From an uncultured Nitrosomonas sp. (GTDB lineage: Bacteria > Pseudomonadota > Gammaproteobacteria > Burkholderiales > Nitrosomonadaceae), in the NCBI GenBank assembly GCA_964639015.1, contig CAZXBP010000001.1, forward strand, positions 10,192 through 74,191: a DNA stretch of 64,000 nucleotides. Reading direction: 5' to 3'. How positions within the stretch are numbered: position 1 is the first letter of the stretch; each line of letters starts with the position of its first letter. The translations under genes and the position numbers were made by a program. The notes beneath the pieces were generated by a model that saw only the letters and a list, made by a program, of their open reading frames with translations, was not told the origin of the DNA and made no database searches. This document shows positions 1-64,000 of the stretch, one piece after another.

Positions 1-380
1 ATATCTAGCCCAATCGATTTTAATGCCTTACTGACATCACACTTGTTGTTGTAGGTTGAACGACTCAAAATCATTTCAGTACTGTGGACTAGGAAGTCAC
101 CCACTGTTGATTCTCTGCATTCAGCCAATTGATGAAATGAAACCCGCAGCTCCGATTTTTTGATCTGCTCAGGTGTGGCAAAAGGCAATTTCCAACCAAT
201 AAGGACACGAATAAAATCTTCAAGAGTTGCGTGCAATAAAACCACTGCTGCTCGCAGCAAATCGGCATCATGCTTTCCGTGCTTTTTCTCAGTATTTGCT
301 AAAGATTCATAGATCGAAACTAGGTTTCTAACCCGCTCAAGGTTTTCCTTGGAACGCTCCTGGAATTGTTGGAATTGCAT
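1..380 (-). CDS. partial CDS (first ~126 codons, runs off left edge): hypothetical, possibly HEPN-like helical protein
   Basis: My own minus-strand translation from the ATG at 380-378 gives MQFQQFQERSKENLERVRNLVSIYESLANTEKKHGKHDADLLRAAVVLLHATLEDFIRVLIGW... and stays open to position 1. It is absent from the ORF track because it has no stop in the window. The ATG overlaps the TGA of the upstream methyltransferase (ATGA). The HEPN-like idea rests only on the LLRAAVVLLHATLEDF helix pattern. Confidence 0.45.
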   Translation of the reverse strand, partial: MQFQQFQERSKENLERVRNLVSIYESLANTEKKHGKHDADLLRAAVVLLHATLEDFIRVLIGWKLPFATPEQIKKSELRVSFHQLAECRESTVGDFLVHSTEMILSRSTYNNKCDVSKALKSIGLD

Positions 381-3300
381 CACTGGTCTACCTTGCAAAT
401 CGAACGGTATAGTGCTTCGCGCCATTCGCCTTGCCGCTCAACCAGGCCGTCTGCGAGTAAGTCGGCGGTTGCTGCACTCCATTGACCGTCCGTAATGCCG
501 GTAGCAGCGAGGATGTCGGCCTTAAAGTGCCAGCCGTCGTGCGTATTTAAAAAATTAAGAATCGCTGTAGCTGGTGCCCCGCCATTGGCAGTAGTTTTGG
601 CCTCTGTGCCGGAATTAAGCGAGGACTGGGTCTGGGTGGCGCGGGCAACACGGTCTGAGGTTCGAGTTCCGGCATTGCCATGCAGTCCTTGGGCGACCTC
701 TTCCTCGTAACGTTCATGATTGAGTTTGAGCAGGCGTTGCAGAACTTCACGCCTAGCCTCATCGGAAATGGTGAAGCGTATACCTTGCTTTATTTTATGA
801 AATCCATGGCTAAGATCTAAATCATTCCAGCCGTATGATGCTGATGTGATAATGTCCATTTGAGTATGTAAGCAACGCAATTCTTGAATTTCATCTGACA
901 CATCACATTGGTCATGAAACCGGTTATAAAAAAGAGTGAGACCAATGCTATTTTTCAAAAGATATTCTTTTCGAAAATCATAATATTTTGAACCGATTGA
1001 TCGCAATTCATTATTAAATTCAGGAAATGGATAAGTTTGAAAGCAGGAAGTTGGTGTATAGCGTACATTTGCAACACCCCCCAATGTCGATGAGGTTTCG
1101 AACACCCAAATCCAATGAAAATTGCTCTGCATCACAGAAAAAAATGCATCGTCATCTACTGTAAAGCAGATTAACTGAACGTCGAAAATCATTTCTGGAT
1201 TGGCCCATGAAACTGCATTCGTTCCACTCACACGGGCTGTTACCAATACTCGTTGTATTTCCGATAATTTCTCATATAGCGCAATCCTTGGTCCACCGTA
1301 TTGCCACCACAGCCTTGCTGCTGTTTTATTAAAGCTGTTTATTGGTTTTAGCGCCAATCGTTCTGGCTTTACTCTCTCTTCAACTATTTTCAAATACTCA
1401 GGGTAATCTGCGGCAACTACAAAAGGATAATCTAAAGGTACTATGCCTTCAGTTAACATTTTATTTCGCTGTGTTTTATTTGCTGTTGCCCAGCTTATTT
1501 CCATGTCTACTTTCTTTAAAGGGTAATTAGAGAAATTTACAATCCATTTGCTTGGTTGCTGAATTGGACTAGAGTTAAAATCTTTACCATTTAAGTACGG
1601 AAGTATGATGTGTTCCTTAGTTGCAGCGGCATGTGAAAATAATTGCTTTACCTCACTTTCTGTTAGTACAAAACCACTACCACAAACATTCGATCCCTGA
1701 AAGGATTTGTTATCATTGGAAAACAATTTATTTGGTGTAGCCATTTGTTTGGACGCTTCTGTTAAGCCAGTAGAAATGTATTCAACCGACTTTCCATCTA
1801 GAAAATAGCTGCCTTTCCAGATGCCTGAGAATAGATGAACTACTGATATTTCCATACTTGCAGAGCCCGGCCAAGGTATACTGGCTCTTGCTGAAACAAT
1901 ACTTAATTTTTCGGTAAGTTGTTCAAGGCATACTGTTTTCGTATCCCCCTGTGATATTGAATTTGTGGCAATAAATCCCGAGCAGCGGTGCTCCTTAATT
2001 AAATATCTTATTCTTAGGAAAAAGAATGCGCATAGGTCTGCGGCCCCCCTTGCTCCAGTTCTTCCATTAGCTAAAAACTTAAAAAGAAAATCCCTGTAAG
2101 CTCTCCCAAAACAAGTGAAAAGCTTTAGTCCACCTAAAAACGGCGGATTCCCTACAATTCCGTCAAATCCACCACGTTCGAACACCTCCGGGAACTCCAG
2201 TGCCCAATGGAAAGGCTTCCGTGGTGGAGTACCTGCCGGAAGATCAATGGAAAGTGACTTTCTCGCCTCTGTAATAATCTTTCGTCCGGTCTCATTGTCG
2301 CCTTCAATATAGGTGGCCGCCCATGTGGAAAGCTTGTCCATGGCGGTATCCAGCGCTCGCTGACTGCTACCGGAAACCAGTGCTTCACCTATCATGGCGT
2401 CGGCGATATGTTCGATATATTCCAGCTTCTGCCGGGCCTGGTGGTCCAGTCGCTCCATGTATTGAATGTTCCGGATATCCTGGATCGGTGTTTCCCTTAG
2501 TTGTTTGCGGAGCGATAGTGCATCCTTGACCGCCGCTTCGATATTGGAAGCGAAGATTGAAATGGTTTTTTTCTTTTCAGGGTGCAGCGAAAACTTGGTC
2601 AACTGCTCTAGCTTATGCAGACCGAGCAGGCTGTCGCCGGAGCGGAGGTTGTGATCGAGAAAGCCGAACGGCCTGCCCTTGGCGAGGGTCACCAGCCAGA
2701 TGGAGAGTTTGGCCAGCTCCACGGCCAGCGGGTTGATGTCCACCCCGTACAGGCAGCGCTCGGCGACCAAGCGGCGGGCGATGGTCAGCCGTTCGTCGAG
2801 CTGGGACGGCAGGGGTTCCTCCGTATCTAGTTGGTCGAGAACTTCGCCGTCGACGGCGATGACTTTTCCGGCCGCCTCTTCGTGCAACCAAGCCTCCACC
2901 AGCTTCTCGCCGAGATAGCGACAGGCCTGAACGAGGAAGGCCCCCGAACCCATAGCGGGGTCGCAGACCTTGAGCTCGAGAATCTCCCGAGACGGCTTGA
3001 GCGTCCATTCTTCGCGGGGCTTGCCACCGGCCGGACCGACGTAAACCACCGGTTCCAGCGTGGTGGTAACGATACTTTCTGTAAGAGATTTCGGAGTGTA
3101 GTGGGTACCTGTCTCTCGCCGGTAGGTCCCAAGGGTGACCATGAACGAATTGTCGCGATAGACGATCGGGTCGTCCCAGGCGTCGGTGCGGATCAGGTTC
3201 GTGAAGGGGTGGATACGCTCGGCCAATGTGGTGTCTCCACCACAGACACCCAACACCCGCCCGAAGACCGTGTCGTCAGCGGGTTTGGATAGGCCGTTCC

Positions 3301-4774
3301 TGATGGCCGATTCGTTCCGCCCGGTGACGTCCAGGACCAATTTGACGAGCGCTGTTTCACCGTCCAGCCACGCCGATTCCAGTTCCGCGAGCGCCACGTT
3401 CGGGTTCTTAGCCTTCTGCGATCCCTGCAGGCCCAGGGTCACGCGGGGAGCGCGAGCCACGGTGTGTTCGAGGAGGCCTTCGTAGACATGCCCGATCTGC
3501 TCTACATCGAGCGCCCGGTAGGACAGCAGCAGCGCCCCGCCGGACTGTTCCAGGATCTGCAGCGAGTTCAAAAGCAGCAGCACGGTGCGGTTGTCGATGG
3601 GTAACGGCGCGGCCGAGGTATCCCGCCAAAGAGTGCCTTTGGCCCGGCCTTCCAGGAACGGAAAACGATCGGGATCGAACAGCGAGCCGCCCAAGGCTGG
3701 CATCCGCAGGCTTTCATGTTCGATACCGCCATAGACGGACCGGAAGACAGCGAGCAACCTGGCCCAGGCATCGTGACGGCGGTCGAGCACCTCCGGTCCG
3801 TGACGATCGGCTTCTTCCGCCAGTTGCCCGCGCAGGGTGGAGACGGCGTAGCACCGGTCGTAGACCGAATCGCCGAGGAGGAGCAGTCCTCGTTCTTCCG
3901 CGCACAGGACGAACACCAGCCGCATCATCACGGTCAGCCCGGCCTCGTAGAGCTCGGTGGGTTTAACGTCGTGGAGGAGTTCCCGGTTGCGGTCCTCGTC
4001 GGCCTTGTCGAGACACTGCACGAGCACCTCGACCGCACGACGAACCTGCTCGCCGAGGGTGTCGGTGACCTCCTCGTGATGCTCGAGGGACTTCGTAAGC
4101 AGAGTTTCCAGGGTGTCTTCCGCCGGGCCGAAACAGCGCCGGACACCGAGCAACGACTGGAAGGCTTTCAGCGTGATCGGCTCCTGGAACCATAGACGTG
4201 CGTACCACGATGCCTGGCTGGAGGTGGAGCCGACTGGCGCGTTGACCAACATCCATCGTTCGCCATCGGTCAGAAGCCCCACGCGCACGCCATGAGCGCG
4301 GCAAAGCAGAGTCATGCGCTCCTGGAGGGAAACGGGCCAGCCGTCATCTCGCTGAACCGATTCGAGATCGGTGTCCGGCGGCAGAACGGCGATGAACAGG
4401 CGCGACTTTCCGTCTGCGGGAGAACGGATGATCCAGTCGGGCTTGAAGGTCCCGGCGTGCTCCTGCGACGAAACGCTTGGGATTTCGTCCGGCCAGTCGC
4501 CCGCGTGGACGAGGGATTCCTGATCGTATTCGAGCATTTCCATCAGCACCAGCCGGACCCATTCCCGGTGCAATTCCGGCAACAGCCTGTCTTCCTGGTC
4601 CACCGCTTCGCGCCATTCCTCATAGGCAGCCCTGAGTTTCTGGCGTCGCGGAGTTGCCACCGCTTCCAGCCCTTGCGGGAACGCTTTGTCCAGCATGGAC
4701 ACGGTCAGGAACGGACCGGATATCTCGATCAGGGAGAGCCATTCGGCGTGTTGGGATAGATTGCCGGTTTTCAT
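380..4774 (-). CDS. large (about 1464 aa) gamma-class N6-adenine DNA methyltransferase of the MmeI / PglX / Type IIG-like family, with a ~560-aa N-terminal extension and a C-terminal TRD-like region
   Basis: GTHYTP (motif X), CDPAMGSGAFL (motif I, nt ~2942-2962) and GIVGNPPF (motif IV, nt 2138-2149). The helical spacer RLVFVLCAEERGLLLLGD and the post-catalytic IATNSISQGDTK...IPWPGSA are typical of MmeI/PglX-type enzymes. The likely start is MKTGNLSQ at 4774, where the ATG overlaps the HNH gene stop (ATGA). Confidence 0.85.
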   Translation of the reverse strand: MKTGNLSQHAEWLSLIEISGPFLTVSMLDKAFPQGLEAVATPRRQKLRAAYEEWREAVDQEDRLLPELHREWVRLVLMEMLEYDQESLVHAGDWPDEIPSVSSQEHAGTFKPDWIIRSPADGKSRLFIAVLPPDTDLESVQRDDGWPVSLQERMTLLCRAHGVRVGLLTDGERWMLVNAPVGSTSSQASWYARLWFQEPITLKAFQSLLGVRRCFGPAEDTLETLLTKSLEHHEEVTDTLGEQVRRAVEVLVQCLDKADEDRNRELLHDVKPTELYEAGLTVMMRLVFVLCAEERGLLLLGDSVYDRCYAVSTLRGQLAEEADRHGPEVLDRRHDAWARLLAVFRSVYGGIEHESLRMPALGGSLFDPDRFPFLEGRAKGTLWRDTSAAPLPIDNRTVLLLLNSLQILEQSGGALLLSYRALDVEQIGHVYEGLLEHTVARAPRVTLGLQGSQKAKNPNVALAELESAWLDGETALVKLVLDVTGRNESAIRNGLSKPADDTVFGRVLGVCGGDTTLAERIHPFTNLIRTDAWDDPIVYRDNSFMVTLGTYRRETGTHYTPKSLTESIVTTTLEPVVYVGPAGGKPREEWTLKPSREILELKVCDPAMGSGAFLVQACRYLGEKLVEAWLHEEAAGKVIAVDGEVLDQLDTEEPLPSQLDERLTIARRLVAERCLYGVDINPLAVELAKLSIWLVTLAKGRPFGFLDHNLRSGDSLLGLHKLEQLTKFSLHPEKKKTISIFASNIEAAVKDALSLRKQLRETPIQDIRNIQYMERLDHQARQKLEYIEHIADAMIGEALVSGSSQRALDTAMDKLSTWAATYIEGDNETGRKIITEARKSLSIDLPAGTPPRKPFHWALEFPEVFERGGFDGIVGNPPFLGGLKLFTCFGRAYRDFLFKFLANGRTGARGAADLCAFFFLRIRYLIKEHRCSGFIATNSISQGDTKTVCLEQLTEKLSIVSARASIPWPGSASMEISVVHLFSGIWKGSYFLDGKSVEYISTGLTEASKQMATPNKLFSNDNKSFQGSNVCGSGFVLTESEVKQLFSHAAATKEHIILPYLNGKDFNSSPIQQPSKWIVNFSNYPLKKVDMEISWATANKTQRNKMLTEGIVPLDYPFVVAADYPEYLKIVEERVKPERLALKPINSFNKTAARLWWQYGGPRIALYEKLSEIQRVLVTARVSGTNAVSWANPEMIFDVQLICFTVDDDAFFSVMQSNFHWIWVFETSSTLGGVANVRYTPTSCFQTYPFPEFNNELRSIGSKYYDFRKEYLLKNSIGLTLFYNRFHDQCDVSDEIQELRCLHTQMDIITSASYGWNDLDLSHGFHKIKQGIRFTISDEARREVLQRLLKLNHERYEEEVAQGLHGNAGTRTSDRVARATQTQSSLNSGTEAKTTANGGAPATAILNFLNTHDGWHFKADILAATGITDGQWSAATADLLADGLVERQGEWREALYRSICKVDQ

Positions 4775-5466
4775 TCCTCCCACCTCACCGAACAAGCCAA
4801 ATACTCGCTAAAGACCATTCGTGTCTCAATTGCATCACTTTGCGTGACGGAGTACCGGTAGCGTCCACGTTGTACATGAATCCAGCCGTTTTCGTAATTC
4901 TTATCGGCGACGAGAAGCCTCTGCATCGCCCGACTTCCGACTTCAGGCCAAAACGCCAATTCGCCGAAACCCAGGTTTTCGAAACAAGAAATGCTCTCTG
5001 GGTCAAGAGAGGTGAATGGAGCAATGCTCACTTCCGCCTCATCTAAAGGAACAAGCAACCCAAGTTCGTAAAGAACATGACCAGCCGCCACCTTCTTGAT
5101 GACATTCATAACCCGATCGTGTTCGACATCGAAAATAACTCCGTCATCCGTTTCTCTTCGAGCTCTTGCAATACGTTCAGCCAATCCAAGTGCGTGAAGT
5201 AGGGATTTCTTGGTAGTCTCACGTTGAAGTGAGTTTGAGTCAGCTGTTCCCGAGATAACGCAATCAATCAGACAAGCCATGTATTCTTCATCTAAGGAAT
5301 ATGCATGGTTGCATCTGGCGCAAGCATCCACGATAGGGAGATCAGATGGATAGGGTTCATCGAGAAACACTCTCGGAGGCACGTGTTCTCGTGTTTCAGG
5401 AAGCCCACCACAGTAGATGCACATGCCTCGAGTGCGGTCATCCGAGTAATCATCGAAATGCTTCAT
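4771..5466 (-). CDS. HNH-family endonuclease-like protein (231 aa)
   Basis: The N-terminal segment CIYCGG...REHVPPRVF...DACARCNH fits the CxxC...H...CxxC(N/H) HNH zinc-finger nuclease pattern. Its start overlaps the SNF2 stop (TAATG) and its stop overlaps the methyltransferase start (ATGA). Confidence 0.65.
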   Translation of the reverse strand: MKHFDDYSDDRTRGMCIYCGGLPETREHVPPRVFLDEPYPSDLPIVDACARCNHAYSLDEEYMACLIDCVISGTADSNSLQRETTKKSLLHALGLAERIARARRETDDGVIFDVEHDRVMNVIKKVAAGHVLYELGLLVPLDEAEVSIAPFTSLDPESISCFENLGFGELAFWPEVGSRAMQRLLVADKNYENGWIHVQRGRYRYSVTQSDAIETRMVFSEYLACSVRWEE

Positions 5467-8400
5467 TAGGCCGCACCTTCTCCTATGTGTGTCTGAGGAA
5501 CGAGGAACACGACGGCCACCGGGAACGTTCGATCCGCCGGGATGGCGTAGTGTTTCTCGATCGCGGTCTTTTCTTCTTCCCGCTCTTCCGGAATCCGGGC
5601 CAAACGGGCTTCCAAAGCTTGGGTATCCTTCTTGATTTGTCCGAGTTCTTCATCACTGAAGAGTGACAACTGAACAGGCTTGCCGTCTTGGCCCAATTCC
5701 TTCCTGATGCTCCCCTCCAACTCGTCGAGGATCGTCAGTACGTCGGCAACTTCGTTTTTCATCCGCCTGTCTAGGGTGTTCTCGAGAAACTTCAAGCGGT
5801 CCTTGGATCTCGCTTCGACGGCTGCCATGAGAGCGTTTTCGTGGCGCTTGAACCTGTCCTTCAGAACGTCGAACAGCGCCTGGTCGGGTTGGATAGGCGA
5901 ACCTTGGGCAACCAGAGCTTCCAGTTTGCCGACCTGGGCGATGCGGGCGAACCGTTTGTGTTCGATTTCGCCACCGGCGAGGGTCAGTTCTTCGTGAAGG
6001 CGATGGTGATCTCCGCCGGTGATCACCAAGCGCGACCAAACCGCCACCGCCGGGACTCGCAATTCACTGTCGGGTAAGGTTCGGAACGTCACGCGGTGAA
6101 GTCGTTTGACGTCGTCGAGCTTCCAGATCTCCTCGCGAAGCAGTCGCAGACACATCTGCACCAGCCGGTGGTTGAGATGGGCCAGGACGACATCGTCTCT
6201 GCCTTTGGCGACATCGTGATCGAAGGTGATCGGGCGGCGAACGCCGGTATGGGGATGTTCCAGCCCGACGGTGGCTCTGCCCCAGGAGCCGGGCAGGATG
6301 GGTACTTCGAAAACACTTCTCTTTTCACCGTGACTTGATCTAATGGGCTTGAGCGATGGCTTTTCCGCCAGTTCCAAAGCGACCTCAACCGCACGCGCAA
6401 TGTGTTCTGGCGACAGATGAAAATCGTTCTTCGCTTCCATAAGTTTGTCGTGAAGTCGGGCGATGCGCTCCTGTAGACGCTTTTCCGCCGTGACGAACTT
6501 TCTTGCCGAGGCGGCTTTTGCTTCTGCATAGGCGGTATCCAGACCACTGCGTCGACCGAGCATAGCCTCTTCGATCTGTCGGGCGATAACCGGTCCGACA
6601 CTACCGAGATCCTCCCGAATGGTGTCGATTTTGAGGACCGCACGCATCAGATACTCGTGATCGCCTGAGACATCTCCGGGTTTCCCGTGGCTTGATCGGG
6701 TATTGGCGGCCGCACTCGCGGAGAAGCCTTTCCCCACCGGATGCCAGATGAAAACGGCCTCTTCCTTCTGTCCGTGGCGGTCGATACGACCATTACGCTG
6801 TTCCATGACATTCGGATTCCACGGAATCTCGACATGGATGAGGTAGTTGCAGTGGTTCTGCAGGTCGATACCTTCCGAGGCCGCGTCGGTCGCGAGCAGG
6901 ATGCGAACCGGTGAAACGTCTGGATGCGCCTGGAATGCGGCTTTGCCCGATTCGCGCTCGTCCGGCAGCATGCTTCCATGAAGGTACATCAGGCGATCGC
7001 CGCCGTAGCCGTTGGCAGTGAGAATCTGATGGAGCCACGAATGGGTGGCCCGGTATTCGGTGAACAGAATCACTCGCTTTCCGTTCCACCGACCATCGGT
7101 CTTCAGATGGCTCTCGAGCCATTCGAGAATGGCGTTGGCTTTCGAGTCGACGCGGTTGCGTGCTTTCTCAGACCATGCGGTGAGCCGGTCGAGCATGTCT
7201 CTCTGCTCGCGTGACAGAGGTGGAGCGAGTTCGCCCACCACCTCGACCGCTTCATGCTGGGCTTCTTCGACCAGAGAGTCGTCCGAATACTCCTCTTCGG
7301 TTTTCAGGATCGCCTTACGCAGAATGCGATCGTCCATGGCGTCGCGATCGCCTTTGGGCTTGCCGCGTTCGAGAGTGTCCCGATGTTTTGCAAGTGTGAG
7401 CGCGAAAGCCATGGGCGAGGAAAAGAGGCGTTTCTTGAGAAGCATATGAACAAAATCGGTTCCATATTCGAAGCGCGTGCCCTTGACGCTCTTCGAACGA
7501 TCGACCGTGTACTCTCCGAGCAAGGCGTGGATCTGCCGCTCCTCCTCGGGGTAGTCGATTTCGAGACCTTCGAGCTTGCGTACCGGAAACACCGGCTTGC
7601 CGTTCGCGTCGACGATGTCGCTCTTCAGTCGGCGAACCATGACGCGGTGGAGCTGTTTCTCGTCCGGCATCACCGTCCTGGCGAACCGCTGATCGTCCAG
7701 CAACTCCAGCAACGAGGTGAACGACTCCTGATATCCGTTGTGGGGTGTTGCGCTCAAAAACAGCCGATGGGTGAAGTGAGGAGCGAGCGACCGGATCAGC
7801 CGCGTTCTCTGGCTTTCCAGGGCATACATGGATGCCGACGCCGGTGCGACGTTGTGCGCCTCGTCGACGACCAGAATGTCGAATTTTCTCGGATAGATAA
7901 TGTGAGGAGGGAGTACGTCCTTCAACAACCGGAAACCCTCGCCGCTCTTCATCCAGTCCATCGAGGTGACGAGACGTGGATAGGACGTCCAAGGATTCAC
8001 GTGGATGCCGCGTTCGCGACGAAGGCGCTTGATGTACTCGGTGTCGACGATCCGAAACTCGAGGCCGAATTTTTCCTGCATCTCGGTCTGCCATTTGACC
8101 TGCAGGCTGGCAGGGCAAACGACGAACACGGTCCTGGCGCGATGACGGACGAGCAGCTCCTGGATGACCAGTCCCGCCTCAATCGTTTTACCCAAGCCAA
8201 CATCGTCCGCGATGAGGAGATTGACGCGAGCCATCTCGACGGCTCGAACCAACGGATCGAGCTGGTAGTCCTCAATGGTTATCCCGCTCCGGAAAGGCGA
8301 TTGCAGAAAAGAGCGATCCGCGTTGGTGACGGCTCCCCAGCGAACGGCGTCGAGAAAGGCCTCCAGGCGGTCGTCGCTGTCCCAGCCGGTGATCGATGGC

Positions 8401-8654
8401 AGACCCGCCTTTTCCAGGACCTGGGCTCCGGCCTCCATCTGCCAGACGACCTGGATTTCTTCGCCCATGGAATCTTCGTCCAGGGAGGACAGGCCGACGA
8501 GGTGTTGATCACCGTTGCTCGCCGGTGACAAGGCTCCACTGGAAACATCGGTGACCACCCATTGACGACGTCGGACTTCGACGAATTGACCGGGCTCGGG
8601 AATGGCACCGAAACGAACGACACCGCTCGCCGAATTTGCACTGCTTGCTGTCAT
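5466..8654 (-). CDS. SNF2/RapA-family (DrmD-like) superfamily-2 helicase/translocase, 1062 aa
   Basis: Motif I LIADDVGLGKT, motif II VVDEAHNV, motif III LSATPHNG. The C-lobe has LLATDAASEGIDLQ and WNPNVMEQRNGRIDRHGQ. A ~400-aa extension of unknown function follows at the C-terminus. Confidence 0.9.
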   Translation of the reverse strand: MTASSANSASGVVRFGAIPEPGQFVEVRRRQWVVTDVSSGALSPASNGDQHLVGLSSLDEDSMGEEIQVVWQMEAGAQVLEKAGLPSITGWDSDDRLEAFLDAVRWGAVTNADRSFLQSPFRSGITIEDYQLDPLVRAVEMARVNLLIADDVGLGKTIEAGLVIQELLVRHRARTVFVVCPASLQVKWQTEMQEKFGLEFRIVDTEYIKRLRRERGIHVNPWTSYPRLVTSMDWMKSGEGFRLLKDVLPPHIIYPRKFDILVVDEAHNVAPASASMYALESQRTRLIRSLAPHFTHRLFLSATPHNGYQESFTSLLELLDDQRFARTVMPDEKQLHRVMVRRLKSDIVDANGKPVFPVRKLEGLEIDYPEEERQIHALLGEYTVDRSKSVKGTRFEYGTDFVHMLLKKRLFSSPMAFALTLAKHRDTLERGKPKGDRDAMDDRILRKAILKTEEEYSDDSLVEEAQHEAVEVVGELAPPLSREQRDMLDRLTAWSEKARNRVDSKANAILEWLESHLKTDGRWNGKRVILFTEYRATHSWLHQILTANGYGGDRLMYLHGSMLPDERESGKAAFQAHPDVSPVRILLATDAASEGIDLQNHCNYLIHVEIPWNPNVMEQRNGRIDRHGQKEEAVFIWHPVGKGFSASAAANTRSSHGKPGDVSGDHEYLMRAVLKIDTIREDLGSVGPVIARQIEEAMLGRRSGLDTAYAEAKAASARKFVTAEKRLQERIARLHDKLMEAKNDFHLSPEHIARAVEVALELAEKPSLKPIRSSHGEKRSVFEVPILPGSWGRATVGLEHPHTGVRRPITFDHDVAKGRDDVVLAHLNHRLVQMCLRLLREEIWKLDDVKRLHRVTFRTLPDSELRVPAVAVWSRLVITGGDHHRLHEELTLAGGEIEHKRFARIAQVGKLEALVAQGSPIQPDQALFDVLKDRFKRHENALMAAVEARSKDRLKFLENTLDRRMKNEVADVLTILDELEGSIRKELGQDGKPVQLSLFSDEELGQIKKDTQALEARLARIPEEREEEKTAIEKHYAIPADRTFPVAVVFLVPQTHIGEGAA

Positions 8655-9769
8655 TTAGATCGACAGTTCCTCCGTTTCGACCGATACACTCTCTTGGTCG
8701 CATCCGACACATGCGATAACAGGCTCGCACCGATAACCTCTCCGAGGGTGACGGGAACGGCATTACCGATCAATCTTCCAATGGATTTTTGACATATTTG
8801 TTCCCCAGGTCGAACGAATTCGTAATGCCGTGGAAAGCTTTGGAGAATCGCTCCTTCTCTCAAGGAAATAGCCCTATTTTGTTCGGGGTGTCCGAAGCGG
8901 CCGTTGCCGAAACCGTAGAATTGGGTTGTCATGGTTGGAGCGGGATTATCCCAAGTCATGCGGCCATAGACACTCGGATAAGTTTTTCCAGAAGACCTTT
9001 TGTGGCAGTCGACCACCAGATCTTTGGGCCAATCACGCCAAGTTCCACCAGGCCTGGAGACTTCTATCCGGCGCATGTTGATTTCTGAGAGAGCCGAACA
9101 TTGATGCAGCGGATCTTCATGGTAACTCGTTCCGGCATGAATTGCGGGAAGATCGCCGATTGCTTCCTTGACAGTTTGTGGTTTCTTACCGATTTCAGAT
9201 GGTGAGAGCAAGGATATGCTACCAAGTTTCGATGCCAACAGCACCAGACGATTACGTTGCTGTGGAACTCCGTATTCGGCGCAATTGACGACTTGATACA
9301 CTACCGAATACCCGTTACCCTTGAGATTGGTCACGAATTCGTCGAAGACATTTTGTTTGACGAGCCGAGGCACGTTCTCCATTGTCACCAGATCTGGTGA
9401 CAGCTCATTGACAAATCTCGAGAACTCCCGCAGGAGCCACCATCGCTTGTCGGCTTCTGTCGCTTTCTGGTTGTATCTGGAAAAGGTCTGACAAGGAGCG
9501 CAACCGGCCAGGAGCTTGATTCCATTCTTTCTGAAATGGGTCGCCAGCTCACCTGCTGACAGATCTTCCACCGACTTGAGCAGAAATTTAGCATTGTTGT
9601 TGATGATATAGGGGTATTCACAAGCCGGATCTATGTCCACGCCAAGACAAACATTGACTCCGGCCTTGACAAGACCGTGTGTCAGTCCACCCGCACCGCA
9701 GAATAAGTCGACGGCATAGATATTTCGCCCTTCCGTCGCTCTGACCTTTGTCCGTGATCCGTTTTTCAT
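8651..9769 (-). CDS. dcm: DNA (cytosine-5)-methyltransferase
   Basis: DLFCGAGGLTHG (motif I), GCAPCQTFS (motif IV, catalytic Cys), MENVPRL (motif VI), QQRNRLV (motif VIII) and IGNAVP (motif X). I prefer the start MKNGSRTK at 9769, which forms an ATGA overlap with the HTH gene stop, over the longer track ORF starting at 9904. Confidence 0.9.
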   Translation of the reverse strand: MKNGSRTKVRATEGRNIYAVDLFCGAGGLTHGLVKAGVNVCLGVDIDPACEYPYIINNNAKFLLKSVEDLSAGELATHFRKNGIKLLAGCAPCQTFSRYNQKATEADKRWWLLREFSRFVNELSPDLVTMENVPRLVKQNVFDEFVTNLKGNGYSVVYQVVNCAEYGVPQQRNRLVLLASKLGSISLLSPSEIGKKPQTVKEAIGDLPAIHAGTSYHEDPLHQCSALSEINMRRIEVSRPGGTWRDWPKDLVVDCHKRSSGKTYPSVYGRMTWDNPAPTMTTQFYGFGNGRFGHPEQNRAISLREGAILQSFPRHYEFVRPGEQICQKSIGRLIGNAVPVTLGEVIGASLLSHVSDATKRVYRSKRRNCRSK

Positions 9770-9984
9770 TGCTTGGAATCTTTGTCTTCCTTGAGCGAAT
9801 CGGCCGATGCGCCCCCAGCTTCGATCCATGAATCTACCTGGTCCTTCTTGAATTTCCAGAGACGACCCATGCGATGCGCTGGCATGTCGAATCGTTCGAT
9901 CCAACGATACACGGTATCACTGCTGACCCCAAGGTATTTACATATCTCATCCACCGATAACCAGCGATCTTCCATCTCGGTCAT
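9766..9984 (-). CDS. small excisionase/MerR-type helix-turn-helix DNA-binding protein (72 aa); first gene of the operon and possible controller
   Basis: LSVDEICKYLGVSSDTVYRWIERFDMPAHRMGRLWKFKKDQVDSWI matches the HTH_17 / AlpA / excisionase-type pattern. Confidence 0.7.
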   Translation of the reverse strand: MTEMEDRWLSVDEICKYLGVSSDTVYRWIERFDMPAHRMGRLWKFKKDQVDSWIEAGGASADSLKEDKDSKQ

Positions 9985-10020
9985 TTATTTGCTCTTGTCG
10001 TTCGCTTTTCCTTTTTCGTA

Positions 10021-10040
10021 ACATCCACCTTGGTGGATGT
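10021..10040. promoter_or_regulatory. palindrome ACATCCACC-TT-GGTGGATGT, 37-56 nt upstream of the HTH gene start; candidate operator
   Basis: A 9+9 inverted repeat read directly from the sequence. Two TG(A/T)CAGTTA direct repeats follow at 10071-10079 and 10094-10102. Confidence 0.35.
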
Positions 10041-10444
10041 CCAGTCAACGAGCTTGACGGTACCAACAGCTGACAGTTAAACCTAACGATCATTGTCAGT
10101 TAGAGCTCTGCCCACCCCATATAATGAAACACCCTTTTAGAGTACTTCCTCGGCATCCAACGCTAGGGACACCAAGGGTGGCCCTTGTTAGAGACAGCCG
10201 AATAAGCGTTCAATAGGGAAACATCTCGCATCGCTGCATCCGTGCGCGATAGTTCTTTGCACCCAAAAGTCGTGTTGCTTCACGTTAGAACCCTCAATTG
10301 CCATAAACAAACTGATAACAAAGAATGACAACACCATCAGCTGATCTTTATTGTTTCGTTCAAATTTCACCCAATCGGTGATAATAATTCAAGTGACATC
10401 AAAGCCGAAGATAGTCGGCAAGTTACATTTCATACAGTCAATTG

Positions 10445-10651
10445 TCAACCGCTTTTAGCCGCAAAAGACCGCAAATAGTCACTTAAAAGCGCTCCCAGTT
10501 GCCAGGAGCCAACTATTCCATCAAAAACTGCGCTTTCATTCGATAAATTCACGCCAAGATGTTGTAGCTGCACAAAATAGTGGCCATAGAGACTTTTTGG
10601 CATTGTTCCAAGAAGTGCACTCAATCCTACCATTGTCCGAAAAACATACAC
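10445..10651 (-). CDS. hypothetical small protein
   Basis: An ORF that starts 8 nt after the stop of the preceding minus-strand gene, so it looks operonic. No recognisable motif. Confidence 0.25.
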   Translation of the reverse strand: MYVFRTMVGLSALLGTMPKSLYGHYFVQLQHLGVNLSNESAVFDGIVGSWQLGALLSDYLRSFAAKSG

Positions 10652-10658
10652 TTTCGCA

Positions 10659-11027
10659 TTAAATTCTTATCGTTCTAGTCTTTTTTTGAAAATCAATCTG
10701 AGTCAAACTCGCTTTCTCCCCATCATACGCAACAACAACAACCTTCCCAGCAACAGGCTTACCGTTCACGATATTTAATTGATGCACAATAAAATCTTTC
10801 CCAGTCTGCTGATAAAAAACTTCGTTTTCCTTGTCGACGTATAAAATTTTACCTTCATACTGTTTTTTATCTTCGGGTTTCTGCGCCAGGTAAATATTGT
10901 AAATACCAGGTTTGATGCCTTCTTCCACTTTCTTGATGGTGCCGGTCGTCTCCCATTCGTTATTAACCAGGGCCTGAATGATCTTTTGTCCGTTCATTAC
11001 AACAATGCGCAGTTTCTGGGTTACCAT
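10659..11027 (-). CDS. hypothetical protein downstream of korB (122 aa)
   Basis: A clean ORF in the same orientation as korB. I cannot assign a family from the sequence. Confidence 0.45.
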   Translation of the reverse strand: MVTQKLRIVVMNGQKIIQALVNNEWETTGTIKKVEEGIKPGIYNIYLAQKPEDKKQYEGKILYVDKENEVFYQQTGKDFIVHQLNIVNGKPVAGKVVVVAYDGEKASLTQIDFQKKTRTIRI

Positions 11028-11097
11028 TTTTGTTTTTCTTTTGTCTAGTCGTTAGTTGATTGTTAGTGGGCTGGGCTGCATACATGAATTGATTTAA

Positions 11098-12222
11098 CTA
11101 ACCTGCTTCCTGATTGGCAAGCTCATCAAGGATTTTGAACAGATCAAAATTTGCCGTTCTTTCCGTTCCGTATAAAAAGGCAATCAATTGCAACGCGCCA
11201 CTGCCTTTGGCAGAGAAGCGCCCGTCCTGCAATGCATTGATGGTGTATTGAATCATATTCGAACAGCTCCTGCCTTCCTCAAAATAATCTTTAACCTTGG
11301 TTGTCAGCAGTTTCTGATCATCTTTGGGCAACTCACGCACTAAATCTTTTGGGCTGCGCTTGTCTTTCTTGATCAGATGATAGATCGAATCGAGCAGGGT
11401 AATCTGTGCACTTTTTTGGTTTGGCTTTTGCTGATCGGCCATGGCATCGGTTTTTTCTTCGGCTTGTTGTGTTTGTTCATCCGAATCGATGGCGCCTTTT
11501 TGTTTTTTCTGCTCCAGGAATTTGCCGAAGTGTTTCACGTCCAGTCGGGATATTTCCTCCGGTGCACTTATGTTTATCCAGTTGATGACTTCCGCTTTGC
11601 TGACCTTGTAGTATCGGGTCAAATCATAGATGGCTGTCACATCGGTGCAACGGCCTGACCGGTAGACTTCATCGATAGGATCAGGCAAATCGAGCAATGC
11701 GGCATGTGTGGTGATATACGGATTGGTTTTGCCAAGTTGCCTGGCAATATCGGACTTGGTTTTACCGGCTGCTAATTGCCGTCCGATAAAATCAGCAATT
11801 TCTCTTGATGTCAGATTATCCCGCTGTAGATTCTCAATGACCTGATCTGCTTCGCTGTAATCGGTATCGATAAATGCCGGTATGGTTTTCAATCCGGCAT
11901 TTATACTGGCCCGATAGCGTCGGGCGCCATGATTGATAATATAGGTACCCGGTTTATCCGGATTGGGACGCACCGATATCGGTGATTTCACGCCGCGTAA
12001 TTTTACGGTTTCCGTCAATTCGCGCAGTGTATCCTGATTAAACTCCTTTCTCGGTTGATGAATGTCTTCAATAATCAGGTCAATTTCGATTTCAGTTGCG
12101 CCTGTTGGTGTCGCTGGTTGTGCTGGTTGTGCTGGTTGTGCTGGTTGTGCTGGTTGTGCTGGTTGTGCTGGGTCTGCTGTTAGTATAGTTTTTTTAGGAG
12201 CCCCTCTTTTCTTGTCTGACAT
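11098..12222 (-). CDS. korB: ParB/KorB-family DNA-binding protein (ParB N-terminal nuclease-like domain plus HTH)
   Basis: IEDIHQPRKEFNQDTLRELTETVKLRGVKSPISV...INHGARRYRAS...ENLQRDNLTSREIADFIG is the ParB-box pattern. I prefer the start MSDKKRGAPKK at 12222. The N-terminus contains (PAQ)6. Confidence 0.85.
   Translation of the reverse strand: MSDKKRGAPKKTILTADPAQPAQPAQPAQPAQPAQPATPTGATEIEIDLIIEDIHQPRKEFNQDTLRELTETVKLRGVKSPISVRPNPDKPGTYIINHGARRYRASINAGLKTIPAFIDTDYSEADQVIENLQRDNLTSREIADFIGRQLAAGKTKSDIARQLGKTNPYITTHAALLDLPDPIDEVYRSGRCTDVTAIYDLTRYYKVSKAEVINWINISAPEEISRLDVKHFGKFLEQKKQKGAIDSDEQTQQAEEKTDAMADQQKPNQKSAQITLLDSIYHLIKKDKRSPKDLVRELPKDDQKLLTTKVKDYFEEGRSCSNMIQYTINALQDGRFSAKGSGALQLIAFLYGTERTANFDLFKILDELANQEAG
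12113..12166. repeat. six perfect tandem copies of the 9-bp unit GCTGGTTGT (plus a degenerate 7th to 12175), encoding (PAQ)n in KorB
   Basis: Read directly from the sequence. The repeat is in frame with korB. Confidence 0.9.
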
Positions 12223-12549
12223 AAGATATCTGCTTATATTTTTAGTTGTATTTTTATTATGCTGCGAATGCTTTTGATGCACATTTAATCCCTTTGGCAA
12301 GACAGTAAATACCATTGGAATCATGTACGATTGAAAATGCATCAGTCAATCATTACTGACTTCATTTCTTGTATAACGAAATTATATCGTAGAACATTGC
12401 CATTCCCTCCCTGATAGCATTGTTTGAAAATTCTATATTCCTGCTTAACTTGTTCTCTTTATTTTCCGGCTGCTTTTTTATTGCTCTTCTTTTGGTGTTT
12501 GCTGGTTTAAAATAGCAGCATTAAAGCCTTAAAACAATGACAAATGCAC

Positions 12550-12564
12550 TTTAAGCGGCTTAAA
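12550..12564. promoter_or_regulatory. 15-bp palindrome TTTAAGC-G-GCTTAAA resembling the IncP KorB operator (OB, TTTAGCSGCTAAA)
   Basis: A perfect palindrome 25 nt upstream of the trbA-like gene, in the korB/trbA divergent region. A second copy lies at 49194-49208. Confidence 0.4.
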
Positions 12565-12588
12565 CCACAAAAATAGCGCGGTTATTAT

Positions 12589-12987
12589 ATGTATAACTTG
12601 ACTCTGATCACAAATATTTTACGTATCCTCGATGAAAAAGGCATGACCAAGTCGGAATTGGCCAAGAAAGCAGGCGTATCGATTGCCTTCTTCACCGACC
12701 TGACCAACGACAAAGCTAATCCCTCGCTCAGAATCATCGAAGCGATTGCCGAGGCACTTGAAACGCCATTACCCATGCTGCTCGACAGTTCCGATATGGA
12801 GCTTGCCGATCTTGAAATGCTCGCCAAACGCAAACCCGGCAAATTACCAAAAGGCTTTGTCTGGAAAGGCGGCGTGTTGAGTGAATATGAGGCATATCAG
12901 GTTGATCAGTGGGATAAAAAGAATCGTGCGCTTCTGACCAAAGAAGCCAAAAGAAACAGAGCAAAATCAAAGCAGCAGTCAGAATAA
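12589..12987 (+). CDS. trbA: XRE-family HTH repressor in the position of IncP TrbA
   Basis: ILDEKGMTKSELAKKAGVSIAFFTDLTNDKANPSLRIIEAIAEAL is a classic Cro/C1 HTH. The gene sits immediately upstream of trbB. Confidence 0.7.
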   Translation: MYNLTLITNILRILDEKGMTKSELAKKAGVSIAFFTDLTNDKANPSLRIIEAIAEALETPLPMLLDSSDMELADLEMLAKRKPGKLPKGFVWKGGVLSEYEAYQVDQWDKKNRALLTKEAKRNRAKSKQQSE

Positions 12988-13088
12988 TAAAGCGCAAAAC
13001 TAGAAATTAAGGAATAAAAAAATATTAAAAAATTGTTGCGCTAACTTTAATTTCGTTATATTGTTATATTCAATCTGTACCGTATGGT

Positions 13089-14102
13089 GTGAATATGACA
13101 ATGCAAAGCACATCAGCATCACCATTACCCGATTCTCAAACTGCACCAACCTCGGCCATATCAGCGATGTCGGTCAAGGAGCGCGCAAAGCGCAAGCTTG
13201 AACGCGATGCCCGTGAAATCGTATCTGCGCTGCAAGACCCGGATACGGTGGAAATCATGGTCAATGCCGACGGTCGTATATGGCTTGAAAAGCTTGGTCA
13301 AAAGATCACCTGCATCGGCAGCCTTCAAGCCGCACAGACTGAAGCGGTTATCAAGACCGTTGCCGGATATCACGGCAAGGAAGTCACCCGATACAATCCG
13401 ATTATTGAAGGCGAATTCCCACTCGACGATTCCCGCTTTGCCGGACAACTGCCACCGGTAGTTACCTCCCCTACTTTTGCCATCCGTAAAAAAGCGGTTG
13501 CCATTTTCACACTCGATCAATATGTCGAAAATGGTGTGCTGTCACCGAGACATTGCAATGTCATCAAACAAGCCGTGCGCGAACACCGTAATATCCTGGT
13601 CATCGGCGGTACCGGTTCCGGCAAGACAACACTGATCAATGCCATTATTTTCGAGATGGTGCTCAACGATCCGGATGAGCGCATTTTTATCCTGGAAGAC
13701 ACTGGCGAGATTCAATGCGCCGCACAGAATTTTGTGCAGTATCACACCACGCTCGATGTCGACATAACGCAACTACTCAAAACCACGTTGCGCATGCGTC
13801 CCGACCGCATACTCGTTGGTGAAGTTCGAGGCGCCGAGGCCCTTGATCTGCTGGATGCCTGGAACACCGGCCATGAAGGTGGCGCAGCGACTTTGCATGC
13901 GAATGATGCGTTGTCCGGACTGACAAGGCTCGAATCACTCATATCACGTAATAACCATGCACCAACTGAAATCAAGCCGCTGATTGCTGAAGCGGTGGAT
14001 GTAGTTATCCATATTGCACGCACAAAGCATGGCAGACAAGTACACGAAATACTTGAAGTCTGCGGTTTTAAAAGAGGGAATTACCAGACCCGGCGATTGT
14101 AA
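13089..14102 (+). CDS. trbB: P-type conjugative transfer ATPase TrbB (VirB11 family)
   Basis: Walker [22 protein letters not shown] and the His box [11 protein letters not shown]. Confidence 0.9.
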
Positions 14103-14122
14103 TACTGTTTGAGGAGTTCATC

Positions 14123-14524
14123 ATGAAGCTGAATCAGAACAACCATAATATCTTTTTGTTTTACACACTGTTGATTCTCATGTTTCTGGGATTGCTTCTG
14201 TTCACCAACAACACCCTGGCAGCAGTTGGCGCCGGTGGTGCGCTGCCGTATGAAACATGGCTGGTAAATCTGCGTAATTCCGTAACTGGTCCGGTTGCAT
14301 TTACCTTATCCATCGTCGGCATTGTTGTGGCCGGTGGCATATTAATTTTTGGCGGTGAATTGAATGCGTTTTTCCGCACGCTGATTTTTATCGTGCTGGT
14401 GATGGCGTTACTGGTCGGCGCCAACAACATCATGACCAATCTGTTTCAAGGAGCGGTGATTCCGGTTGATGTGGATACAGCAAACCAACCAGAAACAGAA
14501 ATTTTAGCAGCACCCGAAATGTAA
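14123..14524 (+). CDS. trbC: TrbC/VirB2-family pilin precursor
   Basis: Its size, signal peptide, two hydrophobic segments and position after trbB. Confidence 0.75.
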
Positions 14525-14565
14525 CAGCAGTAATTGTAACTTTCTCGTTTTACAGGAGGTCTGTT

Positions 14566-14877
14566 ATGGCATTACGCACCATACCGATCAGACAATCGGG
14601 AAACCGTCCGAATCTCTTCATGGGCGGTGACCGCGAACTGGTGATGTTCTCAATCCTGATTGCCGCCACGTCCATTTTTGCGGCAATGGAAATCAAGACC
14701 ACGCTGTTCGGTATTGCGTTGTGGATATTCGCGTTGTTTGCATTGCGCCTGATGGCCAAACACGATCCGCAATTACGCCATTTGTACCTGCGCCAACTGC
14801 GCTACAAAAAATATTATCCGGCCAGAAGTACGCCGTTTACCATCAACCCGCCACATATGGAAAAGCAATTCCAATGA
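14566..14877 (+). CDS. trbD: TrbD (VirB3-like)
   Basis: A 103-aa membrane protein between trbC and trbE. Its stop overlaps the trbE ATG (ATGA). Confidence 0.75.
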   Translation: MALRTIPIRQSGNRPNLFMGGDRELVMFSILIAATSIFAAMEIKTTLFGIALWIFALFALRLMAKHDPQLRHLYLRQLRYKKYYPARSTPFTINPPHMEKQFQ

Positions 14878-17411
14878 TTACCGCCATAACCATACTGATT
14901 GCCGTGCTGGGCGCATTATTGTTGTTGATACTTTTTACGCGTATCCATGAAACGGAAAAAGCGTTCAAACTCGACCGGTACCGATCCAAAGATACCGGCT
15001 TTGCCGATTTGCTGGTATATGCCGCCGTTGTGGAAGACGGTGTCATAGTCGGCAAAAACGGCGCATTGATGGCTGCATGGCAGTTCTGTGGCGCCGATAC
15101 CGCCAGCAGTACGGACATCGAGCGTGAACAGGTGTCATTACACATCAATCAGGCGTTATCACGGTTGGGTAACGGTTGGATGATTCATGTGGATGCCATT
15201 CGCAAACCAGCACTTGGGTATTCGGACAAGGGATTGTCAAATTACCCCGATCCGGTAACGGCAGCGATTGACCAGGAACGCCGCGAACTGTTCGAGCGGA
15301 TCGGTGAATTGTACGAAAGTTGTTTTGTTGTCACGTTGACATTCCTGCCGCCGATGCTCGCACAGCGCAAGTTTGTCGAACTCATGTTTGATGATGACAC
15401 AGTGCAATTAAACCAGCAAGCGCGCACCAACAGCCTGCTGCAATACTTCGAGCGCGAATGCGCCAACTTTGAATCGCGGCTGTCCTCCACGTTTGACTTG
15501 ACGCGCTTAAAAAGCAAAAGACAAGTCAATGAAGACGGCACTGCCACGACACTTGATGATTTCCTGTCGTGGCTGCAACTGTGTATTACCGGTAACGATC
15601 AACCGATGGTGTTGCCCAACAATCCGATGTATCTCGACACCATTCTCGGCGGTCAGGAAATGTGGGGCGGTGTTGTACCCAAAGTTGGTCGTAACTTTAT
15701 ACAAACCGTATCGATTGAAGGCTTCCCGCTGGAATCAACCCCCGGCATGCTTAATATCCTGTCGGAACTGCCCGGTATCTATCGTTGGTCGTCACGCTAC
15801 ATTTTTATGGATACGCATGAAGCCGTCGCACATCTGGACAAATACCGCAAAAAGTGGAAACAAAAGATACGCGGCTTCTTCGATCAGGTGTTCAACCTGC
15901 AAAGCAGTCATGTGGATGAAGATGCCCTCAATATGACTGAAGATGCGCAATCCGCAATCGCGGAAACCAACAGCGGGTTTGTTGCACAGGGCTACTATAC
16001 CAGCGTCGTTGTTTTAATGATGGAAGACCGTGCAGCCCTGGAAGAAGCCGCACGCAAAGTGGAAAAAGCCATCAACCATCTGGGTTTTGCCGCACGAATT
16101 GAAACCATCAATACCATGGAAGCGTATCTCGGCAGTTTGCCCGGTCATGGCGTCGAGAATGTGCGCCGTCCGTTGATCAATACCATGAATCTCGCCGATC
16201 TGCTGCCGGTCAATACCATCTGGACGGGCAAAGCGCAGGCGCCCTGCCCGATGTATCCGCCAAATTCGCCACCACTCATGCATTGCGTCACACAAGGCGC
16301 AACCCCATTCCGGTTGAATCTGCATGTACGCGATCTCGGCCACACCTTCATGTTCGGCCCGACCGGCGCGGGTAAGTCTACACACCTGGCACTCATTGCT
16401 GCACAGCTTCGCCGCTACAAAAATATGTCGGTTTATTGCTTTGACAAGGGACTGTCGATGTATCCGTTGACCAAAGCCGTTGGCGGGCAGCATTTTACCG
16501 TTGCCGGTGATGATGAAACACTGGCGTTCTGTCCATTACAGTTTCTTGAATCCAAGGGAGACCGTGCCTGGGCGCTGGAATGGATTTGCGCCATGGTGGA
16601 ATTAAACGGCTTGACGGTAAGTCCGCAACAGCGTAACGAAATCAGCCTCGCAATTACCAACATGCACCAGAGCGGCTCACACACATTATCCGAGTTTCTG
16701 GTGACGATCCAGGATGAAGCCATACGCGAAGCACTCAAGCAATACACGATAGACGGCATGATGGGGCATTTGCTCGATGCCGAGGAAGACGGATTGCATT
16801 TATCGAACTTCACGACATTTGAGATCGAGGAACTCATGAACCTCGGTGAGAAGTATGCACTACCGACATTGCTGTATCTGTTTCGTCGTATTGAGCGCAG
16901 CTTGCAGGGTCAGCCTGCCGCCATACTGCTCGATGAAGCGTGGCTTATGCTCGGACATCCGGTATTTCGCGCCAAGATTCGTGAATGGCTCAAAGTCATG
17001 CGCAAGAACAATTGCCTGGTATTGATGGCAACACAAAGTTTATCGGATGCCGCCAACAGCGGCATACTCGATGTCATTGTCGAATCGACCGCCACCAAAA
17101 TCTTCTTGCCCAATGTATTCGCACGTGATGAAGAAGCTGCCGCACTGTACCGGCGCATGGGATTGAATACCCGCCAGATTGAAATCCTGGCCACTGCAAT
17201 ACCCAAACAGCATTATTACACCGTATCGGAAAACGGCAGACGGTTGTATGAACTCGCGCTTGGGCCACTGACGCTTGCCTTTGTCGGTTCAACCGACAAG
17301 GAATCAATTGCAACGATTAAAAACCTCTGTGCCAAATACGGCGATGGTTGGGTGAATCAGTGGCTTTCCATGAAAGGACTCAAACTATCGGATTATGGAG
17401 TAGCCGCATGA
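14874..17411 (+). CDS. trbE: TrbE (VirB4-family ATPase)
   Basis: Walker A FGPTGAGKST, plus AILLDEAW and ATQSLSD. The start was chosen at the ATG at 14874 (MITAITILI), not the track start at 14721. Confidence 0.9.
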   Translation: MITAITILIAVLGALLLLILFTRIHETEKAFKLDRYRSKDTGFADLLVYAAVVEDGVIVGKNGALMAAWQFCGADTASSTDIEREQVSLHINQALSRLGNGWMIHVDAIRKPALGYSDKGLSNYPDPVTAAIDQERRELFERIGELYESCFVVTLTFLPPMLAQRKFVELMFDDDTVQLNQQARTNSLLQYFERECANFESRLSSTFDLTRLKSKRQVNEDGTATTLDDFLSWLQLCITGNDQPMVLPNNPMYLDTILGGQEMWGGVVPKVGRNFIQTVSIEGFPLESTPGMLNILSELPGIYRWSSRYIFMDTHEAVAHLDKYRKKWKQKIRGFFDQVFNLQSSHVDEDALNMTEDAQSAIAETNSGFVAQGYYTSVVVLMMEDRAALEEAARKVEKAINHLGFAARIETINTMEAYLGSLPGHGVENVRRPLINTMNLADLLPVNTIWTGKAQAPCPMYPPNSPPLMHCVTQGATPFRLNLHVRDLGHTFMFGPTGAGKSTHLALIAAQLRRYKNMSVYCFDKGLSMYPLTKAVGGQHFTVAGDDETLAFCPLQFLESKGDRAWALEWICAMVELNGLTVSPQQRNEISLAITNMHQSGSHTLSEFLVTIQDEAIREALKQYTIDGMMGHLLDAEEDGLHLSNFTTFEIEELMNLGEKYALPTLLYLFRRIERSLQGQPAAILLDEAWLMLGHPVFRAKIREWLKVMRKNNCLVLMATQSLSDAANSGILDVIVESTATKIFLPNVFARDEEAAALYRRMGLNTRQIEILATAIPKQHYYTVSENGRRLYELALGPLTLAFVGSTDKESIATIKNLCAKYGDGWVNQWLSMKGLKLSDYGVAA

Positions 17412-18205
17412 GTACCATCAGTGACTTAACCGAAAAAATCAAAAAGCGCCGGTTCAGCCTCACTGGCAAAGCCGATATCCGCATGGATGATGAGATCGAT
17501 TCTCAAACCTTTATAGAAGGCGGACGCCGAACCGGCGAATCGGAGAATCCCTATCTCTCCGCCCGCCGCACCTGGAACGATCATATGCGATCCGTCCAAT
17601 CATCACGCAACATGTGGCAAGTACTGGCGATTCTGTGCCTGATGATTGCATTGGCCGGAGTTGGTGGCATGATTTATATCGGCAGCCAATCGAAATTTAT
17701 CCCGTATGTGGTACAAGTCAACAATCTTGGTGAAGCAATTGCGGTGTCGCGTGCTGATGTCGCAGCGGTTGCCGATCAACGTGTCGTGCATGCCTCACTT
17801 GCATCATTTATTAACGATGTCAGAATGGTCACACCGGATATCGCATTGCAGCGTAAAGCCATCTTCAGGGCATATGCGATGCTCAAAACCAACGATCCGG
17901 CAACGGCCAAAGCGAATGAATGGTTTAACGCTCACGCAGACAACAGCCCGTTCAAGCGGGCGGAAACGCTAACGGTGAGTGTTGAAATCATTTCCGTCAT
18001 TCCACAGTCGCCCGAAACCTGGCAGGTAGACTGGCTGGAAAAGGTCTATGACCGGCAGGGTCACCAACTGGAAGCGCCGTTCAAAATGCGCGCATTACTG
18101 CGCGTATATCACCGGTCACCGACACAAAGCACAACCGAAGAACAGATACGGAACAATCCGCTGGGTATTTATATCCAGGATTTCTCCTGGTCACGACAAT
18201 CGTAA
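17408..18205 (+). CDS. trbF: TrbF (VirB8-like)
   Basis: A single TM segment followed by a periplasmic domain. ATGA overlap with trbE. IncP gene order. Confidence 0.75.
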   Translation: MSTISDLTEKIKKRRFSLTGKADIRMDDEIDSQTFIEGGRRTGESENPYLSARRTWNDHMRSVQSSRNMWQVLAILCLMIALAGVGGMIYIGSQSKFIPYVVQVNNLGEAIAVSRADVAAVADQRVVHASLASFINDVRMVTPDIALQRKAIFRAYAMLKTNDPATAKANEWFNAHADNSPFKRAETLTVSVEIISVIPQSPETWQVDWLEKVYDRQGHQLEAPFKMRALLRVYHRSPTQSTTEEQIRNNPLGIYIQDFSWSRQS

Positions 18206-18217
18206 CGAGGTTCCACC

Positions 18218-19117
18218 ATGAAACGCATGATTATTTTAACAGTGTTGACTCTACTCGCTGGATGGATAGCACCTGTTTCCGCCAGCAACCTGACCGAAGC
18301 CTATTTCAGCGGCAAGAATCCGCAACTAACCCAACAGGAACGCGAAGCCATCGCAATGGCGAAGAAGTGGCAGGCGAACAGTGCTCAGGGCATCAAACCG
18401 GTTGCAGGTTCTGATGGTTCGATTCGCTTCCTGTTCGGCGCGCAACAACCGAGCATTGTCTGTGCGGTGTTGCAGGTGTGCGATATTGAATTACAACCCG
18501 GTGAACAGGTCAATTCCATTCACCTGGGCGATCAGGCACGCTGGCTGATAGAACCGGCCATTACCGGACAAGGTTCCAATGAAGTGCAGCACTTGATCGT
18601 CAAGCCAATGGATGTGGGATTGGAAACATCGCTTGTGGTCACAACCAACCGCAGAACCTACCACATAAGGCTGCGCTCACACCGGCGTGAATTCATGCCG
18701 CGCGTTGGTTTCATTTATCCGGAAGATGCGCTCGCTAAATGGGATGCGATCAAAGCGCAGGAGAATCGTGCGCTGGAAATCAGGCAATCACGTGTAATAC
18801 CGGAAACCGGTGAATATCTCGGCAATCTCGATTTTGCGTATTCGGTATCCGGCAATGCAGTATGGAAACCGGTACGTGTGTATAACGATGGTCAGAAAAC
18901 GATTATCCAGATGCCCAAAGTCATGGCGCAGACTGAAGCGCCGACGTTATTACTGTTGAACAAAGAAGGCGGCCTGTTCAAAAAAGACGATACGATCATG
19001 GTCAATTACCGCCTGCAGGGAGACCGCTACATTGTTGATGCGGTATTTGAGAAGGCAATCCTGGTTGCCGGTGTTGGCAACAATCAAAACCGCATCACAA
19101 TTACTCGGGGGGATTGA
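18218..19117 (+). CDS. trbG: TrbG (VirB9-like)
   Basis: Signal peptide, position and size. Confidence 0.75.
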   Translation: MKRMIILTVLTLLAGWIAPVSASNLTEAYFSGKNPQLTQQEREAIAMAKKWQANSAQGIKPVAGSDGSIRFLFGAQQPSIVCAVLQVCDIELQPGEQVNSIHLGDQARWLIEPAITGQGSNEVQHLIVKPMDVGLETSLVVTTNRRTYHIRLRSHRREFMPRVGFIYPEDALAKWDAIKAQENRALEIRQSRVIPETGEYLGNLDFAYSVSGNAVWKPVRVYNDGQKTIIQMPKVMAQTEAPTLLLLNKEGGLFKKDDTIMVNYRLQGDRYIVDAVFEKAILVAGVGNNQNRITITRGD

Positions 19118-19671
19118 TCATGTTGCCACAATTTCATGTAACCAAACCCAATGGATGCTCCATCAACAAATCTGTTCTGATTTGTACAGTTATTTTGCTA
19201 TTACTGGGTGGCTGTGCAACAACACAACCCTATGGCAATTTCATACAGAATCCGTCACCGGCATTCAGTCAATACAGCAAAGTCATGGCTGACGATGTGG
19301 CCGATCAGATTGGACGGCTTTATCCGGTAGCAACCACACAGTTTAATTTACGCCATAACCCCAATGATCTGTTCGGGCAGGTGTTAATCGATAAGCTACG
19401 CAGTGATGGGTTTGCTGTCCTGGAAAGCACCAGCCCGGCAAATTCCTTTTTGGCCGCAATTCATTCACCAGAAGACATCGGGAACACTAACAGCACACCA
19501 ATCAGTGAAGAAAATATCCAGTATCCCGGTTTGGCACTGGGCTACATCATCGACCAATCGGGTGATTTGTATCATGTCAGCATCCTGATTGAAGATCAGC
19601 AATTGACACGCGCATTTATTGCCCAGTCCGGACAGATTCAACCGGCTGGATTGTGGGTATGGAAGGAATAA
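19114..19671 (+). CDS. trbH: TrbH-like lipoprotein
   Basis: Lipobox LLLGGC; located between trbG and trbI. Confidence 0.6.
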   Translation: MIMLPQFHVTKPNGCSINKSVLICTVILLLLGGCATTQPYGNFIQNPSPAFSQYSKVMADDVADQIGRLYPVATTQFNLRHNPNDLFGQVLIDKLRSDGFAVLESTSPANSFLAAIHSPEDIGNTNSTPISEENIQYPGLALGYIIDQSGDLYHVSILIEDQQLTRAFIAQSGQIQPAGLWVWKE

Positions 19672-19714
19672 ACAGCAACAGAAAAAGGCAAAAGGAAACG
19701 AGGGAATCACTATC

Positions 19715-21157
19715 ATGACAAGTCAATCCAAACTGTTGTCACCCGAATCATCCCCCGATGTGGTTTCCAAGAGTGTCGGCGTGCGCCGTGTCAACAATCT
19801 GCCGCTGTATATCTTTGGCGCCATCATGCTGATATTTATACTGCTCATGGGTATTGTGGCGATGAACCGTGCAACCGATCGAAATAGTGCCTATGATTTC
19901 GACAGTAATCATGATGCCCAGTCGAGCAGTAATTTTGCGAGCCTGATCGCCAAGGATTATATCGGCGGTATTATCGAACCCAAAGTACAGCCGGAAACGG
20001 CTGACATACCGGATGACCGGTTTATCAAAGATTGGCGCGAGGCAATTATTATTGAGCGTCCAGCCGATCTGGATTTGCCGCCAGCGCCGCCACCGCTGGA
20101 TCATTCCAATGCTTCACGCGATGTCGAGCTCGAACATATCCGTCTGCTCAAACGCCAACAGCTTGAAGAAGCGATCAAAGCCAAAACCAATGTCAATGTG
20201 ATTGCACCCAGAAGCGCCGCATCTGCACCGTACTATACCGGCACCGGCAACACGCCTTCGCGCGAGGAAGCACTGGCCGAGATGGCCAGAGTACGCCAGC
20301 AGATCGATGCGAATCTGCGTGAAGACCCAACCGCCGCGTATCATGCACGTCTTGCGCATTTGCGGCAAGGACAAAGCGGCCTGGGTACGGGTGTTGGTGC
20401 TGGCGCCGGTATCGGTGATCCATATGACGATGAAGCGCCCATGTTGTTGAACGACTCGGCAACTGGCTATGCCAATGATTATGCCCGCTTCGACTCCAAA
20501 GATGGAGATGATCGCTGGAAACTCGATAGCGACGTTAAAAAACCGCAATCGCCTTACGTCCTGCAAACCGGTTTTGTTATTCCGGCAACGTTGATTTCCG
20601 GAATCAATTCCGAATTACCCGGACAAATCATGGCACAGGTGAGTCAGCATATTTATGACTCACCGGTTGGCAAACACCGCTTGATCCCGCAAGGATCACG
20701 ACTGGTCGGCACATACTCCAGTGAAGTCGAATTTGGTCAAGCCAGAGTGCTCGTTGCCTGGCAGCGCATTATCTTTCCGGATGGCAAAACGATGGATATT
20801 GGTGCTATGCCGGGCGCTGACGGTGTCGGTTATGCCGGATTCAAAGATCGGGTGAACAATCATTACCTGCGCATCTTCGGCTCAGCGTTGATCATGTCAG
20901 CAATTGTAGCCGGTACTGCCTATAGCCAGCGCGATTCGGGCGGTGCATTCGGGCGGCAGAATGCGGGCAGCATCATGAGCCAGTCGCTCGGTCAGCAACT
21001 TGGACTGGTTACCGCCAATCTGATTCGCAAAAACATGAATATTTCACCAACGCTTGAAATCAGACCCGGATACCGGTTCAACATCATCGTGACCAAGGAC
21101 ATGGTGTTCAACAAGCCTTACCAATCCTTTGACTACGCAAGGAGTAATCACCCATGA
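19715..21157 (+). CDS. trbI: TrbI (VirB10-like)
   Basis: An N-terminal TM segment, a Pro-rich linker (PPAPPPLD) and a conserved C-terminal beta-domain. The start MTSQSKLL at 19715 follows AAGGAAACGAGGG. Confidence 0.85.
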   Translation: MTSQSKLLSPESSPDVVSKSVGVRRVNNLPLYIFGAIMLIFILLMGIVAMNRATDRNSAYDFDSNHDAQSSSNFASLIAKDYIGGIIEPKVQPETADIPDDRFIKDWREAIIIERPADLDLPPAPPPLDHSNASRDVELEHIRLLKRQQLEEAIKAKTNVNVIAPRSAASAPYYTGTGNTPSREEALAEMARVRQQIDANLREDPTAAYHARLAHLRQGQSGLGTGVGAGAGIGDPYDDEAPMLLNDSATGYANDYARFDSKDGDDRWKLDSDVKKPQSPYVLQTGFVIPATLISGINSELPGQIMAQVSQHIYDSPVGKHRLIPQGSRLVGTYSSEVEFGQARVLVAWQRIIFPDGKTMDIGAMPGADGVGYAGFKDRVNNHYLRIFGSALIMSAIVAGTAYSQRDSGGAFGRQNAGSIMSQSLGQQLGLVTANLIRKNMNISPTLEIRPGYRFNIIVTKDMVFNKPYQSFDYARSNHP

Positions 21158-21969
21158 CAAACAGTACAAATCAATCCAACTACTTCATTCGTTGTAAAAA
21201 ATTTGCGGGAATTGTTGTAATACTTTTTGCAATGATTAGCACAAAATCCACTGCTGGCGGCATTCCCGTTATCGATGCGGCCAATATCCAACAGACCACG
21301 ATTGCCGCAATAGAAAATGTGTCACAGACGTTAAAGCAAATCCAGCAGTATCAGACACAGTTGCAGCAATACGAAAACATGATCCGCAATACGCTGGCGC
21401 CACCGGCGTATGTCTGGGCGCAGGCGCAATATACGATGAACAAGCTCATGCATATGACCGATACCATTCGCTATTACGGCCAGCAATACGGCGGATTAGA
21501 TGGCTACTTGCAACGTTTTCGCAATGTTAATTACTACCGTAGTTCGCCGTGTTTCAATCTCGAGGGCAATTGCACCGAATCGGCGTGGAGTATTTTAAAA
21601 CAGGGACAGGAAGCCAGCACCGATGCGCAAAAGAGTGCCAACGATGCCGTGTTGCGCGGCCTCGATCATCACTCGCAACAGATTCCGTTGGATGCCGCGC
21701 AACTGCAAATCCTGCAACAACGCACCCAAACCGCACAAGGGCAAATGGAGGCGTTGCAATATGCCAACCAGCTCGCCGCTCACCAGGCAAACCAACTATT
21801 GCAAATCCGCCATTTACTCATAGCGCAACACAATGCCATTAATGCCCAGAACCAGGCCGATGTCGACCAGAAAGCGATGTGGCAGGCCGCGCGGGAAGCA
21901 GCCACAAAACGATTGAGCCCGCAAACATTGCCACCCGGAAAAAAATGGTCAGTTAGGGATGCATATTAA
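21154..21969 (+). CDS. trbJ: TrbJ (VirB5-like)
   Basis: GGIPVIDAANIQQTTIAAIENVSQTLKQIQQYQTQLQQYENM is the typical TrbJ N-terminus. Confidence 0.8.
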   Translation: MTNSTNQSNYFIRCKKFAGIVVILFAMISTKSTAGGIPVIDAANIQQTTIAAIENVSQTLKQIQQYQTQLQQYENMIRNTLAPPAYVWAQAQYTMNKLMHMTDTIRYYGQQYGGLDGYLQRFRNVNYYRSSPCFNLEGNCTESAWSILKQGQEASTDAQKSANDAVLRGLDHHSQQIPLDAAQLQILQQRTQTAQGQMEALQYANQLAAHQANQLLQIRHLLIAQHNAINAQNQADVDQKAMWQAAREAATKRLSPQTLPPGKKWSVRDAY

Positions 21970-21991
21970 ATTCTGTTTAAAGGAGATCATC

Positions 21992-22168
21992 ATGAGAACG
22001 AAACACCTGATTATTTTCATCGTATGTTTATTACCTTTGTTTCTATTACCGGCTTGTTCCAAGGATGGTGATGGGGTTATCGAAACAAAGGAGCCAAAAA
22101 AAGAATTAAGCGAATTACCAGAAAGAAAAAGTTGGTCTGTAATGGATATCGAAGAATTTGGTGAATAA
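21992..22168 (+). CDS. trbK: TrbK-like entry-exclusion lipoprotein
   Basis: MRTKHLIIFIVCLLPLFLLPAC lipobox, an AAGGAG RBS, and its position between trbJ and trbL. Confidence 0.55.
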   Translation: MRTKHLIIFIVCLLPLFLLPACSKDGDGVIETKEPKKELSELPERKSWSVMDIEEFGE

Positions 22169-22216
22169 ACAGGTTAGCAATTGATTTGTAGTTTAATTAG
22201 CTAAGAGGATAAGCAA

Positions 22217-23293
22217 ATGCGAAAGATAAGTCTTATTAATTTTACAATCCTGATAATCCTGGCAGCATTTTCTGTCAATGCATTTGCTGAATTAGCATAT
22301 GTTGATCCCGTAAGCAATCAAAGCGTACCGGATCAAGTAATTCAAAAATTTGGTAGCAAAGTTAAATCCTGGCAAAGCGTTATACAAGGTGCAGCAGAAA
22401 GACTGTTTTGGACATTGGTATTGATTTCAATGGTGTGGACATTCGGCATGATGCTGTTACGCAGGGCTGATATTGGTGAATTCTTTGCCGAATTCACACG
22501 GTTCATTATTTTTACCGGATTCTTTTTTTGGTTGTTGACCAACGCTGTTTCTGGCCACAACATCGCTGGAACCATCATCTATTCCATGGAAGATTTGGGA
22601 AAAAGTGCTGCCGGATTACCGGGAGGCGCCAGTCACACAAGTATTGTGGATATTGGTTTCTTAATTCTCGAAAGATCCATAAACAACATTACCATTTTAC
22701 AACCCCTCGATAGCTTTCTTGGTTTTATCATGTCCCTGGCAATCATTGTTATTTTGGCAGTAATAGCAGTCAATATGTTACTGCTATTGGTTGCGTCGTG
22801 GGTATTACTTTATGCCGGTATATTTTTGTTAGGCTTTGGGGGCGCCAAATGGACAACAGATATTGCCATCAACTACTTTAAAACGGTTCTCGGTGTTGGC
22901 GTTCAACTATTTGTAATGCTGTTAATTGTTGGAATTGGTGGTGAGTTGCTGTCAAGCTTCTACACCAAGATGTCCACGAATATTCTGAATTATGAAGAAC
23001 TCGCCGTCATGCTGGTTTTTACCATAGCGCTATGGGTACTGATTTCCAAACTTCCTCCGCTGATTTCAGGGATCGTCACCGGCAGCAGTATCGGTTCGAC
23101 TGCCGGAATCGGCAGTTATAGCGCCGGTGGTCTGGTTGCGGCAGCGGGAACGACTGCGGCAATAACCGCTTATGGTGTATCCGCATTACGCAGAAACAGC
23201 CCCATCAAAGGTATAGAACCGCTGATGAATGCGGTTAAAGCCGGGCAGAATGCTGAGAACAGCGGCAATTACATTTCCAGAGGAGGCCGATAG
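22217..23293 (+). CDS. trbL: TrbL (VirB6-like polytopic membrane protein)
   Basis: Multiple TM segments, position, and a Gly/Ala-rich tail. Confidence 0.8.
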   Translation: MRKISLINFTILIILAAFSVNAFAELAYVDPVSNQSVPDQVIQKFGSKVKSWQSVIQGAAERLFWTLVLISMVWTFGMMLLRRADIGEFFAEFTRFIIFTGFFFWLLTNAVSGHNIAGTIIYSMEDLGKSAAGLPGGASHTSIVDIGFLILERSINNITILQPLDSFLGFIMSLAIIVILAVIAVNMLLLLVASWVLLYAGIFLLGFGGAKWTTDIAINYFKTVLGVGVQLFVMLLIVGIGGELLSSFYTKMSTNILNYEELAVMLVFTIALWVLISKLPPLISGIVTGSSIGSTAGIGSYSAGGLVAAAGTTAAITAYGVSALRRNSPIKGIEPLMNAVKAGQNAENSGNYISRGGR

Positions 23294-23590
23294 ATGAAAA
23301 AACTACTTGGATTTTTAATATTGATGTTTTTGTTTGTCACACCTGCCAAGGCAAAAGATTCCTGCAGCACCGTACTGTGCATGGCCGGAATGCTGCAGGG
23401 CTCCGGCGTGGTTTCAGGTTGTAAAGGTTTTGTTCAGGATTATTTCGATATCATCAAGTTTAACAGTCATGGCGGCATCAGCCTGAACAAGACTTTTAGC
23501 GCACGCGGCAAGTTTCTGGGCAAATGTACAACGGCTGGAAACTGGCCGCATATGGTTAACAACCAATATGGCAGACAACTGGGGTTTTAA
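23294..23590 (+). CDS. trbM: TrbM-like periplasmic protein
   Basis: Signal peptide plus a Cys-rich CSTVLCMAGMLQGSG motif. Confidence 0.55.
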   Translation: MKKLLGFLILMFLFVTPAKAKDSCSTVLCMAGMLQGSGVVSGCKGFVQDYFDIIKFNSHGGISLNKTFSARGKFLGKCTTAGNWPHMVNNQYGRQLGF

Positions 23591-23591
23591 C

Positions 23592-24314
23592 ATGTTCTTG
23601 AAGAAACCGGTTTTAATTGTTCTAATAGCAGTGCTGTTAGCTGGCTGCGCCAGCATGACAGATTCACAAAGAAGAACTGCACAGGGTACAGCGGCGGGCA
23701 CCGGTATCGGTGCTGCCGCTGGCGCCATCATCGGCGTAATTGCCGGTGATCCTGCACTGGGTGCGGGTATTGGTGCAGGCGTTGGCACATTGGGCGGTTA
23801 TGTCTGGTCGTCGCATATGGAAAAGCAGCGCCAGCAGATGGAACAGGTAACTGAAGGAACCGGTATTGAAGTCACCCAAACACCCGGTAATGAGCTTAAG
23901 ATGAATGTGCCGGGAGATTTTTCGTTTGACACGGGACGAGCCGACATCAAACCGGAAATGCGCCCCGTCTTGAACAGTCTGGTCGCTGGAATGATGAGCA
24001 ATTCTGCAGCTCAGGCCAGAATCATCGGCCATACCGACAGTACCGGCACCGATGCAATCAATAATCCGCTGTCGGTCAATCGTGCAGCCAGCACCCGTAA
24101 TTACCTGGTAAACCAGGATATTGCAGCGAACCGCATTCACATTGATGGCCGTGGCTCGTATGAGCCGATTGCATCCAATGACACTATGGCTGGCCGTGCA
24201 CAAAACCGGCGTGTGGAAATTTACATGTTTGAAGTATCCCAAGCACAAACACCGCAATCACAGTATCCACAGCAACACCCGGTGAATTATCCACCACAAC
24301 CCAGATATTACTGA
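23592..24314 (+). CDS. OmpA-family lipoprotein (glycine-zipper N-terminus, OmpA_C peptidoglycan-binding domain)
   Basis: Lipobox LLAGCAS. RIIGHTDSTGTDAINNPLSVNRA...RAQNRRVEI is the OmpA C-terminal domain. Confidence 0.8.
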   Translation: MFLKKPVLIVLIAVLLAGCASMTDSQRRTAQGTAAGTGIGAAAGAIIGVIAGDPALGAGIGAGVGTLGGYVWSSHMEKQRQQMEQVTEGTGIEVTQTPGNELKMNVPGDFSFDTGRADIKPEMRPVLNSLVAGMMSNSAAQARIIGHTDSTGTDAINNPLSVNRAASTRNYLVNQDIAANRIHIDGRGSYEPIASNDTMAGRAQNRRVEIYMFEVSQAQTPQSQYPQQHPVNYPPQPRYY

Positions 24315-24315
24315 A

Positions 24316-24717
24316 ATGGTTGATTTGCCGCCAGATATGCAAGAACGAGTCGTCTGTTCCATTATTGCTGCGGTGAAATATGAAATTCCGGCCAACATTT
24401 TATTGGCCATCGCGGAAAAAGAAGGTGGAAAACCCGGTCAATGGGTAGAAAACAACAATGGCTCGCACGATGTTGGCACGATGCAATTTAATACGACGTA
24501 CCTTCGGGATTTATCCAAATACGGCATTACTGCTGATCATGTTGCACAGACCGGATGTTATGCCTACGACCTGGCCGCTTGGCGTATTCGTCAGCACATC
24601 AAGTATGATAGAGGTGATATCTGGACGAAGGCAGCAAATTATCATTCAAGAATGCCGAAATATAATGCACGATATCGCTCCGACCTAATTGCTAAGGCGG
24701 CTAAATGGGCGCATTGA
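24316..24717 (+). CDS. trbN: TrbN-like lytic transglycosylase
   Basis: LLAIAEKEGGKPGQWVENNNGSHDVGTMQFN is the SLT catalytic E...G(T/L)MQ pattern. Confidence 0.8.
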   Translation: MVDLPPDMQERVVCSIIAAVKYEIPANILLAIAEKEGGKPGQWVENNNGSHDVGTMQFNTTYLRDLSKYGITADHVAQTGCYAYDLAAWRIRQHIKYDRGDIWTKAANYHSRMPKYNARYRSDLIAKAAKWAH

Positions 24718-25425
24718 CTTGAAGAACATTCTTTATGAAGATATCAAAAACACCTTGATTAGCAACATTCAGAAGAATATTGTATGGGAAGCTTATTTCA
24801 TAGACAGTTAAATGCTGCAGCTGAACCACGAGACGTAGATTTTCACCGCTAATTACTGCATAATGTTGCACTAACGAATTTGATGTCGATTGATCAACCT
24901 CGAAAAAGTGCCTACAAAAATTTCCAGTAAAGTGAAATATGTTTGAATATGATAGTCTCATCTAGTTTCATCCTTGCGGCCCTTCCAGGGAGATATTTCG
25001 ATTGATATTGCCGTTCTATTTGCACCTCCTCTGTTTTGATTCAATGAGATAAAATGTGCCGTTAACCATAATGATATGATGGAATATTAATTTGATCAAT
25101 TCACAGCTATTTCTAGTTCAGCATACTTGGGCACAGAAATCAGAAAATCAGGATGAGCAAGATGGTTTTTCTTTTGAGAATTTCCACAACTTGCCCGCTT
25201 ATGAGTTCATTGGCTGTCCTGATTCTGGTAAAACGCCAGCATTTAAACAATAGACGCAAGAAACTAGGACCTAGCATGTAGCATCACGTAATTTCATTAC
25301 TTTCAATCAAGAAGAACATAAAAAATAAAATTTTGTTTATTGATGCGTAGGATTAAATACGCGCTAATAGTGCGAATGATAACGGACCGCTTGAGACTGG
25401 CTTGGCGAGAGCAAGTGACCAAGCA

Positions 25426-26352
25426 TCAGAAGGGGATGTTCAACCTCAGCCAAGCCATGTAACCCTGGAAACGATTCGTTGCGTACATTTCATTTTGCCA
25501 CTGTGCAATTAATATCGTTCCGGTCGGACTGTTGTAGATCACACTGGGGCCGATCGCAAGCACTTCACCTTTGCGCCCCGAGGACCAAGAACCGAGTGCT
25601 GGCGAAATTATCTGTCCACCGAGTTTGTCGTTGGTTGTCTGTTTTAGGTAGTAGCCCGAAAGCCCAATGCCCCACAAACCAAAACGCTTTCCGGCAAGAA
25701 AATCAATATGGAGTTCGTCACCGGATGCGTAGTCCATTTCCGGTTCGCCGATGGCCGTACGAAATTCCTTATTCGTACTCTTGATGTTATACATAAACTT
25801 ACTAGATATCTCCCACCCATTTTCGGAGAGCCAGGTTACTGCAAAGAGTGGTTCGATACTCCAGTAGTTGGTGCCGATGCTCTTCTGCGGACTACCGGCT
25901 TTATACTTGCCGGTAGGTATGCGAATATCCAATGCTGCCACCCAGTGCCAGTTACTCAAATGCCAGGAGAAACCGACCGGACTGATAGTTATATCACCTA
26001 GTCCAGCAACTGAGGTACAGTCTCCGCAATTCATACTTTGATGCACTATTGGTATGACAATATGCGCACCGTAATTACCCCCCAGAATACGCGTATCGGT
26101 GATGCGAATAAAGCGAAATGCATTGAACCAAGCACTGAGTGTTGCTTCTGATACCTTATTGCCGTCGCCATTACGCAAGGAACCGCTGTAGTGACCGGAA
26201 TAGTTAAGGAAGTAGTTACCCACAGGTGGCGCCGCACCCGCTAGCCAGTTCTCGGCACCGTTCGGATACTGGTCAGCACCTTCCTTGGCTACTGTATCTC
26301 TAACAGCTAAACTCAATAGAATCAAGGCAAGACCTAATAGCTTGATCCCCAT
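25426..26352 (-). CDS. outer-membrane channel of the MetA-pathway-of-phenol-degradation-like family
   Basis: Signal peptide, GADQYPNGAENWLAGAAPPVGNYFLNY, beta-strand-rich sequence and a C-terminal aromatic residue (F). Confidence 0.7.
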   Translation of the reverse strand: MGIKLLGLALILLSLAVRDTVAKEGADQYPNGAENWLAGAAPPVGNYFLNYSGHYSGSLRNGDGNKVSEATLSAWFNAFRFIRITDTRILGGNYGAHIVIPIVHQSMNCGDCTSVAGLGDITISPVGFSWHLSNWHWVAALDIRIPTGKYKAGSPQKSIGTNYWSIEPLFAVTWLSENGWEISSKFMYNIKSTNKEFRTAIGEPEMDYASGDELHIDFLAGKRFGLWGIGLSGYYLKQTTNDKLGGQIISPALGSWSSGRKGEVLAIGPSVIYNSPTGTILIAQWQNEMYATNRFQGYMAWLRLNIPF

Positions 26353-26485
26353 GTTTCCTTTTTGATGCTTCCCTTGTTTTTCTTCATGATGATTTTCACA
26401 TAAATTTCAGAGTGGAATTATCTACTGCTTCCTATGTAGAATAAATACTCCCTTTCGGATAACATTGCTCCATCAATGGAGCATT
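26350..26485. repeat. copy A of a ~135-bp inverted repeat (OMP 5' end plus the OMP/LysR divergent promoter region)
   Basis: Hand alignment with the reverse complement of 27510-27650. The core CAGAGTGGAATTATCTACTGCTTCCTAT(G/A)TAGAATAAATAC is nearly identical. Confidence 0.8.
26466..26483. promoter_or_regulatory. palindrome TGCTCCAT-CA-ATGGAGCA just upstream of the LysR start; candidate LysR-type regulator (LTTR) binding site
   Basis: Seen directly in the sequence. It is conserved with one mismatch in copy B (27517-27534). Confidence 0.4.
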
Positions 26486-26489
26486 AACT

Positions 26490-27365
26490 ATGGAATTTCT
26501 GAATGACATGGCCCTGTTTGTGGAAGTTGTTAAGGCCAAGAGCTTTCGCGGTGCTGCAGATATTATCGGAATGCCGAATTCAACCCTGTCGCGGCGAATC
26601 AGTATGCTGGAAAAGGCAATTGGGTTGCGCCTTTTGCACCGTACAACACGCAAGATTGAGTTAACCGAGGCTGGCCAGATTTACTATGAGCGTTGTAAGC
26701 GTATAGTCAATGAAGCCAAACTCGCGCATGAACAACTTGGTGAAATGCTCGCACAGCCCAGCGGCGTGCTACGCGCTTCGCTGCCTGTAGACTTTGCGGT
26801 GACCTACATGGCACCTTTGATCACCGAATTTGCAAAACTCTATCCGAGTATCGTCTTTGACTTCGATCTTACGTCACGGTGGGTCGATCTAGTAAGTGAG
26901 CCTTTCGATGTTGCAATCCGCATGGGAGAGCCAGAAAATTCGCAATTGATCGCGCGCCCACTAGCGGCGCTTCCTGCGTATCTTTACGCTTCACCTCGTT
27001 ATCTTGACCGCTCTGGAGATCCTGTCAAGCCAGCCGATCTGGCGCATCATGAGTGTCTGAGCATCATGAAAGCCAATACGTGGACACTTCACGATGGAGT
27101 GAACACTACCAAAATTTCTATTAATAGTCGTTTCAAGCTCAACAGTATCGGTATGATTTGCCGCTTGGCAACTCTTGATATGGGCATCATCATGATGCTG
27201 GAAAAAATTGTCGCTGACGATCTCGCCAATGGACGATTGCAACGCGTACTCCCCCAATGGCATGGAACTCCGGTATCCGTTTATGCCGTTACGGAAACCC
27301 GGTTACTGCCTGCAAAAACACAGCACTTCATTAAGTTCTTACGGGAGCGCCTGGGCAAGGTGTAA
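26490..27365 (+). CDS. LysR-family transcriptional regulator
   Basis: The N-terminal HTH FVEVVKAKSFRGAADIIGMPNSTLSRRISMLEKAIGLRLLHRTTRK plus a substrate-binding domain. Confidence 0.9.
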   Translation: MEFLNDMALFVEVVKAKSFRGAADIIGMPNSTLSRRISMLEKAIGLRLLHRTTRKIELTEAGQIYYERCKRIVNEAKLAHEQLGEMLAQPSGVLRASLPVDFAVTYMAPLITEFAKLYPSIVFDFDLTSRWVDLVSEPFDVAIRMGEPENSQLIARPLAALPAYLYASPRYLDRSGDPVKPADLAHHECLSIMKANTWTLHDGVNTTKISINSRFKLNSIGMICRLATLDMGIIMMLEKIVADDLANGRLQRVLPQWHGTPVSVYAVTETRLLPAKTQHFIKFLRERLGKV

Positions 27366-27509
27366 CAGAATGCCGAAATTTCCTCTTAGAGCCTGTTCTA
27401 GATTCAATCAATGGGTACAGTGCAAGGCAAAATTGGACGAAAAGGCGGAGCATTCTTGAAATATGTGAGTATTCTGAATTCTGTCAATCAACATGCAAAA
27501 ATCCCACAT

Positions 27510-27650
27510 GGGGATTGCTCCATTAATGGATCAATGTTATCTAGAAAACGGTATTTATTCTATATAGGAAGCAGTAGATAATTCCACTCTGAAAATTTTG
27601 TGGAAATTATCGTGAAGAAAAACAAAGGAAGTGTGAATATCAAGTTGTTC
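27510..27650. repeat. copy B of the inverted repeat, with decayed LysR-like (minus strand) and OMP-like (plus strand) gene starts
   Basis: The reverse complement aligns to 26350-26485. The flanking reading frames are broken. Confidence 0.75.
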
Positions 27651-27905
27651 GACTTTATGTTCGCCTTGTCGGAGCCTGCTATTTATCCAACTGGCACACA
27701 ATTGAACTGAACATACACATGTATCGCTGATCAGGCGCCCTTTTTGCAGGAGATTCAATACTTGCGTGAGACCTCGTTCGTTGTATCCCCCCGTCCGCCC
27801 CTTGAACAATCAGATAATTGATTTTCGGGCAGACACCATATGCAAATATTTCTATGAAGGCATATCTCTTCATGAGAATTCAATTATACCCACGGTAAGG
27901 TAATT

Positions 27906-28130
27906 ATGAAACTTATAGGGAGTTATTTTATGATTCGTGTTAATGCGATTACTATTGCTCTGTCGGTTATGCTGATAACCGCGTGTGGTCGCCCTTCGGT
28001 GACGATTAATGAAAGAGAAAGGGAAAATTATGAAAAAAAAATTGCTGGTGAAAAAATAGAGTGTCCCTACGGATTGGATGCTAATGGATCGTGCCTGAAA
28101 GAAGGTGATGATGGCATCTGGAATTATTAG
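27906..28130 (+). CDS. small putative lipoprotein
   Basis: An internal start [19 protein letters not shown] gives a lipobox. Confidence 0.4.
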
Positions 28131-28640
28131 AAATTTTGTGTCATTCTCTTATCATTAATTTTATAAAAGTGACAAATGGAGCAAAACTTCACTGCAATCT
28201 GATTTTGGAGAAACCCTGGAAGCTTTGAAATGCGGAGTATGATTTGATTGAAAAAGATGGCTTATGCTTGAACAGCATATAAAATCCGGGATTGAACAGA
28301 ATCGGAAGAACGACTCGACACCAAAGACGTAAAATTGACTTTTAGCGGTTTTCAACTGGGCACACCACGAGGCCGCAGCGATACATTTAAGTCCACCGAT
28401 TAAAAATCCTGTTTTCAATTTTTTAATATTTACTCTGGTACAAATTTGGCACAATCAATTTCTTAACCAACTTTTTTATTTGAGCTGACTCTAAAACTGA
28501 AACCTGTTGATTAACAATTATCGTGGCAAGCTGTTTTTTCAGTGTCTCTTTTGGTGATGGTTGAAACCCCTCGTTAGACGAAACAAAGTTAAGTGGTATG
28601 TCCGAAGAACATACGCTAAATCATTATCCAAAAACTGTAT

Positions 28641-28838
28641 TCAGTCGGCTTCGAGTCGACATGACCATAGATTTAAGAGCATAGTTTTGATTTTATAAAG
28701 TAATTGATTAAAACCATGAACCCCTCGACTTAAAGTCGAGGGGTTCAGTTTAATGCAAGTAACCGACAACTCGTCGATTTTACGATTAGCCTGTTTCAAC
28801 CCCCACTCTTCTAATTTGTAGAGCCAAATAGCTTCCAT
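28641..28838 (-). pseudogene. ParE/RelE-like toxin remnant interrupted by a palindromic insertion
   Basis: (SRRD)MEAIWLYKLEEWGLKQANRKIDEL resembles the ParE core. An upstream in-frame stop is present, and the frame is disrupted at the 31-bp palindrome. Confidence 0.3.
28717..28747. repeat. perfect 31-bp palindrome TGAACCCCTCGACTT-A-AAGTCGAGGGGTTCA
   Basis: Read directly from the sequence. Confidence 0.85.
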
Positions 28839-29149
28839 ATCACGGCGCGAATACTATCGATTAAAGAGATGAACATTCAGATGCTTGAGAGGTATCGGAC
28901 AGTTAAATTAAACAAGTCGATACTGTACGATAACTACAAACTGTCAGATTAAGCCCATTCCAGAATCTCCGGCGAATACCTCACTTGTTTCTCATTACTC
29001 TATCCTCCCAAGAAATAGAATCTCCTGCAAACCCGGAGCGATTCAGATTGACCTTGAAAGGATCACTGCTTATCTAAAATTAACTTATGAAACAAATTAA
29101 CAAACATACCGCAGATTCAGTAATGAATGACAGATATAAATCAGAATCC

Positions 29150-29340
29150 CATGCAAAAGACCAAAGAGACCGAAAATATGATCATGGATTACTATGCCAA
29201 CTACTACGTGCATGAGTTAAGCCGAATTGGTAGTAGCGGGAGTTGATCGATCTGGGCACGTATTGTTTGGCGCGTGTATTGATCTTAATCCACATCAAAT
29301 TGAGGCAGCGCTTTTACCGATTCGTCTTTTGATAATCTAA
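29150..29340 (+). pseudogene. 5' remnant of an SNF2-type helicase gene (frameshifted and truncated)
   Basis: MQKTKETENMIMDYYANYYVHELSRIGSSGS* continues in the +1 frame as GVDRSGHVLFGACIDLNPHQIEAAL. DLNPHQIEAAL is a typical Q-motif region of RapA/SNF2-like helicases. Confidence 0.35.
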
Positions 29341-29418
29341 GTCAGGCCGTGTCAGTCAGGACAACCAAACTATTTTGCCCAGTTTGTGTTGACGGGATAC
29401 AAATGTGAGTAATGGTTC

Positions 29419-30981
29419 TCAATCAAGAGGACGAAAATCTGCCAAGTTAATATTATGTTTTTTTAGTTTGGTGTAAATTGCACGTGATGAAATTCCCATA
29501 TTTTCGGAAACTCTTTTTATATTTCCGTGATGTTGCTTCAGAGCTGATTCTAGAAATGATTTTTCAATTTTAGTAAGAGCATGTTCTTTTTCGTCTTTCC
29601 ATTCACCAATGCTTTTTGTTTCAGTTCGAAGCTCTATATCCAGTTCAGTCATTTCTTTTCCACTAACAAACAAGATGCTACGCTCTAGAATGTTTTCCAA
29701 CTCACGGACATTGCCTGGCCAATGATAGGCGCGGATTTTCTGCATAACTTCACGGCTTACTGATTTAACCTGTTTGTTATATCGCTTGTTCAATCGCTGA
29801 ATGATCAATTGCACAAGATAAGGCAAGTCTTCTGATCGCTCGACCAAAGGAGGAATACTTAAACGCACTACATTGATGCGATAGTATAGGTCATTGCGGA
29901 ACATATCCTGCTTAACAAGACTTTCCAAATTCTGATTTGTTGCTGAGATGATTCTCACATCAACCGCCAAAGTTTGCTTGCCGCCAACCCTCTCCAACTC
30001 TGCTTCCTGGATCACACGAAGCAACCTGGTTTGTGCTGCTGGCGACAGCGAATCGACTTCATCCAAAAACAAAGTACCGCCTTCAGATCGTTCAAAATAG
30101 CCTTGGTGTACTTCTATGGCTCCTGTGAAAGCGCCTTTTTCATGTCCAAACAAGGTACTTTCAATCAGGCTTTCTGGAATTGCGCCGCAATTAATGGCGA
30201 TGAATGGTTTATGGGAACGATTGCTCATCGCATGAATGGCACGTGCTATCAGCTCTTTACCTACACCTGTTTGGCCTTGAATCAGAACCGTTGCCAAGGT
30301 AGGGGCAATAACCTCGATTGATTGCAGTATTTCCTGCATCATTGGTGATTTTGCGATAATTGCAGGAGGCTGATGTTTTTCTGATATTAGCCTATTTTGT
30401 TTCTGCCAAAGCCTTTGCATACTAGTTTCAATTCGGCACTGTAATTCATTTGCATCGTTAATTTCCTTGACTGGTGTTGTATCAGTATATTCCATGCCAG
30501 CATGCCCTTTTGCTGCCTGTGGATTGGTGTAAATACATACATCACATCTGCCATCCTGGCGAGCAATACTTTTTTTGATATCAACTTTGGCATAACCAAA
30601 GTTTCTGGCTGCGATGCCTCCAAATACGCTGGAAGTCATCCTGCATAATTCAGGAAACTTGGTGACTTGTTCGCCAAAAGGACAGCGAGAGTTGGTAACT
30701 GTAATACAGTCCTGATCACTGGAGACTAGTGAGAATTTCCCACCGATATTGTTTTTGATACCAAGTATCAGTTCGGTATAGCTCTCATTATCGAACTGTT
30801 CACTTTTATGAGTATTTTCTCGATAAGTTTCTTCAAAAAAGCATCCTGCCGTTTGGGCTATATGCTCAATCAACTGTTCACAATGCTTTTGTCCCTGTTG
30901 TTCGCTGGCATGTATCAGTTCAAGAATGAAAGTTTGCAAAAAAAATATCGGCGTTAACTCAGAAAGAGGATTGTTGTTCAT
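29419..30981 (-). CDS. sigma54-dependent transcriptional activator with an N-terminal V4R-like sensor domain and a C-terminal Fis HTH
   Basis: GQTGVGKELIARAIH (Walker A), ESTLFGHEKGAFTGA (GAFTGA loop) and GGTLFLDEV. The N-terminus carries CPFGE...PELC...VFGGIA...DGRCDVCIY, a V4R pattern. Confidence 0.9.
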   Translation of the reverse strand: MNNNPLSELTPIFFLQTFILELIHASEQQGQKHCEQLIEHIAQTAGCFFEETYRENTHKSEQFDNESYTELILGIKNNIGGKFSLVSSDQDCITVTNSRCPFGEQVTKFPELCRMTSSVFGGIAARNFGYAKVDIKKSIARQDGRCDVCIYTNPQAAKGHAGMEYTDTTPVKEINDANELQCRIETSMQRLWQKQNRLISEKHQPPAIIAKSPMMQEILQSIEVIAPTLATVLIQGQTGVGKELIARAIHAMSNRSHKPFIAINCGAIPESLIESTLFGHEKGAFTGAIEVHQGYFERSEGGTLFLDEVDSLSPAAQTRLLRVIQEAELERVGGKQTLAVDVRIISATNQNLESLVKQDMFRNDLYYRINVVRLSIPPLVERSEDLPYLVQLIIQRLNKRYNKQVKSVSREVMQKIRAYHWPGNVRELENILERSILFVSGKEMTELDIELRTETKSIGEWKDEKEHALTKIEKSFLESALKQHHGNIKRVSENMGISSRAIYTKLKKHNINLADFRPLD

Positions 30982-30997
30982 AGATTATGGATCATGC

Positions 30998-31038
30998 GTG
31001 AAGTTCATCTTCACTAATTGAAGCATAAGTTCACTAAT
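30998..31038. promoter_or_regulatory. candidate upstream activator sequences: inverted repeat GTGAAG-N5-CTTCAC plus two TTCACTAAT direct repeats
   Basis: They lie 60-115 nt upstream of the -24/-12 element, next to the divergent activator gene. Confidence 0.35.
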
Positions 31039-31097
31039 AGAGCAACAAATAAAATCTAACTTATTGTAATTAAGAATAAATATTATTTTTAGCTCAG

Positions 31098-31113
31098 TGG
31101 CACGTTATTTGCA
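31098..31113 (+). promoter_or_regulatory. sigma54 (-24/-12) promoter TGGCAC-GTTAT-TTGCA
   Basis: An exact match to the TGGCAC-N5-TTGCW consensus, 134 nt upstream of the 31247 start. Confidence 0.65.
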
Positions 31114-31246
31114 TGTAATTTTATAGCATCTGAAAATAACCAGATGCATGGGTTAAATACTCTTAGAAATCCCTCTAGGTTCTACTGTGAAACTAGATCG
31201 TTTTAGGAAGATTTAAATTGCAATCTATTAATGAGGAGACTCAAAA

Positions 31247-31900
31247 TTGAAAACTCTCAAAGAAGAATTGGATACACGCTTAGCTGCATATGATCACTGG
31301 GCACAACGTCGTCGTCATGGGCCGGCCGGGCATAATAACCGGAAGTTGTGGGTGCTTGCGTGCATGGACGAACGCTTACCAATAGATGAAGCGCTCGGTA
31401 TCCATGTCGATACCCCAGCAGGTCATGGCGATGCGCACTGCTTCCGTAATGCCGGAGGAATTGTCACCGACGATGCAATTCGCTCTGCGATGCTAACTTG
31501 TAATTTTTTTGGCACTAAGGAAATTGTCATTGTGCAGCATACTCAATGCGGCATGTTATCTGCAAATGCGACTGATCTGGAAAAGGTTTTCCGAGATAAA
31601 GGAATCGATCCGGATAATATCGTATTGGATCCTACGCTGCCAGAGCAGAAGCTGGAGAAGGGAGCTTTTGCCAAGTGGATCGGAATGATGGACGACGTGG
31701 ATGAAACCTGCATGAAAACCATCGAAGCATTTAAAAATCATCCTCTCATTCCCAAGGATGTAATCATTAGCGGTTGGGTCTGGGAAGTTGAGACACGCCG
31801 GTTGAGAGCCCCAACGCGAGATGCCGATAAACGGGCCAGGACTGATGTTACTTCAGCGCAATTCGGTGTCAAAGGCCAACAGCCACCTCGTTGGAGCTAA
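31247..31900 (+). CDS. clade-D beta-class carbonic anhydrase-fold protein (possible COS/CS2 hydrolase-type enzyme)
   Basis: Zn-ligand motifs ACMDERL and VQHTQCGM, with FRNAGGIVTDDAIRS between them. TTG start with a GAGGAG RBS. Confidence 0.75.
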   Translation: MKTLKEELDTRLAAYDHWAQRRRHGPAGHNNRKLWVLACMDERLPIDEALGIHVDTPAGHGDAHCFRNAGGIVTDDAIRSAMLTCNFFGTKEIVIVQHTQCGMLSANATDLEKVFRDKGIDPDNIVLDPTLPEQKLEKGAFAKWIGMMDDVDETCMKTIEAFKNHPLIPKDVIISGWVWEVETRRLRAPTRDADKRARTDVTSAQFGVKGQQPPRWS

Positions 31901-31921
31901 GTTCAAGACAAAAAACTTAAT

Positions 31922-31960
31922 AGTGTGACCACTTAGCATAACAAGTGGTCACACTTTAAC
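31922..31960 (+). terminator. rho-independent terminator-like hairpin (13-bp stem AGTGTGACCACTT / AAGTGGTCACACT)
   Basis: A perfect stem with an 8-nt loop and T-rich trailing sequence, 22 nt after the stop codon. Confidence 0.5.
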
Positions 31961-32002
31961 GTTTCTGAGAAATCTCATTAATGTAAAAAATAAGGATGCC
32001 AA

Positions 32003-32245
32003 ATGCCAACTTATGACTACTTGTGTATACAATGCAAACGCAAATTTGAAGCGCGCCATTCGATCAATGCACCCAAACCGTATTGTCCGGCATGTGGGAG
32101 CGCGGCAGAAAAAGTGATTCTTTCTGCTCCTGCGATGCATGGCAACATGACCCGTGGCCGTGATCTGGCAGTACGCTCGTTGCAACCAAAAACTGATCAG
32201 ACAAGTCATGCACACGCACCTGGGTGCGAATGTCGACATCATTAA
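32003..32245 (+). CDS. FmdB-family zinc-ribbon protein with a His/Cys-rich tail
   Basis: MPTYDYLCIQCKRKFE...YCPACGS matches the CxxC-N-CxxC FmdB signature. The tail is HAHAPGCECRHH. Confidence 0.65.
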   Translation: MPTYDYLCIQCKRKFEARHSINAPKPYCPACGSAAEKVILSAPAMHGNMTRGRDLAVRSLQPKTDQTSHAHAPGCECRHH

Positions 32246-32709
32246 CATTTTTAGATATCGGCCTTCATTGTATGCAATCGTCCCGATCTTGAAGAAGGCG
32301 GCACTTACCCAACCAGTTTGGAATTGGAAAATGCAACGCACATTCTTATTATTAATTTTATTTATTTACCCATTGGGATGGGCTCTCTTTCCATCAAAAA
32401 AATTAAGTCATTCTATGAGCAAAAAAACATCCTAAGACGAGAGAAGATTAGTCACAACAGCTTTTGGTTGGACCGGTGACGCAGCATGAATCGGCTTGAC
32501 TGCCAGCCTCTTATATCGCAGATCCAGTATCATCAAAATTTAATAATCCAATCTTGTCAATTCACTACTTCTAGTATACTATGCTTCAAAAAAGAGAATG
32601 GTTGGTCTACTTATTTCAAAGTGAACAACAGAAATAGTATCGAACGATCAAAATGTTCGATAAGAATGCAAGGAGCTTATTTCTTTAACTTGTTTGTCAA
32701 GGAGGTCCG

Positions 32710-33264
32710 ATGATGGTTGACTTAAATATCAAAAATATCGTCAATGGAATTAATCTTGAGCAATCTCAAATCATATACGATCAAATTAAAATGGGAGGAG
32801 GCAATGACATTGCCAAACCTTACTGCCGGGCAACAATTGTTTGGGATAACGGTTACCACACTACCACGTGCGTAAATGGCAGTCAGATGATCATCGGCGA
32901 TGAACCGGTCCGCTACGGTGGAGAGGGCATGGGTGTTACACCGCAGGATCTTCTACTTACCGCGGTTGGCCATTGTCTCACTGCCACTTACATCGGCGGA
33001 TTATCTGCTGCCCGAGTCAATGTGGAATCACTCCGGTTGCATGTCTCAGGGCGGGTGAATTTCCGAGCGGCTTATGCGATAGAGTCTGGTAATCCTGGAT
33101 TTGAAGAAATAAAAATTGTCGTGGAGATACAAACTGATGCACCACAGGAAGAAGTAACCACGCTTTTGAAGAAACTACAGCTAACGGCCCCTATACCAGA
33201 CACCATCCTACGTCCGGTTCCGGTTCATGTCGAAATTCATCACCATTCGGAGTCAGCGATTTAA
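32710..33264 (+). CDS. OsmC/Ohr-family protein
   Basis: GMGVTPQDLLLTAVGHCL and a C-terminal PIPDTI-type pattern. Confidence 0.7.
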   Translation: MMVDLNIKNIVNGINLEQSQIIYDQIKMGGGNDIAKPYCRATIVWDNGYHTTTCVNGSQMIIGDEPVRYGGEGMGVTPQDLLLTAVGHCLTATYIGGLSAARVNVESLRLHVSGRVNFRAAYAIESGNPGFEEIKIVVEIQTDAPQEEVTTLLKKLQLTAPIPDTILRPVPVHVEIHHHSESAI

Positions 33265-33356
33265 TCTTCATAACAGGGAATCTATTATTAATTAGGGCAA
33301 TCCTTCAGAACATATAAATCAATTAGTGCCCCTGATCGAAGATGTGAAAGGAAAAA

Positions 33357-34541
33357 ATGAAAATCAGCAATGCTTATGATGTGACAGTAATCGGTGCAGG
33401 TCCGGCAGGATTATCGGCGGCATATGAATTGACAAAAGTGGGGCTAACGCCCTTGGTATTGGAACGCACTCCCGCTGTAGGTGATGTCTGGCGCAATCAT
33501 TATGATGGTCTGCGCCTCAACACGGGCCGTTTCTTTTCGGGATTACCTGGCAGTAAATTTCCGCGGTCTGCCGGAGCATGGCCTACGCGCGAAGAGGTCG
33601 TGCATCTACTCGAAACTTTTCCTGCCCGAGGTGGTTTTACCGTACAGACTGGAATTAAAATCGATAGAGTCGACTATGATCGTAGCCATGATATCTGGCT
33701 GGTCACCAGCGATGATAATCGGCAATTTGAGTCACGTGCAATTGTTATGGCGATTGGCACTTGTCGCATTCCGGTGATTCCCGAATGGATAGGGAAAGAA
33801 ACCTTTCCAGGAAAAATCATTCATTCTTCAAAATTCAAACGGGCGCAGGACTATGCAGGAAAGCGTGTGCTAGTAATCGGTAGCGGCAATTCCGCGGCTG
33901 AAATTGCCAGTAGGCTGACTGAACACGCAAGTTCGGTAACAATGTCTGTTAGAACAGCTCCATACCTTCTACCCAAAAGTATTTGTGGTATTCCGATCGT
34001 AGGGATAGGAATATGGTTAAGATATTTACCGGATAGACTGGTAGACACTTTGTTGAATTTCCTGCAACGCTGGATGGTAGGTGATTTGACACCGTATGGC
34101 TTACCCTATCCGGTCATGTCCCTTACTAAGCAATACGCTATAAATAACGTAGTACCGATTTTATACGGGCCTTTCGCAGATGATATCCGTGCTGGCCGGA
34201 TCAAAATTGTCGGATCGATACAGAAAATTTCAGGGCGAACAGTACATGTTCTGAACACCGTTAGAGCAGCACGGAACAATGATAATACCATGACGACGCT
34301 GGAGCCAGATGTGATTGTTGCTGGAACCGGTTTTCATACCGGAATCCGTGAACTTGTTCAGATACATGGAATTGTTGACGAGAGGGGCAGGTCCAAAATT
34401 TCCGGTGATCAGGAATTTAAAGAAGCGCCTCGCCTTTATTTTATAGGTCAAATCAACCCTCTTAGTGGGCAATTGCGGGAAATTCGTATCGAAGCTGGCA
34501 GAATTGCCAGAAAGATCAGGAGGCAACTAGGAGTGAAGTAG
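33357..34541 (+). CDS. flavin-containing / Baeyer-Villiger-type monooxygenase (two dinucleotide-binding motifs)
   Basis: VIGAGPAGL (FAD) and VIGSGNSAAE (NADPH). Confidence 0.8.
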   Translation: MKISNAYDVTVIGAGPAGLSAAYELTKVGLTPLVLERTPAVGDVWRNHYDGLRLNTGRFFSGLPGSKFPRSAGAWPTREEVVHLLETFPARGGFTVQTGIKIDRVDYDRSHDIWLVTSDDNRQFESRAIVMAIGTCRIPVIPEWIGKETFPGKIIHSSKFKRAQDYAGKRVLVIGSGNSAAEIASRLTEHASSVTMSVRTAPYLLPKSICGIPIVGIGIWLRYLPDRLVDTLLNFLQRWMVGDLTPYGLPYPVMSLTKQYAINNVVPILYGPFADDIRAGRIKIVGSIQKISGRTVHVLNTVRAARNNDNTMTTLEPDVIVAGTGFHTGIRELVQIHGIVDERGRSKISGDQEFKEAPRLYFIGQINPLSGQLREIRIEAGRIARKIRRQLGVK

Positions 34542-34642
34542 GGTGACAATCGGATTTGAAGTGAATCACTTACTTCAATGGTTAAGAATTCATGGTTCTA
34601 TTAGTTTGGAAACCAATATTATTATGCTCGATTAGCTTAAAA

Positions 34643-35212
34643 ATGGTGTCTGAAAAGATTTCTGTAGAGGAAAAAATACTGCTGACGGCGCGCCGTTTGT
34701 TTTGCCGCATGGGCATTCATGCCACGGGGATTGCCAAAATCATCGAAGAATCAGGAGTTTCCCGGCGTAGCCTCTATACCCACTACGGTTCGAAGGAAAA
34801 TTTGCTAAAGGCCGTATTTGAGGCGGAAGCAGAGATATGGTTCCGCTGGTTCGATTCTGAGCTTCCAGCAATGAAGTGTTCTTCGGTCGACCGTATTCTG
34901 GCACTGTTCGACTTGATGCGAGACTGGTTCGACAGTGAAGATTTCTATGGTTGTGTATTTATCAATGCTGTGGCTGAACATGAAAAGAGCAATGGCTGGG
35001 TACAAGAAGTTGCCAATAGCTATAGGGAGAAAATCAGCGCCAGATTTCAGACAATGGTTGCGGAATGTGGTGTGGAGGATCCGCAGACGGTAACGGAAAA
35101 GCTAAATCTGCTGATCGATGGCGCCATCGTGACGGCGATGGTTACCGGAAATAGCGACATTGCGCGCATAGGCCGCATGGCTGCAGAGGATATTCTGAAC
35201 AATACAAAATGA
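34643..35212 (+). CDS. TetR-family transcriptional regulator
   Basis: ILLTARRLFCRMGIHATGIAKIIEESGVSRRSLYTHYGSKENLL. The start was chosen at MVSEKIS. Confidence 0.85.
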   Translation: MVSEKISVEEKILLTARRLFCRMGIHATGIAKIIEESGVSRRSLYTHYGSKENLLKAVFEAEAEIWFRWFDSELPAMKCSSVDRILALFDLMRDWFDSEDFYGCVFINAVAEHEKSNGWVQEVANSYREKISARFQTMVAECGVEDPQTVTEKLNLLIDGAIVTAMVTGNSDIARIGRMAAEDILNNTK

Positions 35213-35310
35213 ATCTGTATTTTTATAGCAAAAATACAGAAGTGAAGGCAAACAAGATTGACAAGGTATGTCGACCTTATGATTATTTGGAATAATTCAA
35301 GGGAGTAAAA

Positions 35311-35943
35311 ATGACCAAAATCTGGCAGAATTTCTCGGTACATAGACAACGCCTCTTAATTATTATGGTAATGTTAATGAGTATCGTTGTAATTGGTATG
35401 CAGTTTCACGTAAGTTCCCAAGGGGATATGTCAGAAACTTATCCCAAGGGTTTTCGTGGTGGTACCTGTACGATCGCATCCGATACATTGTTGATCGGCT
35501 ATTCAGCTTATTTTATTCCCCATGATTACGAGATACCGACTGATGCGCTGAGCGCGATGTCCGTTCCCGTTCTGTGTGGCAAGGTGCCAAGTCCGGGCCT
35601 GCTTAGTATTACAATAGATCTGCTGCATCCCATATCTATGCGCGAACAACATGTAGCACTCAGCCTGTTTAAGGAAACCGATGGAGTGTCAGAGCAGGAA
35701 CTGCTGTCGATTCCCGCCCAAAATTATCAATCCGGCATTATTTATCAGGACATCCACATCAATGAACTAGGGGAATATTTCATACGTCTCACAGGGGTAG
35801 ACGAACACCGAACTGATTTCATGCTGGAAATCCCGATTACGGTCGGCACGAAATGGTATGAGCCTTTCGTTCAGTTCTGGCCTTTGCTTTTGCTGGGCGC
35901 AGTAGCGGCATTTTTCTATAACCTCAGACGAATACTCGATTAA
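35311..35943 (+). CDS. hypothetical exported protein with a C-terminal membrane anchor
   Basis: N-terminal and C-terminal hydrophobic segments. No family assignment. Confidence 0.4.
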   Translation: MTKIWQNFSVHRQRLLIIMVMLMSIVVIGMQFHVSSQGDMSETYPKGFRGGTCTIASDTLLIGYSAYFIPHDYEIPTDALSAMSVPVLCGKVPSPGLLSITIDLLHPISMREQHVALSLFKETDGVSEQELLSIPAQNYQSGIIYQDIHINELGEYFIRLTGVDEHRTDFMLEIPITVGTKWYEPFVQFWPLLLLGAVAAFFYNLRRILD

Positions 35944-36050
35944 TTTTTCTAGTAATAACATATCGCGCTATTTAGATATTGATAATTGAACCCAGATAGA
36001 TAATCAAATCTGGTTTTTATCTTTGTAATTAAAATTTACTGGAGAATTCA

Positions 36051-36845
36051 ATGGCTGGCTATGTTGGTGATGTCGCAATTCCTTATGATCAAAATATTGG
36101 TCCAGTTTTGTTCGAACACTATGGATATGAAATTGCACGGCGTACCGCAGAAAGAGCACTCCGAGATGTACTCGAAGTTGCTGCTGGTACGGGTATAGTG
36201 ACTCGTAAATTACGTAATGTCCTCGCCCAGGACACACAATTGACTGCAATCGATATTAGTGAATCCATGTTGGATGTTGCTCGGAAAAAATTCCATCCTC
36301 ATGAGCAGGTAACATTTCAAAACGCTGACGCTACTGAGCTACCATTTAAAGATGAAATGTTCGATGCAATCGTCTGTCAGTTTGGGGTGATGTTCTTTGA
36401 TAAAGCATCAGCTTTTCGTGAAACGTATCGAACGTTAAGACATGGGGGACGCTACCTGTTTAATGTCTGGGATTCGGAACATTATAATCCATTTGCCAGT
36501 TTAAGTTTTGAAGTTCTCAAACAATTCTTTCCGTCGGACACGCCCAAATTCCTGTTTGATCCCGTGTCCTGTCATGAAATCGACCCTATCAAAGAGATGC
36601 TCATTCGTTCAGGCTTTGAACGTATAGTGATTTCCATTCAGCAACGAGAACACGAAATTCCGGACGTTTTGGCCTTCGCGCGTGGATTGATATTCAGTCC
36701 TGTCATCTTTGAAATAAGAGAGCGTGGCGGCACTGATCCTGAGAAGATAGTCGAAACATTTGCAGAAGCCTTAATAAAAAAATATGGATCAAACCCTACT
36801 CGCTATCCGATGCAAGCAATATTATTTGAAGCGGAAAAAACATAG
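36051..36845 (+). CDS. class I SAM-dependent methyltransferase
   Basis: VLEVAAGTGIVT (motif I) and FDAIVCQFGVMFF. Confidence 0.8.
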   Translation: MAGYVGDVAIPYDQNIGPVLFEHYGYEIARRTAERALRDVLEVAAGTGIVTRKLRNVLAQDTQLTAIDISESMLDVARKKFHPHEQVTFQNADATELPFKDEMFDAIVCQFGVMFFDKASAFRETYRTLRHGGRYLFNVWDSEHYNPFASLSFEVLKQFFPSDTPKFLFDPVSCHEIDPIKEMLIRSGFERIVISIQQREHEIPDVLAFARGLIFSPVIFEIRERGGTDPEKIVETFAEALIKKYGSNPTRYPMQAILFEAEKT

Positions 36846-37073
36846 GAAAAATATTCTCGAGAACATTAATTTGATTATGGCGATATGTTATGACGGTATG
36901 AATCCATAATGTACTCGTGTCTACTTTAAACTGCGCTTGAAACTGCACTGTTGCATTAAATATCGTAAGAATAGTCAATGCATCACGAATTTCAATTGCA
37001 AATCAAGCAATATGATTAACGTCGTCAGAAGTAATGGTAAGTAAACTGTATTTATCAAAAAAGGAAAATTGAT

Positions 37074-38138
37074 ATGAAAGATAAACTTATTTTTTTGGAA
37101 ATAAGCTTTGTTGCACTAGTAGCTATTCTGATCAATAACGTCTCTTACGCAATGCCGGGTATGCACGGATCAAGCGCTGGAGCAGTTACAGAGGCGCCGC
37201 GTGTCACACAAAGTATGGGAGAACCGATTAACTCGCCCGGCGCAGAACTCGAAATCACCTACAGTTCGGACGGTAAGACAGCCATTTTTGTATCTACCCG
37301 GGAAGGCAGTATCGAGTCGCCCGGCAATCCTTATAACTTTGATATCTGGATGTCCCACTATGAAAACGATACCTGGCAACCACCAATTCATCTGGGGCCG
37401 GGCATTGATCCGACTGTAGGACCGAACATCAATACTTCTGCCTGGGAATTGGAACCGAGTTTTTCGGATGACGGCAATGTTATTTATTTCACGCGATATG
37501 AACCAGGTAATATTCTGTCAGGCGATCTCTACGTGGTTCAGAAAGTCGATGGTATCTGGCAGTCCGCTAAAAACTGGAATGATGTGCCGGAACTACCAAA
37601 CATCAACACGTCGACCGGGGAAGAGCATTGTCCGATAATTGTCTCCGACAGTTTGATTTACTTTAATTATAATCAACCGGGTGTAACGGAGGACAGCGAT
37701 ATCTGGAAAGTTGAAAAAAAAGATGGTGTATGGCAAAAGCCCGTAAGTTTAGGCACGAAAATCAACTCCCCTCAACGGGATCATATGCACTGGACCGGAT
37801 TATCGAAGGATGGCAAGAGTTTGGTCATTACCAGTATGCGGACTGATCTAGGTTCCCGAGGCGGACATGATATGTGGATTTCGCATCAAGATGAAAATGG
37901 CGAATGGCAGGAACCGACAAACCTTGGCGACACCATCAATACAGGTGGCGAGGATATGTGTTGGACATTTACTCCGGATGGCAAGAAATTTACCGGCAGT
38001 TGGGGTCCGTACGGTACTTACGATATGGATATTCGCTGGATTTACAAGGACGATGTTCCGCTATTAAGAAACTTTGAGCCGATCGGCCCACCGCCAAATT
38101 TGCTACTTAACAGCAAGACAGTAACGCCCGTAGACTGA
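37074..38138 (+). CDS. secreted TolB-like / PD40 beta-propeller repeat protein
   Basis: Signal peptide; repeated E..PS.S.DG....F.S motifs (SSDGKTAIFVS, FSDDGNVIYFT, LSKDGKSLVITS). Confidence 0.65.
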   Translation: MKDKLIFLEISFVALVAILINNVSYAMPGMHGSSAGAVTEAPRVTQSMGEPINSPGAELEITYSSDGKTAIFVSTREGSIESPGNPYNFDIWMSHYENDTWQPPIHLGPGIDPTVGPNINTSAWELEPSFSDDGNVIYFTRYEPGNILSGDLYVVQKVDGIWQSAKNWNDVPELPNINTSTGEEHCPIIVSDSLIYFNYNQPGVTEDSDIWKVEKKDGVWQKPVSLGTKINSPQRDHMHWTGLSKDGKSLVITSMRTDLGSRGGHDMWISHQDENGEWQEPTNLGDTINTGGEDMCWTFTPDGKKFTGSWGPYGTYDMDIRWIYKDDVPLLRNFEPIGPPPNLLLNSKTVTPVD

Positions 38139-38172
38139 TATCGTTATCCAATACCGAGTTTAAAATATCATC

Positions 38173-38200
38173 AAAAGCCTTCAGATTGGGGGCTTTTTTT
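38173..38200 (+). terminator. rho-independent terminator (AAAAGCC...GGCTTTTTTT)
   Basis: A stem followed by a T-run, 35 nt after the stop. Confidence 0.5.
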
Positions 38201-38259
38201 GTTTCACGCTGAATCTGATTTGGGACTTTTTTAGCTACGACTGGGCACGATGCATATGT

Positions 38260-38451
38260 TTATGCATTCATTTTGGATAGGCAAATATATGCTATGCGTT
38301 GACACTTACTGAGTAATTTAGCACCATTAGCAATTGTTATTCTGCCTTCAACAATTTTAGCAATTATTTCAACGGTGAGTTGAGCTTTAGAATCCATCAC
38401 AATCATCCTCAACATGCCTCCAGTATTCAAAAAAAGAACACTAACAAACAT
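38260..38451 (-). pseudogene. truncated N-terminal HTH fragment of a transposase (ISNCY/IS481-like pattern)
   Basis: MDSKAQLTVEIIAKIVEGRITIANGAKLLSK resembles the leader HTH of such transposases. No catalytic domain follows. Confidence 0.3.
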
Positions 38452-38475
38452 GTAAAAAAGAGACCGACAGTTTCC

Positions 38476-38542
38476 CTTGGTAATTAGCGATTACGACAGA
38501 ATCGCTTGGTAATTAAGATACGAAAAAGTCGCTTGGTGTTAA
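38476..38542. repeat. three direct repeats CTTGGT(A/G)(A/T)TTA spaced 27-29 bp apart
   Basis: At 38476, 38505 and 38532. They lie upstream of the transposase fragment and may be subterminal binding sites of a decayed element. Confidence 0.4.
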
Positions 38543-38647
38543 CAGCTATGTGTTTTCTATGTAAAGAAGTGATCGGACATCATGAAGTATTTTAGTTTAG
38601 ACTTGATCTGACACTTGACTTGCAAGAACGAGAGTTACTAGTTCTGA

Positions 38648-39930
38648 TCACTGCTGTCCCGCTAACTGACAAATGAGGAGGCCCGATTCGGCCAAAATTG
38701 TTACAATAGGATTTACGATAACTTATTGAATAAGATTGGAGAATCAGGCCGTGGCACATTGTAATACAATCCTCTCCCAAATTCTAAAATTTGTTTCGAG
38801 ACATGAATTTGAGTCTTTGGCAAACCACCATCATGCGGGGCGATCTTTTCGTACCGCTACCCGTTGGTCCCAGTTTGTAGTCATGGTGATGGCACAGTTA
38901 TCTGTGCCGTATCAGTTTGCGTGATATCGTAGGGAACGTGAATGCGCAGGCACACCGTCTGTATCATCTTGGCAGCGCAAAGCTAACACGCTCGAACCTT
39001 GCGCGCATGAATGAAAACAAGCCCTATAGCTTGCATGAAGCGTTGTTTGGAAAGTTGTTGCGCCATTGTCAACATCTGACGCCTGGCCACAAGTTCTGTT
39101 TCAAGAACGCCCTTTACTCGTTGGATGCCTCTACGATTGATCTGTGCCTGTCTGCTTTTCCTTGGACTGATTTTCGAACTACGAAAGGGGCTATCAAATT
39201 GCATGTCGGCCTCAATCACAGCGGTTATTTGCCTGAATTTGCCGTAAACACGGATGGAAAAGCAACTGATATTGAAGTTGGACGCACACTGGCATTTCCA
39301 ACTGGCAGTATCATGGCAATGGATAGAGGCTACATGGATTACGCTTGGTTTAACCAGTTGACAAACAAAGGCATATATTTTGTTACCCGCCTTAAATCAA
39401 ATGCCTGCTATAAAGTGATTGAGTACCAAGCTGTACAGAAAAACAAAGGAATAATCAGCGATCAGACGATAATGTTTACCGCTAATAATGCCGTGAAAAA
39501 ATGTCCGATTCCATTACGCCGCATCGTCTATCGAGATATCGATACCGGCAAGCAATATATTTTTCTGACGAATCATTTCAAACTGGCGGCCAAAACCATT
39601 GCCGATGTCTATAAGGCGAGCTGGCAGGTGGAGCTTTTCTTCAAATGGATCAAACAGAACCTTAAAATCAAATCGTTTGTAGGAACCAGCAAAAATGCAG
39701 TTATGACTCAAATCTGGATCGCATTATGTGTCTATTTACTGATCGCGTTTATCAAATTTCAGTCAAAAATTCATATCAGTATGCAACAAATACTACGATT
39801 ATTGCAGCTCAATCTTTTTGAAAAGCGCGATCTCATGGCACTGCTGCGAGGCGACCTTCCTATTGATCGTTACCCACTAGATAATCAACCAACATTGTTT
39901 TGAAAGCAAAAGTTAACGGGACAGCAGTGA
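38648..39930 (+). mobile_element. IS4-family insertion sequence (~1.28 kb) with 19-bp terminal inverted repeats
   Basis: IRL is TCACTGCTGTCCCGCTAAC (38648-38666). IRR is the reverse complement with one mismatch (39912-39930). Flanking GTTCTGA / GTTCCGA may be an imperfect target duplication. Confidence 0.8.
38736..39903 (+). pseudogene. IS4-family DDE transposase split by a frameshift near 38901-38907
   Basis: Track ORFs 38736-38924 and 38917-39903 join as ...MAQLS|(C)RISLRDIVGNVNAQAHRLYHLG. DDE region: MAMDRGYMDY and YKASWQVELFFKWIKQ. Confidence 0.75.
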
Positions 39931-40043
39931 GTTCCGATAGAATCGCACACTCTTATTAAAATCTATGACTACTTCTCGCCCAATCTGCGGAACAGTGTAG
40001 TGTGAGTGTTATCGATCTCTACCATAATAAGGTATTTCTCAGA

Positions 40044-41021
40044 ATGAAAAACGTAAGAGCCTCACTTGAAGAGCACCAAGTTTTGATTTATTTCCTGGCC
40101 ATTGCGAGTGGCGCACTACTAGGTATAATAGTTTCCGGCTCGGCATCTATCGAAACAGCAATCAATCCCGCTTTGGCCGTGATGCTATTTGCGACCTTCC
40201 TGCAAACACCGCTCGCTGAGATTGGAGTCGCGTTGCGCAACGTGCGGTTCATTGGAGCGCTAGTCGTGACCAATTTCGTCGCCATACCTGTGGTTGTTGC
40301 CGGATTGGTGCAATTACTTCCAAACGATCCAATGCTTCACTTAGCGGTTCTGTTCGTCCTTCTAACACCTTGCATCGACTACGTGATCACATTTACTCAT
40401 CTCGGTCGAGGGAACGCACGCCTACTTTTGGCGATGACGCCGATTCTCCTTGTATTTCAGATATTATTGTTGCCCGTCTACCTGCAATTGATATTGAGTG
40501 GTGATGTATCGCAACTCGTCGACCCCGACCCTTTCCTTCATGCCTTCTGTTGGTTGATCGTCGCACCACTGATTCTGGCTGGAGTGATTCAAACATTCTT
40601 TCGACCACGGCATGCGCTCTGCTATTATGTCAACATCCTCCCGGTTCCTGCAACCGCACTTGTGCTCTTTGTTGTCCTGGCTTCTGTTACGCCACAGATC
40701 GGATTAGCACAAAGCTCCGCTTTGCGCGCTGTACCAATCTATCTGTCTTTTGCCATCGTAGCTCCTGTGATGGGGTATTTGATTGCGCGTGGATTTCGGC
40801 TTGAGTCGACGTCCGTGTGTGCCGTGTCATTTTCCTCTTCGTATCGGAACTCTCTCGTCATCTTGCCACTTGCCTTCGCTATACCTGGCGGCGTACCGAT
40901 ACTTCCAGCGGTCATCTTGATGCAAACGATCATCGAGCTTTGTTTTCTGCCTATATACGTTCGATGGATTCCGCGGATGGCTCTGGTTCAGACAGGTGGC
41001 TCGACAGGCATAGGTAACTAA
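40044..41021 (+). CDS. ACR3/BASS-superfamily permease (putative arsenical-resistance-type or bile-acid:Na+ symporter-like transporter)
   Basis: About 10 TM segments; FATFLQTPL, VVTNFVAIPVV and LLTPCIDYV patterns. Confidence 0.55.
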   Translation: MKNVRASLEEHQVLIYFLAIASGALLGIIVSGSASIETAINPALAVMLFATFLQTPLAEIGVALRNVRFIGALVVTNFVAIPVVVAGLVQLLPNDPMLHLAVLFVLLTPCIDYVITFTHLGRGNARLLLAMTPILLVFQILLLPVYLQLILSGDVSQLVDPDPFLHAFCWLIVAPLILAGVIQTFFRPRHALCYYVNILPVPATALVLFVVLASVTPQIGLAQSSALRAVPIYLSFAIVAPVMGYLIARGFRLESTSVCAVSFSSSYRNSLVILPLAFAIPGGVPILPAVILMQTIIELCFLPIYVRWIPRMALVQTGGSTGIGN

Positions 41022-41416
41022 GAATGAAACTCCGTCATCTGCACTATTTTCAGGCAATTTAGAGGAGTTTTACTTGATTTTCCAACCTGAAATTGCAGGT
41101 TTCTGGTAATGCGCGAATAACCACTGCATTGTTGGCTCGCATTACACATCAACATGATATCTTGAAAACTGGTAAAGATTCCTACCGTTTTAAATATCGG
41201 AAATAATGTATAAAAAACCAATTAAATCAGATGGGCAGTTTTTAATGCTAATTTACAGATGTAAATCGCTCATCCTTACGGAATGCGACGGTGTTCCCCG
41301 AGGAGTGATTATGCAGTAGCCATCGGCCTGTATTCTTTTAAATCGGGTATTATTAACCCAATCGCCCAGATGATAATCTGCACTGTTAATTTTTTCCAGA
41401 TACACCTTCCTGGCAA

Positions 41417-41773
41417 TCATGAACTGATGGCCGTGTGGTGGATGATGCGGTTTCTGCGTGTATAAAATATGCGTAGTGTTTCAAAGCGCGGATCGCGAAG
41501 AATCTGCGCCATTACGGCAAGTTCATGGGCGGATTTGATTTGCCGGTTTAAGAGCGTGATTCCACCTTGTTCTTTGAAGTCTTTCGGGAAATTACAACCC
41601 AGTATCGCGCCACCTGCCCATCGAGCTTGAGATTCGAGCAGTTCGATATAGGCATTTTTGCCAGTTTCTTTTTGTGCTTCGCTGGTATCGGGACGAGTTT
41701 CAATGTTGTCATAGGGATCACCTGTATTGGATCTGGTTTGATTTACCGGAATAGCTTGTTGATTGGCACGCAT
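41417..41773 (-). CDS. hypothetical protein, possibly truncated
   Basis: An ORF downstream of traC. The RFETLRIFYT...IIHHTAISS segment is vaguely RadC-like, but no JAMM motif was found. Confidence 0.35.
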   Translation of the reverse strand: MRANQQAIPVNQTRSNTGDPYDNIETRPDTSEAQKETGKNAYIELLESQARWAGGAILGCNFPKDFKEQGGITLLNRQIKSAHELAVMAQILRDPRFETLRIFYTRRNRIIHHTAISS

Positions 41774-41793
41774 GATTAATCCTCCTGTCAGTA

Positions 41794-44700
41794 TTAAACC
41801 AAGGCCCGTTTCTGGGTTTTTGCTTTTGTTTCGGTTTGTTGCTGGTTTTGGGTTTTTACATGCTGAAGCTGAGACTGGTGTTTTTGAATCGTATGTTTCG
41901 GAATCGCTTTCTCAATTCCAGCATCTACCTGTCGTTTGACGGCTTCTACTCCCAGTGTGCTCTTGTTGGCCAGATCGTTAAAATCACTGAGTTTCTGCGA
42001 TGATTGCTCATTGAGTGCGAAGACCGGAAACACGGCAACGCCGTTGACTGATTGTGCAGCTTCCAGCGCTTTTTCCCGCCCGATGTTTTTACCGTTGAGT
42101 GCCACCAGGTGCTGATCGTCATCACCGGCAATAACAATGGGTTTGTTGGGATACTTGTCGCGCAACAGTTTTGCAACCGATATGAGATTGCCTGAATCGA
42201 ATGCTGCCACAACCGGACAATTCATGGCCTGTGATACGGTATCGGCAGTAGAGTAACCTTCAGCTATGATGATGGCTTTGGCGTTATTCAGCGCTTTTAA
42301 TACTGCCGATCCTTCGCTATTACAACCCACCACGTGGAAGTGACCTTCTTTTTGACTACCTGCAACAAAGAGCTTAGTGCCGTTCGGTTGTATCGTCTGC
42401 GCGCTCCAGATATTTCCATTTACATCATAAATCGGCAGCAGCAGATCACCGGCGACAAAAACGAGACTGTCGGGATGTTCATCACGTACCGTTTTGACTT
42501 CCTGACGTTTCTGACAGATTCTGATCATGGAATCTTGCGGCAGACCATCCGTAATCTGCGGTACGACTTTTAATCCGTTCGGCCTTGCGTTTTTATCCTG
42601 CAGATAAGGATGATCGGCATTGGCAGACGGAGCAATGGCCAATAATTCTTTGATCGCCTGTGCAACTTTTGCATGTTGTGCATGCTGTTCGGCTTTACGT
42701 TCCTGCTGTTTGATCGCCACCTGCGCGGCAAAGGCCGCCTTTTGTGCTTCGGTTAATGAATAACCTTTCGCTTTCCAACGTATCTCAGCCTTGGTGCGGT
42801 GATTATTAAAATATCCAGCTGGATGGCCATCCATATGCACCACATAAAACCCGGATTTTTCACCGGGTCGGTCGCCTTCAATCTTGATGCGGTGTGACAG
42901 TCCATCCATAACCGGATGATTGTCATCCACAATACAGCCGTTATCACGAAGCACAGTGGCAAATTCAGTTTGTGCATCAATGGCAGGGTTTTGCTGCACT
43001 GGGACATTTTCTGGCAGCCAGCGCTGCAATGCACGGATATCGGCTTTGTCTCCCACATACCACGCTTTGGCTACCTTATCCCAACGCGCACCGGCTACTT
43101 TGGCTTGGTCTTTTTCGCTATACGGTACGGCCAGGTATTGGCGTGATGGATTTTCACTTTCTTTAGAAGTATGTTGGTTTTGATTTTTTTTAATCGACTC
43201 GTCCGTATTTTGTTGAACGGTATTGGTTTGATCGGTTTCCATTGCCTGCCTCCTTTTGTCAAAGTCTGCATTGTTTTGCATGGCCAGTGCTTCAACGTGT
43301 TTGCGCTGTTCTTTGACAGCGTCAATTTCTTCCTCTGTGCTGTGCGGGCTGTTACGAACACGCAATTCATCAATGCGAGCGAGTTTTACAGCCTTTTCAT
43401 ATTCGTTGCGCTCGGCCATGGCATCGATCAGTGCGAGCTTCTCCGCTGTATCGATAGCCTGTTGTTCCACATCGAAATCCGCCATCCAGGCCCAAGTCTG
43501 GTCATTACGCTGTGCATAAACACCCCAGAATTCGGGATCGATACCCAATTCTTTTGCAGGTATCACATGATTAGCACCAGCACCATTATCGTTCTCATTC
43601 GTTTGCAAAACATTGCCTTGAATCTGCACACGCCCGTTCCAGTCGGCGGGAATGGTGAATCCCAATTTGTCTTGTGACGTTTCCTCAAACTCAAGATTGT
43701 CAATGCTTAAGTTTCTGCAGAATTTGAGTGCATCGGCAACCAGATACAGGGCATTTTGTTGTTGTGCTGGCAGGTGCTCGATGAGCTTTTGCAGTTGCCG
43801 GTTGTTGTGCTGTGCCACTGTTGCCAGATCGGGTGTGAGATTGGCGGTATACGTTGCAATGTTTTGTCTGATCTCATCCATTTTAATAGCCTCCTGTTCA
43901 ACCAATTCCTGCTGTCTTGCAAATGCCAGTACATAGTCCTGAATTTTTTCTGCATCGGCTGCAGCACGGAATATTTCGGTGGGATTTTCTTCCAAAGCTT
44001 TAATCCATGATGCGACATACGCTGCATGCTGACCGGGATCGTGACCTAACCCAAGTTCGTGGCCGAGTAACATACTCGCAATCTCGGCTCGCAGTTCTTC
44101 GCGTGCATAGCCTTCACTGCCAAAGGGATGCGCCAGATCACGATTTAAACGTGACTCATGTCCCGTCCAGTGGCCGAGTTCATGCAGTGCTGTAGCGTAA
44201 TAACGATCAGGTGTTTCAAACTGGTGTTTGTGCGGCAGATGAATCCGGTCGGTTACTGGCCGGTAAAAGGCCCTGTCAAATTCGCCGTGTTCAATTGCGG
44301 CAAGGGAAGCTTGTAATATCTGCTCTGCAAGCTCAATCGGGTTCCAGGCTGGTGGTTCGATGATCAGTTCCGGCAGGTTGTCAATTTGCTCGGCATTGAA
44401 TACCGAGGCATAAAATACACGAGGACGTTCAAGCTTGACGGTTTCCTTGACGGGCTTGCCTTCACTGTTAAGTATCGGTTTGCCGTTATTGTCTTTTTTG
44501 ATACGCTCATCGGTAAACTTCCAGTATTGAATCCAGGTGCTTTTCTCACCTTTGCGTACCTGCGCACCTAAATTGGCAGCTTGCTTGTACGTTAACCAGC
44601 GTGGATCGGCATAATCCTGGCTCATCAGATACAAGGCATTAATGCCCCGGTAGCGTTTCTTTGTGGTTGGATTATGCGGAAACGATAATAGTGGATCGCC

Positions 44701-44799
44701 CGGCTGCCATGGTTTTTGCCATGGGGCCGTGCCTTGTTTCAATTGCGCGATCAGACTCTCGGCAACCTGTTCATGGTAGGCTTTTCTGGAATTGTCCAT
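41794..44799 (-). CDS. traC: TraC-like fusion: ArdC-type N-terminal ssDNA-binding domain plus zincin HExxH domain, a long linker, and a C-terminal Toprim primase-like domain
   Basis: LKQGTAPWQKPW...YRGINALYL (ArdC-N). ALHELGHWTGH, with HELGH at nt 44170-44184. Near the C-terminus, IIIAEGYSTADT...PIVIAGDDD (Toprim). The start MDNSRK at 44799 follows GGAGGG. Confidence 0.85.
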   Translation of the reverse strand: MDNSRKAYHEQVAESLIAQLKQGTAPWQKPWQPGDPLLSFPHNPTTKKRYRGINALYLMSQDYADPRWLTYKQAANLGAQVRKGEKSTWIQYWKFTDERIKKDNNGKPILNSEGKPVKETVKLERPRVFYASVFNAEQIDNLPELIIEPPAWNPIELAEQILQASLAAIEHGEFDRAFYRPVTDRIHLPHKHQFETPDRYYATALHELGHWTGHESRLNRDLAHPFGSEGYAREELRAEIASMLLGHELGLGHDPGQHAAYVASWIKALEENPTEIFRAAADAEKIQDYVLAFARQQELVEQEAIKMDEIRQNIATYTANLTPDLATVAQHNNRQLQKLIEHLPAQQQNALYLVADALKFCRNLSIDNLEFEETSQDKLGFTIPADWNGRVQIQGNVLQTNENDNGAGANHVIPAKELGIDPEFWGVYAQRNDQTWAWMADFDVEQQAIDTAEKLALIDAMAERNEYEKAVKLARIDELRVRNSPHSTEEEIDAVKEQRKHVEALAMQNNADFDKRRQAMETDQTNTVQQNTDESIKKNQNQHTSKESENPSRQYLAVPYSEKDQAKVAGARWDKVAKAWYVGDKADIRALQRWLPENVPVQQNPAIDAQTEFATVLRDNGCIVDDNHPVMDGLSHRIKIEGDRPGEKSGFYVVHMDGHPAGYFNNHRTKAEIRWKAKGYSLTEAQKAAFAAQVAIKQQERKAEQHAQHAKVAQAIKELLAIAPSANADHPYLQDKNARPNGLKVVPQITDGLPQDSMIRICQKRQEVKTVRDEHPDSLVFVAGDLLLPIYDVNGNIWSAQTIQPNGTKLFVAGSQKEGHFHVVGCNSEGSAVLKALNNAKAIIIAEGYSTADTVSQAMNCPVVAAFDSGNLISVAKLLRDKYPNKPIVIAGDDDQHLVALNGKNIGREKALEAAQSVNGVAVFPVFALNEQSSQKLSDFNDLANKSTLGVEAVKRQVDAGIEKAIPKHTIQKHQSQLQHVKTQNQQQTETKAKTQKRALV

Positions 44800-44800
44800 G

Positions 44801-45097
44801 TCATTGCCCTCCATCGTTTGATTCTGGTTGATCGATACTGCTATCCAGTGCATCGGTTTCACTCAATGCGTCTTCTTTGAATGCGCCAAGCAGTTCCGCT
44901 TCATCGGGATCGAACTCAGCCTGAAACCCCGGTGTCTGAGCATCAACCAGTTTTTGCGCCATTACCTGACGTCGCACCTCCCGGTCATTTAGGCTGGTTT
45001 CGGCGGTATCAGCAATATCTGAATTAGCCGCAGTAGCCGCAACAACTGGAATTTCCAGCGTGTCAGATTTTGTATCATCATCTGCAGGATTATTCAT
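44801..45097 (-). CDS. acidic hypothetical protein (in the traD/traE position)
   Basis: An ORF coupled between traF and traC. Confidence 0.45.
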
Positions 45098-45657
45098 GGT
45101 AATAACTCCTCTTGAAGATTGAAGGTAATAATGGGGTGCACTACATGCACAATCTGTGCACGGTCGATGACGCCAAAGTAGCGTGCATCAAATGAATGAG
45201 GGTTCAGATCGGATAACAGCAGGTATTCGGATTCACCGAGTACTGCATTAAGCCGGTATTGCGGCAATACGGCGCCATAGGCATCGGTGGATAACGGTGC
45301 GCTGTTTGGTAACCATAAACCATTAACCGTAATTCCGGTTTCATCAATCAAAACCGTATCACCGGCAACAGCATGCACGCGTTTGAGCAGTTTTCCGTAA
45401 CCGCCAGGACAATCACCTTGATTGATATAGCCTCTGGTTGCAGCACAATCAAACACATCGCTTTGCGGCGGACAGAATGCAACGTGTGCGCCTTTTGAAA
45501 CCGGTTCATCTACAATTCGGTACAAACCCACCGGCAGGCTCGATGTGGTGTTGATATAAAATCCGCCAATACGAAATAAGATACTCAGCACAAACAGACC
45601 GATACTGAGCGCCAGAACAAGAACAGTAATAATTCTGAGCGGCGTTTTCATGATCAC
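45094..45657 (-). CDS. traF: TraF conjugative signal-peptidase-like protein (S26 family)
   Basis: An N-terminal TM segment, [11 protein letters not shown] and [15 protein letters not shown]. Confidence 0.8.
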
Positions 45658-47552
45658 AATCTTGAACTGTTAGTACTAGTGCCGGTACCAGTACCAGCAG
45701 TGCCAGAATCAACACCATCATAAGAACCGGTCAGTCGGTCGCTTGATAAAGGCGGATCAACTTTAGCGCGCGCAGCAAATGTTTCATCCTGGAAGTACAG
45801 AGGCTGTACGCCATAAATGGCAGGGTATCCGGCAACATAGATAATCATGTCACCCGGTTTGGTAATTCTGCCGCTTGCATCTTTGGTCGCACCCGGCAGG
45901 CGCATGCATTCATCCGGTGTAAGCAATGCGCGCTGTGTTTCCTGTAGCGTACGTGTGACATGACCATGCATCATCGAGGAACGGCGGCCACTTGTGGTGA
46001 TTTGCTCCTTGATCACCGTGGTTTGGCCGGTGAGTTTGGATAAGTGTTCCGCAGTTTCAATACGGTTGGGTGCAAATGCGGTCTGGATATGACAGTTGGA
46101 TGTAATCGCTTCATCATGACCGTATCCAGATTCACGGCTTTTAAGCTGATTGATATCCTGACAAATCAGATACGCTTTGATACCGTAACCTGCGATAAAC
46201 GCGAGAGACTCCTGGAATATTTCCAATTTACCCAGACTTGGAAATTCATCGAGCATCAATAATAACCGGTGCTTGTAATGTGTCACCGGCTCGCCATGTT
46301 GAAACGCCATCTGACTGGCCAGTTTCCTAACAATCATATTGATCAGGATGCGGATTAGCGGGCGCAGGCGTGATTTGTCGTTCGGGTGTGAAACAATATA
46401 AAGACTGACAGGATTATTCTGGTGCATTAAATCGCGGATACAGAAATCCGAATCACTGATATTGTTTGCCACAATTGGATCGCGATACAAAGCCAGATAC
46501 GATTTCGCAGTCGATAACACACTGCCTGCTTCTTCCTCGGGCCGATCCAGCATGTCCTTGGCACTGGCAGCGACAACCGGATGTGTATTACCATTTTCCG
46601 GCATGATCATTTCCATCCAGAGTTCGCGGATATCGCGATCAGGATCGGACAGCAATGCATCGACAGCCGGTAGTGTTGCCGGTGTGTCGTCACGTTCCGA
46701 TTGATACAGCACATGCAGAATCAATCCGACTAACAGGGCATGCGCAGTCTTTTGCCAATGGGTCTCCAATCCCTTGCCGTCAGGATCGACGATCAGGTTC
46801 ACGAGATTTTGTACATCAGCCACTTCCGTGCCGCTGCCGATGATAATTTCATCAAGCGGATTCCAATGACAGCTAGAAACAGATACTGGGTCGAAGCGCA
46901 ATACGCTGTTATTCGCATAGTGCTTGCGCCACCCGGCAGTAAGCGCCCAAAGTTCGCCTTTGAGGTCTGTAATGACAGTGCTTTGCGTCCACGACAACAA
47001 AGTTGGAATGACGAGACTTACACCTTTGCCCGAACGCGTCGGTGCAAAACACAACACATGTTCAGGGCCGCTGTGTTTGAGATAATGTATTTTGTCGGAC
47101 TTGTCACGCCAGGCGCCGACATAAACCGCTTCACCGCCTTTGTTCTTTTTGAAAGACAACAACCCGGCTGCTTCGATATCCTTTTTATCCGCCCATCGCG
47201 CTGAACCATACAGATTACGATTCGCACGACTGGAATTGACGAGCATCATCTTGACGATCAGCACCAGAATCAAGCCGATACTGGAAAACAAAATACCGTA
47301 ACCGGCAGCCAGATCGAAGATACCCGGATGTTTATCGTACCACTGTGTACTCCAGACCAGAATCGACCAGGGTGCATAGAGTTGATTAAAATGCGCCCCG
47401 AGCTGATCCTGATAATTGAACTGGTGCGCAAAATACTGTGTTGCAACCTGAAAGCCGCCAATCAGAAATACGATTGCGAGTAAGCGGATGATCAACGTAT
47501 CTTTCTTTGCGTTTCTGTTTTCCTGGAAACCGGGATTGAATTTGTTCATCAC
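45654..47552 (-). CDS. traG: type IV coupling protein TraG/VirD4
   Basis: FAPTRSGKGV (Walker A), LLLMLDEFPSLG (Walker B) and two N-terminal TM segments. Confidence 0.9.
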   Translation of the reverse strand: MMNKFNPGFQENRNAKKDTLIIRLLAIVFLIGGFQVATQYFAHQFNYQDQLGAHFNQLYAPWSILVWSTQWYDKHPGIFDLAAGYGILFSSIGLILVLIVKMMLVNSSRANRNLYGSARWADKKDIEAAGLLSFKKNKGGEAVYVGAWRDKSDKIHYLKHSGPEHVLCFAPTRSGKGVSLVIPTLLSWTQSTVITDLKGELWALTAGWRKHYANNSVLRFDPVSVSSCHWNPLDEIIIGSGTEVADVQNLVNLIVDPDGKGLETHWQKTAHALLVGLILHVLYQSERDDTPATLPAVDALLSDPDRDIRELWMEMIMPENGNTHPVVAASAKDMLDRPEEEAGSVLSTAKSYLALYRDPIVANNISDSDFCIRDLMHQNNPVSLYIVSHPNDKSRLRPLIRILINMIVRKLASQMAFQHGEPVTHYKHRLLLMLDEFPSLGKLEIFQESLAFIAGYGIKAYLICQDINQLKSRESGYGHDEAITSNCHIQTAFAPNRIETAEHLSKLTGQTTVIKEQITTSGRRSSMMHGHVTRTLQETQRALLTPDECMRLPGATKDASGRITKPGDMIIYVAGYPAIYGVQPLYFQDETFAARAKVDPPLSSDRLTGSYDGVDSGTAGTGTGTSTNSSRL

Positions 47553-49189
47553 AGACTCCTTCGGTATGTTGAAGTTTTGGATCGTTTCTGAAATACAACT
47601 TGTCTCGATAATTGACTGCGGTGCCGTTCGAGTTCGGGATCATCGAAGGTGACGCGGATGCGACTCTGTACAGCAGCCTGCACGACAGACTTTCTAAAAT
47701 CATCCGAACCGTTAACCGACAGATGATTGCCGTATTTGCTGATGGCGACCTGCAACACATCTCCAAGCGATTCGTTTAAAGTATTCGGAGAAACAAACAG
47801 TCGATTGCCGTCATCACGAACAGAAGTAGTGCCAGCTTTATAAAACACCGTGCCGTCTTTGGTCACAGACTCGACATTATAGATTCTGGACTGATTGTTA
47901 TCATATTCAATACCCGCAATATGATCACCCTTAACTGTTCCACTTCTGCTGTCTCTTTTGCTTCTGGCACGTAATGCTGCCAAAGCTTCTGCGTTACCTT
48001 TTTGAGCTTCAGTTGCCAGCCAGTCAAGCCATGCCATTCTCCGAGTATTGGCTTTTAATTGCGCATAAGCTTTGCGGTACTCGCGCTTAACTTCATCCAG
48101 TATTGTTTTGAATTGGAGGCTTACGGTTGCATACAAGGCTTTCTTGCCAAGCGGCCCGGCCTGTACATGTTTGATAATGTTGCGCTTGGATCTTGCTTCC
48201 TGTTTTGCGCGCTCAATCAACAGGTCGCGCTGCTCCCGTAATTTGAGCCATTGTTCTTTTCGCCAAGAAGCTGCATTGGCTTGTTGCTGCTGATACCGCT
48301 CGTACAATCTGGAGGTATCGACATTGTTTTGCAGCGGCCTCGGTTGATAGTGTTTGGCTTTTGATTTTGGTGTTTTAGCGATTTGAGCTTTGTCCTGTGG
48401 GTGTTCTGTTTGAAATGAATCTGCTGCCGGTTCAAAAGCACCCAGCCGTTTGATCAGATTCGGTTTTGATAAAGACCGGTCAACGGAACTGGCTTTAACG
48501 GCCACACCGCTACTGGAGGCAAACACCAGTCCGTTGCCACGTTCTTTAATTTCCAAGCCATGGTTTTGCAGAATCTGATGCAAATCCTGCCAGTTGTCAG
48601 CGCGCTTGATGTCATCAAGGCATTCACGCCGAATCCAGCCCAATAAACTCTCGACACCGGCTTTGGATTCGATGTCCTGGATGATTCGCTCTGTTTTATC
48701 AATCCGGGTTTCGTGATTGACCTGAGTCAGTCCGTATTCCTGTTCGATCTGCTCACACAGTGTCGCAACTTTTTTGTAATCGTAGTACGGATTATGGATC
48801 GTTAGTTTGCGCGGATGAATCTTGTTGATCGCGATATGGATATGAAGGTTATCAGTGTCGTCATGCACGACACTGATGCGCTGATGATCACTGAGCCCCA
48901 GTGCTTTACAGAACCGTTGTTCTATCTCATTCAGTTGGGCATTGGATAACCGCTCGCCTTCAGGGAAACTCAACACCAGATGACAGGTTTTATCGGATTT
49001 GGCGCGCTTGTTCATTTCCTGGGTATTCTGGATTTCCAACAGCGCCGGTATCAGTTCCTCGGTGTAACAGTTGGTAACCGCAAGCTTACCGATGCGTTCG
49101 CTTTTGCCTTGCGGATCGGTCAGGTACTTCACCAAAGCAGAAAAATTGCTTTTGCGTATCGATTTGATGGGTATGATTTTAGCGATCAT
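47549..49189 (-). CDS. traI: MOBP-type relaxase (TraI/VirD2-like)
   Basis: VVHDDTDNLHIHIAINKIHP is the HxDxD(H/N)xHxH motif III. The N-terminus is also conserved. Confidence 0.9.
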   Translation of the reverse strand: MIAKIIPIKSIRKSNFSALVKYLTDPQGKSERIGKLAVTNCYTEELIPALLEIQNTQEMNKRAKSDKTCHLVLSFPEGERLSNAQLNEIEQRFCKALGLSDHQRISVVHDDTDNLHIHIAINKIHPRKLTIHNPYYDYKKVATLCEQIEQEYGLTQVNHETRIDKTERIIQDIESKAGVESLLGWIRRECLDDIKRADNWQDLHQILQNHGLEIKERGNGLVFASSSGVAVKASSVDRSLSKPNLIKRLGAFEPAADSFQTEHPQDKAQIAKTPKSKAKHYQPRPLQNNVDTSRLYERYQQQQANAASWRKEQWLKLREQRDLLIERAKQEARSKRNIIKHVQAGPLGKKALYATVSLQFKTILDEVKREYRKAYAQLKANTRRMAWLDWLATEAQKGNAEALAALRARSKRDSRSGTVKGDHIAGIEYDNNQSRIYNVESVTKDGTVFYKAGTTSVRDDGNRLFVSPNTLNESLGDVLQVAISKYGNHLSVNGSDDFRKSVVQAAVQSRIRVTFDDPELERHRSQLSRQVVFQKRSKTSTYRRSL

Positions 49190-49193
49190 GGTG

Positions 49194-49208
49194 TTTAAGC
49201 GGCTTAAG
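49194..49208. promoter_or_regulatory. second KorB-operator-like site TTTAAGC-G-GCTTAAG (14/15 identical to 12550-12564)
   Basis: It lies in the 40-nt traJ-traI spacer. Confidence 0.35.
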
Positions 49209-49229
49209 TAAGTTTGATTATTCCGAATG

Positions 49230-49643
49230 TCATTTCCTGAGCTTTATGATTTCATTGAGCATCACACTTTGTGTTTCCCGGATTGTGTCCAGCGTCATAT
49301 GTAATTGTGATTTGCCGATGTATTTTGTGCGCTTATCATTGGTAAGCCATAATTTAATCAACCCACCAAGTCGCCCCAGGTCGGCATTGATTTTAAGCAA
49401 CGCATCCACTTGCCGGTTATCGATGATGCTCGGCACGCTATAACCCAGACCCAGATTGCGCAGATACTCTGCAATCGTTAATCCGGCTTCACTGGCTTTT
49501 GCTTTAATCATCATTTCTTCCTCCGGCAATACAGGAACTCTGAGGCGCTTGTCACGTTTGGTGTGCTTTGCATGCTTTGTTCCTTTGTTTCGATTAACAA
49601 TCTTCCGTTTTTCATCACTTCTTTGGCGCTCCAAAACTGTCAT
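49230..49643 (-). CDS. traJ: relaxosome accessory protein (MobC/TraJ-like)
   Basis: RVPVLPEEEMMIKAKASEAGLTIAEYLRNLGLG is the MobC ribbon-helix-helix-like pattern. The gene is adjacent to oriT. Confidence 0.7.
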   Translation of the reverse strand: MTVLERQRSDEKRKIVNRNKGTKHAKHTKRDKRLRVPVLPEEEMMIKAKASEAGLTIAEYLRNLGLGYSVPSIIDNRQVDALLKINADLGRLGGLIKLWLTNDKRTKYIGKSQLHMTLDTIRETQSVMLNEIIKLRK

Positions 49644-49703
49644 TTCCGCTTACCTCGTAGAGCAAGATCAACGTTGAGCAAAATATTTGCGAATAAAGTT
49701 TGC

Positions 49704-49735
49704 GTGGAGATGGCCATCTCCACATATCTTGCCCT
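49704..49735 (+). promoter_or_regulatory. oriT: oriT core: perfect 10+10 inverted repeat GTGGAGATGG/CCATCTCCAC followed by a nic-like ATATCTTG|CCC
   Basis: It lies between the divergent traJ and traK genes. TATCTTGC differs by one base from the IncP/MOBP nic consensus YATCCTGY. Confidence 0.55.
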
Positions 49736-50057
49736 GTCGTGTTGGTTTTTTAAAGTATATTACCATTATATAAGAAGTTTGCAAACAGTTTATTTTCGTT
49801 ATATTATAATTTCAACTGCTTTGAAAATACTTTCAAAAAGCTTCTTTCAAGTAAAAGAAAGCACTTTTGAAACAAAAAGAAAGGATAAAAAAGCAAAAGA
49901 AACGGATTGAAGCAAAATGAAACTGAAAGCAACGCTATTGCAAGTGAATGAAACTTTGAAATTGGGAAGGAAGTTTTTTTATAAAAAATAAAAAAACAAA
50001 CAAAAAGCAAAACCAAAAATTTCTTTCACCAAAGAATAATTTGATACGGAGAACATT

Positions 50058-50384
50058 GTGATGGCCAAAACCTTATCAGAACGTATCGCGCTATTTACAG
50101 ACAAGAACAAAAATACCGGCAAACAGTTTTTGCCGGTATTTATCGCATTAAAACCAGATATCGAACAGGCATTACAGGATGGTTGGACGGTGCACCAGGT
50201 ATGGGACACGTTATATGACGAGGGAAAGATTAAATGTTCGTACCAGTGGTTCAGAACGTTGGTTAATCGCCACATCACTGACAACAGAAAACAAAAGATT
50301 CTCACTACACCAGAAAAATCAGCAGTCGCTGATCAGGATGGTTTTCGTTTTAATTCTGCAACTGAAAAAGAGGAGCTTATCTGA
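50058..50384 (+). CDS. traK: TraK-like oriT-binding protein
   Basis: Its position divergent from traJ across oriT, followed by traL and traM. Small basic protein. Confidence 0.5.
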   Translation: MMAKTLSERIALFTDKNKNTGKQFLPVFIALKPDIEQALQDGWTVHQVWDTLYDEGKIKCSYQWFRTLVNRHITDNRKQKILTTPEKSAVADQDGFRFNSATEKEELI

Positions 50385-51115
50385 TGGCCAAGATACATAT
50401 GATACTGCAAGGAAAAGGCGGCGTTGGTAAATCGTTTATCTCATCAACACTGGCACAGCATAGGATTGCCAAAGGTAAAAATCCTTTGTGCATCGATACC
50501 GATCCGGTCAATGCCACATTCTTTGGTTTCAAAAAACTCAATGTTAAGCAGATTAATGTGATGAACAACGATGAAATCGATCCGAGGAAGTTTGACGATC
50601 TGATTGAACTCATCGCCAATACTGAAACCGATGTCATTATCGATAACGGCGCCAGCACCTTCGTACCAATGTCACATTACCTGATCAGCAACCAGATTCC
50701 GGCATTGTTGCTGGATATGGGGCATGAACTGGTTGTTCATACGGTGATCACCGGAAGCCAGGCATTGCTCGATACGCTCAATGGCTTTGTGCATCTCGTG
50801 AAACAGTTCCCGAAAGAAGCATTGTTTGTGGTCTGGATCAATCCATACTGGGGCGAGATCACCATGAACGGCAAACAATTTGAGGAAATGAAAGCGTATA
50901 TCGACAACAAAGCCCGTGTATCGGCAATCATTAGAATTCCACACTACAAGCCGGAAACCTTCGGCAAGGATTTGAGTGAAATACTGCAATCGAAACTCAC
51001 CTTCGATGAAGCGCTTAAAAACAGCACGCTGCCGGTAATGGTTCGCCAACGATTAACCATTATCAGAAGGCAACTGTTTACCAATCTGGAAAACATGGCT
51101 GCAGTTTTGTCATGA
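50384..51115 (+). CDS. traL: TraL (ParA/MinD-like P-loop protein)
   Basis: ILQGKGGVGKSFIS is a deviant Walker A. Confidence 0.8.
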   Translation: MAKIHMILQGKGGVGKSFISSTLAQHRIAKGKNPLCIDTDPVNATFFGFKKLNVKQINVMNNDEIDPRKFDDLIELIANTETDVIIDNGASTFVPMSHYLISNQIPALLLDMGHELVVHTVITGSQALLDTLNGFVHLVKQFPKEALFVVWINPYWGEITMNGKQFEEMKAYIDNKARVSAIIRIPHYKPETFGKDLSEILQSKLTFDEALKNSTLPVMVRQRLTIIRRQLFTNLENMAAVLS

Positions 51116-51546
51116 ACAGCGACAAGCTGGATGCATTGATCAAACGGGTCGCATCAGAACACGGCATCGTTCTGACCAAAGATGATCCGATTTTGATGAT
51201 GCATACGCTCAATGAAGTATTGCTGGAACAGAATGAAAAAGCACAGGCTGAATTGCTGAACAAATACGAAGCGATTCTGCAGGAAAGTTTCAATCAATGG
51301 CATTCATATGTCAGCAAAAAAGCGAATGCGCTGATTAATGCACAACATAACAGCTTCAGCAAAAGCAATGACCCGTTGACAGACCAGAGCATGCAGTTAA
51401 TCGGCGAAAAAATCAGAATCGCGATCAATCATGAAATCCGTGACTTGACCAGAATTTCCAGGCAGGCAGCTATCATGAATTTACTGGCTGCCGTTTTGGT
51501 ATTGGTTTCAACAATCATTATTTCATTCACGTTCTTACAGCTTTAA
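51112..51546 (+). CDS. traM: TraM-like protein
   Basis: Position and size; C-terminal TM segment. Confidence 0.5.
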   Translation: MNSDKLDALIKRVASEHGIVLTKDDPILMMHTLNEVLLEQNEKAQAELLNKYEAILQESFNQWHSYVSKKANALINAQHNSFSKSNDPLTDQSMQLIGEKIRIAINHEIRDLTRISRQAAIMNLLAAVLVLVSTIIISFTFLQL

Positions 51547-51565
51547 CTAAAAGGTTGGACGGCTT

Positions 51566-51895
51566 ATGAAAACCTTAAATCTGACAGAAGCAGCCCAGTT
51601 TCTAAAGCTGCATCCCGAGGAAGTGCGCCGTCGCGCAAAAGCCGGAATCATTCCCGGCGCCAAACTAGGGAAGCGCTGGGCATTTATTGAAGATGACCTT
51701 GCCGATCATATCCGCTCGTTATATGCTTGTACCCGGCAAGCGTTGCAAGTGGGACATGAGGAGAAAAAATTATGTCACTCTTTAAACGCGGTAAAACGTG
51801 GTGGATTCGATTCACCGCACCAAGCGGCGAGCGCATTAGATGCTCTGCTGCAACAGAAGACAAAACCCAGGCGCAGGAATTCCACGACAAGCTGA
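51566..51895 (+). CDS. xis: excisionase-family HTH protein (Xis)
   Basis: LNLTEAAQFLKLHPEEVRRRAKAGIIPGAKLGKRWAFIEDDLADHI. Its tail overlaps the integrase start by 124 nt in another frame. Confidence 0.6.
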   Translation: MKTLNLTEAAQFLKLHPEEVRRRAKAGIIPGAKLGKRWAFIEDDLADHIRSLYACTRQALQVGHEEKKLCHSLNAVKRGGFDSPHQAASALDALLQQKTKPRRRNSTTS

Positions 51896-52800
51896 AAGCG
51901 GAATTTTGGCTGGTTCAAAGATTGGGCAATAAGCAAAAGCGCACTTGGGATGAAGCGGCGTGCAAGTTTTTGTTGGAAACTCAACACAAAGCTACGCACG
52001 AACGCGACAAAGAAAAATTGCGGTGGTTGCAGCAATTTTTACGTAACAAGCTATTGAACGAGATAGACCGCATGCTGATAGATCATATTGCATACACTAA
52101 AGCCAAAGAAACCAGCCCTTCAACGGCGAATCGGCATCTGGCATTAATACGTGCAATTCTTCGCAAGGCATGCTACGACTGGGAATGGGTCGATAAGGTT
52201 CCTAAAATCAGATTATTTCCGGAACCAAAACGTCGAGTGCGCTGGCTTACACCAGAGCAGGTCAGGGTGCTTCTCAACGAACTACCTGCCCATCAGCAGG
52301 ATATGGTAATTTTTGCTCTGACAACCGGGTTAAGGCAATCCAATGTTTTGAATTTAGAATGGAGCCAAGTTGACCTTGAGCGTAAAGCAGCGTGGATTCA
52401 CCCTGATCAGGCAAAGGCAAGAAAGGCAATCCATGTCCCGCTAAATTCAATAGCTCTAGCTGTTTTATACCGCCAGATTGGCAAACATCCAAGCAGGGTA
52501 TTCACGTACAAAGGGCGCTCAATTTCATGGGCGAATACCAGTGCTTGGAGAAATGCTTTAAAACGAGCCGGAATAGAAAATTTCCGTTGGCATGACCTGC
52601 GCCACACCTGGGCAAGTTGGTTAGCCCAACAGGGTGCACCGATGAATGTACTGCAGGAACTCGGTGGCTGGGAGTCAGAAGAAATGGTCAGACGGTATGC
52701 TCATCTGTCAAAACCACAGCTTTTAGAACACGCCGAACTCGTTTCCAATGTCTTTATTGGCACAAATCTGGCACACCCTAAGAAAAAAGAGGTTAGATAA
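51772..52800 (+). CDS. int: tyrosine recombinase / integrase
   Basis: R...HDLRHTWASWLAQQG...RRYAHL is the catalytic R-H-R-Y pattern. A GAGGAG RBS precedes it. Confidence 0.9.
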   Translation: MSLFKRGKTWWIRFTAPSGERIRCSAATEDKTQAQEFHDKLKAEFWLVQRLGNKQKRTWDEAACKFLLETQHKATHERDKEKLRWLQQFLRNKLLNEIDRMLIDHIAYTKAKETSPSTANRHLALIRAILRKACYDWEWVDKVPKIRLFPEPKRRVRWLTPEQVRVLLNELPAHQQDMVIFALTTGLRQSNVLNLEWSQVDLERKAAWIHPDQAKARKAIHVPLNSIALAVLYRQIGKHPSRVFTYKGRSISWANTSAWRNALKRAGIENFRWHDLRHTWASWLAQQGAPMNVLQELGGWESEEMVRRYAHLSKPQLLEHAELVSNVFIGTNLAHPKKKEVR

Positions 52801-52820
52801 AATATCTAACCTCTTGATTT
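52788..52820 (+). terminator. hairpin AGAGGTTAGAT-AAAAT-ATCTAACCTCT plus T-rich tail at the integrase stop
   Basis: A perfect 11-bp stem read from the sequence. Confidence 0.45.
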
Positions 52821-52822
52821 TA

Positions 52823-52899
<77 letters not shown>

Positions 52900-52917
52900 T
52901 GTTTTATTTCATTCTCA

Positions 52918-55068
52918 TCAATTGCCAGTGTCCAGAAAACTGCGAAGTCTTTCTGAGCGTGCTGGGTGACGCAACTTCCGCAATGCTTTAGCTTCAATCT
53001 GCCGTATACGCTCACGGGTTACATCAAACTGTTTTCCGACCTCTTCAAGTGTATGGTCAGTATTCATTTCAATACCAAACCGCATACGCAGGACTTTTGC
53101 TTCACGGGGCGTCAGAGAATCGAGTATATCCTTTGTTACCCCTCTAAGACTAGCATAAACTGCAGCATCGGCCGGCGCCATTGTAGCAGAATCTTCTATA
53201 AAGTCACCAAGATGTGAATCCTCGTCATCTCCTATCGGAGTTTCCATGGAAATCGGTTCTTTGGAAATCTTGAGGATTTTTCGAATCTTCTCTTCAGGCA
53301 TTTCCATCTTCTCGGCAAGCACGGCAGGCTCGGGCTCTTGTCCGGTTTCTTGAAGTATTTGGCGCGATATGCGATTCATTTTATTGATAGTCTCAATCAT
53401 ATGAACAGGTATCCGGATAGTACGGGCCTGGTCAGCAATGGAGCGTGTTATCGCCTGCCGTATCCACCAGGTTGCATATGTTGAAAACTTGTATCCGCGT
53501 CGATACTCGAATTTATCAACCGCCTTCATCAAGCCAATATTGCCTTCCTGTATCAAGTCAAGAAACTGTAGTCCACGGTTGGTATATTTTTTGGCAATAG
53601 AAATAACCAGGCGTAAATTGGCTTCGGTCATTTCCCGCTTTGCCCGGCGCGCTTTCGCTTCACCCGTCGACATTTTCCGGTTTATTTCTCGCAAGTCTTT
53701 AATCGAGATACCAATGGCTTCCTTGAGATTATGTAATTTCTGCTGTTGTTCAATAATTTCAGGCTTGTAATGTTCGAGCGCTTGGCTGCAGGGTTTTCCC
53801 GATGCAACTTCTTTTGCAATCCAGTCGAAATCCGTTTCATTTCCAGGAAATGTCTTGATGAAATAATTCCGCGGCATTTTGGCTCTTGTCACGCATAGCT
53901 CCATAATTCTGCGTTCATACTGGCGCACATCCTGAACTAATGCGCGTTGCATGTCACATAGTTTCTCCACAGTTTTTGCTGAAAAACGCATGCACATGAG
54001 CTCGTTGGAGATTTTTTCCTGTAATTCCTGATATTTGTTGCTGCCAGGACCTTCGTTGCTCAAAACAATTTGCATTTCAGCGAAAATATCACGAACAGCA
54101 GCGAAATGCACCAATGCATCTTCTTTAAGTTTCATCAGATCCGCACTGACTATGGTACCGTTATCATCTGCATCATTGTCATCATCGTCGTCATCAAGAT
54201 CACCGGAATCCAGGTCGGAATCAAGGGATTCACCTGCCATATCGGCATTCAGTATGTCCTGATCATCCGAATCAACCAAACCATCGACCACTTCATCAAT
54301 GCGAAGATTGTCGTTCTCAACTTCCGATGCCATTTTTATAATTTCAGCAATGATGGGCGGACAAGCGGAAATAGCCTGAATCATATGACGCAATCCGCCT
54401 TCAATACGTTTAGCAATTTCGATTTCGCTTTCACGCGTCAACAGACCTACCGATCCCATTTCACGCATATACATACGAACAGGATCCGTGGTGCGCCCAA
54501 ACTCTGAGTCAACCGAAGATAATGCCGCCTCCGCCTCTTCTGCAACATCTTCGTCTGCAACTGTTGTAGCTGAATCTGACATTAGTAATGTTTCAGCATC
54601 AGGCGCCTCATCATGCACGGAAATACCCATGTCATTGATCATGCTGATGATGCCCTCTATCTGCTCGGCATCCAGCATATCATCCGGCAGGTGATCGTTG
54701 ATCTCCGCGTATGTTAAATAACCGCGTTCCTTGCCCAACACAATCAACCTTTTCAGGCGCATGCGCCTGGCCTCCATATCCTGAACAGAGGTGTTGCTTT
54801 CGGGTATTGATACGGCAGCAGCTGATTCAATGCTGGTAAATTGTTCTGCTGCACTTTTTGTTTTTTTGCTGGCGCGAGGTTTCGCCTGCTTGGTTTTCTG
54901 TTTTTCACTTTGCGCAGTCATAGCATCGTCAACTGACTGTGTCGTACTTTTGGTTTTACTCCGAGAAGACTTGGCAGAATCCTTTATATTTTTATTATTT
55001 CCTTCCGCGCCTGATACTGACTTTTCAACTTCTGCGTCTTTAATTTTGACTGATTTTGTCTTTGACAT
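52918..55068 (-). CDS. rpoD: RNA polymerase sigma factor RpoD (sigma70)
   Basis: Regions 1.1 to 4.2 are present: [28 protein letters not shown] and [30 protein letters not shown]. Confidence 0.95.
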
Positions 55069-55284
55069 ATATTTAAAAATTCCAATGTGAAACGGAGTGA
55101 AAAGAATAAAAACTGAAAATTGACGATTATATCAAAATTTCATTTTGACTTGCATTATAGTCATCGTGAATTTACAGAAGCGTAAGCGTTTGTTCAATAG
55201 TTCACGGTAAAACGCTGAAAGTTATTTGGGAATTCAGAGAAACGCCTGCATCGGGCATTTACCCTTCGCGATAATCTAAACAGA

Positions 55285-56097
55285 TTATTGATGGGAGCGC
55301 ACCCAATCACGCCACTGTACAAACAAATTCCTGTCTAACGCGGCAATTACAGAGCGACGCCAGGGCGAGCCTGCCCAATAATCGTCATGATCAAATCCTG
55401 ACATATAACCGCCGGCTTCCTCCAGAATCAGACTGCCTGCCGCATAATCCCATGGCTTTTGCCCGCCATGGAGATAAAGATCAAAGTAACCCGCTGCCGT
55501 ATAGCACCACTCTAAAGTACACGCACCGTAATTTCGCTGAGAAGCATACGGTGGATCAGCAGCGACTTCCGTTGCCAATTTTCTATGCAGCCTTTTTAAG
55601 TCCACATTAGCCACCGCATTCGTTAAAACCGAAGCATTATGTTTTATTGGCAACCGCTTGCCATTCAAATAAGCGCCTCGCCCTTTCTCCGCATAAAACA
55701 TTTCATTCGACACCGGATTATAAATGACGCCCAATACGCTTCTGCCCTGCTCCATCCTTGCCACCGAAATGGCGAAAAAAGGTATCCCATTGAGAAAGTT
55801 CGATGTACCGTCGATTGGATCAACACTCCATAACCCTTCGCTCCCTTTAGACCATTGCACTTCTTGCATTTTTCGGGGCATTTCTTCTCCCAGAACAGGA
55901 CCCGGACGAATCTTTTGAAGCGCTTCTATCAAGGCATCCTGCGCCGCCAGATCTGCCTCGGTAAACGTACTTCCATCCGCTTTTATCTGACGGGCAACCT
56001 GCAAAAAACGTGGCATAACTTCATGCTGTGCTATCTCCTTGACTATTGCAATAACTTCGTTCAGCACGTTTATTCTGAACGCCACTTGATTGAACAC
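55285..56097 (-). CDS. inositol monophosphatase family protein (SuhB/CysQ-like)
   Basis: WSVDPIDGTSNF and WDYAAG motifs. Confidence 0.85.
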   Translation of the reverse strand: MFNQVAFRINVLNEVIAIVKEIAQHEVMPRFLQVARQIKADGSTFTEADLAAQDALIEALQKIRPGPVLGEEMPRKMQEVQWSKGSEGLWSVDPIDGTSNFLNGIPFFAISVARMEQGRSVLGVIYNPVSNEMFYAEKGRGAYLNGKRLPIKHNASVLTNAVANVDLKRLHRKLATEVAADPPYASQRNYGACTLEWCYTAAGYFDLYLHGGQKPWDYAAGSLILEEAGGYMSGFDHDDYWAGSPWRRSVIAALDRNLFVQWRDWVRSHQ

Positions 56098-56627
56098 CCA
56101 ATGCTTGGTATCTGCTCTTTAGGTCCTTTGCCTGTCATCGCGACTTCAAGCATACCTTCAAACAAATCACGGCGCGCATTGGACGGTGCGGCTTCCTTGC
56201 GGGATGCGTCCAAACGTCCACGGTATTGAAGCTCTAATTGTTTATTAAATCCAAAAAAATCAGGTGTGCATACCGCGCCATAGGCTTTGGCAATTTGCTG
56301 CGTTTCGTCCCACACATACGGGAAGGGATAAGCCCACTCACTGGCAATACGAACCATATTATCAAAAGAATCCTCGGGATAATCATTCGGATCATTAGAC
56401 ATAATTGCAATCGCATTAACACCATGCTGTTTTAATTCGTTGACATCGCGGATGAGGCGATCCTGTATCGCCTTGACGTAAGGGCAGTGATTACAAATAA
56501 ACATAATCAGCAGCCCATTTTCTCCTTTTGCTGTAGCCAGATTATAGCGCTTACCATCGACACCCAGTAAATCAAAGTCAACCGCTTTCCAGCCAAAATC
56601 ACAAACAGGTGTTTCCAAACTTGCCAT
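56070..56627 (-). CDS. thioredoxin-fold (redoxin/AhpC-TSA-like) protein
   Basis: FICNHCPYV active-site-like motif. Confidence 0.7.
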   Translation of the reverse strand: MASLETPVCDFGWKAVDFDLLGVDGKRYNLATAKGENGLLIMFICNHCPYVKAIQDRLIRDVNELKQHGVNAIAIMSNDPNDYPEDSFDNMVRIASEWAYPFPYVWDETQQIAKAYGAVCTPDFFGFNKQLELQYRGRLDASRKEAAPSNARRDLFEGMLEVAMTGKGPKEQIPSIGCSIKWRSE

Positions 56628-56815
56628 TATTCTTTATCTCCTAATTAGAAATAATTCATTCAAAACCAAATTCTTTTATCTCGGTTCATGCTTATCTGAC
56701 CAACCATTTACCAAATGCTTTCGACATCATTTTCATGCAGATAGTTTAATAAGCTAAACATGTTATATTAGCACGAGTCGACATACCCATTTTGTTATCG
56801 CCCCCAGATTAAGCC

Positions 56816-57559
56816 ATGCCTCCCCGCTTTTATCACACCGAAGAAATTTCTGTCGGCCAGACCGTTGAACTCAATCTTGCTGCCGGACATCACGCAAGCA
56901 GGGTATTAAGGCTTAAAATCGGCGACTCAATTACAGTATTCAATGGCAGAGGCGGCGAATTTCAGGCGCACATAAAAAGCATTCAAAAAACATCGACATC
57001 GATCATTATTGATCAGTTTGATGATATTGAACGTGAATCGCCACTGACGATTACACTCATTCAGGCGCTGTGTGCCAACGATAAAATGGATTGGATTATA
57101 CAAAAATCGGTTGAATTAGGCGTGACCCGCATCCAGCCGATTGTTACTACTCGAAGTATTGTTCATCTAACAGAAGAACGCGCAGCAAAACGACTTGCGC
57201 ACTGGAAAAAAATCATTATTTCCGCATGCGAACAGTGCTGCAGAAACCATATACCCATAGTGGAACAGCCGCAATCGTTGACAGACTGGCTTAGCACCAG
57301 AGAAACCGATATGCAGCAACATCTCGATTTTATGTTATCTCTCAATGGTCACCACTGCCTGAAAGACTTCCCCAGGCCAGCAGCAGGTACGCAACTGACA
57401 ATCGCAATCGGGCCGGAAGGCGGCTGGACAGAGGATGAAGAAATAATTTTGCGGCAGGCCGAATTTACGGCTCTGCGCACAGGCCGACGGATAATGCGAA
57501 CGGAAACCGCAGCGCTGGCAACTATCGCAGCGCTACAGGCATGTTGGGGAGATTTCTAA
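56816..57559 (+). CDS. rsmE: 16S rRNA (uracil1498-N3)-methyltransferase RsmE
   Basis: MPPRFY...HHASRVLRLKIGD...IGPEGGWTEDE. Confidence 0.85.
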   Translation: MPPRFYHTEEISVGQTVELNLAAGHHASRVLRLKIGDSITVFNGRGGEFQAHIKSIQKTSTSIIIDQFDDIERESPLTITLIQALCANDKMDWIIQKSVELGVTRIQPIVTTRSIVHLTEERAAKRLAHWKKIIISACEQCCRNHIPIVEQPQSLTDWLSTRETDMQQHLDFMLSLNGHHCLKDFPRPAAGTQLTIAIGPEGGWTEDEEIILRQAEFTALRTGRRIMRTETAALATIAALQACWGDF

Positions 57560-57621
57560 ATTCAATCTACAATACTTACCGAATAACTCGCCCTGATAAT
57601 TTATTGCATTGTTCGCTACTC

Positions 57622-58956
57622 ATGAATTTAAACACTGATTTTGTTGCCTGGTTCCGCTCCGTAGCCCCTTATGTAAACGTTTTTCGGGGAAAAACATTTG
57701 TATTCGGCATTGGCGGAGAAATGGTCGCCGATGAAAAATTTGTCAGTTTTATTCACGATATAAATTTGCTCGCCAGTCTGGGTGTACGTCTAATCCTGGT
57801 CTACGATGCACACCCGCAAATACAACAGCGACTCAATGAAAGCCACCCGGATAAATGTGCGGCACTAAATTCCGGCATTACCGATATATTTTCCTTAAAC
57901 TTTGTTAAAGAAACCATAGGTCGGGTTCATTCCGAAATTGAAGCGTTATTATCTATGGGATTGCCTAATTCTCCAATGGCGAATGCGGATATTCATGTTG
58001 CCAGCGGCAACTTCATCACTGCCTGCCCTTTTGGTATTATCAATGGTGTTGACTTTTTGCTGACCGGCAAAGTACGCAAAATTAATACCCGCGCCATCCA
58101 GGCCTGCCTGGATCAAGGCAATGTGGTTTTAATGTCGCCATTAGGTTATTCACCAACAGGTGAAATTTTTAATCTCACGATGGAAAACGTGGCCACAGAA
58201 ACTGCCATTGCGCTGAGTGCCGAGAAACTTATTTTCCTCCTCGACAAATTTGACGAAATCAGCAGCTCCACCGAAAATGCAGTTCGCTTGCCCCGCGAAT
58301 TGACGGTTGCGCAAACCAAATTACTGCTGCAACAGACAACATCTCATCTGAATAATGGAATACACCAGAAGCTCGCATGTGCCATCAAAGCATGCGAAGG
58401 CAAGGTCACGCGCACACATCTCATCAGTCGGCACATGGACGGCGCTATTCTGCGAGAGCTTTTCACGCATTTTGGCATTGGATGCATGGTATCGCGTGAA
58501 CCCCTGGAAACACTTAGAAATGCCGGCATCGAGGACGTTGGAACAATTCTTCAGCTTATAGAACCGCTCGAAACGGAAGGCATACTCGTCAGAAGAAACC
58601 GGGAGCTGCTCGAAATTGAAATTGGCCGTTTCATTGTATTTGAACATGACGGCATAACTATCGGATGTGCTGCGCTTTATCCTTTCCCCCAGGAGAAAAT
58701 GTGTGAATTGGCCTGTCTGGCGGTACATCCATCCTATCGCAATCAGGGTCACGGCAACCGACTACTTAAAACAATAGAAGAACGCGCCGTCGCCCAGGGT
58801 AATGAGAAACTTTTCGTATTAACTACACATGCCACGCACTGGTTTATTGAACATGGTTTTTCGGAAGCATCGCTTTCCGATCTACCCAAACTTAAACAGG
58901 ACTTATATAATTACAAACGCCGCTCAAAAGCATTCATCAAGACGCTGACAAGCTGA
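57622..58956 (+). CDS. argA: amino-acid N-acetyltransferase (N-acetylglutamate synthase)
   Basis: FVAWFRSVAPYVNVFRGKTFVFGIGGE (AAK domain) plus a C-terminal GNAT domain (AVHPSYRNQGHGNRLL). Confidence 0.85.
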   Translation: MNLNTDFVAWFRSVAPYVNVFRGKTFVFGIGGEMVADEKFVSFIHDINLLASLGVRLILVYDAHPQIQQRLNESHPDKCAALNSGITDIFSLNFVKETIGRVHSEIEALLSMGLPNSPMANADIHVASGNFITACPFGIINGVDFLLTGKVRKINTRAIQACLDQGNVVLMSPLGYSPTGEIFNLTMENVATETAIALSAEKLIFLLDKFDEISSSTENAVRLPRELTVAQTKLLLQQTTSHLNNGIHQKLACAIKACEGKVTRTHLISRHMDGAILRELFTHFGIGCMVSREPLETLRNAGIEDVGTILQLIEPLETEGILVRRNRELLEIEIGRFIVFEHDGITIGCAALYPFPQEKMCELACLAVHPSYRNQGHGNRLLKTIEERAVAQGNEKLFVLTTHATHWFIEHGFSEASLSDLPKLKQDLYNYKRRSKAFIKTLTS

Positions 58957-59328
58957 TAGCAATAATTATGCAGTCCTGTATTTTGAAGCACCTCTGAAAA
59001 TCCATATTTTCGAGGCGCTTCAGGATTGCTCGTTCCCCTTTTCAACACAGCACGTCGTTATTCACATAAAATGTCCGCTGACATATCCATCGCGTCAATA
59101 ATTGTTATACCCTTTACTCGTCAAACTTCGGCAGTCAATTTTTATATTTTTCAATAAAGATATATAGTTACAATACAAGAAAACCAAAATTTTGTGAGCG
59201 AACGGTATAATTTTCGCATCGTCTCGTTTAACAACTGTAAGTTTTCGAAAGAACCCCTGAGTGTTTACGTAGCCTGAGGAAAACGCCATAATCGGATACT
59301 TTTGATCTGATTCTACTTAGGAGGAAAA

Positions 59329-59601
59329 ATGGCAAAAACAGTAAATTGCATTAAACTTGGACGCGAAGCGGAAGGACTTGACTTCCAACCCTACCCAGGC
59401 GAATTAGGAAAACGTATTTTTGAGAACGTTTCAAAAGAAGCCTGGCATGAGTGGATCACACTCCAAACCATGCTGATTAACGAAAATCGACTCAATCTAT
59501 CGGACGCAAAAGCGCGCCAGTACCTCGCTGAGCAATTAGAGGCGCATTTTTTTGGCCAAGGTGCCGAAAATCCGGTCGGTTATATACCCACAAAAGACTA
59601 A
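59329..59601 (+). CDS. yggX: Fe(2+)-trafficking protein YggX
   Basis: [42 protein letters not shown]. Confidence 0.85.
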
Positions 59602-59621
59602 CGAAAATTACGCTCAGTCCT

Positions 59622-60242
59622 GTGCCTACTGAAATTGAACTCAAGCTGCGTTTTTCTCCCCAATTCATTACGACCATCACGGAATTACCGCTATTAAAAG
59701 ATTTCAGTATCGCCGCGCCGGTGGAACAGGATATTTTCAGTATCTACTTTGACACACCTGATTTCATTCTCCGCAAACATCGCATCGCCTTGCGAACTCG
59801 AAAAATTGGCAACCAATGGCTGCAAACAATCAAAAGCAACGGCACTGTTCTAGACGGTTTGCATCAACACCACGAATGGGAGTTTGCAATAACCGCCGAC
59901 AAACCGGAATTCGATCAGATCCAGGATCAGGACTTGAAGATTTTCTTGTCTGACAAAAAGCTCAGAGGCTCACTGCAACCAGTCTTTACAACTGACTTTC
60001 ATCGCACGACATACCTGCTCGAACCATTTGAAAAATTCAGACTTGAATTCTGTCTGGATACGGGAAAAATTATCGCCAATGATAAAACAGCTTTAATCTG
60101 TGAAGTGGAACTTGAACTCAAGACAGGAAACAGTCAACAACTGATGGAATTTAGCCGACTATTACAGAAATGCTGTCATTTCCAATTTATACCGGAAAAC
60201 TCAAGTAAAGCGGCGCGAGGATTTGATTTGCTTGCAGAATGA
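59622..60242 (+). CDS. CYTH-domain (triphosphate tunnel) protein
   Basis: An N-terminal EIELKL motif and beta-rich repeats. Confidence 0.65.
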   Translation: MPTEIELKLRFSPQFITTITELPLLKDFSIAAPVEQDIFSIYFDTPDFILRKHRIALRTRKIGNQWLQTIKSNGTVLDGLHQHHEWEFAITADKPEFDQIQDQDLKIFLSDKKLRGSLQPVFTTDFHRTTYLLEPFEKFRLEFCLDTGKIIANDKTALICEVELELKTGNSQQLMEFSRLLQKCCHFQFIPENSSKAARGFDLLAE

Positions 60243-60340
60243 AGAGAAAGAGGAATTGTGGAAATTTTCCGTGAATGACACATCCATCATACGGATTCTA
60301 AACAATTCCTCTCAATCAGTTACATTCAGTTGGAACTCGT

Positions 60341-61405
60341 TTATTTTATGACAGGATTTAACTCACCTTTTGCATAGCGCGCCGCCATGTCATCCAGCTG
60401 GATTGGCTTGATTTTACCTGCCTGCCCAGCGCATCCAAAAGCTTCAAAACGCGCTTTACAAATATCTTTTGCGGCCGCTGTCGCCACCAGTAGAAATTTA
60501 CGCGGATCAAAATTACTTTTATCCTGCGCCATATGACGGCGTATTGCACCTGTCATTGCCAAACGAATGTCGGTATCAATATTAATTTTGCGCACGCCAT
60601 TTTTGATACCTTCCTGAATTTCTTCAACCGGAACGCCGTAGGTTTCTTTCATTTCACCACCATGTTGACGGATGATGTCCAGCCATTCCTGTGGCACCGA
60701 ACTGGAGCCATGCATTACGAGATGTGTGTTCGGTATGCGCTGGTGAATTTCCTTGATACGTTTAATTGCCAGAATGTCACCTGTCGGTTTGCGCGTGAAT
60801 TTGTATGCGCCGTGCGATGTGCCAATAGCTATCGCCAGTGCGTCAACACCGGTTTTCTTAACAAAGTCAGCAGCTTCTTCCGGATCAGTTAACAATTGAT
60901 CGTGCGAAAGCTTACCTTCAGCGCCATGACCATCTTCCGCTTCACCCATACCTGACTCGAGAGAACCCAGACATCCCAGTTCGCCTTCAACAGAAACACC
61001 AACAGAATGCGCAATTTTCACAACTTCAGCCGTAACCTGAACATTATAGTCATATGACGCCGGTGTTTTTGCATCGGCTTCCAGGGAACCATCCATCATG
61101 ACACTCGAAAAACCGCTGCGAATAGCATTCACGCATACAGACGGAGATGCACCATGATCCTGATGCATTACGATAGGAATGTGAGGATAGGCTTCAACCG
61201 CGGCTGCAATTAAATGGCGCAAAAAAGGCTCACCCGCATATTTTCTTGCACCTGCGGAACCCTGCATGATTACCGGACTGTCGCATTCGTCCGCTGCCTG
61301 CATAATGGCATGAATCTGCTCCAGATTATTTACATTGAACGCCGGCAATCCATAGCCGTTTTCAGCTGCATGATCCAATAGTTGTCTTAATGATACCAGT
61401 GCCAT
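60341..61405 (-). CDS. fba: class II fructose-1,6-bisphosphate aldolase (Calvin-cycle subtype)
   Basis: [14 protein letters not shown]...VMHQDHG...[11 protein letters not shown]...[10 protein letters not shown]. Confidence 0.95.
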
Positions 61406-61496
61406 ATATTTCTCCTTTAAAGATTGATCTAATTTGTTTATTCTCTGAACAGCGATTTATTCTATTTTCGCCGCTTGAATCATCCTGGGTTAATAT

Positions 61497-62960
61497 TTAA
61501 TTATTTTCCGCTCCGGCCGCATTTTCAGCGGTTCTGCATTCTCCCACGCGAATTATTTTCATGGTATTTGTACCCCCTGTTTTTCCAACAGGTTCTCCAA
61601 TAGTCATCACCATAATATCCCCATTTCGCACAATGCCTCGATTGAGCAACTCATCTTCAGCAAGTTGAAGAATGACTTCCGGATCATTCAAATCTTTCCC
61701 AAACTCAACGGGATATACGCCCCTGAAAAGCGTCACTTTTCGCCGCGTACTTTCATGGGGGCTCAGTGCCACAATCGGCACCTTCGAGCTCCTGCGCGAC
61801 ATCAGCAATGCGGTCTCACCGCTTTGTGTCAAAGCCGCAATTGCCCGGATTTTCAAACCCGTTGCGGTAAACATTGTTGCACGCGCAATTGCCTCTTCAA
61901 TCGTAGCAGGATGATTCATCGGTTGCCGCCGATCAACATTCACCAGATATTCTTTTTCAGCTTCAAGACAGACTCTTGCCATTGCCGCTACCGATTCCAC
62001 CGGAAAATCTCCTGCCGCTGACTCAGCAGACAACATAACTGCGTCCGTACCGTCGAGCACGGCGTTGGCGACATCGGATACTTCCGCGCGCGTTGGAATC
62101 GGACTGGTGATCATGGATTCCATCATTTGTGTTGCGGTCACGACAAGTTTATTATTCGTACGCGCAGCACGAATCATTTTCTTCTGTAGCGCGGGTACCG
62201 CCGCATCGCCGACTTCGATGGCAAGATCACCGCGCGCCACCATGATTGCATCAGATGCTTCAATAATATCATCCAAAGCAAGGATAGCTTCAGATCGCTC
62301 TATTTTAGCCATGATCAGACTTTTTCCGCCGGCCGCATATAGCATTTCACGCGCCTTTCTGACATCATCACCTGACTTGACAAACGAAACAGCCAGATAA
62401 TCAGCGTTCATTTCTGCCGCGACTTTGATATCTTCTATATCTTTTCCGGTCAATGCCGGCGCACTCAATCCACCGCCCTTACGATTAATTCCTTTATTGT
62501 TGGACAGTACACCGCCCTGTTCAACGACACAGAAAATTTGATTATTACTTACCGTTGAAACCTTCAGAACTATACGTCCATCGTCCAGCATTAGCGTTGC
62601 GTCGGTTTCGACGTCATCCGGCAATTCTTTGTAATCCAGACCGACCCTTTCCTGGTTACCCAGCGTGCAATCGGAATCCAGTATAAATTTATCGCCAACA
62701 TTCAACTTGATTCGACCCTGCTCAAATCTGCCGATGCGTATCTTTGGGCCTTGCAGGTCAGCCAATACACCTACAGTCTGTCCCAGCGATTGCGCAATTG
62801 ATCGGGTCATCTCAGCATACTGCAAATGCTGCTCTCGCGTTCCATGCGAAAAATTGATCCGTACTACGTCAACTCCGGCGCCAATCATGTTTTCCAGGAT
62901 TTTAGGATTTGAACAGCTTGCCGGACCGAGTGTGGCAACAATCTTGGTTCTACGGATCAT
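61497..62960 (-). CDS. pyk: pyruvate kinase
   Basis: RRTKIVATLGPAS...MVARGDLAIEV... Confidence 0.95.
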   Translation of the reverse strand: MIRRTKIVATLGPASCSNPKILENMIGAGVDVVRINFSHGTREQHLQYAEMTRSIAQSLGQTVGVLADLQGPKIRIGRFEQGRIKLNVGDKFILDSDCTLGNQERVGLDYKELPDDVETDATLMLDDGRIVLKVSTVSNNQIFCVVEQGGVLSNNKGINRKGGGLSAPALTGKDIEDIKVAAEMNADYLAVSFVKSGDDVRKAREMLYAAGGKSLIMAKIERSEAILALDDIIEASDAIMVARGDLAIEVGDAAVPALQKKMIRAARTNNKLVVTATQMMESMITSPIPTRAEVSDVANAVLDGTDAVMLSAESAAGDFPVESVAAMARVCLEAEKEYLVNVDRRQPMNHPATIEEAIARATMFTATGLKIRAIAALTQSGETALLMSRRSSKVPIVALSPHESTRRKVTLFRGVYPVEFGKDLNDPEVILQLAEDELLNRGIVRNGDIMVMTIGEPVGKTGGTNTMKIIRVGECRTAENAAGAENN

Positions 62961-62996
62961 TTTTTCTATCTGGCTTGTATGGTTATTCTGGCAAGA

Positions 62997-64000
62997 TTAT
63001 TCTGCACGTGACTCCAGGATTTCAACCGCAGGAAGTTTCTTGCCTTCCAGAAATTCAAGGAAAGCGCCGCCTGCTGTCGATATGTACGATACTTTATCGT
63101 ACATATCATACTTCTGAATAGCTGCAATCGTATCCCCACCACCTGCCAATGTAAATGCTTTTGTTTCCGCAATTGCGCGTGCAATTTTTTCAGTGCCTGC
63201 GCCGAACTGATCAAACTCGAAAACACCAACCGGGCCATTCCAGACAACCGTACCTGCTTTCATGATGATATCCGCGAGTTCCTGTGCGCTTCTCGGACCG
63301 ATATCGAAGATCATGTCATCATCAGCCACTTTATCAACATCCTTCAGTACTGCTGGTTCAGCAGCATCAAATTTTTTACCGACCACGACATCCACAGCAA
63401 TAGGAATCGAAGCATTGCGCTTAATCATTTTTTCCATCAGTGATTTTGCAGTTGGTATGAGATCATCTTCACACAATGACTTACCGATGTTCTTGCCTGC
63501 CGCTTTTATAAAGGTATTTGCAATTCCGCCGCCTACCACCAGCTGATCAACTTTATCCGATAATGACTCAAGCACCGTCAGCTTGGTCGAAACTTTCGAA
63601 CCGCCAACAATCGCAACCATAGGTCTGGCCGGATTATCCAATGCCTTGGTCAGCGCATCCAGTTCTTCAGTCAGCAGGATACCCGCGCATGCCACGGGAG
63701 CATATTGCGCAATACCATACGTCGAAGCCTGGGCACGGTGTGCCGTACCAAAAGCATCCATGACAAAGATATCGCATAAAGCAGCATATTTTCTGGCGGT
63801 TTCTTCCAGATTTTTCTTTTCACCTTTATTGATTCTGCAATTTTCCAGAACAACCAGTTCGCCTTCAGCAACATCAAAACCACCATTTACCCAGTCTCTG
63901 ATTAATCGCACAGGTTTGTTTAAACGCGCCGCGATATTATCCGCAACCGGCTTCAGGGAATTTTCTTCGGACCACTCGCCTTCTTCCGGGCGGCCAAGGT
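62997..64000 (-). CDS. pgk: phosphoglycerate kinase (5' end beyond the right edge)
   Basis: [12 protein letters not shown]...GGGDTIAA...[19 protein letters not shown]. The frame stays open to position 64000. Confidence 0.95.

Follow-up and report, generated by a model that had tools for sequence, protein, structure and literature searches.

A probable DrmMII-containing class 1 DISARM operon, with embedded HNH-like and HEPN genes, on an IncP-like ICE of a Nitrosomonas-like chromosome

INTRODUCTION

DISARM systems occur in classes set out by Ofir et al. (2018), which we use as the summarizing sections of two later reports present them (10.1101/2021.12.28.474362; PMC9142583). Class 1 is recognized by DrmD, an SNF2-like helicase (pfam00176) encoded ahead of the core genes; by DrmMI, a large N6-adenine methyltransferase; and by DrmA, a helicase-domain protein (pfam00271) of ~1290 aa. 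Some class 1 systems have an additional C5-methyltransferase, DrmMII. One of these, from Serratia sp. SCBI, has been tested experimentally (10.1101/2021.12.28.474362; PMC9142583); its phenotypes and the mechanism of its DrmAB proteins have been published, and it marks DNA with both m6A and m5C. Extra same-strand genes can be nested within BREX, DISARM and Type I R-M operons, frequently so in DISARM, and for one embedded protein, the HEPN protein HEC-08, defence has been demonstrated (10.1101/2024.01.29.577857). Operons of the MORC/paraMORC kind, for their part, contain SNF2 helicases, cytosine methylases, Vsr and HNH nucleases (Iyer, Abhiman and Aravind 2008; PMC2292703).

The locus described here shares with the Serratia system the co-directional genes for DrmD, DrmMI and a C5 methylase, with DrmA next, and the relatives of this locus share DrmA-DrmB-DrmC as well. 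Unlike the Serratia operon, it begins with an HTH gene and has HNH-like and HEPN genes embedded within it, and its sequences come from a Desulfuromonadales-like lineage but reside on a Nitrosomonas-like ICE.

RESULTS AND DISCUSSION

Organization of the operon

The window—the 64,000-nt stretch of DNA that was analysed—begins with six co-directional minus-strand ORFs (positions 1–9984) whose stop and start codons overlap, preceded by a leader with two candidate control elements:

10420..10478, minus strand: promoter-like element; three TGCGGYT-type direct repeats, TTGACA (10443–10448), 17-nt spacer, TAACTT (10420–10425)
10021..10040, minus strand: palindrome ACATCCACC-AA-GGTGGATGT with perfect 9-bp arms, in the leader, 37–56 nt upstream of the HTH start
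9766..9984, minus strand: HTH_17/excisionase-family DNA-binding protein, 72 aa; putative MAD1-like regulator whose gene heads the operon
8651..9769, minus strand: C5-cytosine DNA methyltransferase, DrmMII-type, 372 aa from ATG (Pfam, PADLOC)
5466..8654, minus strand: DrmD, SNF2-family helicase of class 1 DISARM, 1062 aa (NCBIfam, PADLOC, Pfam)
4771..5466, minus strand: HNH-like (beta-beta-alpha-metal finger) protein, 231 aa, with a C-terminal domain lacking family assignment; accessory, embedded (variable slot A)
380..4774, minus strand: DrmMI, large N6-adenine methyltransferase of class 1 DISARM, 1464 aa (PADLOC, Pfam)
1..380, minus strand: RiboL-PSP-type HEPN protein, first 126 of 201 codons; accessory, embedded (variable slot B)

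The six overlapping genes of the initial annotation are thus all present, and every motif that it quoted can be found in the translated dcm, SNF2, HNH-like and MTase proteins. Its junctions hold at ATGA (9766–9769, 8651–8654 and 4771–4774) and TAATG (5464–5468), but not at 378–382, read as ATGA; this last junction is TGATG, a 1-nt overlap (a GTG at 381–383, an alternative start, would make it GTGA). The five genes that the window contains whole show no interruption and are translationally coupled, and intrinsic terminators are not in excess within the six-gene block (14 found, 11.6 expected). Because ORFs of 1062 and 1464 codons match known families with E=0, they cannot be due to chance. A search of positions 1–11200 against Rfam gave no match.

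Taken with the sequence that lies to its left, positions 1–10478 very probably represent the promoter-proximal part of a DrmMII-containing class 1 DISARM operon, which an IncP-like ICE in a Nitrosomonas-like chromosome carries as cargo gained by horizontal transfer. The order is promoter, HTH, DrmMII, DrmD, slot A (HNH-like), DrmMI, slot B (HEPN), DrmA. Thus, the operon was rightly seen at the outset as a methylation-based, helicase-containing defence operon with m6A and m5C methylases—it is the front half of DISARM—and rightly placed outside BREX, but the claim that it fits no canonical DISARM layout fails on its full-length DrmD and DrmMI. Nor is the co-occurrence of the two methylase classes new; class 1 DISARM with drmMII was already published, for Serratia sp. 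SCBI.

DrmD, DrmMI and the C5 methylase

The SNF2 protein matches the NCBIfam equivalog for DrmD (NF038317, DISARM_DrmD) over model positions 2–1020 of 1021 at 1418.6 bits (cut-off 610), and the PADLOC DrmD model at 1500 bits. It contains the Pfam domains SNF2-rel_dom and Helicase_C, the motifs GLGKT (aa 153), DEAH (aa 264), SATP (aa 301) and QRNGRIDRHGQ (aa 619), and is 73–93% identical to DrmD in related loci; the SNF2-like helicase that class 1 DISARM has ahead of its core genes is, then, present here.

So is the large N6-adenine methyltransferase: the 1464-aa protein matches PADLOC DrmMI (PDLC02643) at 1817.5 bits over aa 6–1383, and has the motifs GTHYTP (aa 556), DPAMGSGAFL (aa 605) and NPPF (aa 876). 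Looked up as an exact protein, with either start codon, it had no record. Its first 700 aa are conserved, whereas the C-terminal half, including the target-recognition region, is divergent and low in GC; we infer that this half is a swapped specificity module.

With MmeI-like Type IIG enzymes and with PglX of BREX, DrmMI shares the Eco57I/MmeI methylase core (Eco57I, MmeI_Mtase and N6_Mtase all score above the Pfam cut-offs), and it reaches 1469 bits against the PADLOC Type IIG model. The likeness weakens in the target-recognition and N-terminal domains, where MmeI_TRD (21.3 bits versus 27) and MmeI_N match only below cut-off, the latter weakly (E 3.7e-4) and over the non-catalytic part alone. 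In a Type IIG enzyme, a single polypeptide provides gamma-class m6A methylation, target recognition (TRD) and cleavage by an active PD-ExK nuclease. MmeI carries PD…ExK; the aligned nuclease-like region at the N-terminus of DrmMI reads PD…FIAV, with no evident ExK, and an active fused nuclease is therefore doubtful. BREX was rejected. DrmMI scores 20–30 bits against the NCBIfam PglX models, whose cut-offs are 400–900; PglZ, BrxC and BrxL have no PADLOC match among the six proteins, so that the operon, unlike BREX, is without them; and such BREX-family matches as PADLOC gives (the SNF2 protein with BrxHI/BrxHII, the methylase with PglX) are weak and local.

The C5 methylase has all five catalytic motifs (FCGAGG aa 23, PCQ aa 92, ENV aa 131, QQRNR aa 170, GNAVP aa 335) and matches Pfam DNA_methylase (pfam00145) at 2.3e-53 (182 bits). 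Over its full length, it scores 299.8 bits as DrmMII in PADLOC and 300.2 bits as MTase_II. Because the DrmMII score is no better than that for a generic Type II methylase, assignment to DISARM rests on conserved position: the gene lies directly upstream of DrmD in related loci L002–L013, and it supplies the additional C5-methyltransferase of DrmMII-containing class 1 systems.

Leader and HTH gene

The pattern TGCGGYTNNNNGCGGTTGACA, which describes the promoter-like element, occurs once in the window, versus 0.00 times expected, and the element is kept 100–130 nt upstream of the HTH gene in six related loci (L003, L005, L006, L008, L010 and L012). It is probably the promoter of the operon. The palindrome is a candidate operator or leader hairpin; imperfect palindromes (TCCRCC..GGYGGA) occupy the equivalent leader position in L003, L005, L008 and L027. 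Other repeats in the leader are short and at chance level.

The small HTH protein matches Pfam HTH_17 (3.8e-16), TIGR01764 (71.6 bits; cut-off 28.8) and PADLOC mad1 (2e-14), and its gene precedes that of the C5 methylase in most related DISARM loci (e.g. L003–L006, L008–L010, L012, L013, L021, L027 and L029). Membership of MADS, which calls for a MAD1 HTH protein together with the mandatory MAD6–8, was rejected: the NCBIfam MADS1 match is slightly under the cut-off (74.1 bits versus 80), and no further mad protein was matched. An excisionase of the ICE was rejected, too, since the HTH gene and promoter head DISARM loci in unrelated genomes, and the integrase of the ICE is 42 kb away.

Beyond the left edge

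As the initial annotation supposed, the operon runs on to the left of the window. A metagenome contig (L014), 100% identical to positions 1–4578, extends 734 nt further; it completes the HEPN gene, the stop of which lies ~225 nt past the edge, and ~0.22 kb left of the window a DrmA homologue then starts, with a 4-nt overlap. Over the N-terminal 170 aa, after which the contig stops, this homologue shares 84% identity with DrmA from L015; the helicase domain falls beyond these 170 codons. Used as a query, the 170-aa N-terminus retrieved fragments only, and no identical protein. In a second sample the HEPN protein is again identical, and the ORF after it runs uninterrupted for at least 588 codons.

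Genes for drmA, a DUF1998 protein and a PLD protein immediately to the left were what the initial annotation had named as evidence against its own reading. The beginning of a drmA homologue is there, on L014, and DrmA-DrmB-DrmC follow DrmMI in all 13 related loci with 8 kb or more of sequence beyond it, with PADLOC scores in relatives of 1690 bits for DrmA, 263 bits for DrmB (PF09369, DUF1998/MZB) and 331 bits for DrmC (PF13091, PLD). By analogy with every relative, DrmB and DrmC would be expected after DrmA in this element also.

Two variable slots

The genes that flank DrmMI occupy slots whose contents differ even between close relatives (DrmD ~90% identical). In relatives, the two slots are empty or contain an Mrr-like nuclease, PDC-S41, PDC-S39, or a helicase with DUF2290. 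PDC-S41 and PDC-S39 belong to the 'PDC' embedded genes of PADLOC; unlike these candidates, the HNH-like and RiboL-PSP HEPN families are uncatalogued occupants, and neither has a model in PADLOC-DB v2.0.0.

The part of the HEPN gene within the window matches only weakly, under the Pfam cut-off. The full-length 201-aa protein (P0001), 100% identical to this part, carries PF18735, and it bears out the original HEPN-like call. The Rx4-6H active-site motif that HEPN RNases have within their HEPN fold lies beyond the window, in the form RRHxxxH; its residues R141, R142, H143 and H147 vary little or not at all among 18 homologues. Homologues 71–73% identical lie directly ahead of DrmA in L015–L017.

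The HNH-like protein matched nothing among the Pfam, PADLOC and NCBIfam models. HNH (His-Me finger) nucleases are marked by a beta-beta-alpha-metal motif in which a His and an Asn are catalytic, and many also have CxxC zinc ligands. The protein has CxxC at aa 16–19, REH at aa 26–28 and CxxCN at aa 49–53, and C16, C19, H28, C49, C52 and N53 are invariant in 42 homologues. Its AF2 model (pLDDT 89) and predicted secondary structure (strands 25–28 and 45–48, helix 50–72) go with a profile match to HNH endonuclease 4h9d of only E=0.055, and with a Foldseek match to a phage HNHc protein that has a probability of 0.94 over 54 residues, but E=0.096; Foldseek of the model against PDB and BFVD gave no significant whole-fold match.

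The HNH-like family is large (>1300 homologues). In loci retrieved with the HNH-like protein, homologues at least 50% identical always lie between DrmD and DrmMI, and the two such loci that reach far enough have DrmA-DrmB-DrmC, or DrmA, farther on. More distant homologues are mostly outside DISARM. Of 12 relatives retrieved with DrmMI, none has the HNH-like gene in slot A, which is empty in four and holds unrelated genes in eight (occupants in relatives being none, an Mrr_cat + Zn-ribbon protein, or PDC-S41, which has a weak Cas4-like match at its N-terminus). Its earlier casting as a core effector, a stand-alone HNH nuclease, does not survive this comparison. Across loci with an HNH-like gene in slot A, identities of the HNH-like protein and DrmD are 90/90, 77/90, 61/70, 56/63 and 50/67%. 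Judged from these sequences, the HNH clade has diverged roughly in step with DrmD, which suggests long residence in slot A and would be compatible with a functional tie between this clade and DISARM.

Alternative readings

The HNH-like family is the sole uncharacterized piece of the operon, and it tends to lie near C5-methylase and Vsr genes. Outside DISARM, 17 HNH loci have 4 kb or more of sequence on each side; in nine of them a C5 methylase or Vsr gene lies no more than 5 kb away, and Vsr is the commonest immediate neighbour of the family (6/100). This might mean that the family represents a novel nuclease, encoded on its own and functionally linked to m5C modules (C5 methylase/Vsr). Its DISARM-resident clade would then provide the DNA-cleaving step otherwise missing from class 1 DISARM, where DrmC is dispensable, and slot A would be more than a landing pad: a position at which nucleases (HNH, Mrr-like or PDC-S41) can be exchanged. 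We consider this reading improbable. The same neighbours, together with the Vsr that follows DrmC in relatives and the C5 methylase in those HNH-containing DISARM loci whose upstream region can be seen (L019–L021, L027 and L029), could also be taken to indicate an interleaved, Type II-like m5C R-M pair made up of the C5 methylase and the HNH-like protein, with a Vsr repair gene elsewhere, in which the HNH protein cuts sites that lack C5 methylation. We judge this, too, unlikely, for the same C5 methylase (~81% identical) occurs with and without the HNH gene, the 10 kb around some HNH homologues (L023) contain neither a methylase nor Vsr, and an Eco29kI-type nuclease already partners the methylase beside the HNH homologue of L025. 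The C-terminal domain of the HNH-like protein, moreover, is conserved where the methylases are 25–40% identical, a poor fit to specificities that co-vary. As for MORC/paraMORC operons, relatives of this locus have a paraMORC-like HATPase_c_3 gene and Vsr after DrmC, whereas the window has no GHKL ATPase or Vsr within it. That paraMORC-type systems use the HNH-like protein as their nuclease does not hold as a general rule: a GHKL ATPase lies near just one non-DISARM HNH locus.

Two other readings concern the operon as a whole. It might be a self-contained, undescribed, helicase-coupled restriction-like system in which the DrmD-like SNF2 protein, by translocation, brings the HNH-like protein to DNA lacking both methyl marks, without DrmA, DrmB or DrmC. 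Translational coupling of the six genes would suit such a system, as would the constant place of the closer HNH homologues between DrmD and DrmMI; SNF2 operons with HNH nucleases have been noted in comparative work (PMC2292703), and DrmC, being dispensable, does not settle which protein is the nuclease of DISARM itself. The drmA gene directly after the HEPN gene on an identical contig largely refutes it, however, and the lack of HNH in the slot in all 12 DrmMI-retrieved relatives and the mostly non-DISARM setting of distant homologues make it scarcely credible. Alternatively, the locus could be a decayed DISARM remnant in which the methylases, DrmD and the add-ons alone are intact; drmA, drmB or drmC would be truncated or lost, and the block could now serve mainly as methylation or anti-restriction cargo of the ICE. 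DrmA is documented for 170 codons only, the genes for DrmMI, DrmD and PDC-S41 are split in some relatives (L011, L016, L018 and L019), and an ArdC-like anti-restriction gene is present on the same ICE. Against such decay stand the five uninterrupted, translationally coupled genes, the run of at least 588 codons in the second sample, and the full gene set in every relative that extends far enough; we regard it as very unlikely.

How the operon might work

If this DISARM operon behaves as that of Serratia does, DrmMI would place m6A on a non-palindromic site and DrmMII m5C on a palindromic one, in the DNA of host and ICE alike. The DrmA-DrmB helicase complex would be auto-inhibited until incoming DNA with single-stranded 5' ends switched it on, more strongly so if that DNA were unmethylated, and phage replication and plasmid establishment would be blocked as a result. 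DrmD would help against some phages, and DrmC would be dispensable. The small HTH protein probably regulates the operon through the conserved promoter and palindrome, much as might the MAD1-type first genes of other methylation-based systems, to which we liken it. The HNH-like and HEPN proteins seem likely to be independent embedded defence genes, co-transcribed with DISARM but outside its core machinery: a DNA nuclease in the one case and an RNase-type toxin in the other.

The operon belongs to a known system against phages and plasmids, here with two add-on nuclease-type genes, and the rest of it begins just to the left of the window; as a finding it is therefore largely ordinary. Two methylase classes and nested genes are both in the literature already, and their discovery value is small. 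What the locus does illustrate is cassette exchange at two fixed slots and, probably, replacement of the specificity half of DrmMI. The HNH-like family, so often beside Vsr or C5-methylase genes, offers a cheap candidate for defence testing.

The element and its host

A megablast search with the block found nothing in E. coli genomes and, among plasmids, a single weak match, to drmD of Deinococcus. GC in the operon is 0.53–0.59 (2-kb windows, positions 2001–10000), compared with ~0.44 in the flanks. Carriage on an ICE, proposed at the start, is supported by the genes nearby—KfrB, KorB, Trb, TraG, TraI and an integrase—and the context includes tRNA-Met and rpoD. The ICE additionally encodes an ArdC-like anti-restriction gene. 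DISARM, which acts against conjugation and phages, thus rides here on a conjugative element that has an anti-restriction gene of its own.

Identity of the operon

The operon at the left edge of the window comprises the leading genes of a class 1 DISARM system, of the kind that contains DrmMII, with two accessory genes embedded in it. All six minus-strand ORFs placed here by the initial annotation are found at their positions, and every catalytic motif it quoted is located at defined residues:

9766-9984, minus: HTH protein, 72 aa
8651-9769, minus: C5 methylase, 372 aa
5466-8654, minus: SNF2 protein, 1062 aa
4771-5466, minus: HNH-like protein, 231 aa
380-4774, minus: N6 methylase, 1464 aa
1-380, minus: partial ORF, running out of the window

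Four of the five overlapping junctions also read as annotated (three ATGA, one TAATG); the fifth, given as ATGA, is TGATG instead. Pfam matches among the operon proteins are HTH_17, DNA_methylase, SNF2-rel_dom with Helicase_C, and Eco57I/MmeI_Mtase; the partial ORF has a HEPN match below threshold only.

The SNF2 protein matches the NCBIfam equivalog DISARM_DrmD end to end (1418.6 bits; cut-off 610) and PADLOC DrmD at 1500 bits, and the 1464-aa methylase matches PADLOC DrmMI over residues 6-1383 (1817.5 bits). BREX PglX was rejected as the identity of the methylase, its models giving 20-30 bits against cut-offs of 400-900. For the C5 methylase, the DrmMII and generic Type II methylase models of PADLOC score equally, at ~300 bits each. 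The HTH domain is of the excisionase family and comes nearest to MAD1, with which the MADS system begins; at 74.1 bits it stays slightly below the cut-off of 80. Neither the HNH-like protein nor the partial ORF finds a match in PADLOC. One PADLOC-DB model labelled DrmA, PDLC02572, aligns with DrmD over its full length (1531.8 bits); the label is probably an oddity of the library that could lead automated calls astray.

Beyond the window edge

A metagenome contig of 5312 nt, L014, matches window positions 1-4578 with zero mismatches and extends 734 nt past the edge. It encodes P0001, a 201-aa protein carrying PF18735, whose first 126 residues are the partial ORF at 100% identity, so that the HEPN gene is completed within the extension. 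A 4-nt overlap leads into the next gene, which is covered for 170 residues; over these, its product is 84% identical to DrmA from a related locus, L015 (1283 aa). As a search query this fragment retrieved no identical full-length protein. In a second sample, an ORF of 588 codons or more comes after the same HEPN protein. The source contig itself carries rpoD along with DrmD and the HEPN protein.

Scanning species-representative genomes for DrmMI yielded 12 loci, mostly in Desulfobacterota-type MAGs. The C5 methylase and DrmD precede DrmMI in all 12, and the HTH gene does so in most. Downstream in these relatives come genes of ~1290 aa, ~615 aa and ~260 aa, which are DrmA, DrmB and DrmC (PADLOC 1690, 263 and 331 bits, respectively). 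When these loci are pooled with those retrieved through the HEPN and HNH proteins, DrmA-DrmB-DrmC is present in every one that reaches at least 8 kb past DrmMI (13/13), and a HATPase_c_3 gene and vsr come next in many. From this gene order the layout is HTH, DrmMII, DrmD, [slot A], DrmMI, [slot B], DrmA, DrmB, DrmC. The claim that the operon lies outside known layouts thus falls, on the DrmD and DrmMI model matches, the drmA start on L014 and the trio in relatives. Of the genes that were to make it class 1 DISARM if found to the left—drmA, a DUF1998 gene and a PLD gene—the start of a drmA homologue is there on L014, while DrmB and DrmC are seen in relatives only.

Its non-canonical look, dual methylation, is already known too: a preprint on the system of Serratia sp. 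SCBI reports that class 1 DISARM sometimes includes drmMII (10.1101/2021.12.28.474362). That six-gene system modifies ACACAG with m6A and MTCGAK with m5C, gives protection from both dsDNA and ssDNA phages, lowers conjugation, and does not need its drmC (same preprint). In the activation model of the DrmAB structure paper, 5'-overhang DNA displaces a trigger loop, and methylated DNA lowers ATPase activity.

Several relatives carry further variations. A 660-aa HATPase_c_3 (paraMORC-like) gene, Vsr, or both, lie 3' of DrmC in L004-L006, L008, L009, L011 and L015-L017, and upstream of DrmD in L019/L020; with the C5 methylase, these have the look of another module, based on m5C, that surrounds DISARM. 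L010 has two tandem DrmMI paralogues (7895-11947 and 14693-18502). In L016 (3979-8261) DrmMI comes in two pieces, of 921 and 500 aa, with the break precisely in front of the TRD; in the near-identical twin, L015, it is intact.

Exchangeable genes in two slots

Slot A, between DrmD and DrmMI, is empty in 4 of the 12 DrmMI-retrieved loci (L002-L013). The other eight have stand-alone genes unrelated to HNH there: five encode a 211-aa protein with Mrr_cat and a zinc ribbon, and three encode PDC-S41 (675 aa, with a Schlafen-group-3 helicase domain and a weak Cas4-like N-terminus). An HNH-like gene occupies the slot in none of the 12. Such genes do occur in slot A of other DISARM loci (L019-L022, L027-L029), in slot B, between DrmMI and DrmA (L056, L065), and 3' of DrmC (L006). 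In relatives, slot B may have no occupant; otherwise it contains PDC-S39, a helicase and DUF2290 pair, or a kinase-containing cassette with the HEPN gene last. Because slot contents vary in this way, the HNH and HEPN genes are exchangeable occupants rather than core parts. Same-strand genes embedded in DISARM, BREX and Type I systems have been described, and several defend alone (10.1101/2024.01.29.577857). In L015-L018, a 72-aa ORF right before the HEPN gene holds 40 residues that copy the DrmA N-terminus at 85% identity, possibly a trace left when a cassette inserted into the start of drmA.

The full-length HEPN protein has an RRHxxxH motif, positioned off-window, that is conserved across homologues. 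Among close homologues (52-75% identical) are copies embedded in DISARM, immediately 5' of DrmA; distant ones (~40% identical) come after a gene for a molybdopterin oxidoreductase, in surroundings unrelated to defence. In two large contigs that conserve this pairing, with no defence genes nearby, the distant homologue overlaps the stop codon of the 700-aa oxidoreductase gene (L108 and L109, 8001-8603).

What interest remains lies only in the uncharacterised HNH-like family, which has at least 1397 homologues of ~230 aa, with invariant C16, C19, H28, C49, C52 and N53 and a strongly conserved C-terminal domain. Resemblance to HNH domains is limited to the first ~55 residues, and the AlphaFold model, though confident (pLDDT 89), matches no entry of PDB or BFVD significantly over the whole fold. 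Five of 80 loci in a metagenome survey place the family in DISARM. Elsewhere its immediate neighbours are heterogeneous, many of them of defence type: Vsr is the commonest (6/100), followed by GmrSD, C5 methylase, integrase, PD-(D/E)xK nucleases and AIPR. Outside DISARM, 17 loci (within L030-L106) are flanked by 4 kb or more on each side, and nine of them have a C5 methylase or Vsr within 5 kb; a GHKL ATPase is nearby in one non-DISARM locus only. A 2008 paper noted operons in which SNF2 and HNH genes are combined with cytosine methylases and Vsr (PMC2292703). The HNH-like protein may partner C5 methylases in restriction, may be a modification-dependent enzyme, or may simply be a frequent island neighbour.

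Promoter-like element and DrmMI mosaicism

Upstream of the HTH gene are two features:

10420-10478: promoter-like element (three TGCGGYT repeats, TTGACA, 17 nt, TAACTT)
10021-10040: perfect palindrome, after an extra leader

The promoter-like element is common to relatives, distant DISARM loci included, which links the HTH gene with the DISARM module and not with ICE excision. The extra leader between element and gene (~340 nt, 10060-10400) is in the window only, and has no Rfam match and no clear repeat ends.

Over residues 1-700, DrmMI shares 90-100% identity with relatives and GC is ~0.63; past residue 900 identity is 10-45% and GC 0.35-0.41. Both switches coincide at the NPPF motif (window break near 2100-2700). 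By sequence, this mosaic is consistent with replacement of the specificity (TRD) half.

Mobile-element context

As the initial annotation suspected, the operon lies on, or next to, an integrative conjugative element (ICE):

10659-52899: IncP-like ICE
10659-11027: KfrB
11098-12342: KorB
13089-23293: trb genes
38917-39903: IS DDE transposase
41794-44862: ArdC-like protein, 1022 aa
45654-47552: TraG
47549-49189: TraI relaxase
51772-52800: tyrosine integrase, abutting tRNA-Met
52823-52899: tRNA-Met
52918-55068: chromosomal rpoD, next after tRNA-Met

Right of the operon come, in order, KfrB, KorB, a Cro-like regulator and TrbB-TrbL; beyond the trb genes are the ArdC-like protein, TraG, TraI, TraJ/K/L/M-like genes and the integrase. 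The ICE's cargo includes a LysR regulator, a sigma-54 activator, a flavin monooxygenase and the IS. With these genes to its right and a GC content of 0.53-0.59 (2-kb windows, 2001-10000) against ~0.44 in the flanks, the operon is high-GC cargo of the ICE. The closest backbone, at 74% identity, is a Nitrosomonas plasmid without DISARM beside kfrB, and the rpoD protein cluster takes in Nitrosomonas MAG proteins.

What the first reader, a model, noticed from the sequence alone, without database searches (positions are those of the whole stretch)
380..4774. The giant m6A methyltransferase gene is a compositional chimera: a ~1.3-kb low-GC block replaces the post-catalytic/TRD region
Hand counts on individual 60-nt lines give roughly 60-70% GC across 2640-4770 (N-terminal extension and motifs X and I). 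They give about 52-57% for 381-780, which encodes the last ~130 aa including a winged-helix-like tail. They give only about 35-43% for ~780-2100. The drop begins right at or after catalytic motif IV (NPPF at 2138-2149). The low-GC block encodes the MmeI-type C-lobe and target-recognition region (IATNSISQGDTK ... NFHWIWVFETSSTLGG ...). In MmeI-family enzymes the specificity determinants lie in this region (established knowledge). A foreign or host-like cassette embedded in frame in a GC-rich gene therefore suggests a recent recombinational swap of target specificity. The downstream HEPN-like gene (1-380) and the HNH gene (about 45-50% GC) are also lower-GC than the SNF2 gene. The operon thus looks assembled from modules of different origin while keeping perfect translational coupling.
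Basis: seen in the sequence. Interest (0 to 1): 0.62.

Follow-up and report, generated by a model that had tools for sequence, protein, structure and literature searches.

The report
Swappable AT-rich recognition cassette in DrmMI
The low-GC stretch is real: it is the exchangeable DNA-recognition module of the methyltransferase of a DISARM anti-phage system, and relatives replace this module by recombination at the same boundaries, so it is a clear example of a known kind of event and not a one-off graft from the host.

Summary
Gene 380-4774 (minus strand) has GC3 of 0.75, then 0.32, then 0.55, with change points at codons 828 and 1339. The gene is DrmMI of a complete class 1 DISARM operon on an IncP-like conjugative element.

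The first 720 residues are 86-95% identical to those of more than 100 relatives. The block after NPPF is only 11-43% identical in the same proteins.

- Nucleotide identity falls from about 0.90 to 0.50 at fixed points: codon ~724 in most loci and ~887 in four. It recovers at ~1320.
- Four-fold sites are saturated only inside the block.
- AU tests reject congruent trees.
- The block folds like the MmeI methyltransferase C-lobe plus recognition domain.
- Identical contigs from three independent studies rule out an assembly chimera.

- The block is not host-like. Host GC3 is 0.53, and the block sits near the 1st percentile.
- No donor was found. The best match is 59% identical.
- The AT-rich dip occurs in nearly all relatives, so it does not show a recent event.

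Two other variable slots in the operon are also AT-richer than the backbone. This is a new member of a known kind, of moderate interest.

The parts
380..4774 (-). drmMI, the class 1 DISARM N6-adenine methyltransferase. It has 1464 codons from the ATG at 4774-4772 to the TGA stop at 382-380. All codon numbers in this report count from the upstream in-frame TTG at 4795.
   Evidence: PADLOC DrmMI model PDLC02643 scores 1818 bits over the full length. Pfam finds Eco57I and MmeI_Mtase. The start and stop were read directly.
2627..4774 (-). Conserved backbone part A1 (codons 8-723): the N-terminal domain plus methyltransferase motifs X and I-III, ending at ...FLDHNLRSGDSLLG. GC is 0.63 and GC3 is 0.77.
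   Evidence: 86-95% aa identity and about 0.90 nt identity to about 30 loci. 4-fold sites are 0.70-0.81 identical.
2138..2626 (-). Variable module A2 (codons 724-886): the helical insert between motifs III and IV, ending in GNPPF. GC is 0.51 and GC3 is 0.55.
   Evidence: 80-86% identical to L017 and L018, and 65-68% to L004 and L009, but only 45-57% to most relatives. The ML breakpoint lies at codon 724-726 in most loci (22 of 30).
839..2137 (-). Low-GC specificity cassette B (codons 887-1319): methyltransferase motifs V-VIII plus an MmeI-type target-recognition domain and the first C-terminal helices. GC is 0.38 and GC3 is 0.30.
   Evidence: 22-43% identical, or not alignable, to proteins that are 86-95% identical in A1. 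4-fold sites are saturated. It matches the MmeI 5HR4 profile and fold. In the block tree it groups with the distant clade P0122-P0130.
671..838 (-). Conserved segment C1 (codons 1320-1375, YGWNDLDLSHGFH...RFTIS...LLKLNHERY). It lies immediately 3' of the codon-1320 boundary of the cassette, where similarity returns.
   Evidence: Nucleotide identity returns to 0.80 against L017 and L018 at window 675-838. The 3' breakpoint lies at codon ~1320 in several loci.
383..670 (-). Variable C-terminal tail (codons 1376-1471), winged-helix-like. It belongs to the third replaced segment, together with the HEPN gene.
   Evidence: MarR_2 at E 2.5e-4 and HTH_27 at E 7e-3, both below Pfam cut-offs. The tail is absent from L017 and L018, where similarity resumes only in drmA.
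1..380 (-). 5' part of a 216-aa HEPN (RiboL-PSP type) gene. It is the cargo of the variable slot between drmMI and drmA and continues left of the window. GC is 0.44.
   Evidence: Pfam HEPN_RiboL-PSP at E 3.3e-13 on the full ORF L001:9966-10616. The motif RHKIVH is present. Other genes occupy this slot in relatives.
4771..5466 (-). 231-aa gene in the variable slot between drmD and drmMI. It has an HNH-like CxxC...H...CxxCNH signature. GC is 0.49.
   Evidence: Only a weak Pfam HNH_5 hit, E 0.1. The sequence was read. The slot holds Mrr_cat or Ea47 genes in relatives. There is no nt similarity to L017 across window 4762-5497.
5466..8654 (-). drmD (SNF2 helicase), part of the backbone. GC is 0.58.
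   Evidence: PADLOC DrmD at 1500 bits. The backbone segment that spans it (window 5497-9972) is 86.5% nt identical to L017.
8651..9904 (-). C5 cytosine methyltransferase (drmMII-like). It probably pairs with the BbrUII/HgiDII-family restriction enzyme and Vsr that lie left of the window.
   Evidence: Pfam DNA_methylase at E 3e-53. NCBIfam restrict_BbrUII scores 860 bits on L001:1502-3493, and Vsr is on L001:1031-1477.

Best explanation
The gene is DrmMI, the adenine methyltransferase that sets the 'self' mark of a class 1 DISARM anti-phage system. The system is carried on a conjugative element.

DrmMI is built as a strongly conserved backbone that encloses an exchangeable specificity cassette. 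The backbone is the N-terminal domain plus catalytic motifs X and I-IV. The cassette holds motifs V-VIII and an MmeI-type recognition domain (codons 887-1319). A second, smaller variable module lies in front of it (codons 724-886).

The cassette in this window did not diverge in place. Homologous recombination brought it in, with crossovers in the conserved motif blocks that flank it (...GDSLLG, GNPPF and YGW.DLDL.HGFH). Its source was a deeply diverged DrmMI lineage, whose nearest sampled members are P0122-P0130. Those proteins are only 46-58% identical to this one in the backbone.

The same replacement has happened many times in this family, so the cassettes form an old pool of alleles on a young, widely shared backbone.

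Inferred, not shown: a new cassette changes the short non-palindromic motif that is methylated. If DrmMI is the specificity factor of DISARM as PglX is of BREX, the same swap would also change what the system treats as foreign.

The low GC is a property of the cassette pool, not a date stamp. Cassettes are AT-richer than their backbone in nearly every relative. I infer that they have separate, more promiscuous histories, and that they lack the internal recombination that keeps the backbone homogeneous.
For: **Identity of the system**
- PADLOC finds DrmD, DrmMI, DrmA, DrmB and DrmC in operon order.
- Pfam finds the PLD and MZB domains.

**What the block is**
- The profile matches MmeI 5HR4 residues 475-686 and 760-882.
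- The structure model has pLDDT 90.
- Its best fold match is 5HR4 at E 9e-20, followed by CamA, M.BseCI and PglX/BrxX.

**Mosaic structure**
- Among the hits (120 listed, 75-93% identical over aa 1-870), the same proteins are 23-43% identical or unalignable over aa 890-1330.
- Pairwise identity in A1 and in the block is uncorrelated (Spearman -0.09 over 6555 pairs).
- Some pairs are 99% identical in A1 and 11% in the block, where one partner has a TaqI_C-type domain.

**Breakpoints**
- Nucleotide identity falls from 0.90 to 0.50 at codon 724-726 in most loci (22 of 30).
- It falls at codon 873-890 in L004, L009, L017 and L018.
- It recovers at about codon 1320.

**Age**
- 4-fold sites at identical residues are 0.70-0.81 identical in A1 but 0.09-0.40 in the block.

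**Phylogeny**
- A1 data reject a clade of the query with P0122-P0125 (delta lnL 822, p-AU 8e-7).
- Block data reject a clade of the query with P0002-P0008 (delta lnL 248, p-AU 9e-53).
- Block data place the query with P0122-P0126 (SH-aLRT 96).

**Family-wide dip**
- all show it.

**Real sequence**
- Identical contigs occur in independent studies.
- Identical metatranscriptome contigs lie inside the block.

**Mechanistic precedent**
- Serratia DrmMI methylates ACACAG, and unmethylated sites enhance restriction (bioRxiv 10.1101/2021.12.28.474362).
- PglX recognises the motif for both methylation and defence (PMC11341690).
Against: - No donor or near-identical cassette was found. The best match is 59% identical, so the direction and date of the exchange are unknown. 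The alternative that a high-GC backbone swept over older resident loci fits the same pattern.
- The groups used in the AU tests were chosen after I had seen the similarity tables. The trees were 'quick' LG+G4 trees.
- The loci were found through N-terminal peptide patterns, so 'family-wide' means this clade plus four distant operons.
- The methylated motif, and the link between the cassette and defence specificity, are untested for this protein.
- In Serratia, DISARM restriction depended only partly on the motifs.
- The reason for the AT-richness is inferred, not shown. In Dolichospermum the block is no AT-richer than drmA.
Confidence: 0.85

Rival explanations
1. A single recent graft from a low-GC or host-like donor replaced the recognition region in this particular gene, and the GC contrast dates the event as recent.
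For: The GC3 contrast here (0.77 against 0.30) is among the largest in the family, and it is un-ameliorated. The boundaries are sharp.
Against: - The block is not host-like: it lies at about the 1st percentile of host GC3.
- The genome holds no paralogue.
- No relative of the host carries DrmMI.
- The best match anywhere is 59% identical, with saturated synonymous sites.
- The same dip occurs with unrelated cassettes in about 30 relatives and in four distant operons. It therefore cannot date this event.
Confidence: 0.08
2. The block diverged in place. Diversifying selection on the recognition domain, combined with AT-biased mutation, lowered its GC without any recombination.
For: Conservation and GC3 correlate along the gene (Spearman 0.83). 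Defence specificity genes are typical targets of diversifying selection.
Against: - Synonymous 4-fold sites are saturated only in the block, while the flanks are 0.70-0.81 identical. Point mutation cannot produce that next to flanks with 90% nt identity.
- The breakpoints are sharp and recur at the same codons.
- Non-homologous TaqI_C-type domains sit in backbones that are 99% identical.
- Less conserved windows inside A1 keep high GC3.
- There is no reverse transcriptase and no template repeat for targeted mutagenesis.
Confidence: 0.03
3. The chimera is an assembly or binning artefact that joins two strains across conserved DrmMI sequence.
For: The genome is a 319-contig metagenome-type assembly. 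The conserved backbone is shared by co-occurring relatives: variant contigs in A1 are seen in runs X4 and X6.
Against: - A 22-kb contig in run X1 covers window 1-5600 with 0 differences.
- A 5.3-kb contig in run X2 covers 1-4578.
- A 2.0-kb contig in run X3 covers 797-2766.
- All three have 0 differences and come from different studies, and together they span all the junctions.
- The reading frame is intact throughout.
Confidence: 0.01
4. This is a programmed, reversible switch (a shufflon-type inversion with silent cassettes), as described for some class 1 DISARM drmMI genes.
For: Programmed inversions that target DrmMI are documented (PMC9881135).
Against: - There are no inverted repeats of 18 nt or more in window 1-10200.
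- There is no second copy of any DrmMI segment in the genome.
- No recombinase was seen among the ORFs of the operon.
- No joints were seen in the contigs of eight runs.
Confidence: 0.01

Closest known systems
Class 1 DISARM DrmMI (for example Serratia sp. SCBI, which methylates ACACAG; bioRxiv 10.1101/2021.12.28.474362; system defined by Ofir et al. 2018)
   Same: - The operon has the same gene set: drmD, drmMI, drmA, drmB and drmC, plus an accessory C5 methyltransferase.
- DrmMI matches the PADLOC DrmMI model over its full length.
- It is a gamma-class N6A methyltransferase with an NPPF motif and a C-terminal recognition domain.
   Different: - This operon carries extra genes in two slots: an HNH-like gene between drmD and drmMI, and a HEPN gene between drmMI and drmA.
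- It also carries a BbrUII/HgiDII-type restriction enzyme and Vsr after drmC.
- Neither the methylated motif nor the defence activity has been tested.
MmeI-family type IIL/IIG enzymes (MmeI, PDB 5HR4) and BREX PglX/BrxX (8C45, 9EWZ; PMC11341690, PMC11842806)
   Same: - The low-GC block has the fold of the MmeI methyltransferase C-lobe plus recognition domain.
- In these families one polypeptide reads a short asymmetric motif, and changes in the recognition domain re-target it.
   Different: - Sequence identity to MmeI is about 14%.
- DrmMI has a roughly 550-residue N-terminal region with only a sub-threshold MmeI_N match.
- It works inside a multi-protein DISARM system.
- No cleavage activity is known for it.
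Allelic replacement of the DNA-recognition domain in type III modA genes of Neisseria and Haemophilus (PMC3311624). Domain movement in type I and type III specificity genes is a related case that I recall from my own knowledge.
   Same: [quoted passage not shown]
- The region is exchanged en bloc by recombination.
- The recognition region has a lower GC content than its flanks, and the authors read this as horizontal acquisition.
   Different: - The methyltransferase class and the system are different.
- Here the exchanged unit starts inside the catalytic domain, after motif IV or after motif III.
- The backbone travels on a conjugative element across phyla.
- There is no phase-variable repeat tract.
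Programmed inversions in class 1 DISARM drmMI (PMC9881135)
   Same: The same gene family, and the same outcome: alternative recognition regions on one backbone.
   Different: That mechanism needs inverted repeats, silent cassettes and usually a recombinase at the locus. None is present here. Variation here is between lineages, not within a cell line.

Membership tests
Class 1 DISARM | Core triplet: drmA (helicase), drmB (DUF1998/MZB) and drmC (PLD) | tested here: met
   The genes lie left of the window on the same strand and contig, at L001:6118-9969, 4274-6121 and 3490-4302. PADLOC scores are DrmA 1687 bits, DrmB 265 bits and DrmC 344 bits. Pfam finds MZB and PLDc_2.
Class 1 DISARM | drmD (SNF2 helicase) and drmMI (N6-adenine methyltransferase) upstream of the core | tested here: met
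   Window 5466-8654 is DrmD at 1500 bits. Window 380-4774 is DrmMI at 1818 bits over the full length.
Class 1 DISARM | Methylation-dependent anti-phage and anti-plasmid activity | not testable with these tools
   This needs expression and plaque or conjugation assays. Contigs identical to the gene occur in a metatranscriptome, which shows at most transcription.
Gamma-class N6A methyltransferase with MmeI-type recognition domain | Motif I (DPAMGSGAF) and motif IV (NPPF), in gamma order | tested here: met
   Read in the translation at aa 612-620 and 883-886. Pfam finds Eco57I at E 7.6e-18 and MmeI_Mtase at E 8e-15.
Gamma-class N6A methyltransferase with MmeI-type recognition domain | Recognition domain with the MmeI fold after the catalytic domain | tested here: met
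   - Pfam MmeI_TRD alone is below its cut-off (21.3 bits against 27).
- The family profile hits 5HR4 at E 2.6e-19.
- The model (pLDDT 90) has 5HR4 as its best fold match: E 9e-20, TM 0.58.
Gamma-class N6A methyltransferase with MmeI-type recognition domain | N-terminal PD-(D/E)xK nuclease domain, as in MmeI | tested here: inconclusive
   Pfam MmeI_N reaches only E 3.8e-4 and 21 bits against a cut-off of 27, over aa 161-259. I did not examine the catalytic residues.
Recombinational recognition-domain allele exchange (modA-type) | Conserved flanks with a hypervariable core, and phylogenies of core and flanks that disagree | tested here: met
   and the AU tests.
Recombinational recognition-domain allele exchange (modA-type) | An identifiable donor or a shared identical cassette in another backbone | tested here: not met
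   The best cassette match is 59% identical among full-length proteins and 47% among short ones. Other cassette types are shared between different backbones (B at least 0.70 with A1 0.72-0.91), but this one is not.
Programmed-inversion (shufflon) specificity switch | Inverted repeats and silent partial cassettes at the locus | tested here: not met
   No inverted repeat of 18 nt or more lies in window 1-10200. No second copy of any segment exists in the genome.
Diversity-generating retroelement target | A reverse transcriptase plus a template repeat matching the variable region | tested here: not met
   Pfam and PADLOC scans of this operon's ORFs show no reverse transcriptase. Only one chance-level 18-nt direct repeat was found.

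The most novel reading that the evidence does not exclude
This DISARM operon family may act as a fixed high-GC scaffold with three contingency slots: the gene between drmD and drmMI, the DrmMI specificity cassette, and the cargo between drmMI and drmA. On this reading the slots are refilled from a cross-phylum, AT-rich pool.

The persistent AT-richness of the cassettes would be a signature of sequence that moves only as whole units. Such sequence never takes part in the homologous exchange (and any GC-biased repair) that keeps the backbone uniform.

If so, the GC3 contrast could serve as a general computational marker for specificity and cargo modules in defence operons.
Probability: 0.25. Interest if true: 0.55.

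Novelty: new member of a known kind. Interest (0 to 1): 0.35.

Why it matters
- **Where specificity lies.** The result shows where the specificity of a DISARM system is encoded and which segment is exchanged. The boundaries are codons 724 or 887 at the 5' end and 1320 at the 3' end. That gives exact junctions for domain-swap experiments that would test whether DrmMI is the specificity factor of DISARM, as PglX is for BREX.
- **A caution on method.** A GC step inside a gene is not enough to call a recent transfer. Here the dip is a standing property of the cassette pool.
- **Defence-gene hot spots.** The two flanking variable slots look like hot spots where new defence genes could be found.
- **What is not new.** Exchange of recognition domains in restriction-modification methyltransferases is well known, and so is their lower GC content.

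Tried and rejected
- **Plasmid and E. coli collections.** Megablast of window 1-10000 against both gave nothing useful. The only hit was a Deinococcus drmD at 73%.
- **PDB search with the single protein.** phmmer against the PDB found nothing. A 54-sequence profile was needed.
- **Search for a donor.**
  - Region-restricted search over aa 885-1335.
  - Search with the block alone, to reach short proteins.
  - Peptide-pattern scans of genome and metagenome contigs, which included two patterns from inside the block.
  - tblastn and blastn against the window's own genome.
  - None found a cassette more than 59% identical.
- **Shufflon and DGR.** Both were rejected on the repeat searches.
- **Amino-acid composition as the cause.** Rejected, because GC3 carries most of the step and one relative (L039) has a recognition block at GC 0.60.
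- **Relaxed constraint as the cause.** Rejected, because poorly conserved windows inside the backbone keep GC3 above 0.7.
- **Host taxonomy.** It was not needed for the composition test.
Full report
**1. Observation**

A 300-nt sliding profile shows 35-41% GC across about nt 750-2100, against 60-65% across 2550-4650 and about 55% at 450-750.

| Segment (nt) | GC | GC3 |
|---|---|---|
| 2627-4774 | 0.63 | 0.77 |
| 2138-2626 | 0.51 | 0.55 |
| 839-2137 | 0.38 | 0.30 |
| 383-838 | 0.53 | 0.51 |

Maximum-likelihood segmentation of third-position GC puts change points at codon 828 (log-likelihood gain 112) and codon 1339 (gain 11.5). Positions 1 and 2 change much less, from 0.55 to 0.43, so the step is mainly synonymous.

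The window is C1:10192-74191 of a 3.13-Mb, 319-contig genome with 48.5% GC. Host ORFs of 300 aa or more have GC3 of 0.53 ± 0.085. The conserved part of the gene lies above the 99th percentile and the block at about the 1st percentile. The only correction is that the fall is stepwise and starts upstream of NPPF.

**2. What the gene and its surroundings are**

The ORF matches the PADLOC DrmMI model over its full length (1818 bits) and carries Pfam Eco57I and MmeI_Mtase. The operon lies on the minus strand. Its genes, in order:

- C5 methyltransferase (8651-9904)
- DrmD (5466-8654)
- a 231-aa HNH-like gene (4771-5466)
- DrmMI (380-4774)
- a 216-aa RiboL-PSP HEPN gene
- left of the window: DrmA, DrmB, DrmC, a BbrUII/HgiDII-family restriction enzyme, and Vsr

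This is a complete class 1 DISARM system. It sits next to KfrB and KorB/ParB genes of a conjugative element. None of 36 congeneric genomes and none of 24 genomes from the same order has a DrmMI relative. The genes overlap as ATGA, TAATG and TGATG.

**3. The block is the specificity module**

- A 54-sequence profile hits MmeI (5HR4) at E 2.6e-19. MmeI residues 475-686 and 760-882 align to profile positions 874-1071 and 1186-1314.
- An AlphaFold model of aa 885-1335 has mean pLDDT 90.3.
- Its best PDB fold match is 5HR4 (E 9e-20, TM 0.58). CamA, M.BseCI and PglX/BrxX follow.
- The block therefore holds methyltransferase motifs V-VIII, the recognition domain and the first C-terminal helices.

**4. 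Different histories for backbone and block**

*Similarity.* A search with aa 1-870 found thousands of relatives, and the best 120 are 73-93% identical. Over aa 890-1330 the same proteins are 23-43% identical or cannot be aligned, and some have a TaqI_C-type domain instead. Residues 1321-1360 are again 60-93% identical.

*No co-variation.* Among 115 proteins, pairwise identity in the backbone and in the block is uncorrelated (Spearman -0.09 over 6555 pairs). Some pairs are 99% identical in the backbone and 11% in the block.

*Breakpoints.* Codon-level comparison with 30 loci shows nucleotide identity falling from about 0.90 to 0.50. The fall is at codon 724-726 in most loci (22 of 30) and at codon 873-890 in L004, L009, L017 and L018. 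Identity returns at about codon 1320.

*Age.* Four-fold degenerate sites at identical residues are 0.70-0.81 identical in the backbone but 0.09-0.40 in the block, which is saturation. Divergence in place is therefore excluded.

*Best relatives of the block.* Searches with the block found at best 55-59% identity (P0122-P0125). Those proteins are also only 57-58% identical in the backbone. Short proteins reach 47% at most.

*Tree tests.*
- Backbone columns reject a clade of the query with P0122-P0125 (delta lnL 822, p-AU 8e-7).
- Block columns reject a clade of the query with its backbone neighbours P0002-P0008 (delta lnL 248, p-AU 9e-53).
- Block columns place the query with P0122-P0126 (SH-aLRT 96).
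- Caveat: I named these groups after seeing the similarity tables, and the trees are quick LG+G4 trees.

**5. The low GC is a family trait**

In about 30 loci from genome and metagenome contigs, the backbone is 0.59-0.65 GC (GC3 0.67-0.81). The mutually unrelated recognition blocks are 0.39-0.54 GC. The one clear exception is L039 at 0.60.

Family-mean GC3 is about 0.72 up to codon 847 and 0.40-0.49 in the block. Poorly conserved windows inside the backbone keep GC3 above 0.7, so the dip follows the recombination block and not amino-acid conservation.

Four distant DrmMI genes from named genomes also show a dip, though a smaller one:

| Genome | Backbone GC3 | Block GC3 |
|---|---|---|
| Burkholderia | 0.71 | 0.53 |
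| Methylomonas | 0.56 | 0.36 |
| Spirulina | 0.60 | 0.41 |
| Dolichospermum | 0.40 | 0.21 |

In Dolichospermum the block is similar to drmA (GC3 0.22), so there it is no AT-richer than that neighbour. The GC step is therefore not evidence for a recent event in this genome. It is not host-like either, and the genome holds no paralogue that could have donated it.

**6. The whole operon is a mosaic**

Against L017, the backbone is 86.5% identical across window 5497-9972, 89.6% across 2129-4762, 80.5% across 675-838, and 92.8% from drmA onward. Three intervals have no similarity:

- window 4762-5497: the HNH-like gene here, Mrr_cat there
- window 838-2129: the specificity cassette
- window -246 to 675: the winged-helix-like tail plus HEPN here, PRTase-CE plus a reverse transcriptase there

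All three intervals are AT-richer than the backbone. In other relatives the slot between drmMI and drmA holds one of the following:

- KAP NTPase
- DUF7380-DUF4209
- a UvrD-like helicase with DUF2290
- a Ser/Thr kinase
- a GHKL-type restriction enzyme
- PIN

**7. Artefact and switch alternatives**

*Assembly artefact.* Contigs with zero differences span the junctions in three studies: a 22-kb contig in X1, window 1-4578 in X2, and 797-2766 in X3. Further identical pieces occur in X5 and X6. Estuary metatranscriptome contigs are identical at 1087-1227 and 1825-1970, inside the block.

*Programmed switch.* There are no inverted repeats, no silent copies and no joints. The inversion switch described for some drmMI genes (PMC9881135) therefore does not apply here.

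**8. Mechanism**

Shown:
- The gene has a modular structure.
- The breakpoints recur at the same codons.
- The cassette is old and phylogenetically discordant.
- It has an MmeI-type fold.

Inferred:
- Crossovers in the conserved motif blocks replace the cassette.
- A new cassette changes the methylated motif. Serratia DrmMI methylates ACACAG, and unmethylated sites enhance restriction.
- By analogy with PglX, which reads the motif for both methylation and defence (PMC11341690), one swap would re-target both functions together.
- The direction of exchange (cassette imported, or backbone swept over an older locus) cannot be decided.
- The cause of the AT-richness is not established. I favour separate, more promiscuous histories of the cassettes, with no internal recombination.

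**9. Comparison and novelty**

Exchange of recognition domains between conserved flanks is established for type III modA, including a lower GC content in the exchanged domain (PMC3311624). It is a known principle for type I systems, the MmeI family and PglX.

Two earlier notes of this scan, on other genomes, reached the same reading for DrmMI. I re-tested their claims here and found one difference. In this clade most exchanges start at codon ~724 and not at NPPF.

The finding is a well-documented new member of a known kind.

Noticed in passing
L001:1-10700 (contig C1 left of the window) and window 8651-9904: The operon continues left of the window with DrmA, DrmB and DrmC, so it is a canonical class 1 DISARM system. 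A C5 methyltransferase lies at the 5' end. A BbrUII/HgiDII-family restriction enzyme (NCBIfam 860 bits) and Vsr lie at the 3' end. Together these look like a type II restriction-modification system split around the DISARM genes.
   Followed up: partly
window 1-675 and left to about -246; L007:10265-12151, L009:10308-13147, L011:10980-13022, L015:12164-14302, L017:12159-14718, L019:7742-8815, L051:10055-13030: The interval between drmMI and drmA is a cargo hot spot. It holds HEPN here. In relatives it holds PRTase-CE plus a reverse transcriptase, KAP NTPase, DUF7380-DUF4209, a UvrD-like helicase plus DUF2290, a Ser/Thr kinase, a GHKL restriction enzyme, or PIN. It could be mined for new defence genes.
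   Followed up: partly
window 4771-5466: The slot between drmD and drmMI holds a 231-aa protein with a CxxC...H...CxxCNH pattern (HNH_5 at only E 0.1). Close relatives carry Mrr_cat or Ea47-like genes in this slot. Distant operons (Burkholderia, Methylomonas) have no gene there.
   Followed up: partly
window 1-5600: This exact allele occurs at 100% identity in metagenomes from at least five studies (bioreactor, activated sludge, soil, wastewater, estuary). In two runs (X4, X6) variant contigs appear only in the conserved backbone, which suggests that related DISARM elements co-occur.
   Followed up: partly
whole genome G000 against 60 relatives: None of 36 genomes of the same genus, and none of 24 from the same order, has a DrmMI relative. 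The DISARM island therefore arrived with the KorB/KfrB/Trb-type conjugative element.
   Followed up: partly
L011:10774-11069: A 297-nt partial copy of the drmA 5' end (82% identical) lies inside the cargo slot of this relative. It may be a scar of recombination at the slot boundary.
   Followed up: no
window 383-670: The C-terminal ~95 residues of DrmMI give weak winged-helix hits (MarR_2 at E 2.5e-4). About half of the relatives have such a tail and the rest end about 90 residues earlier. The tail varies independently of the recognition cassette.
   Followed up: partly
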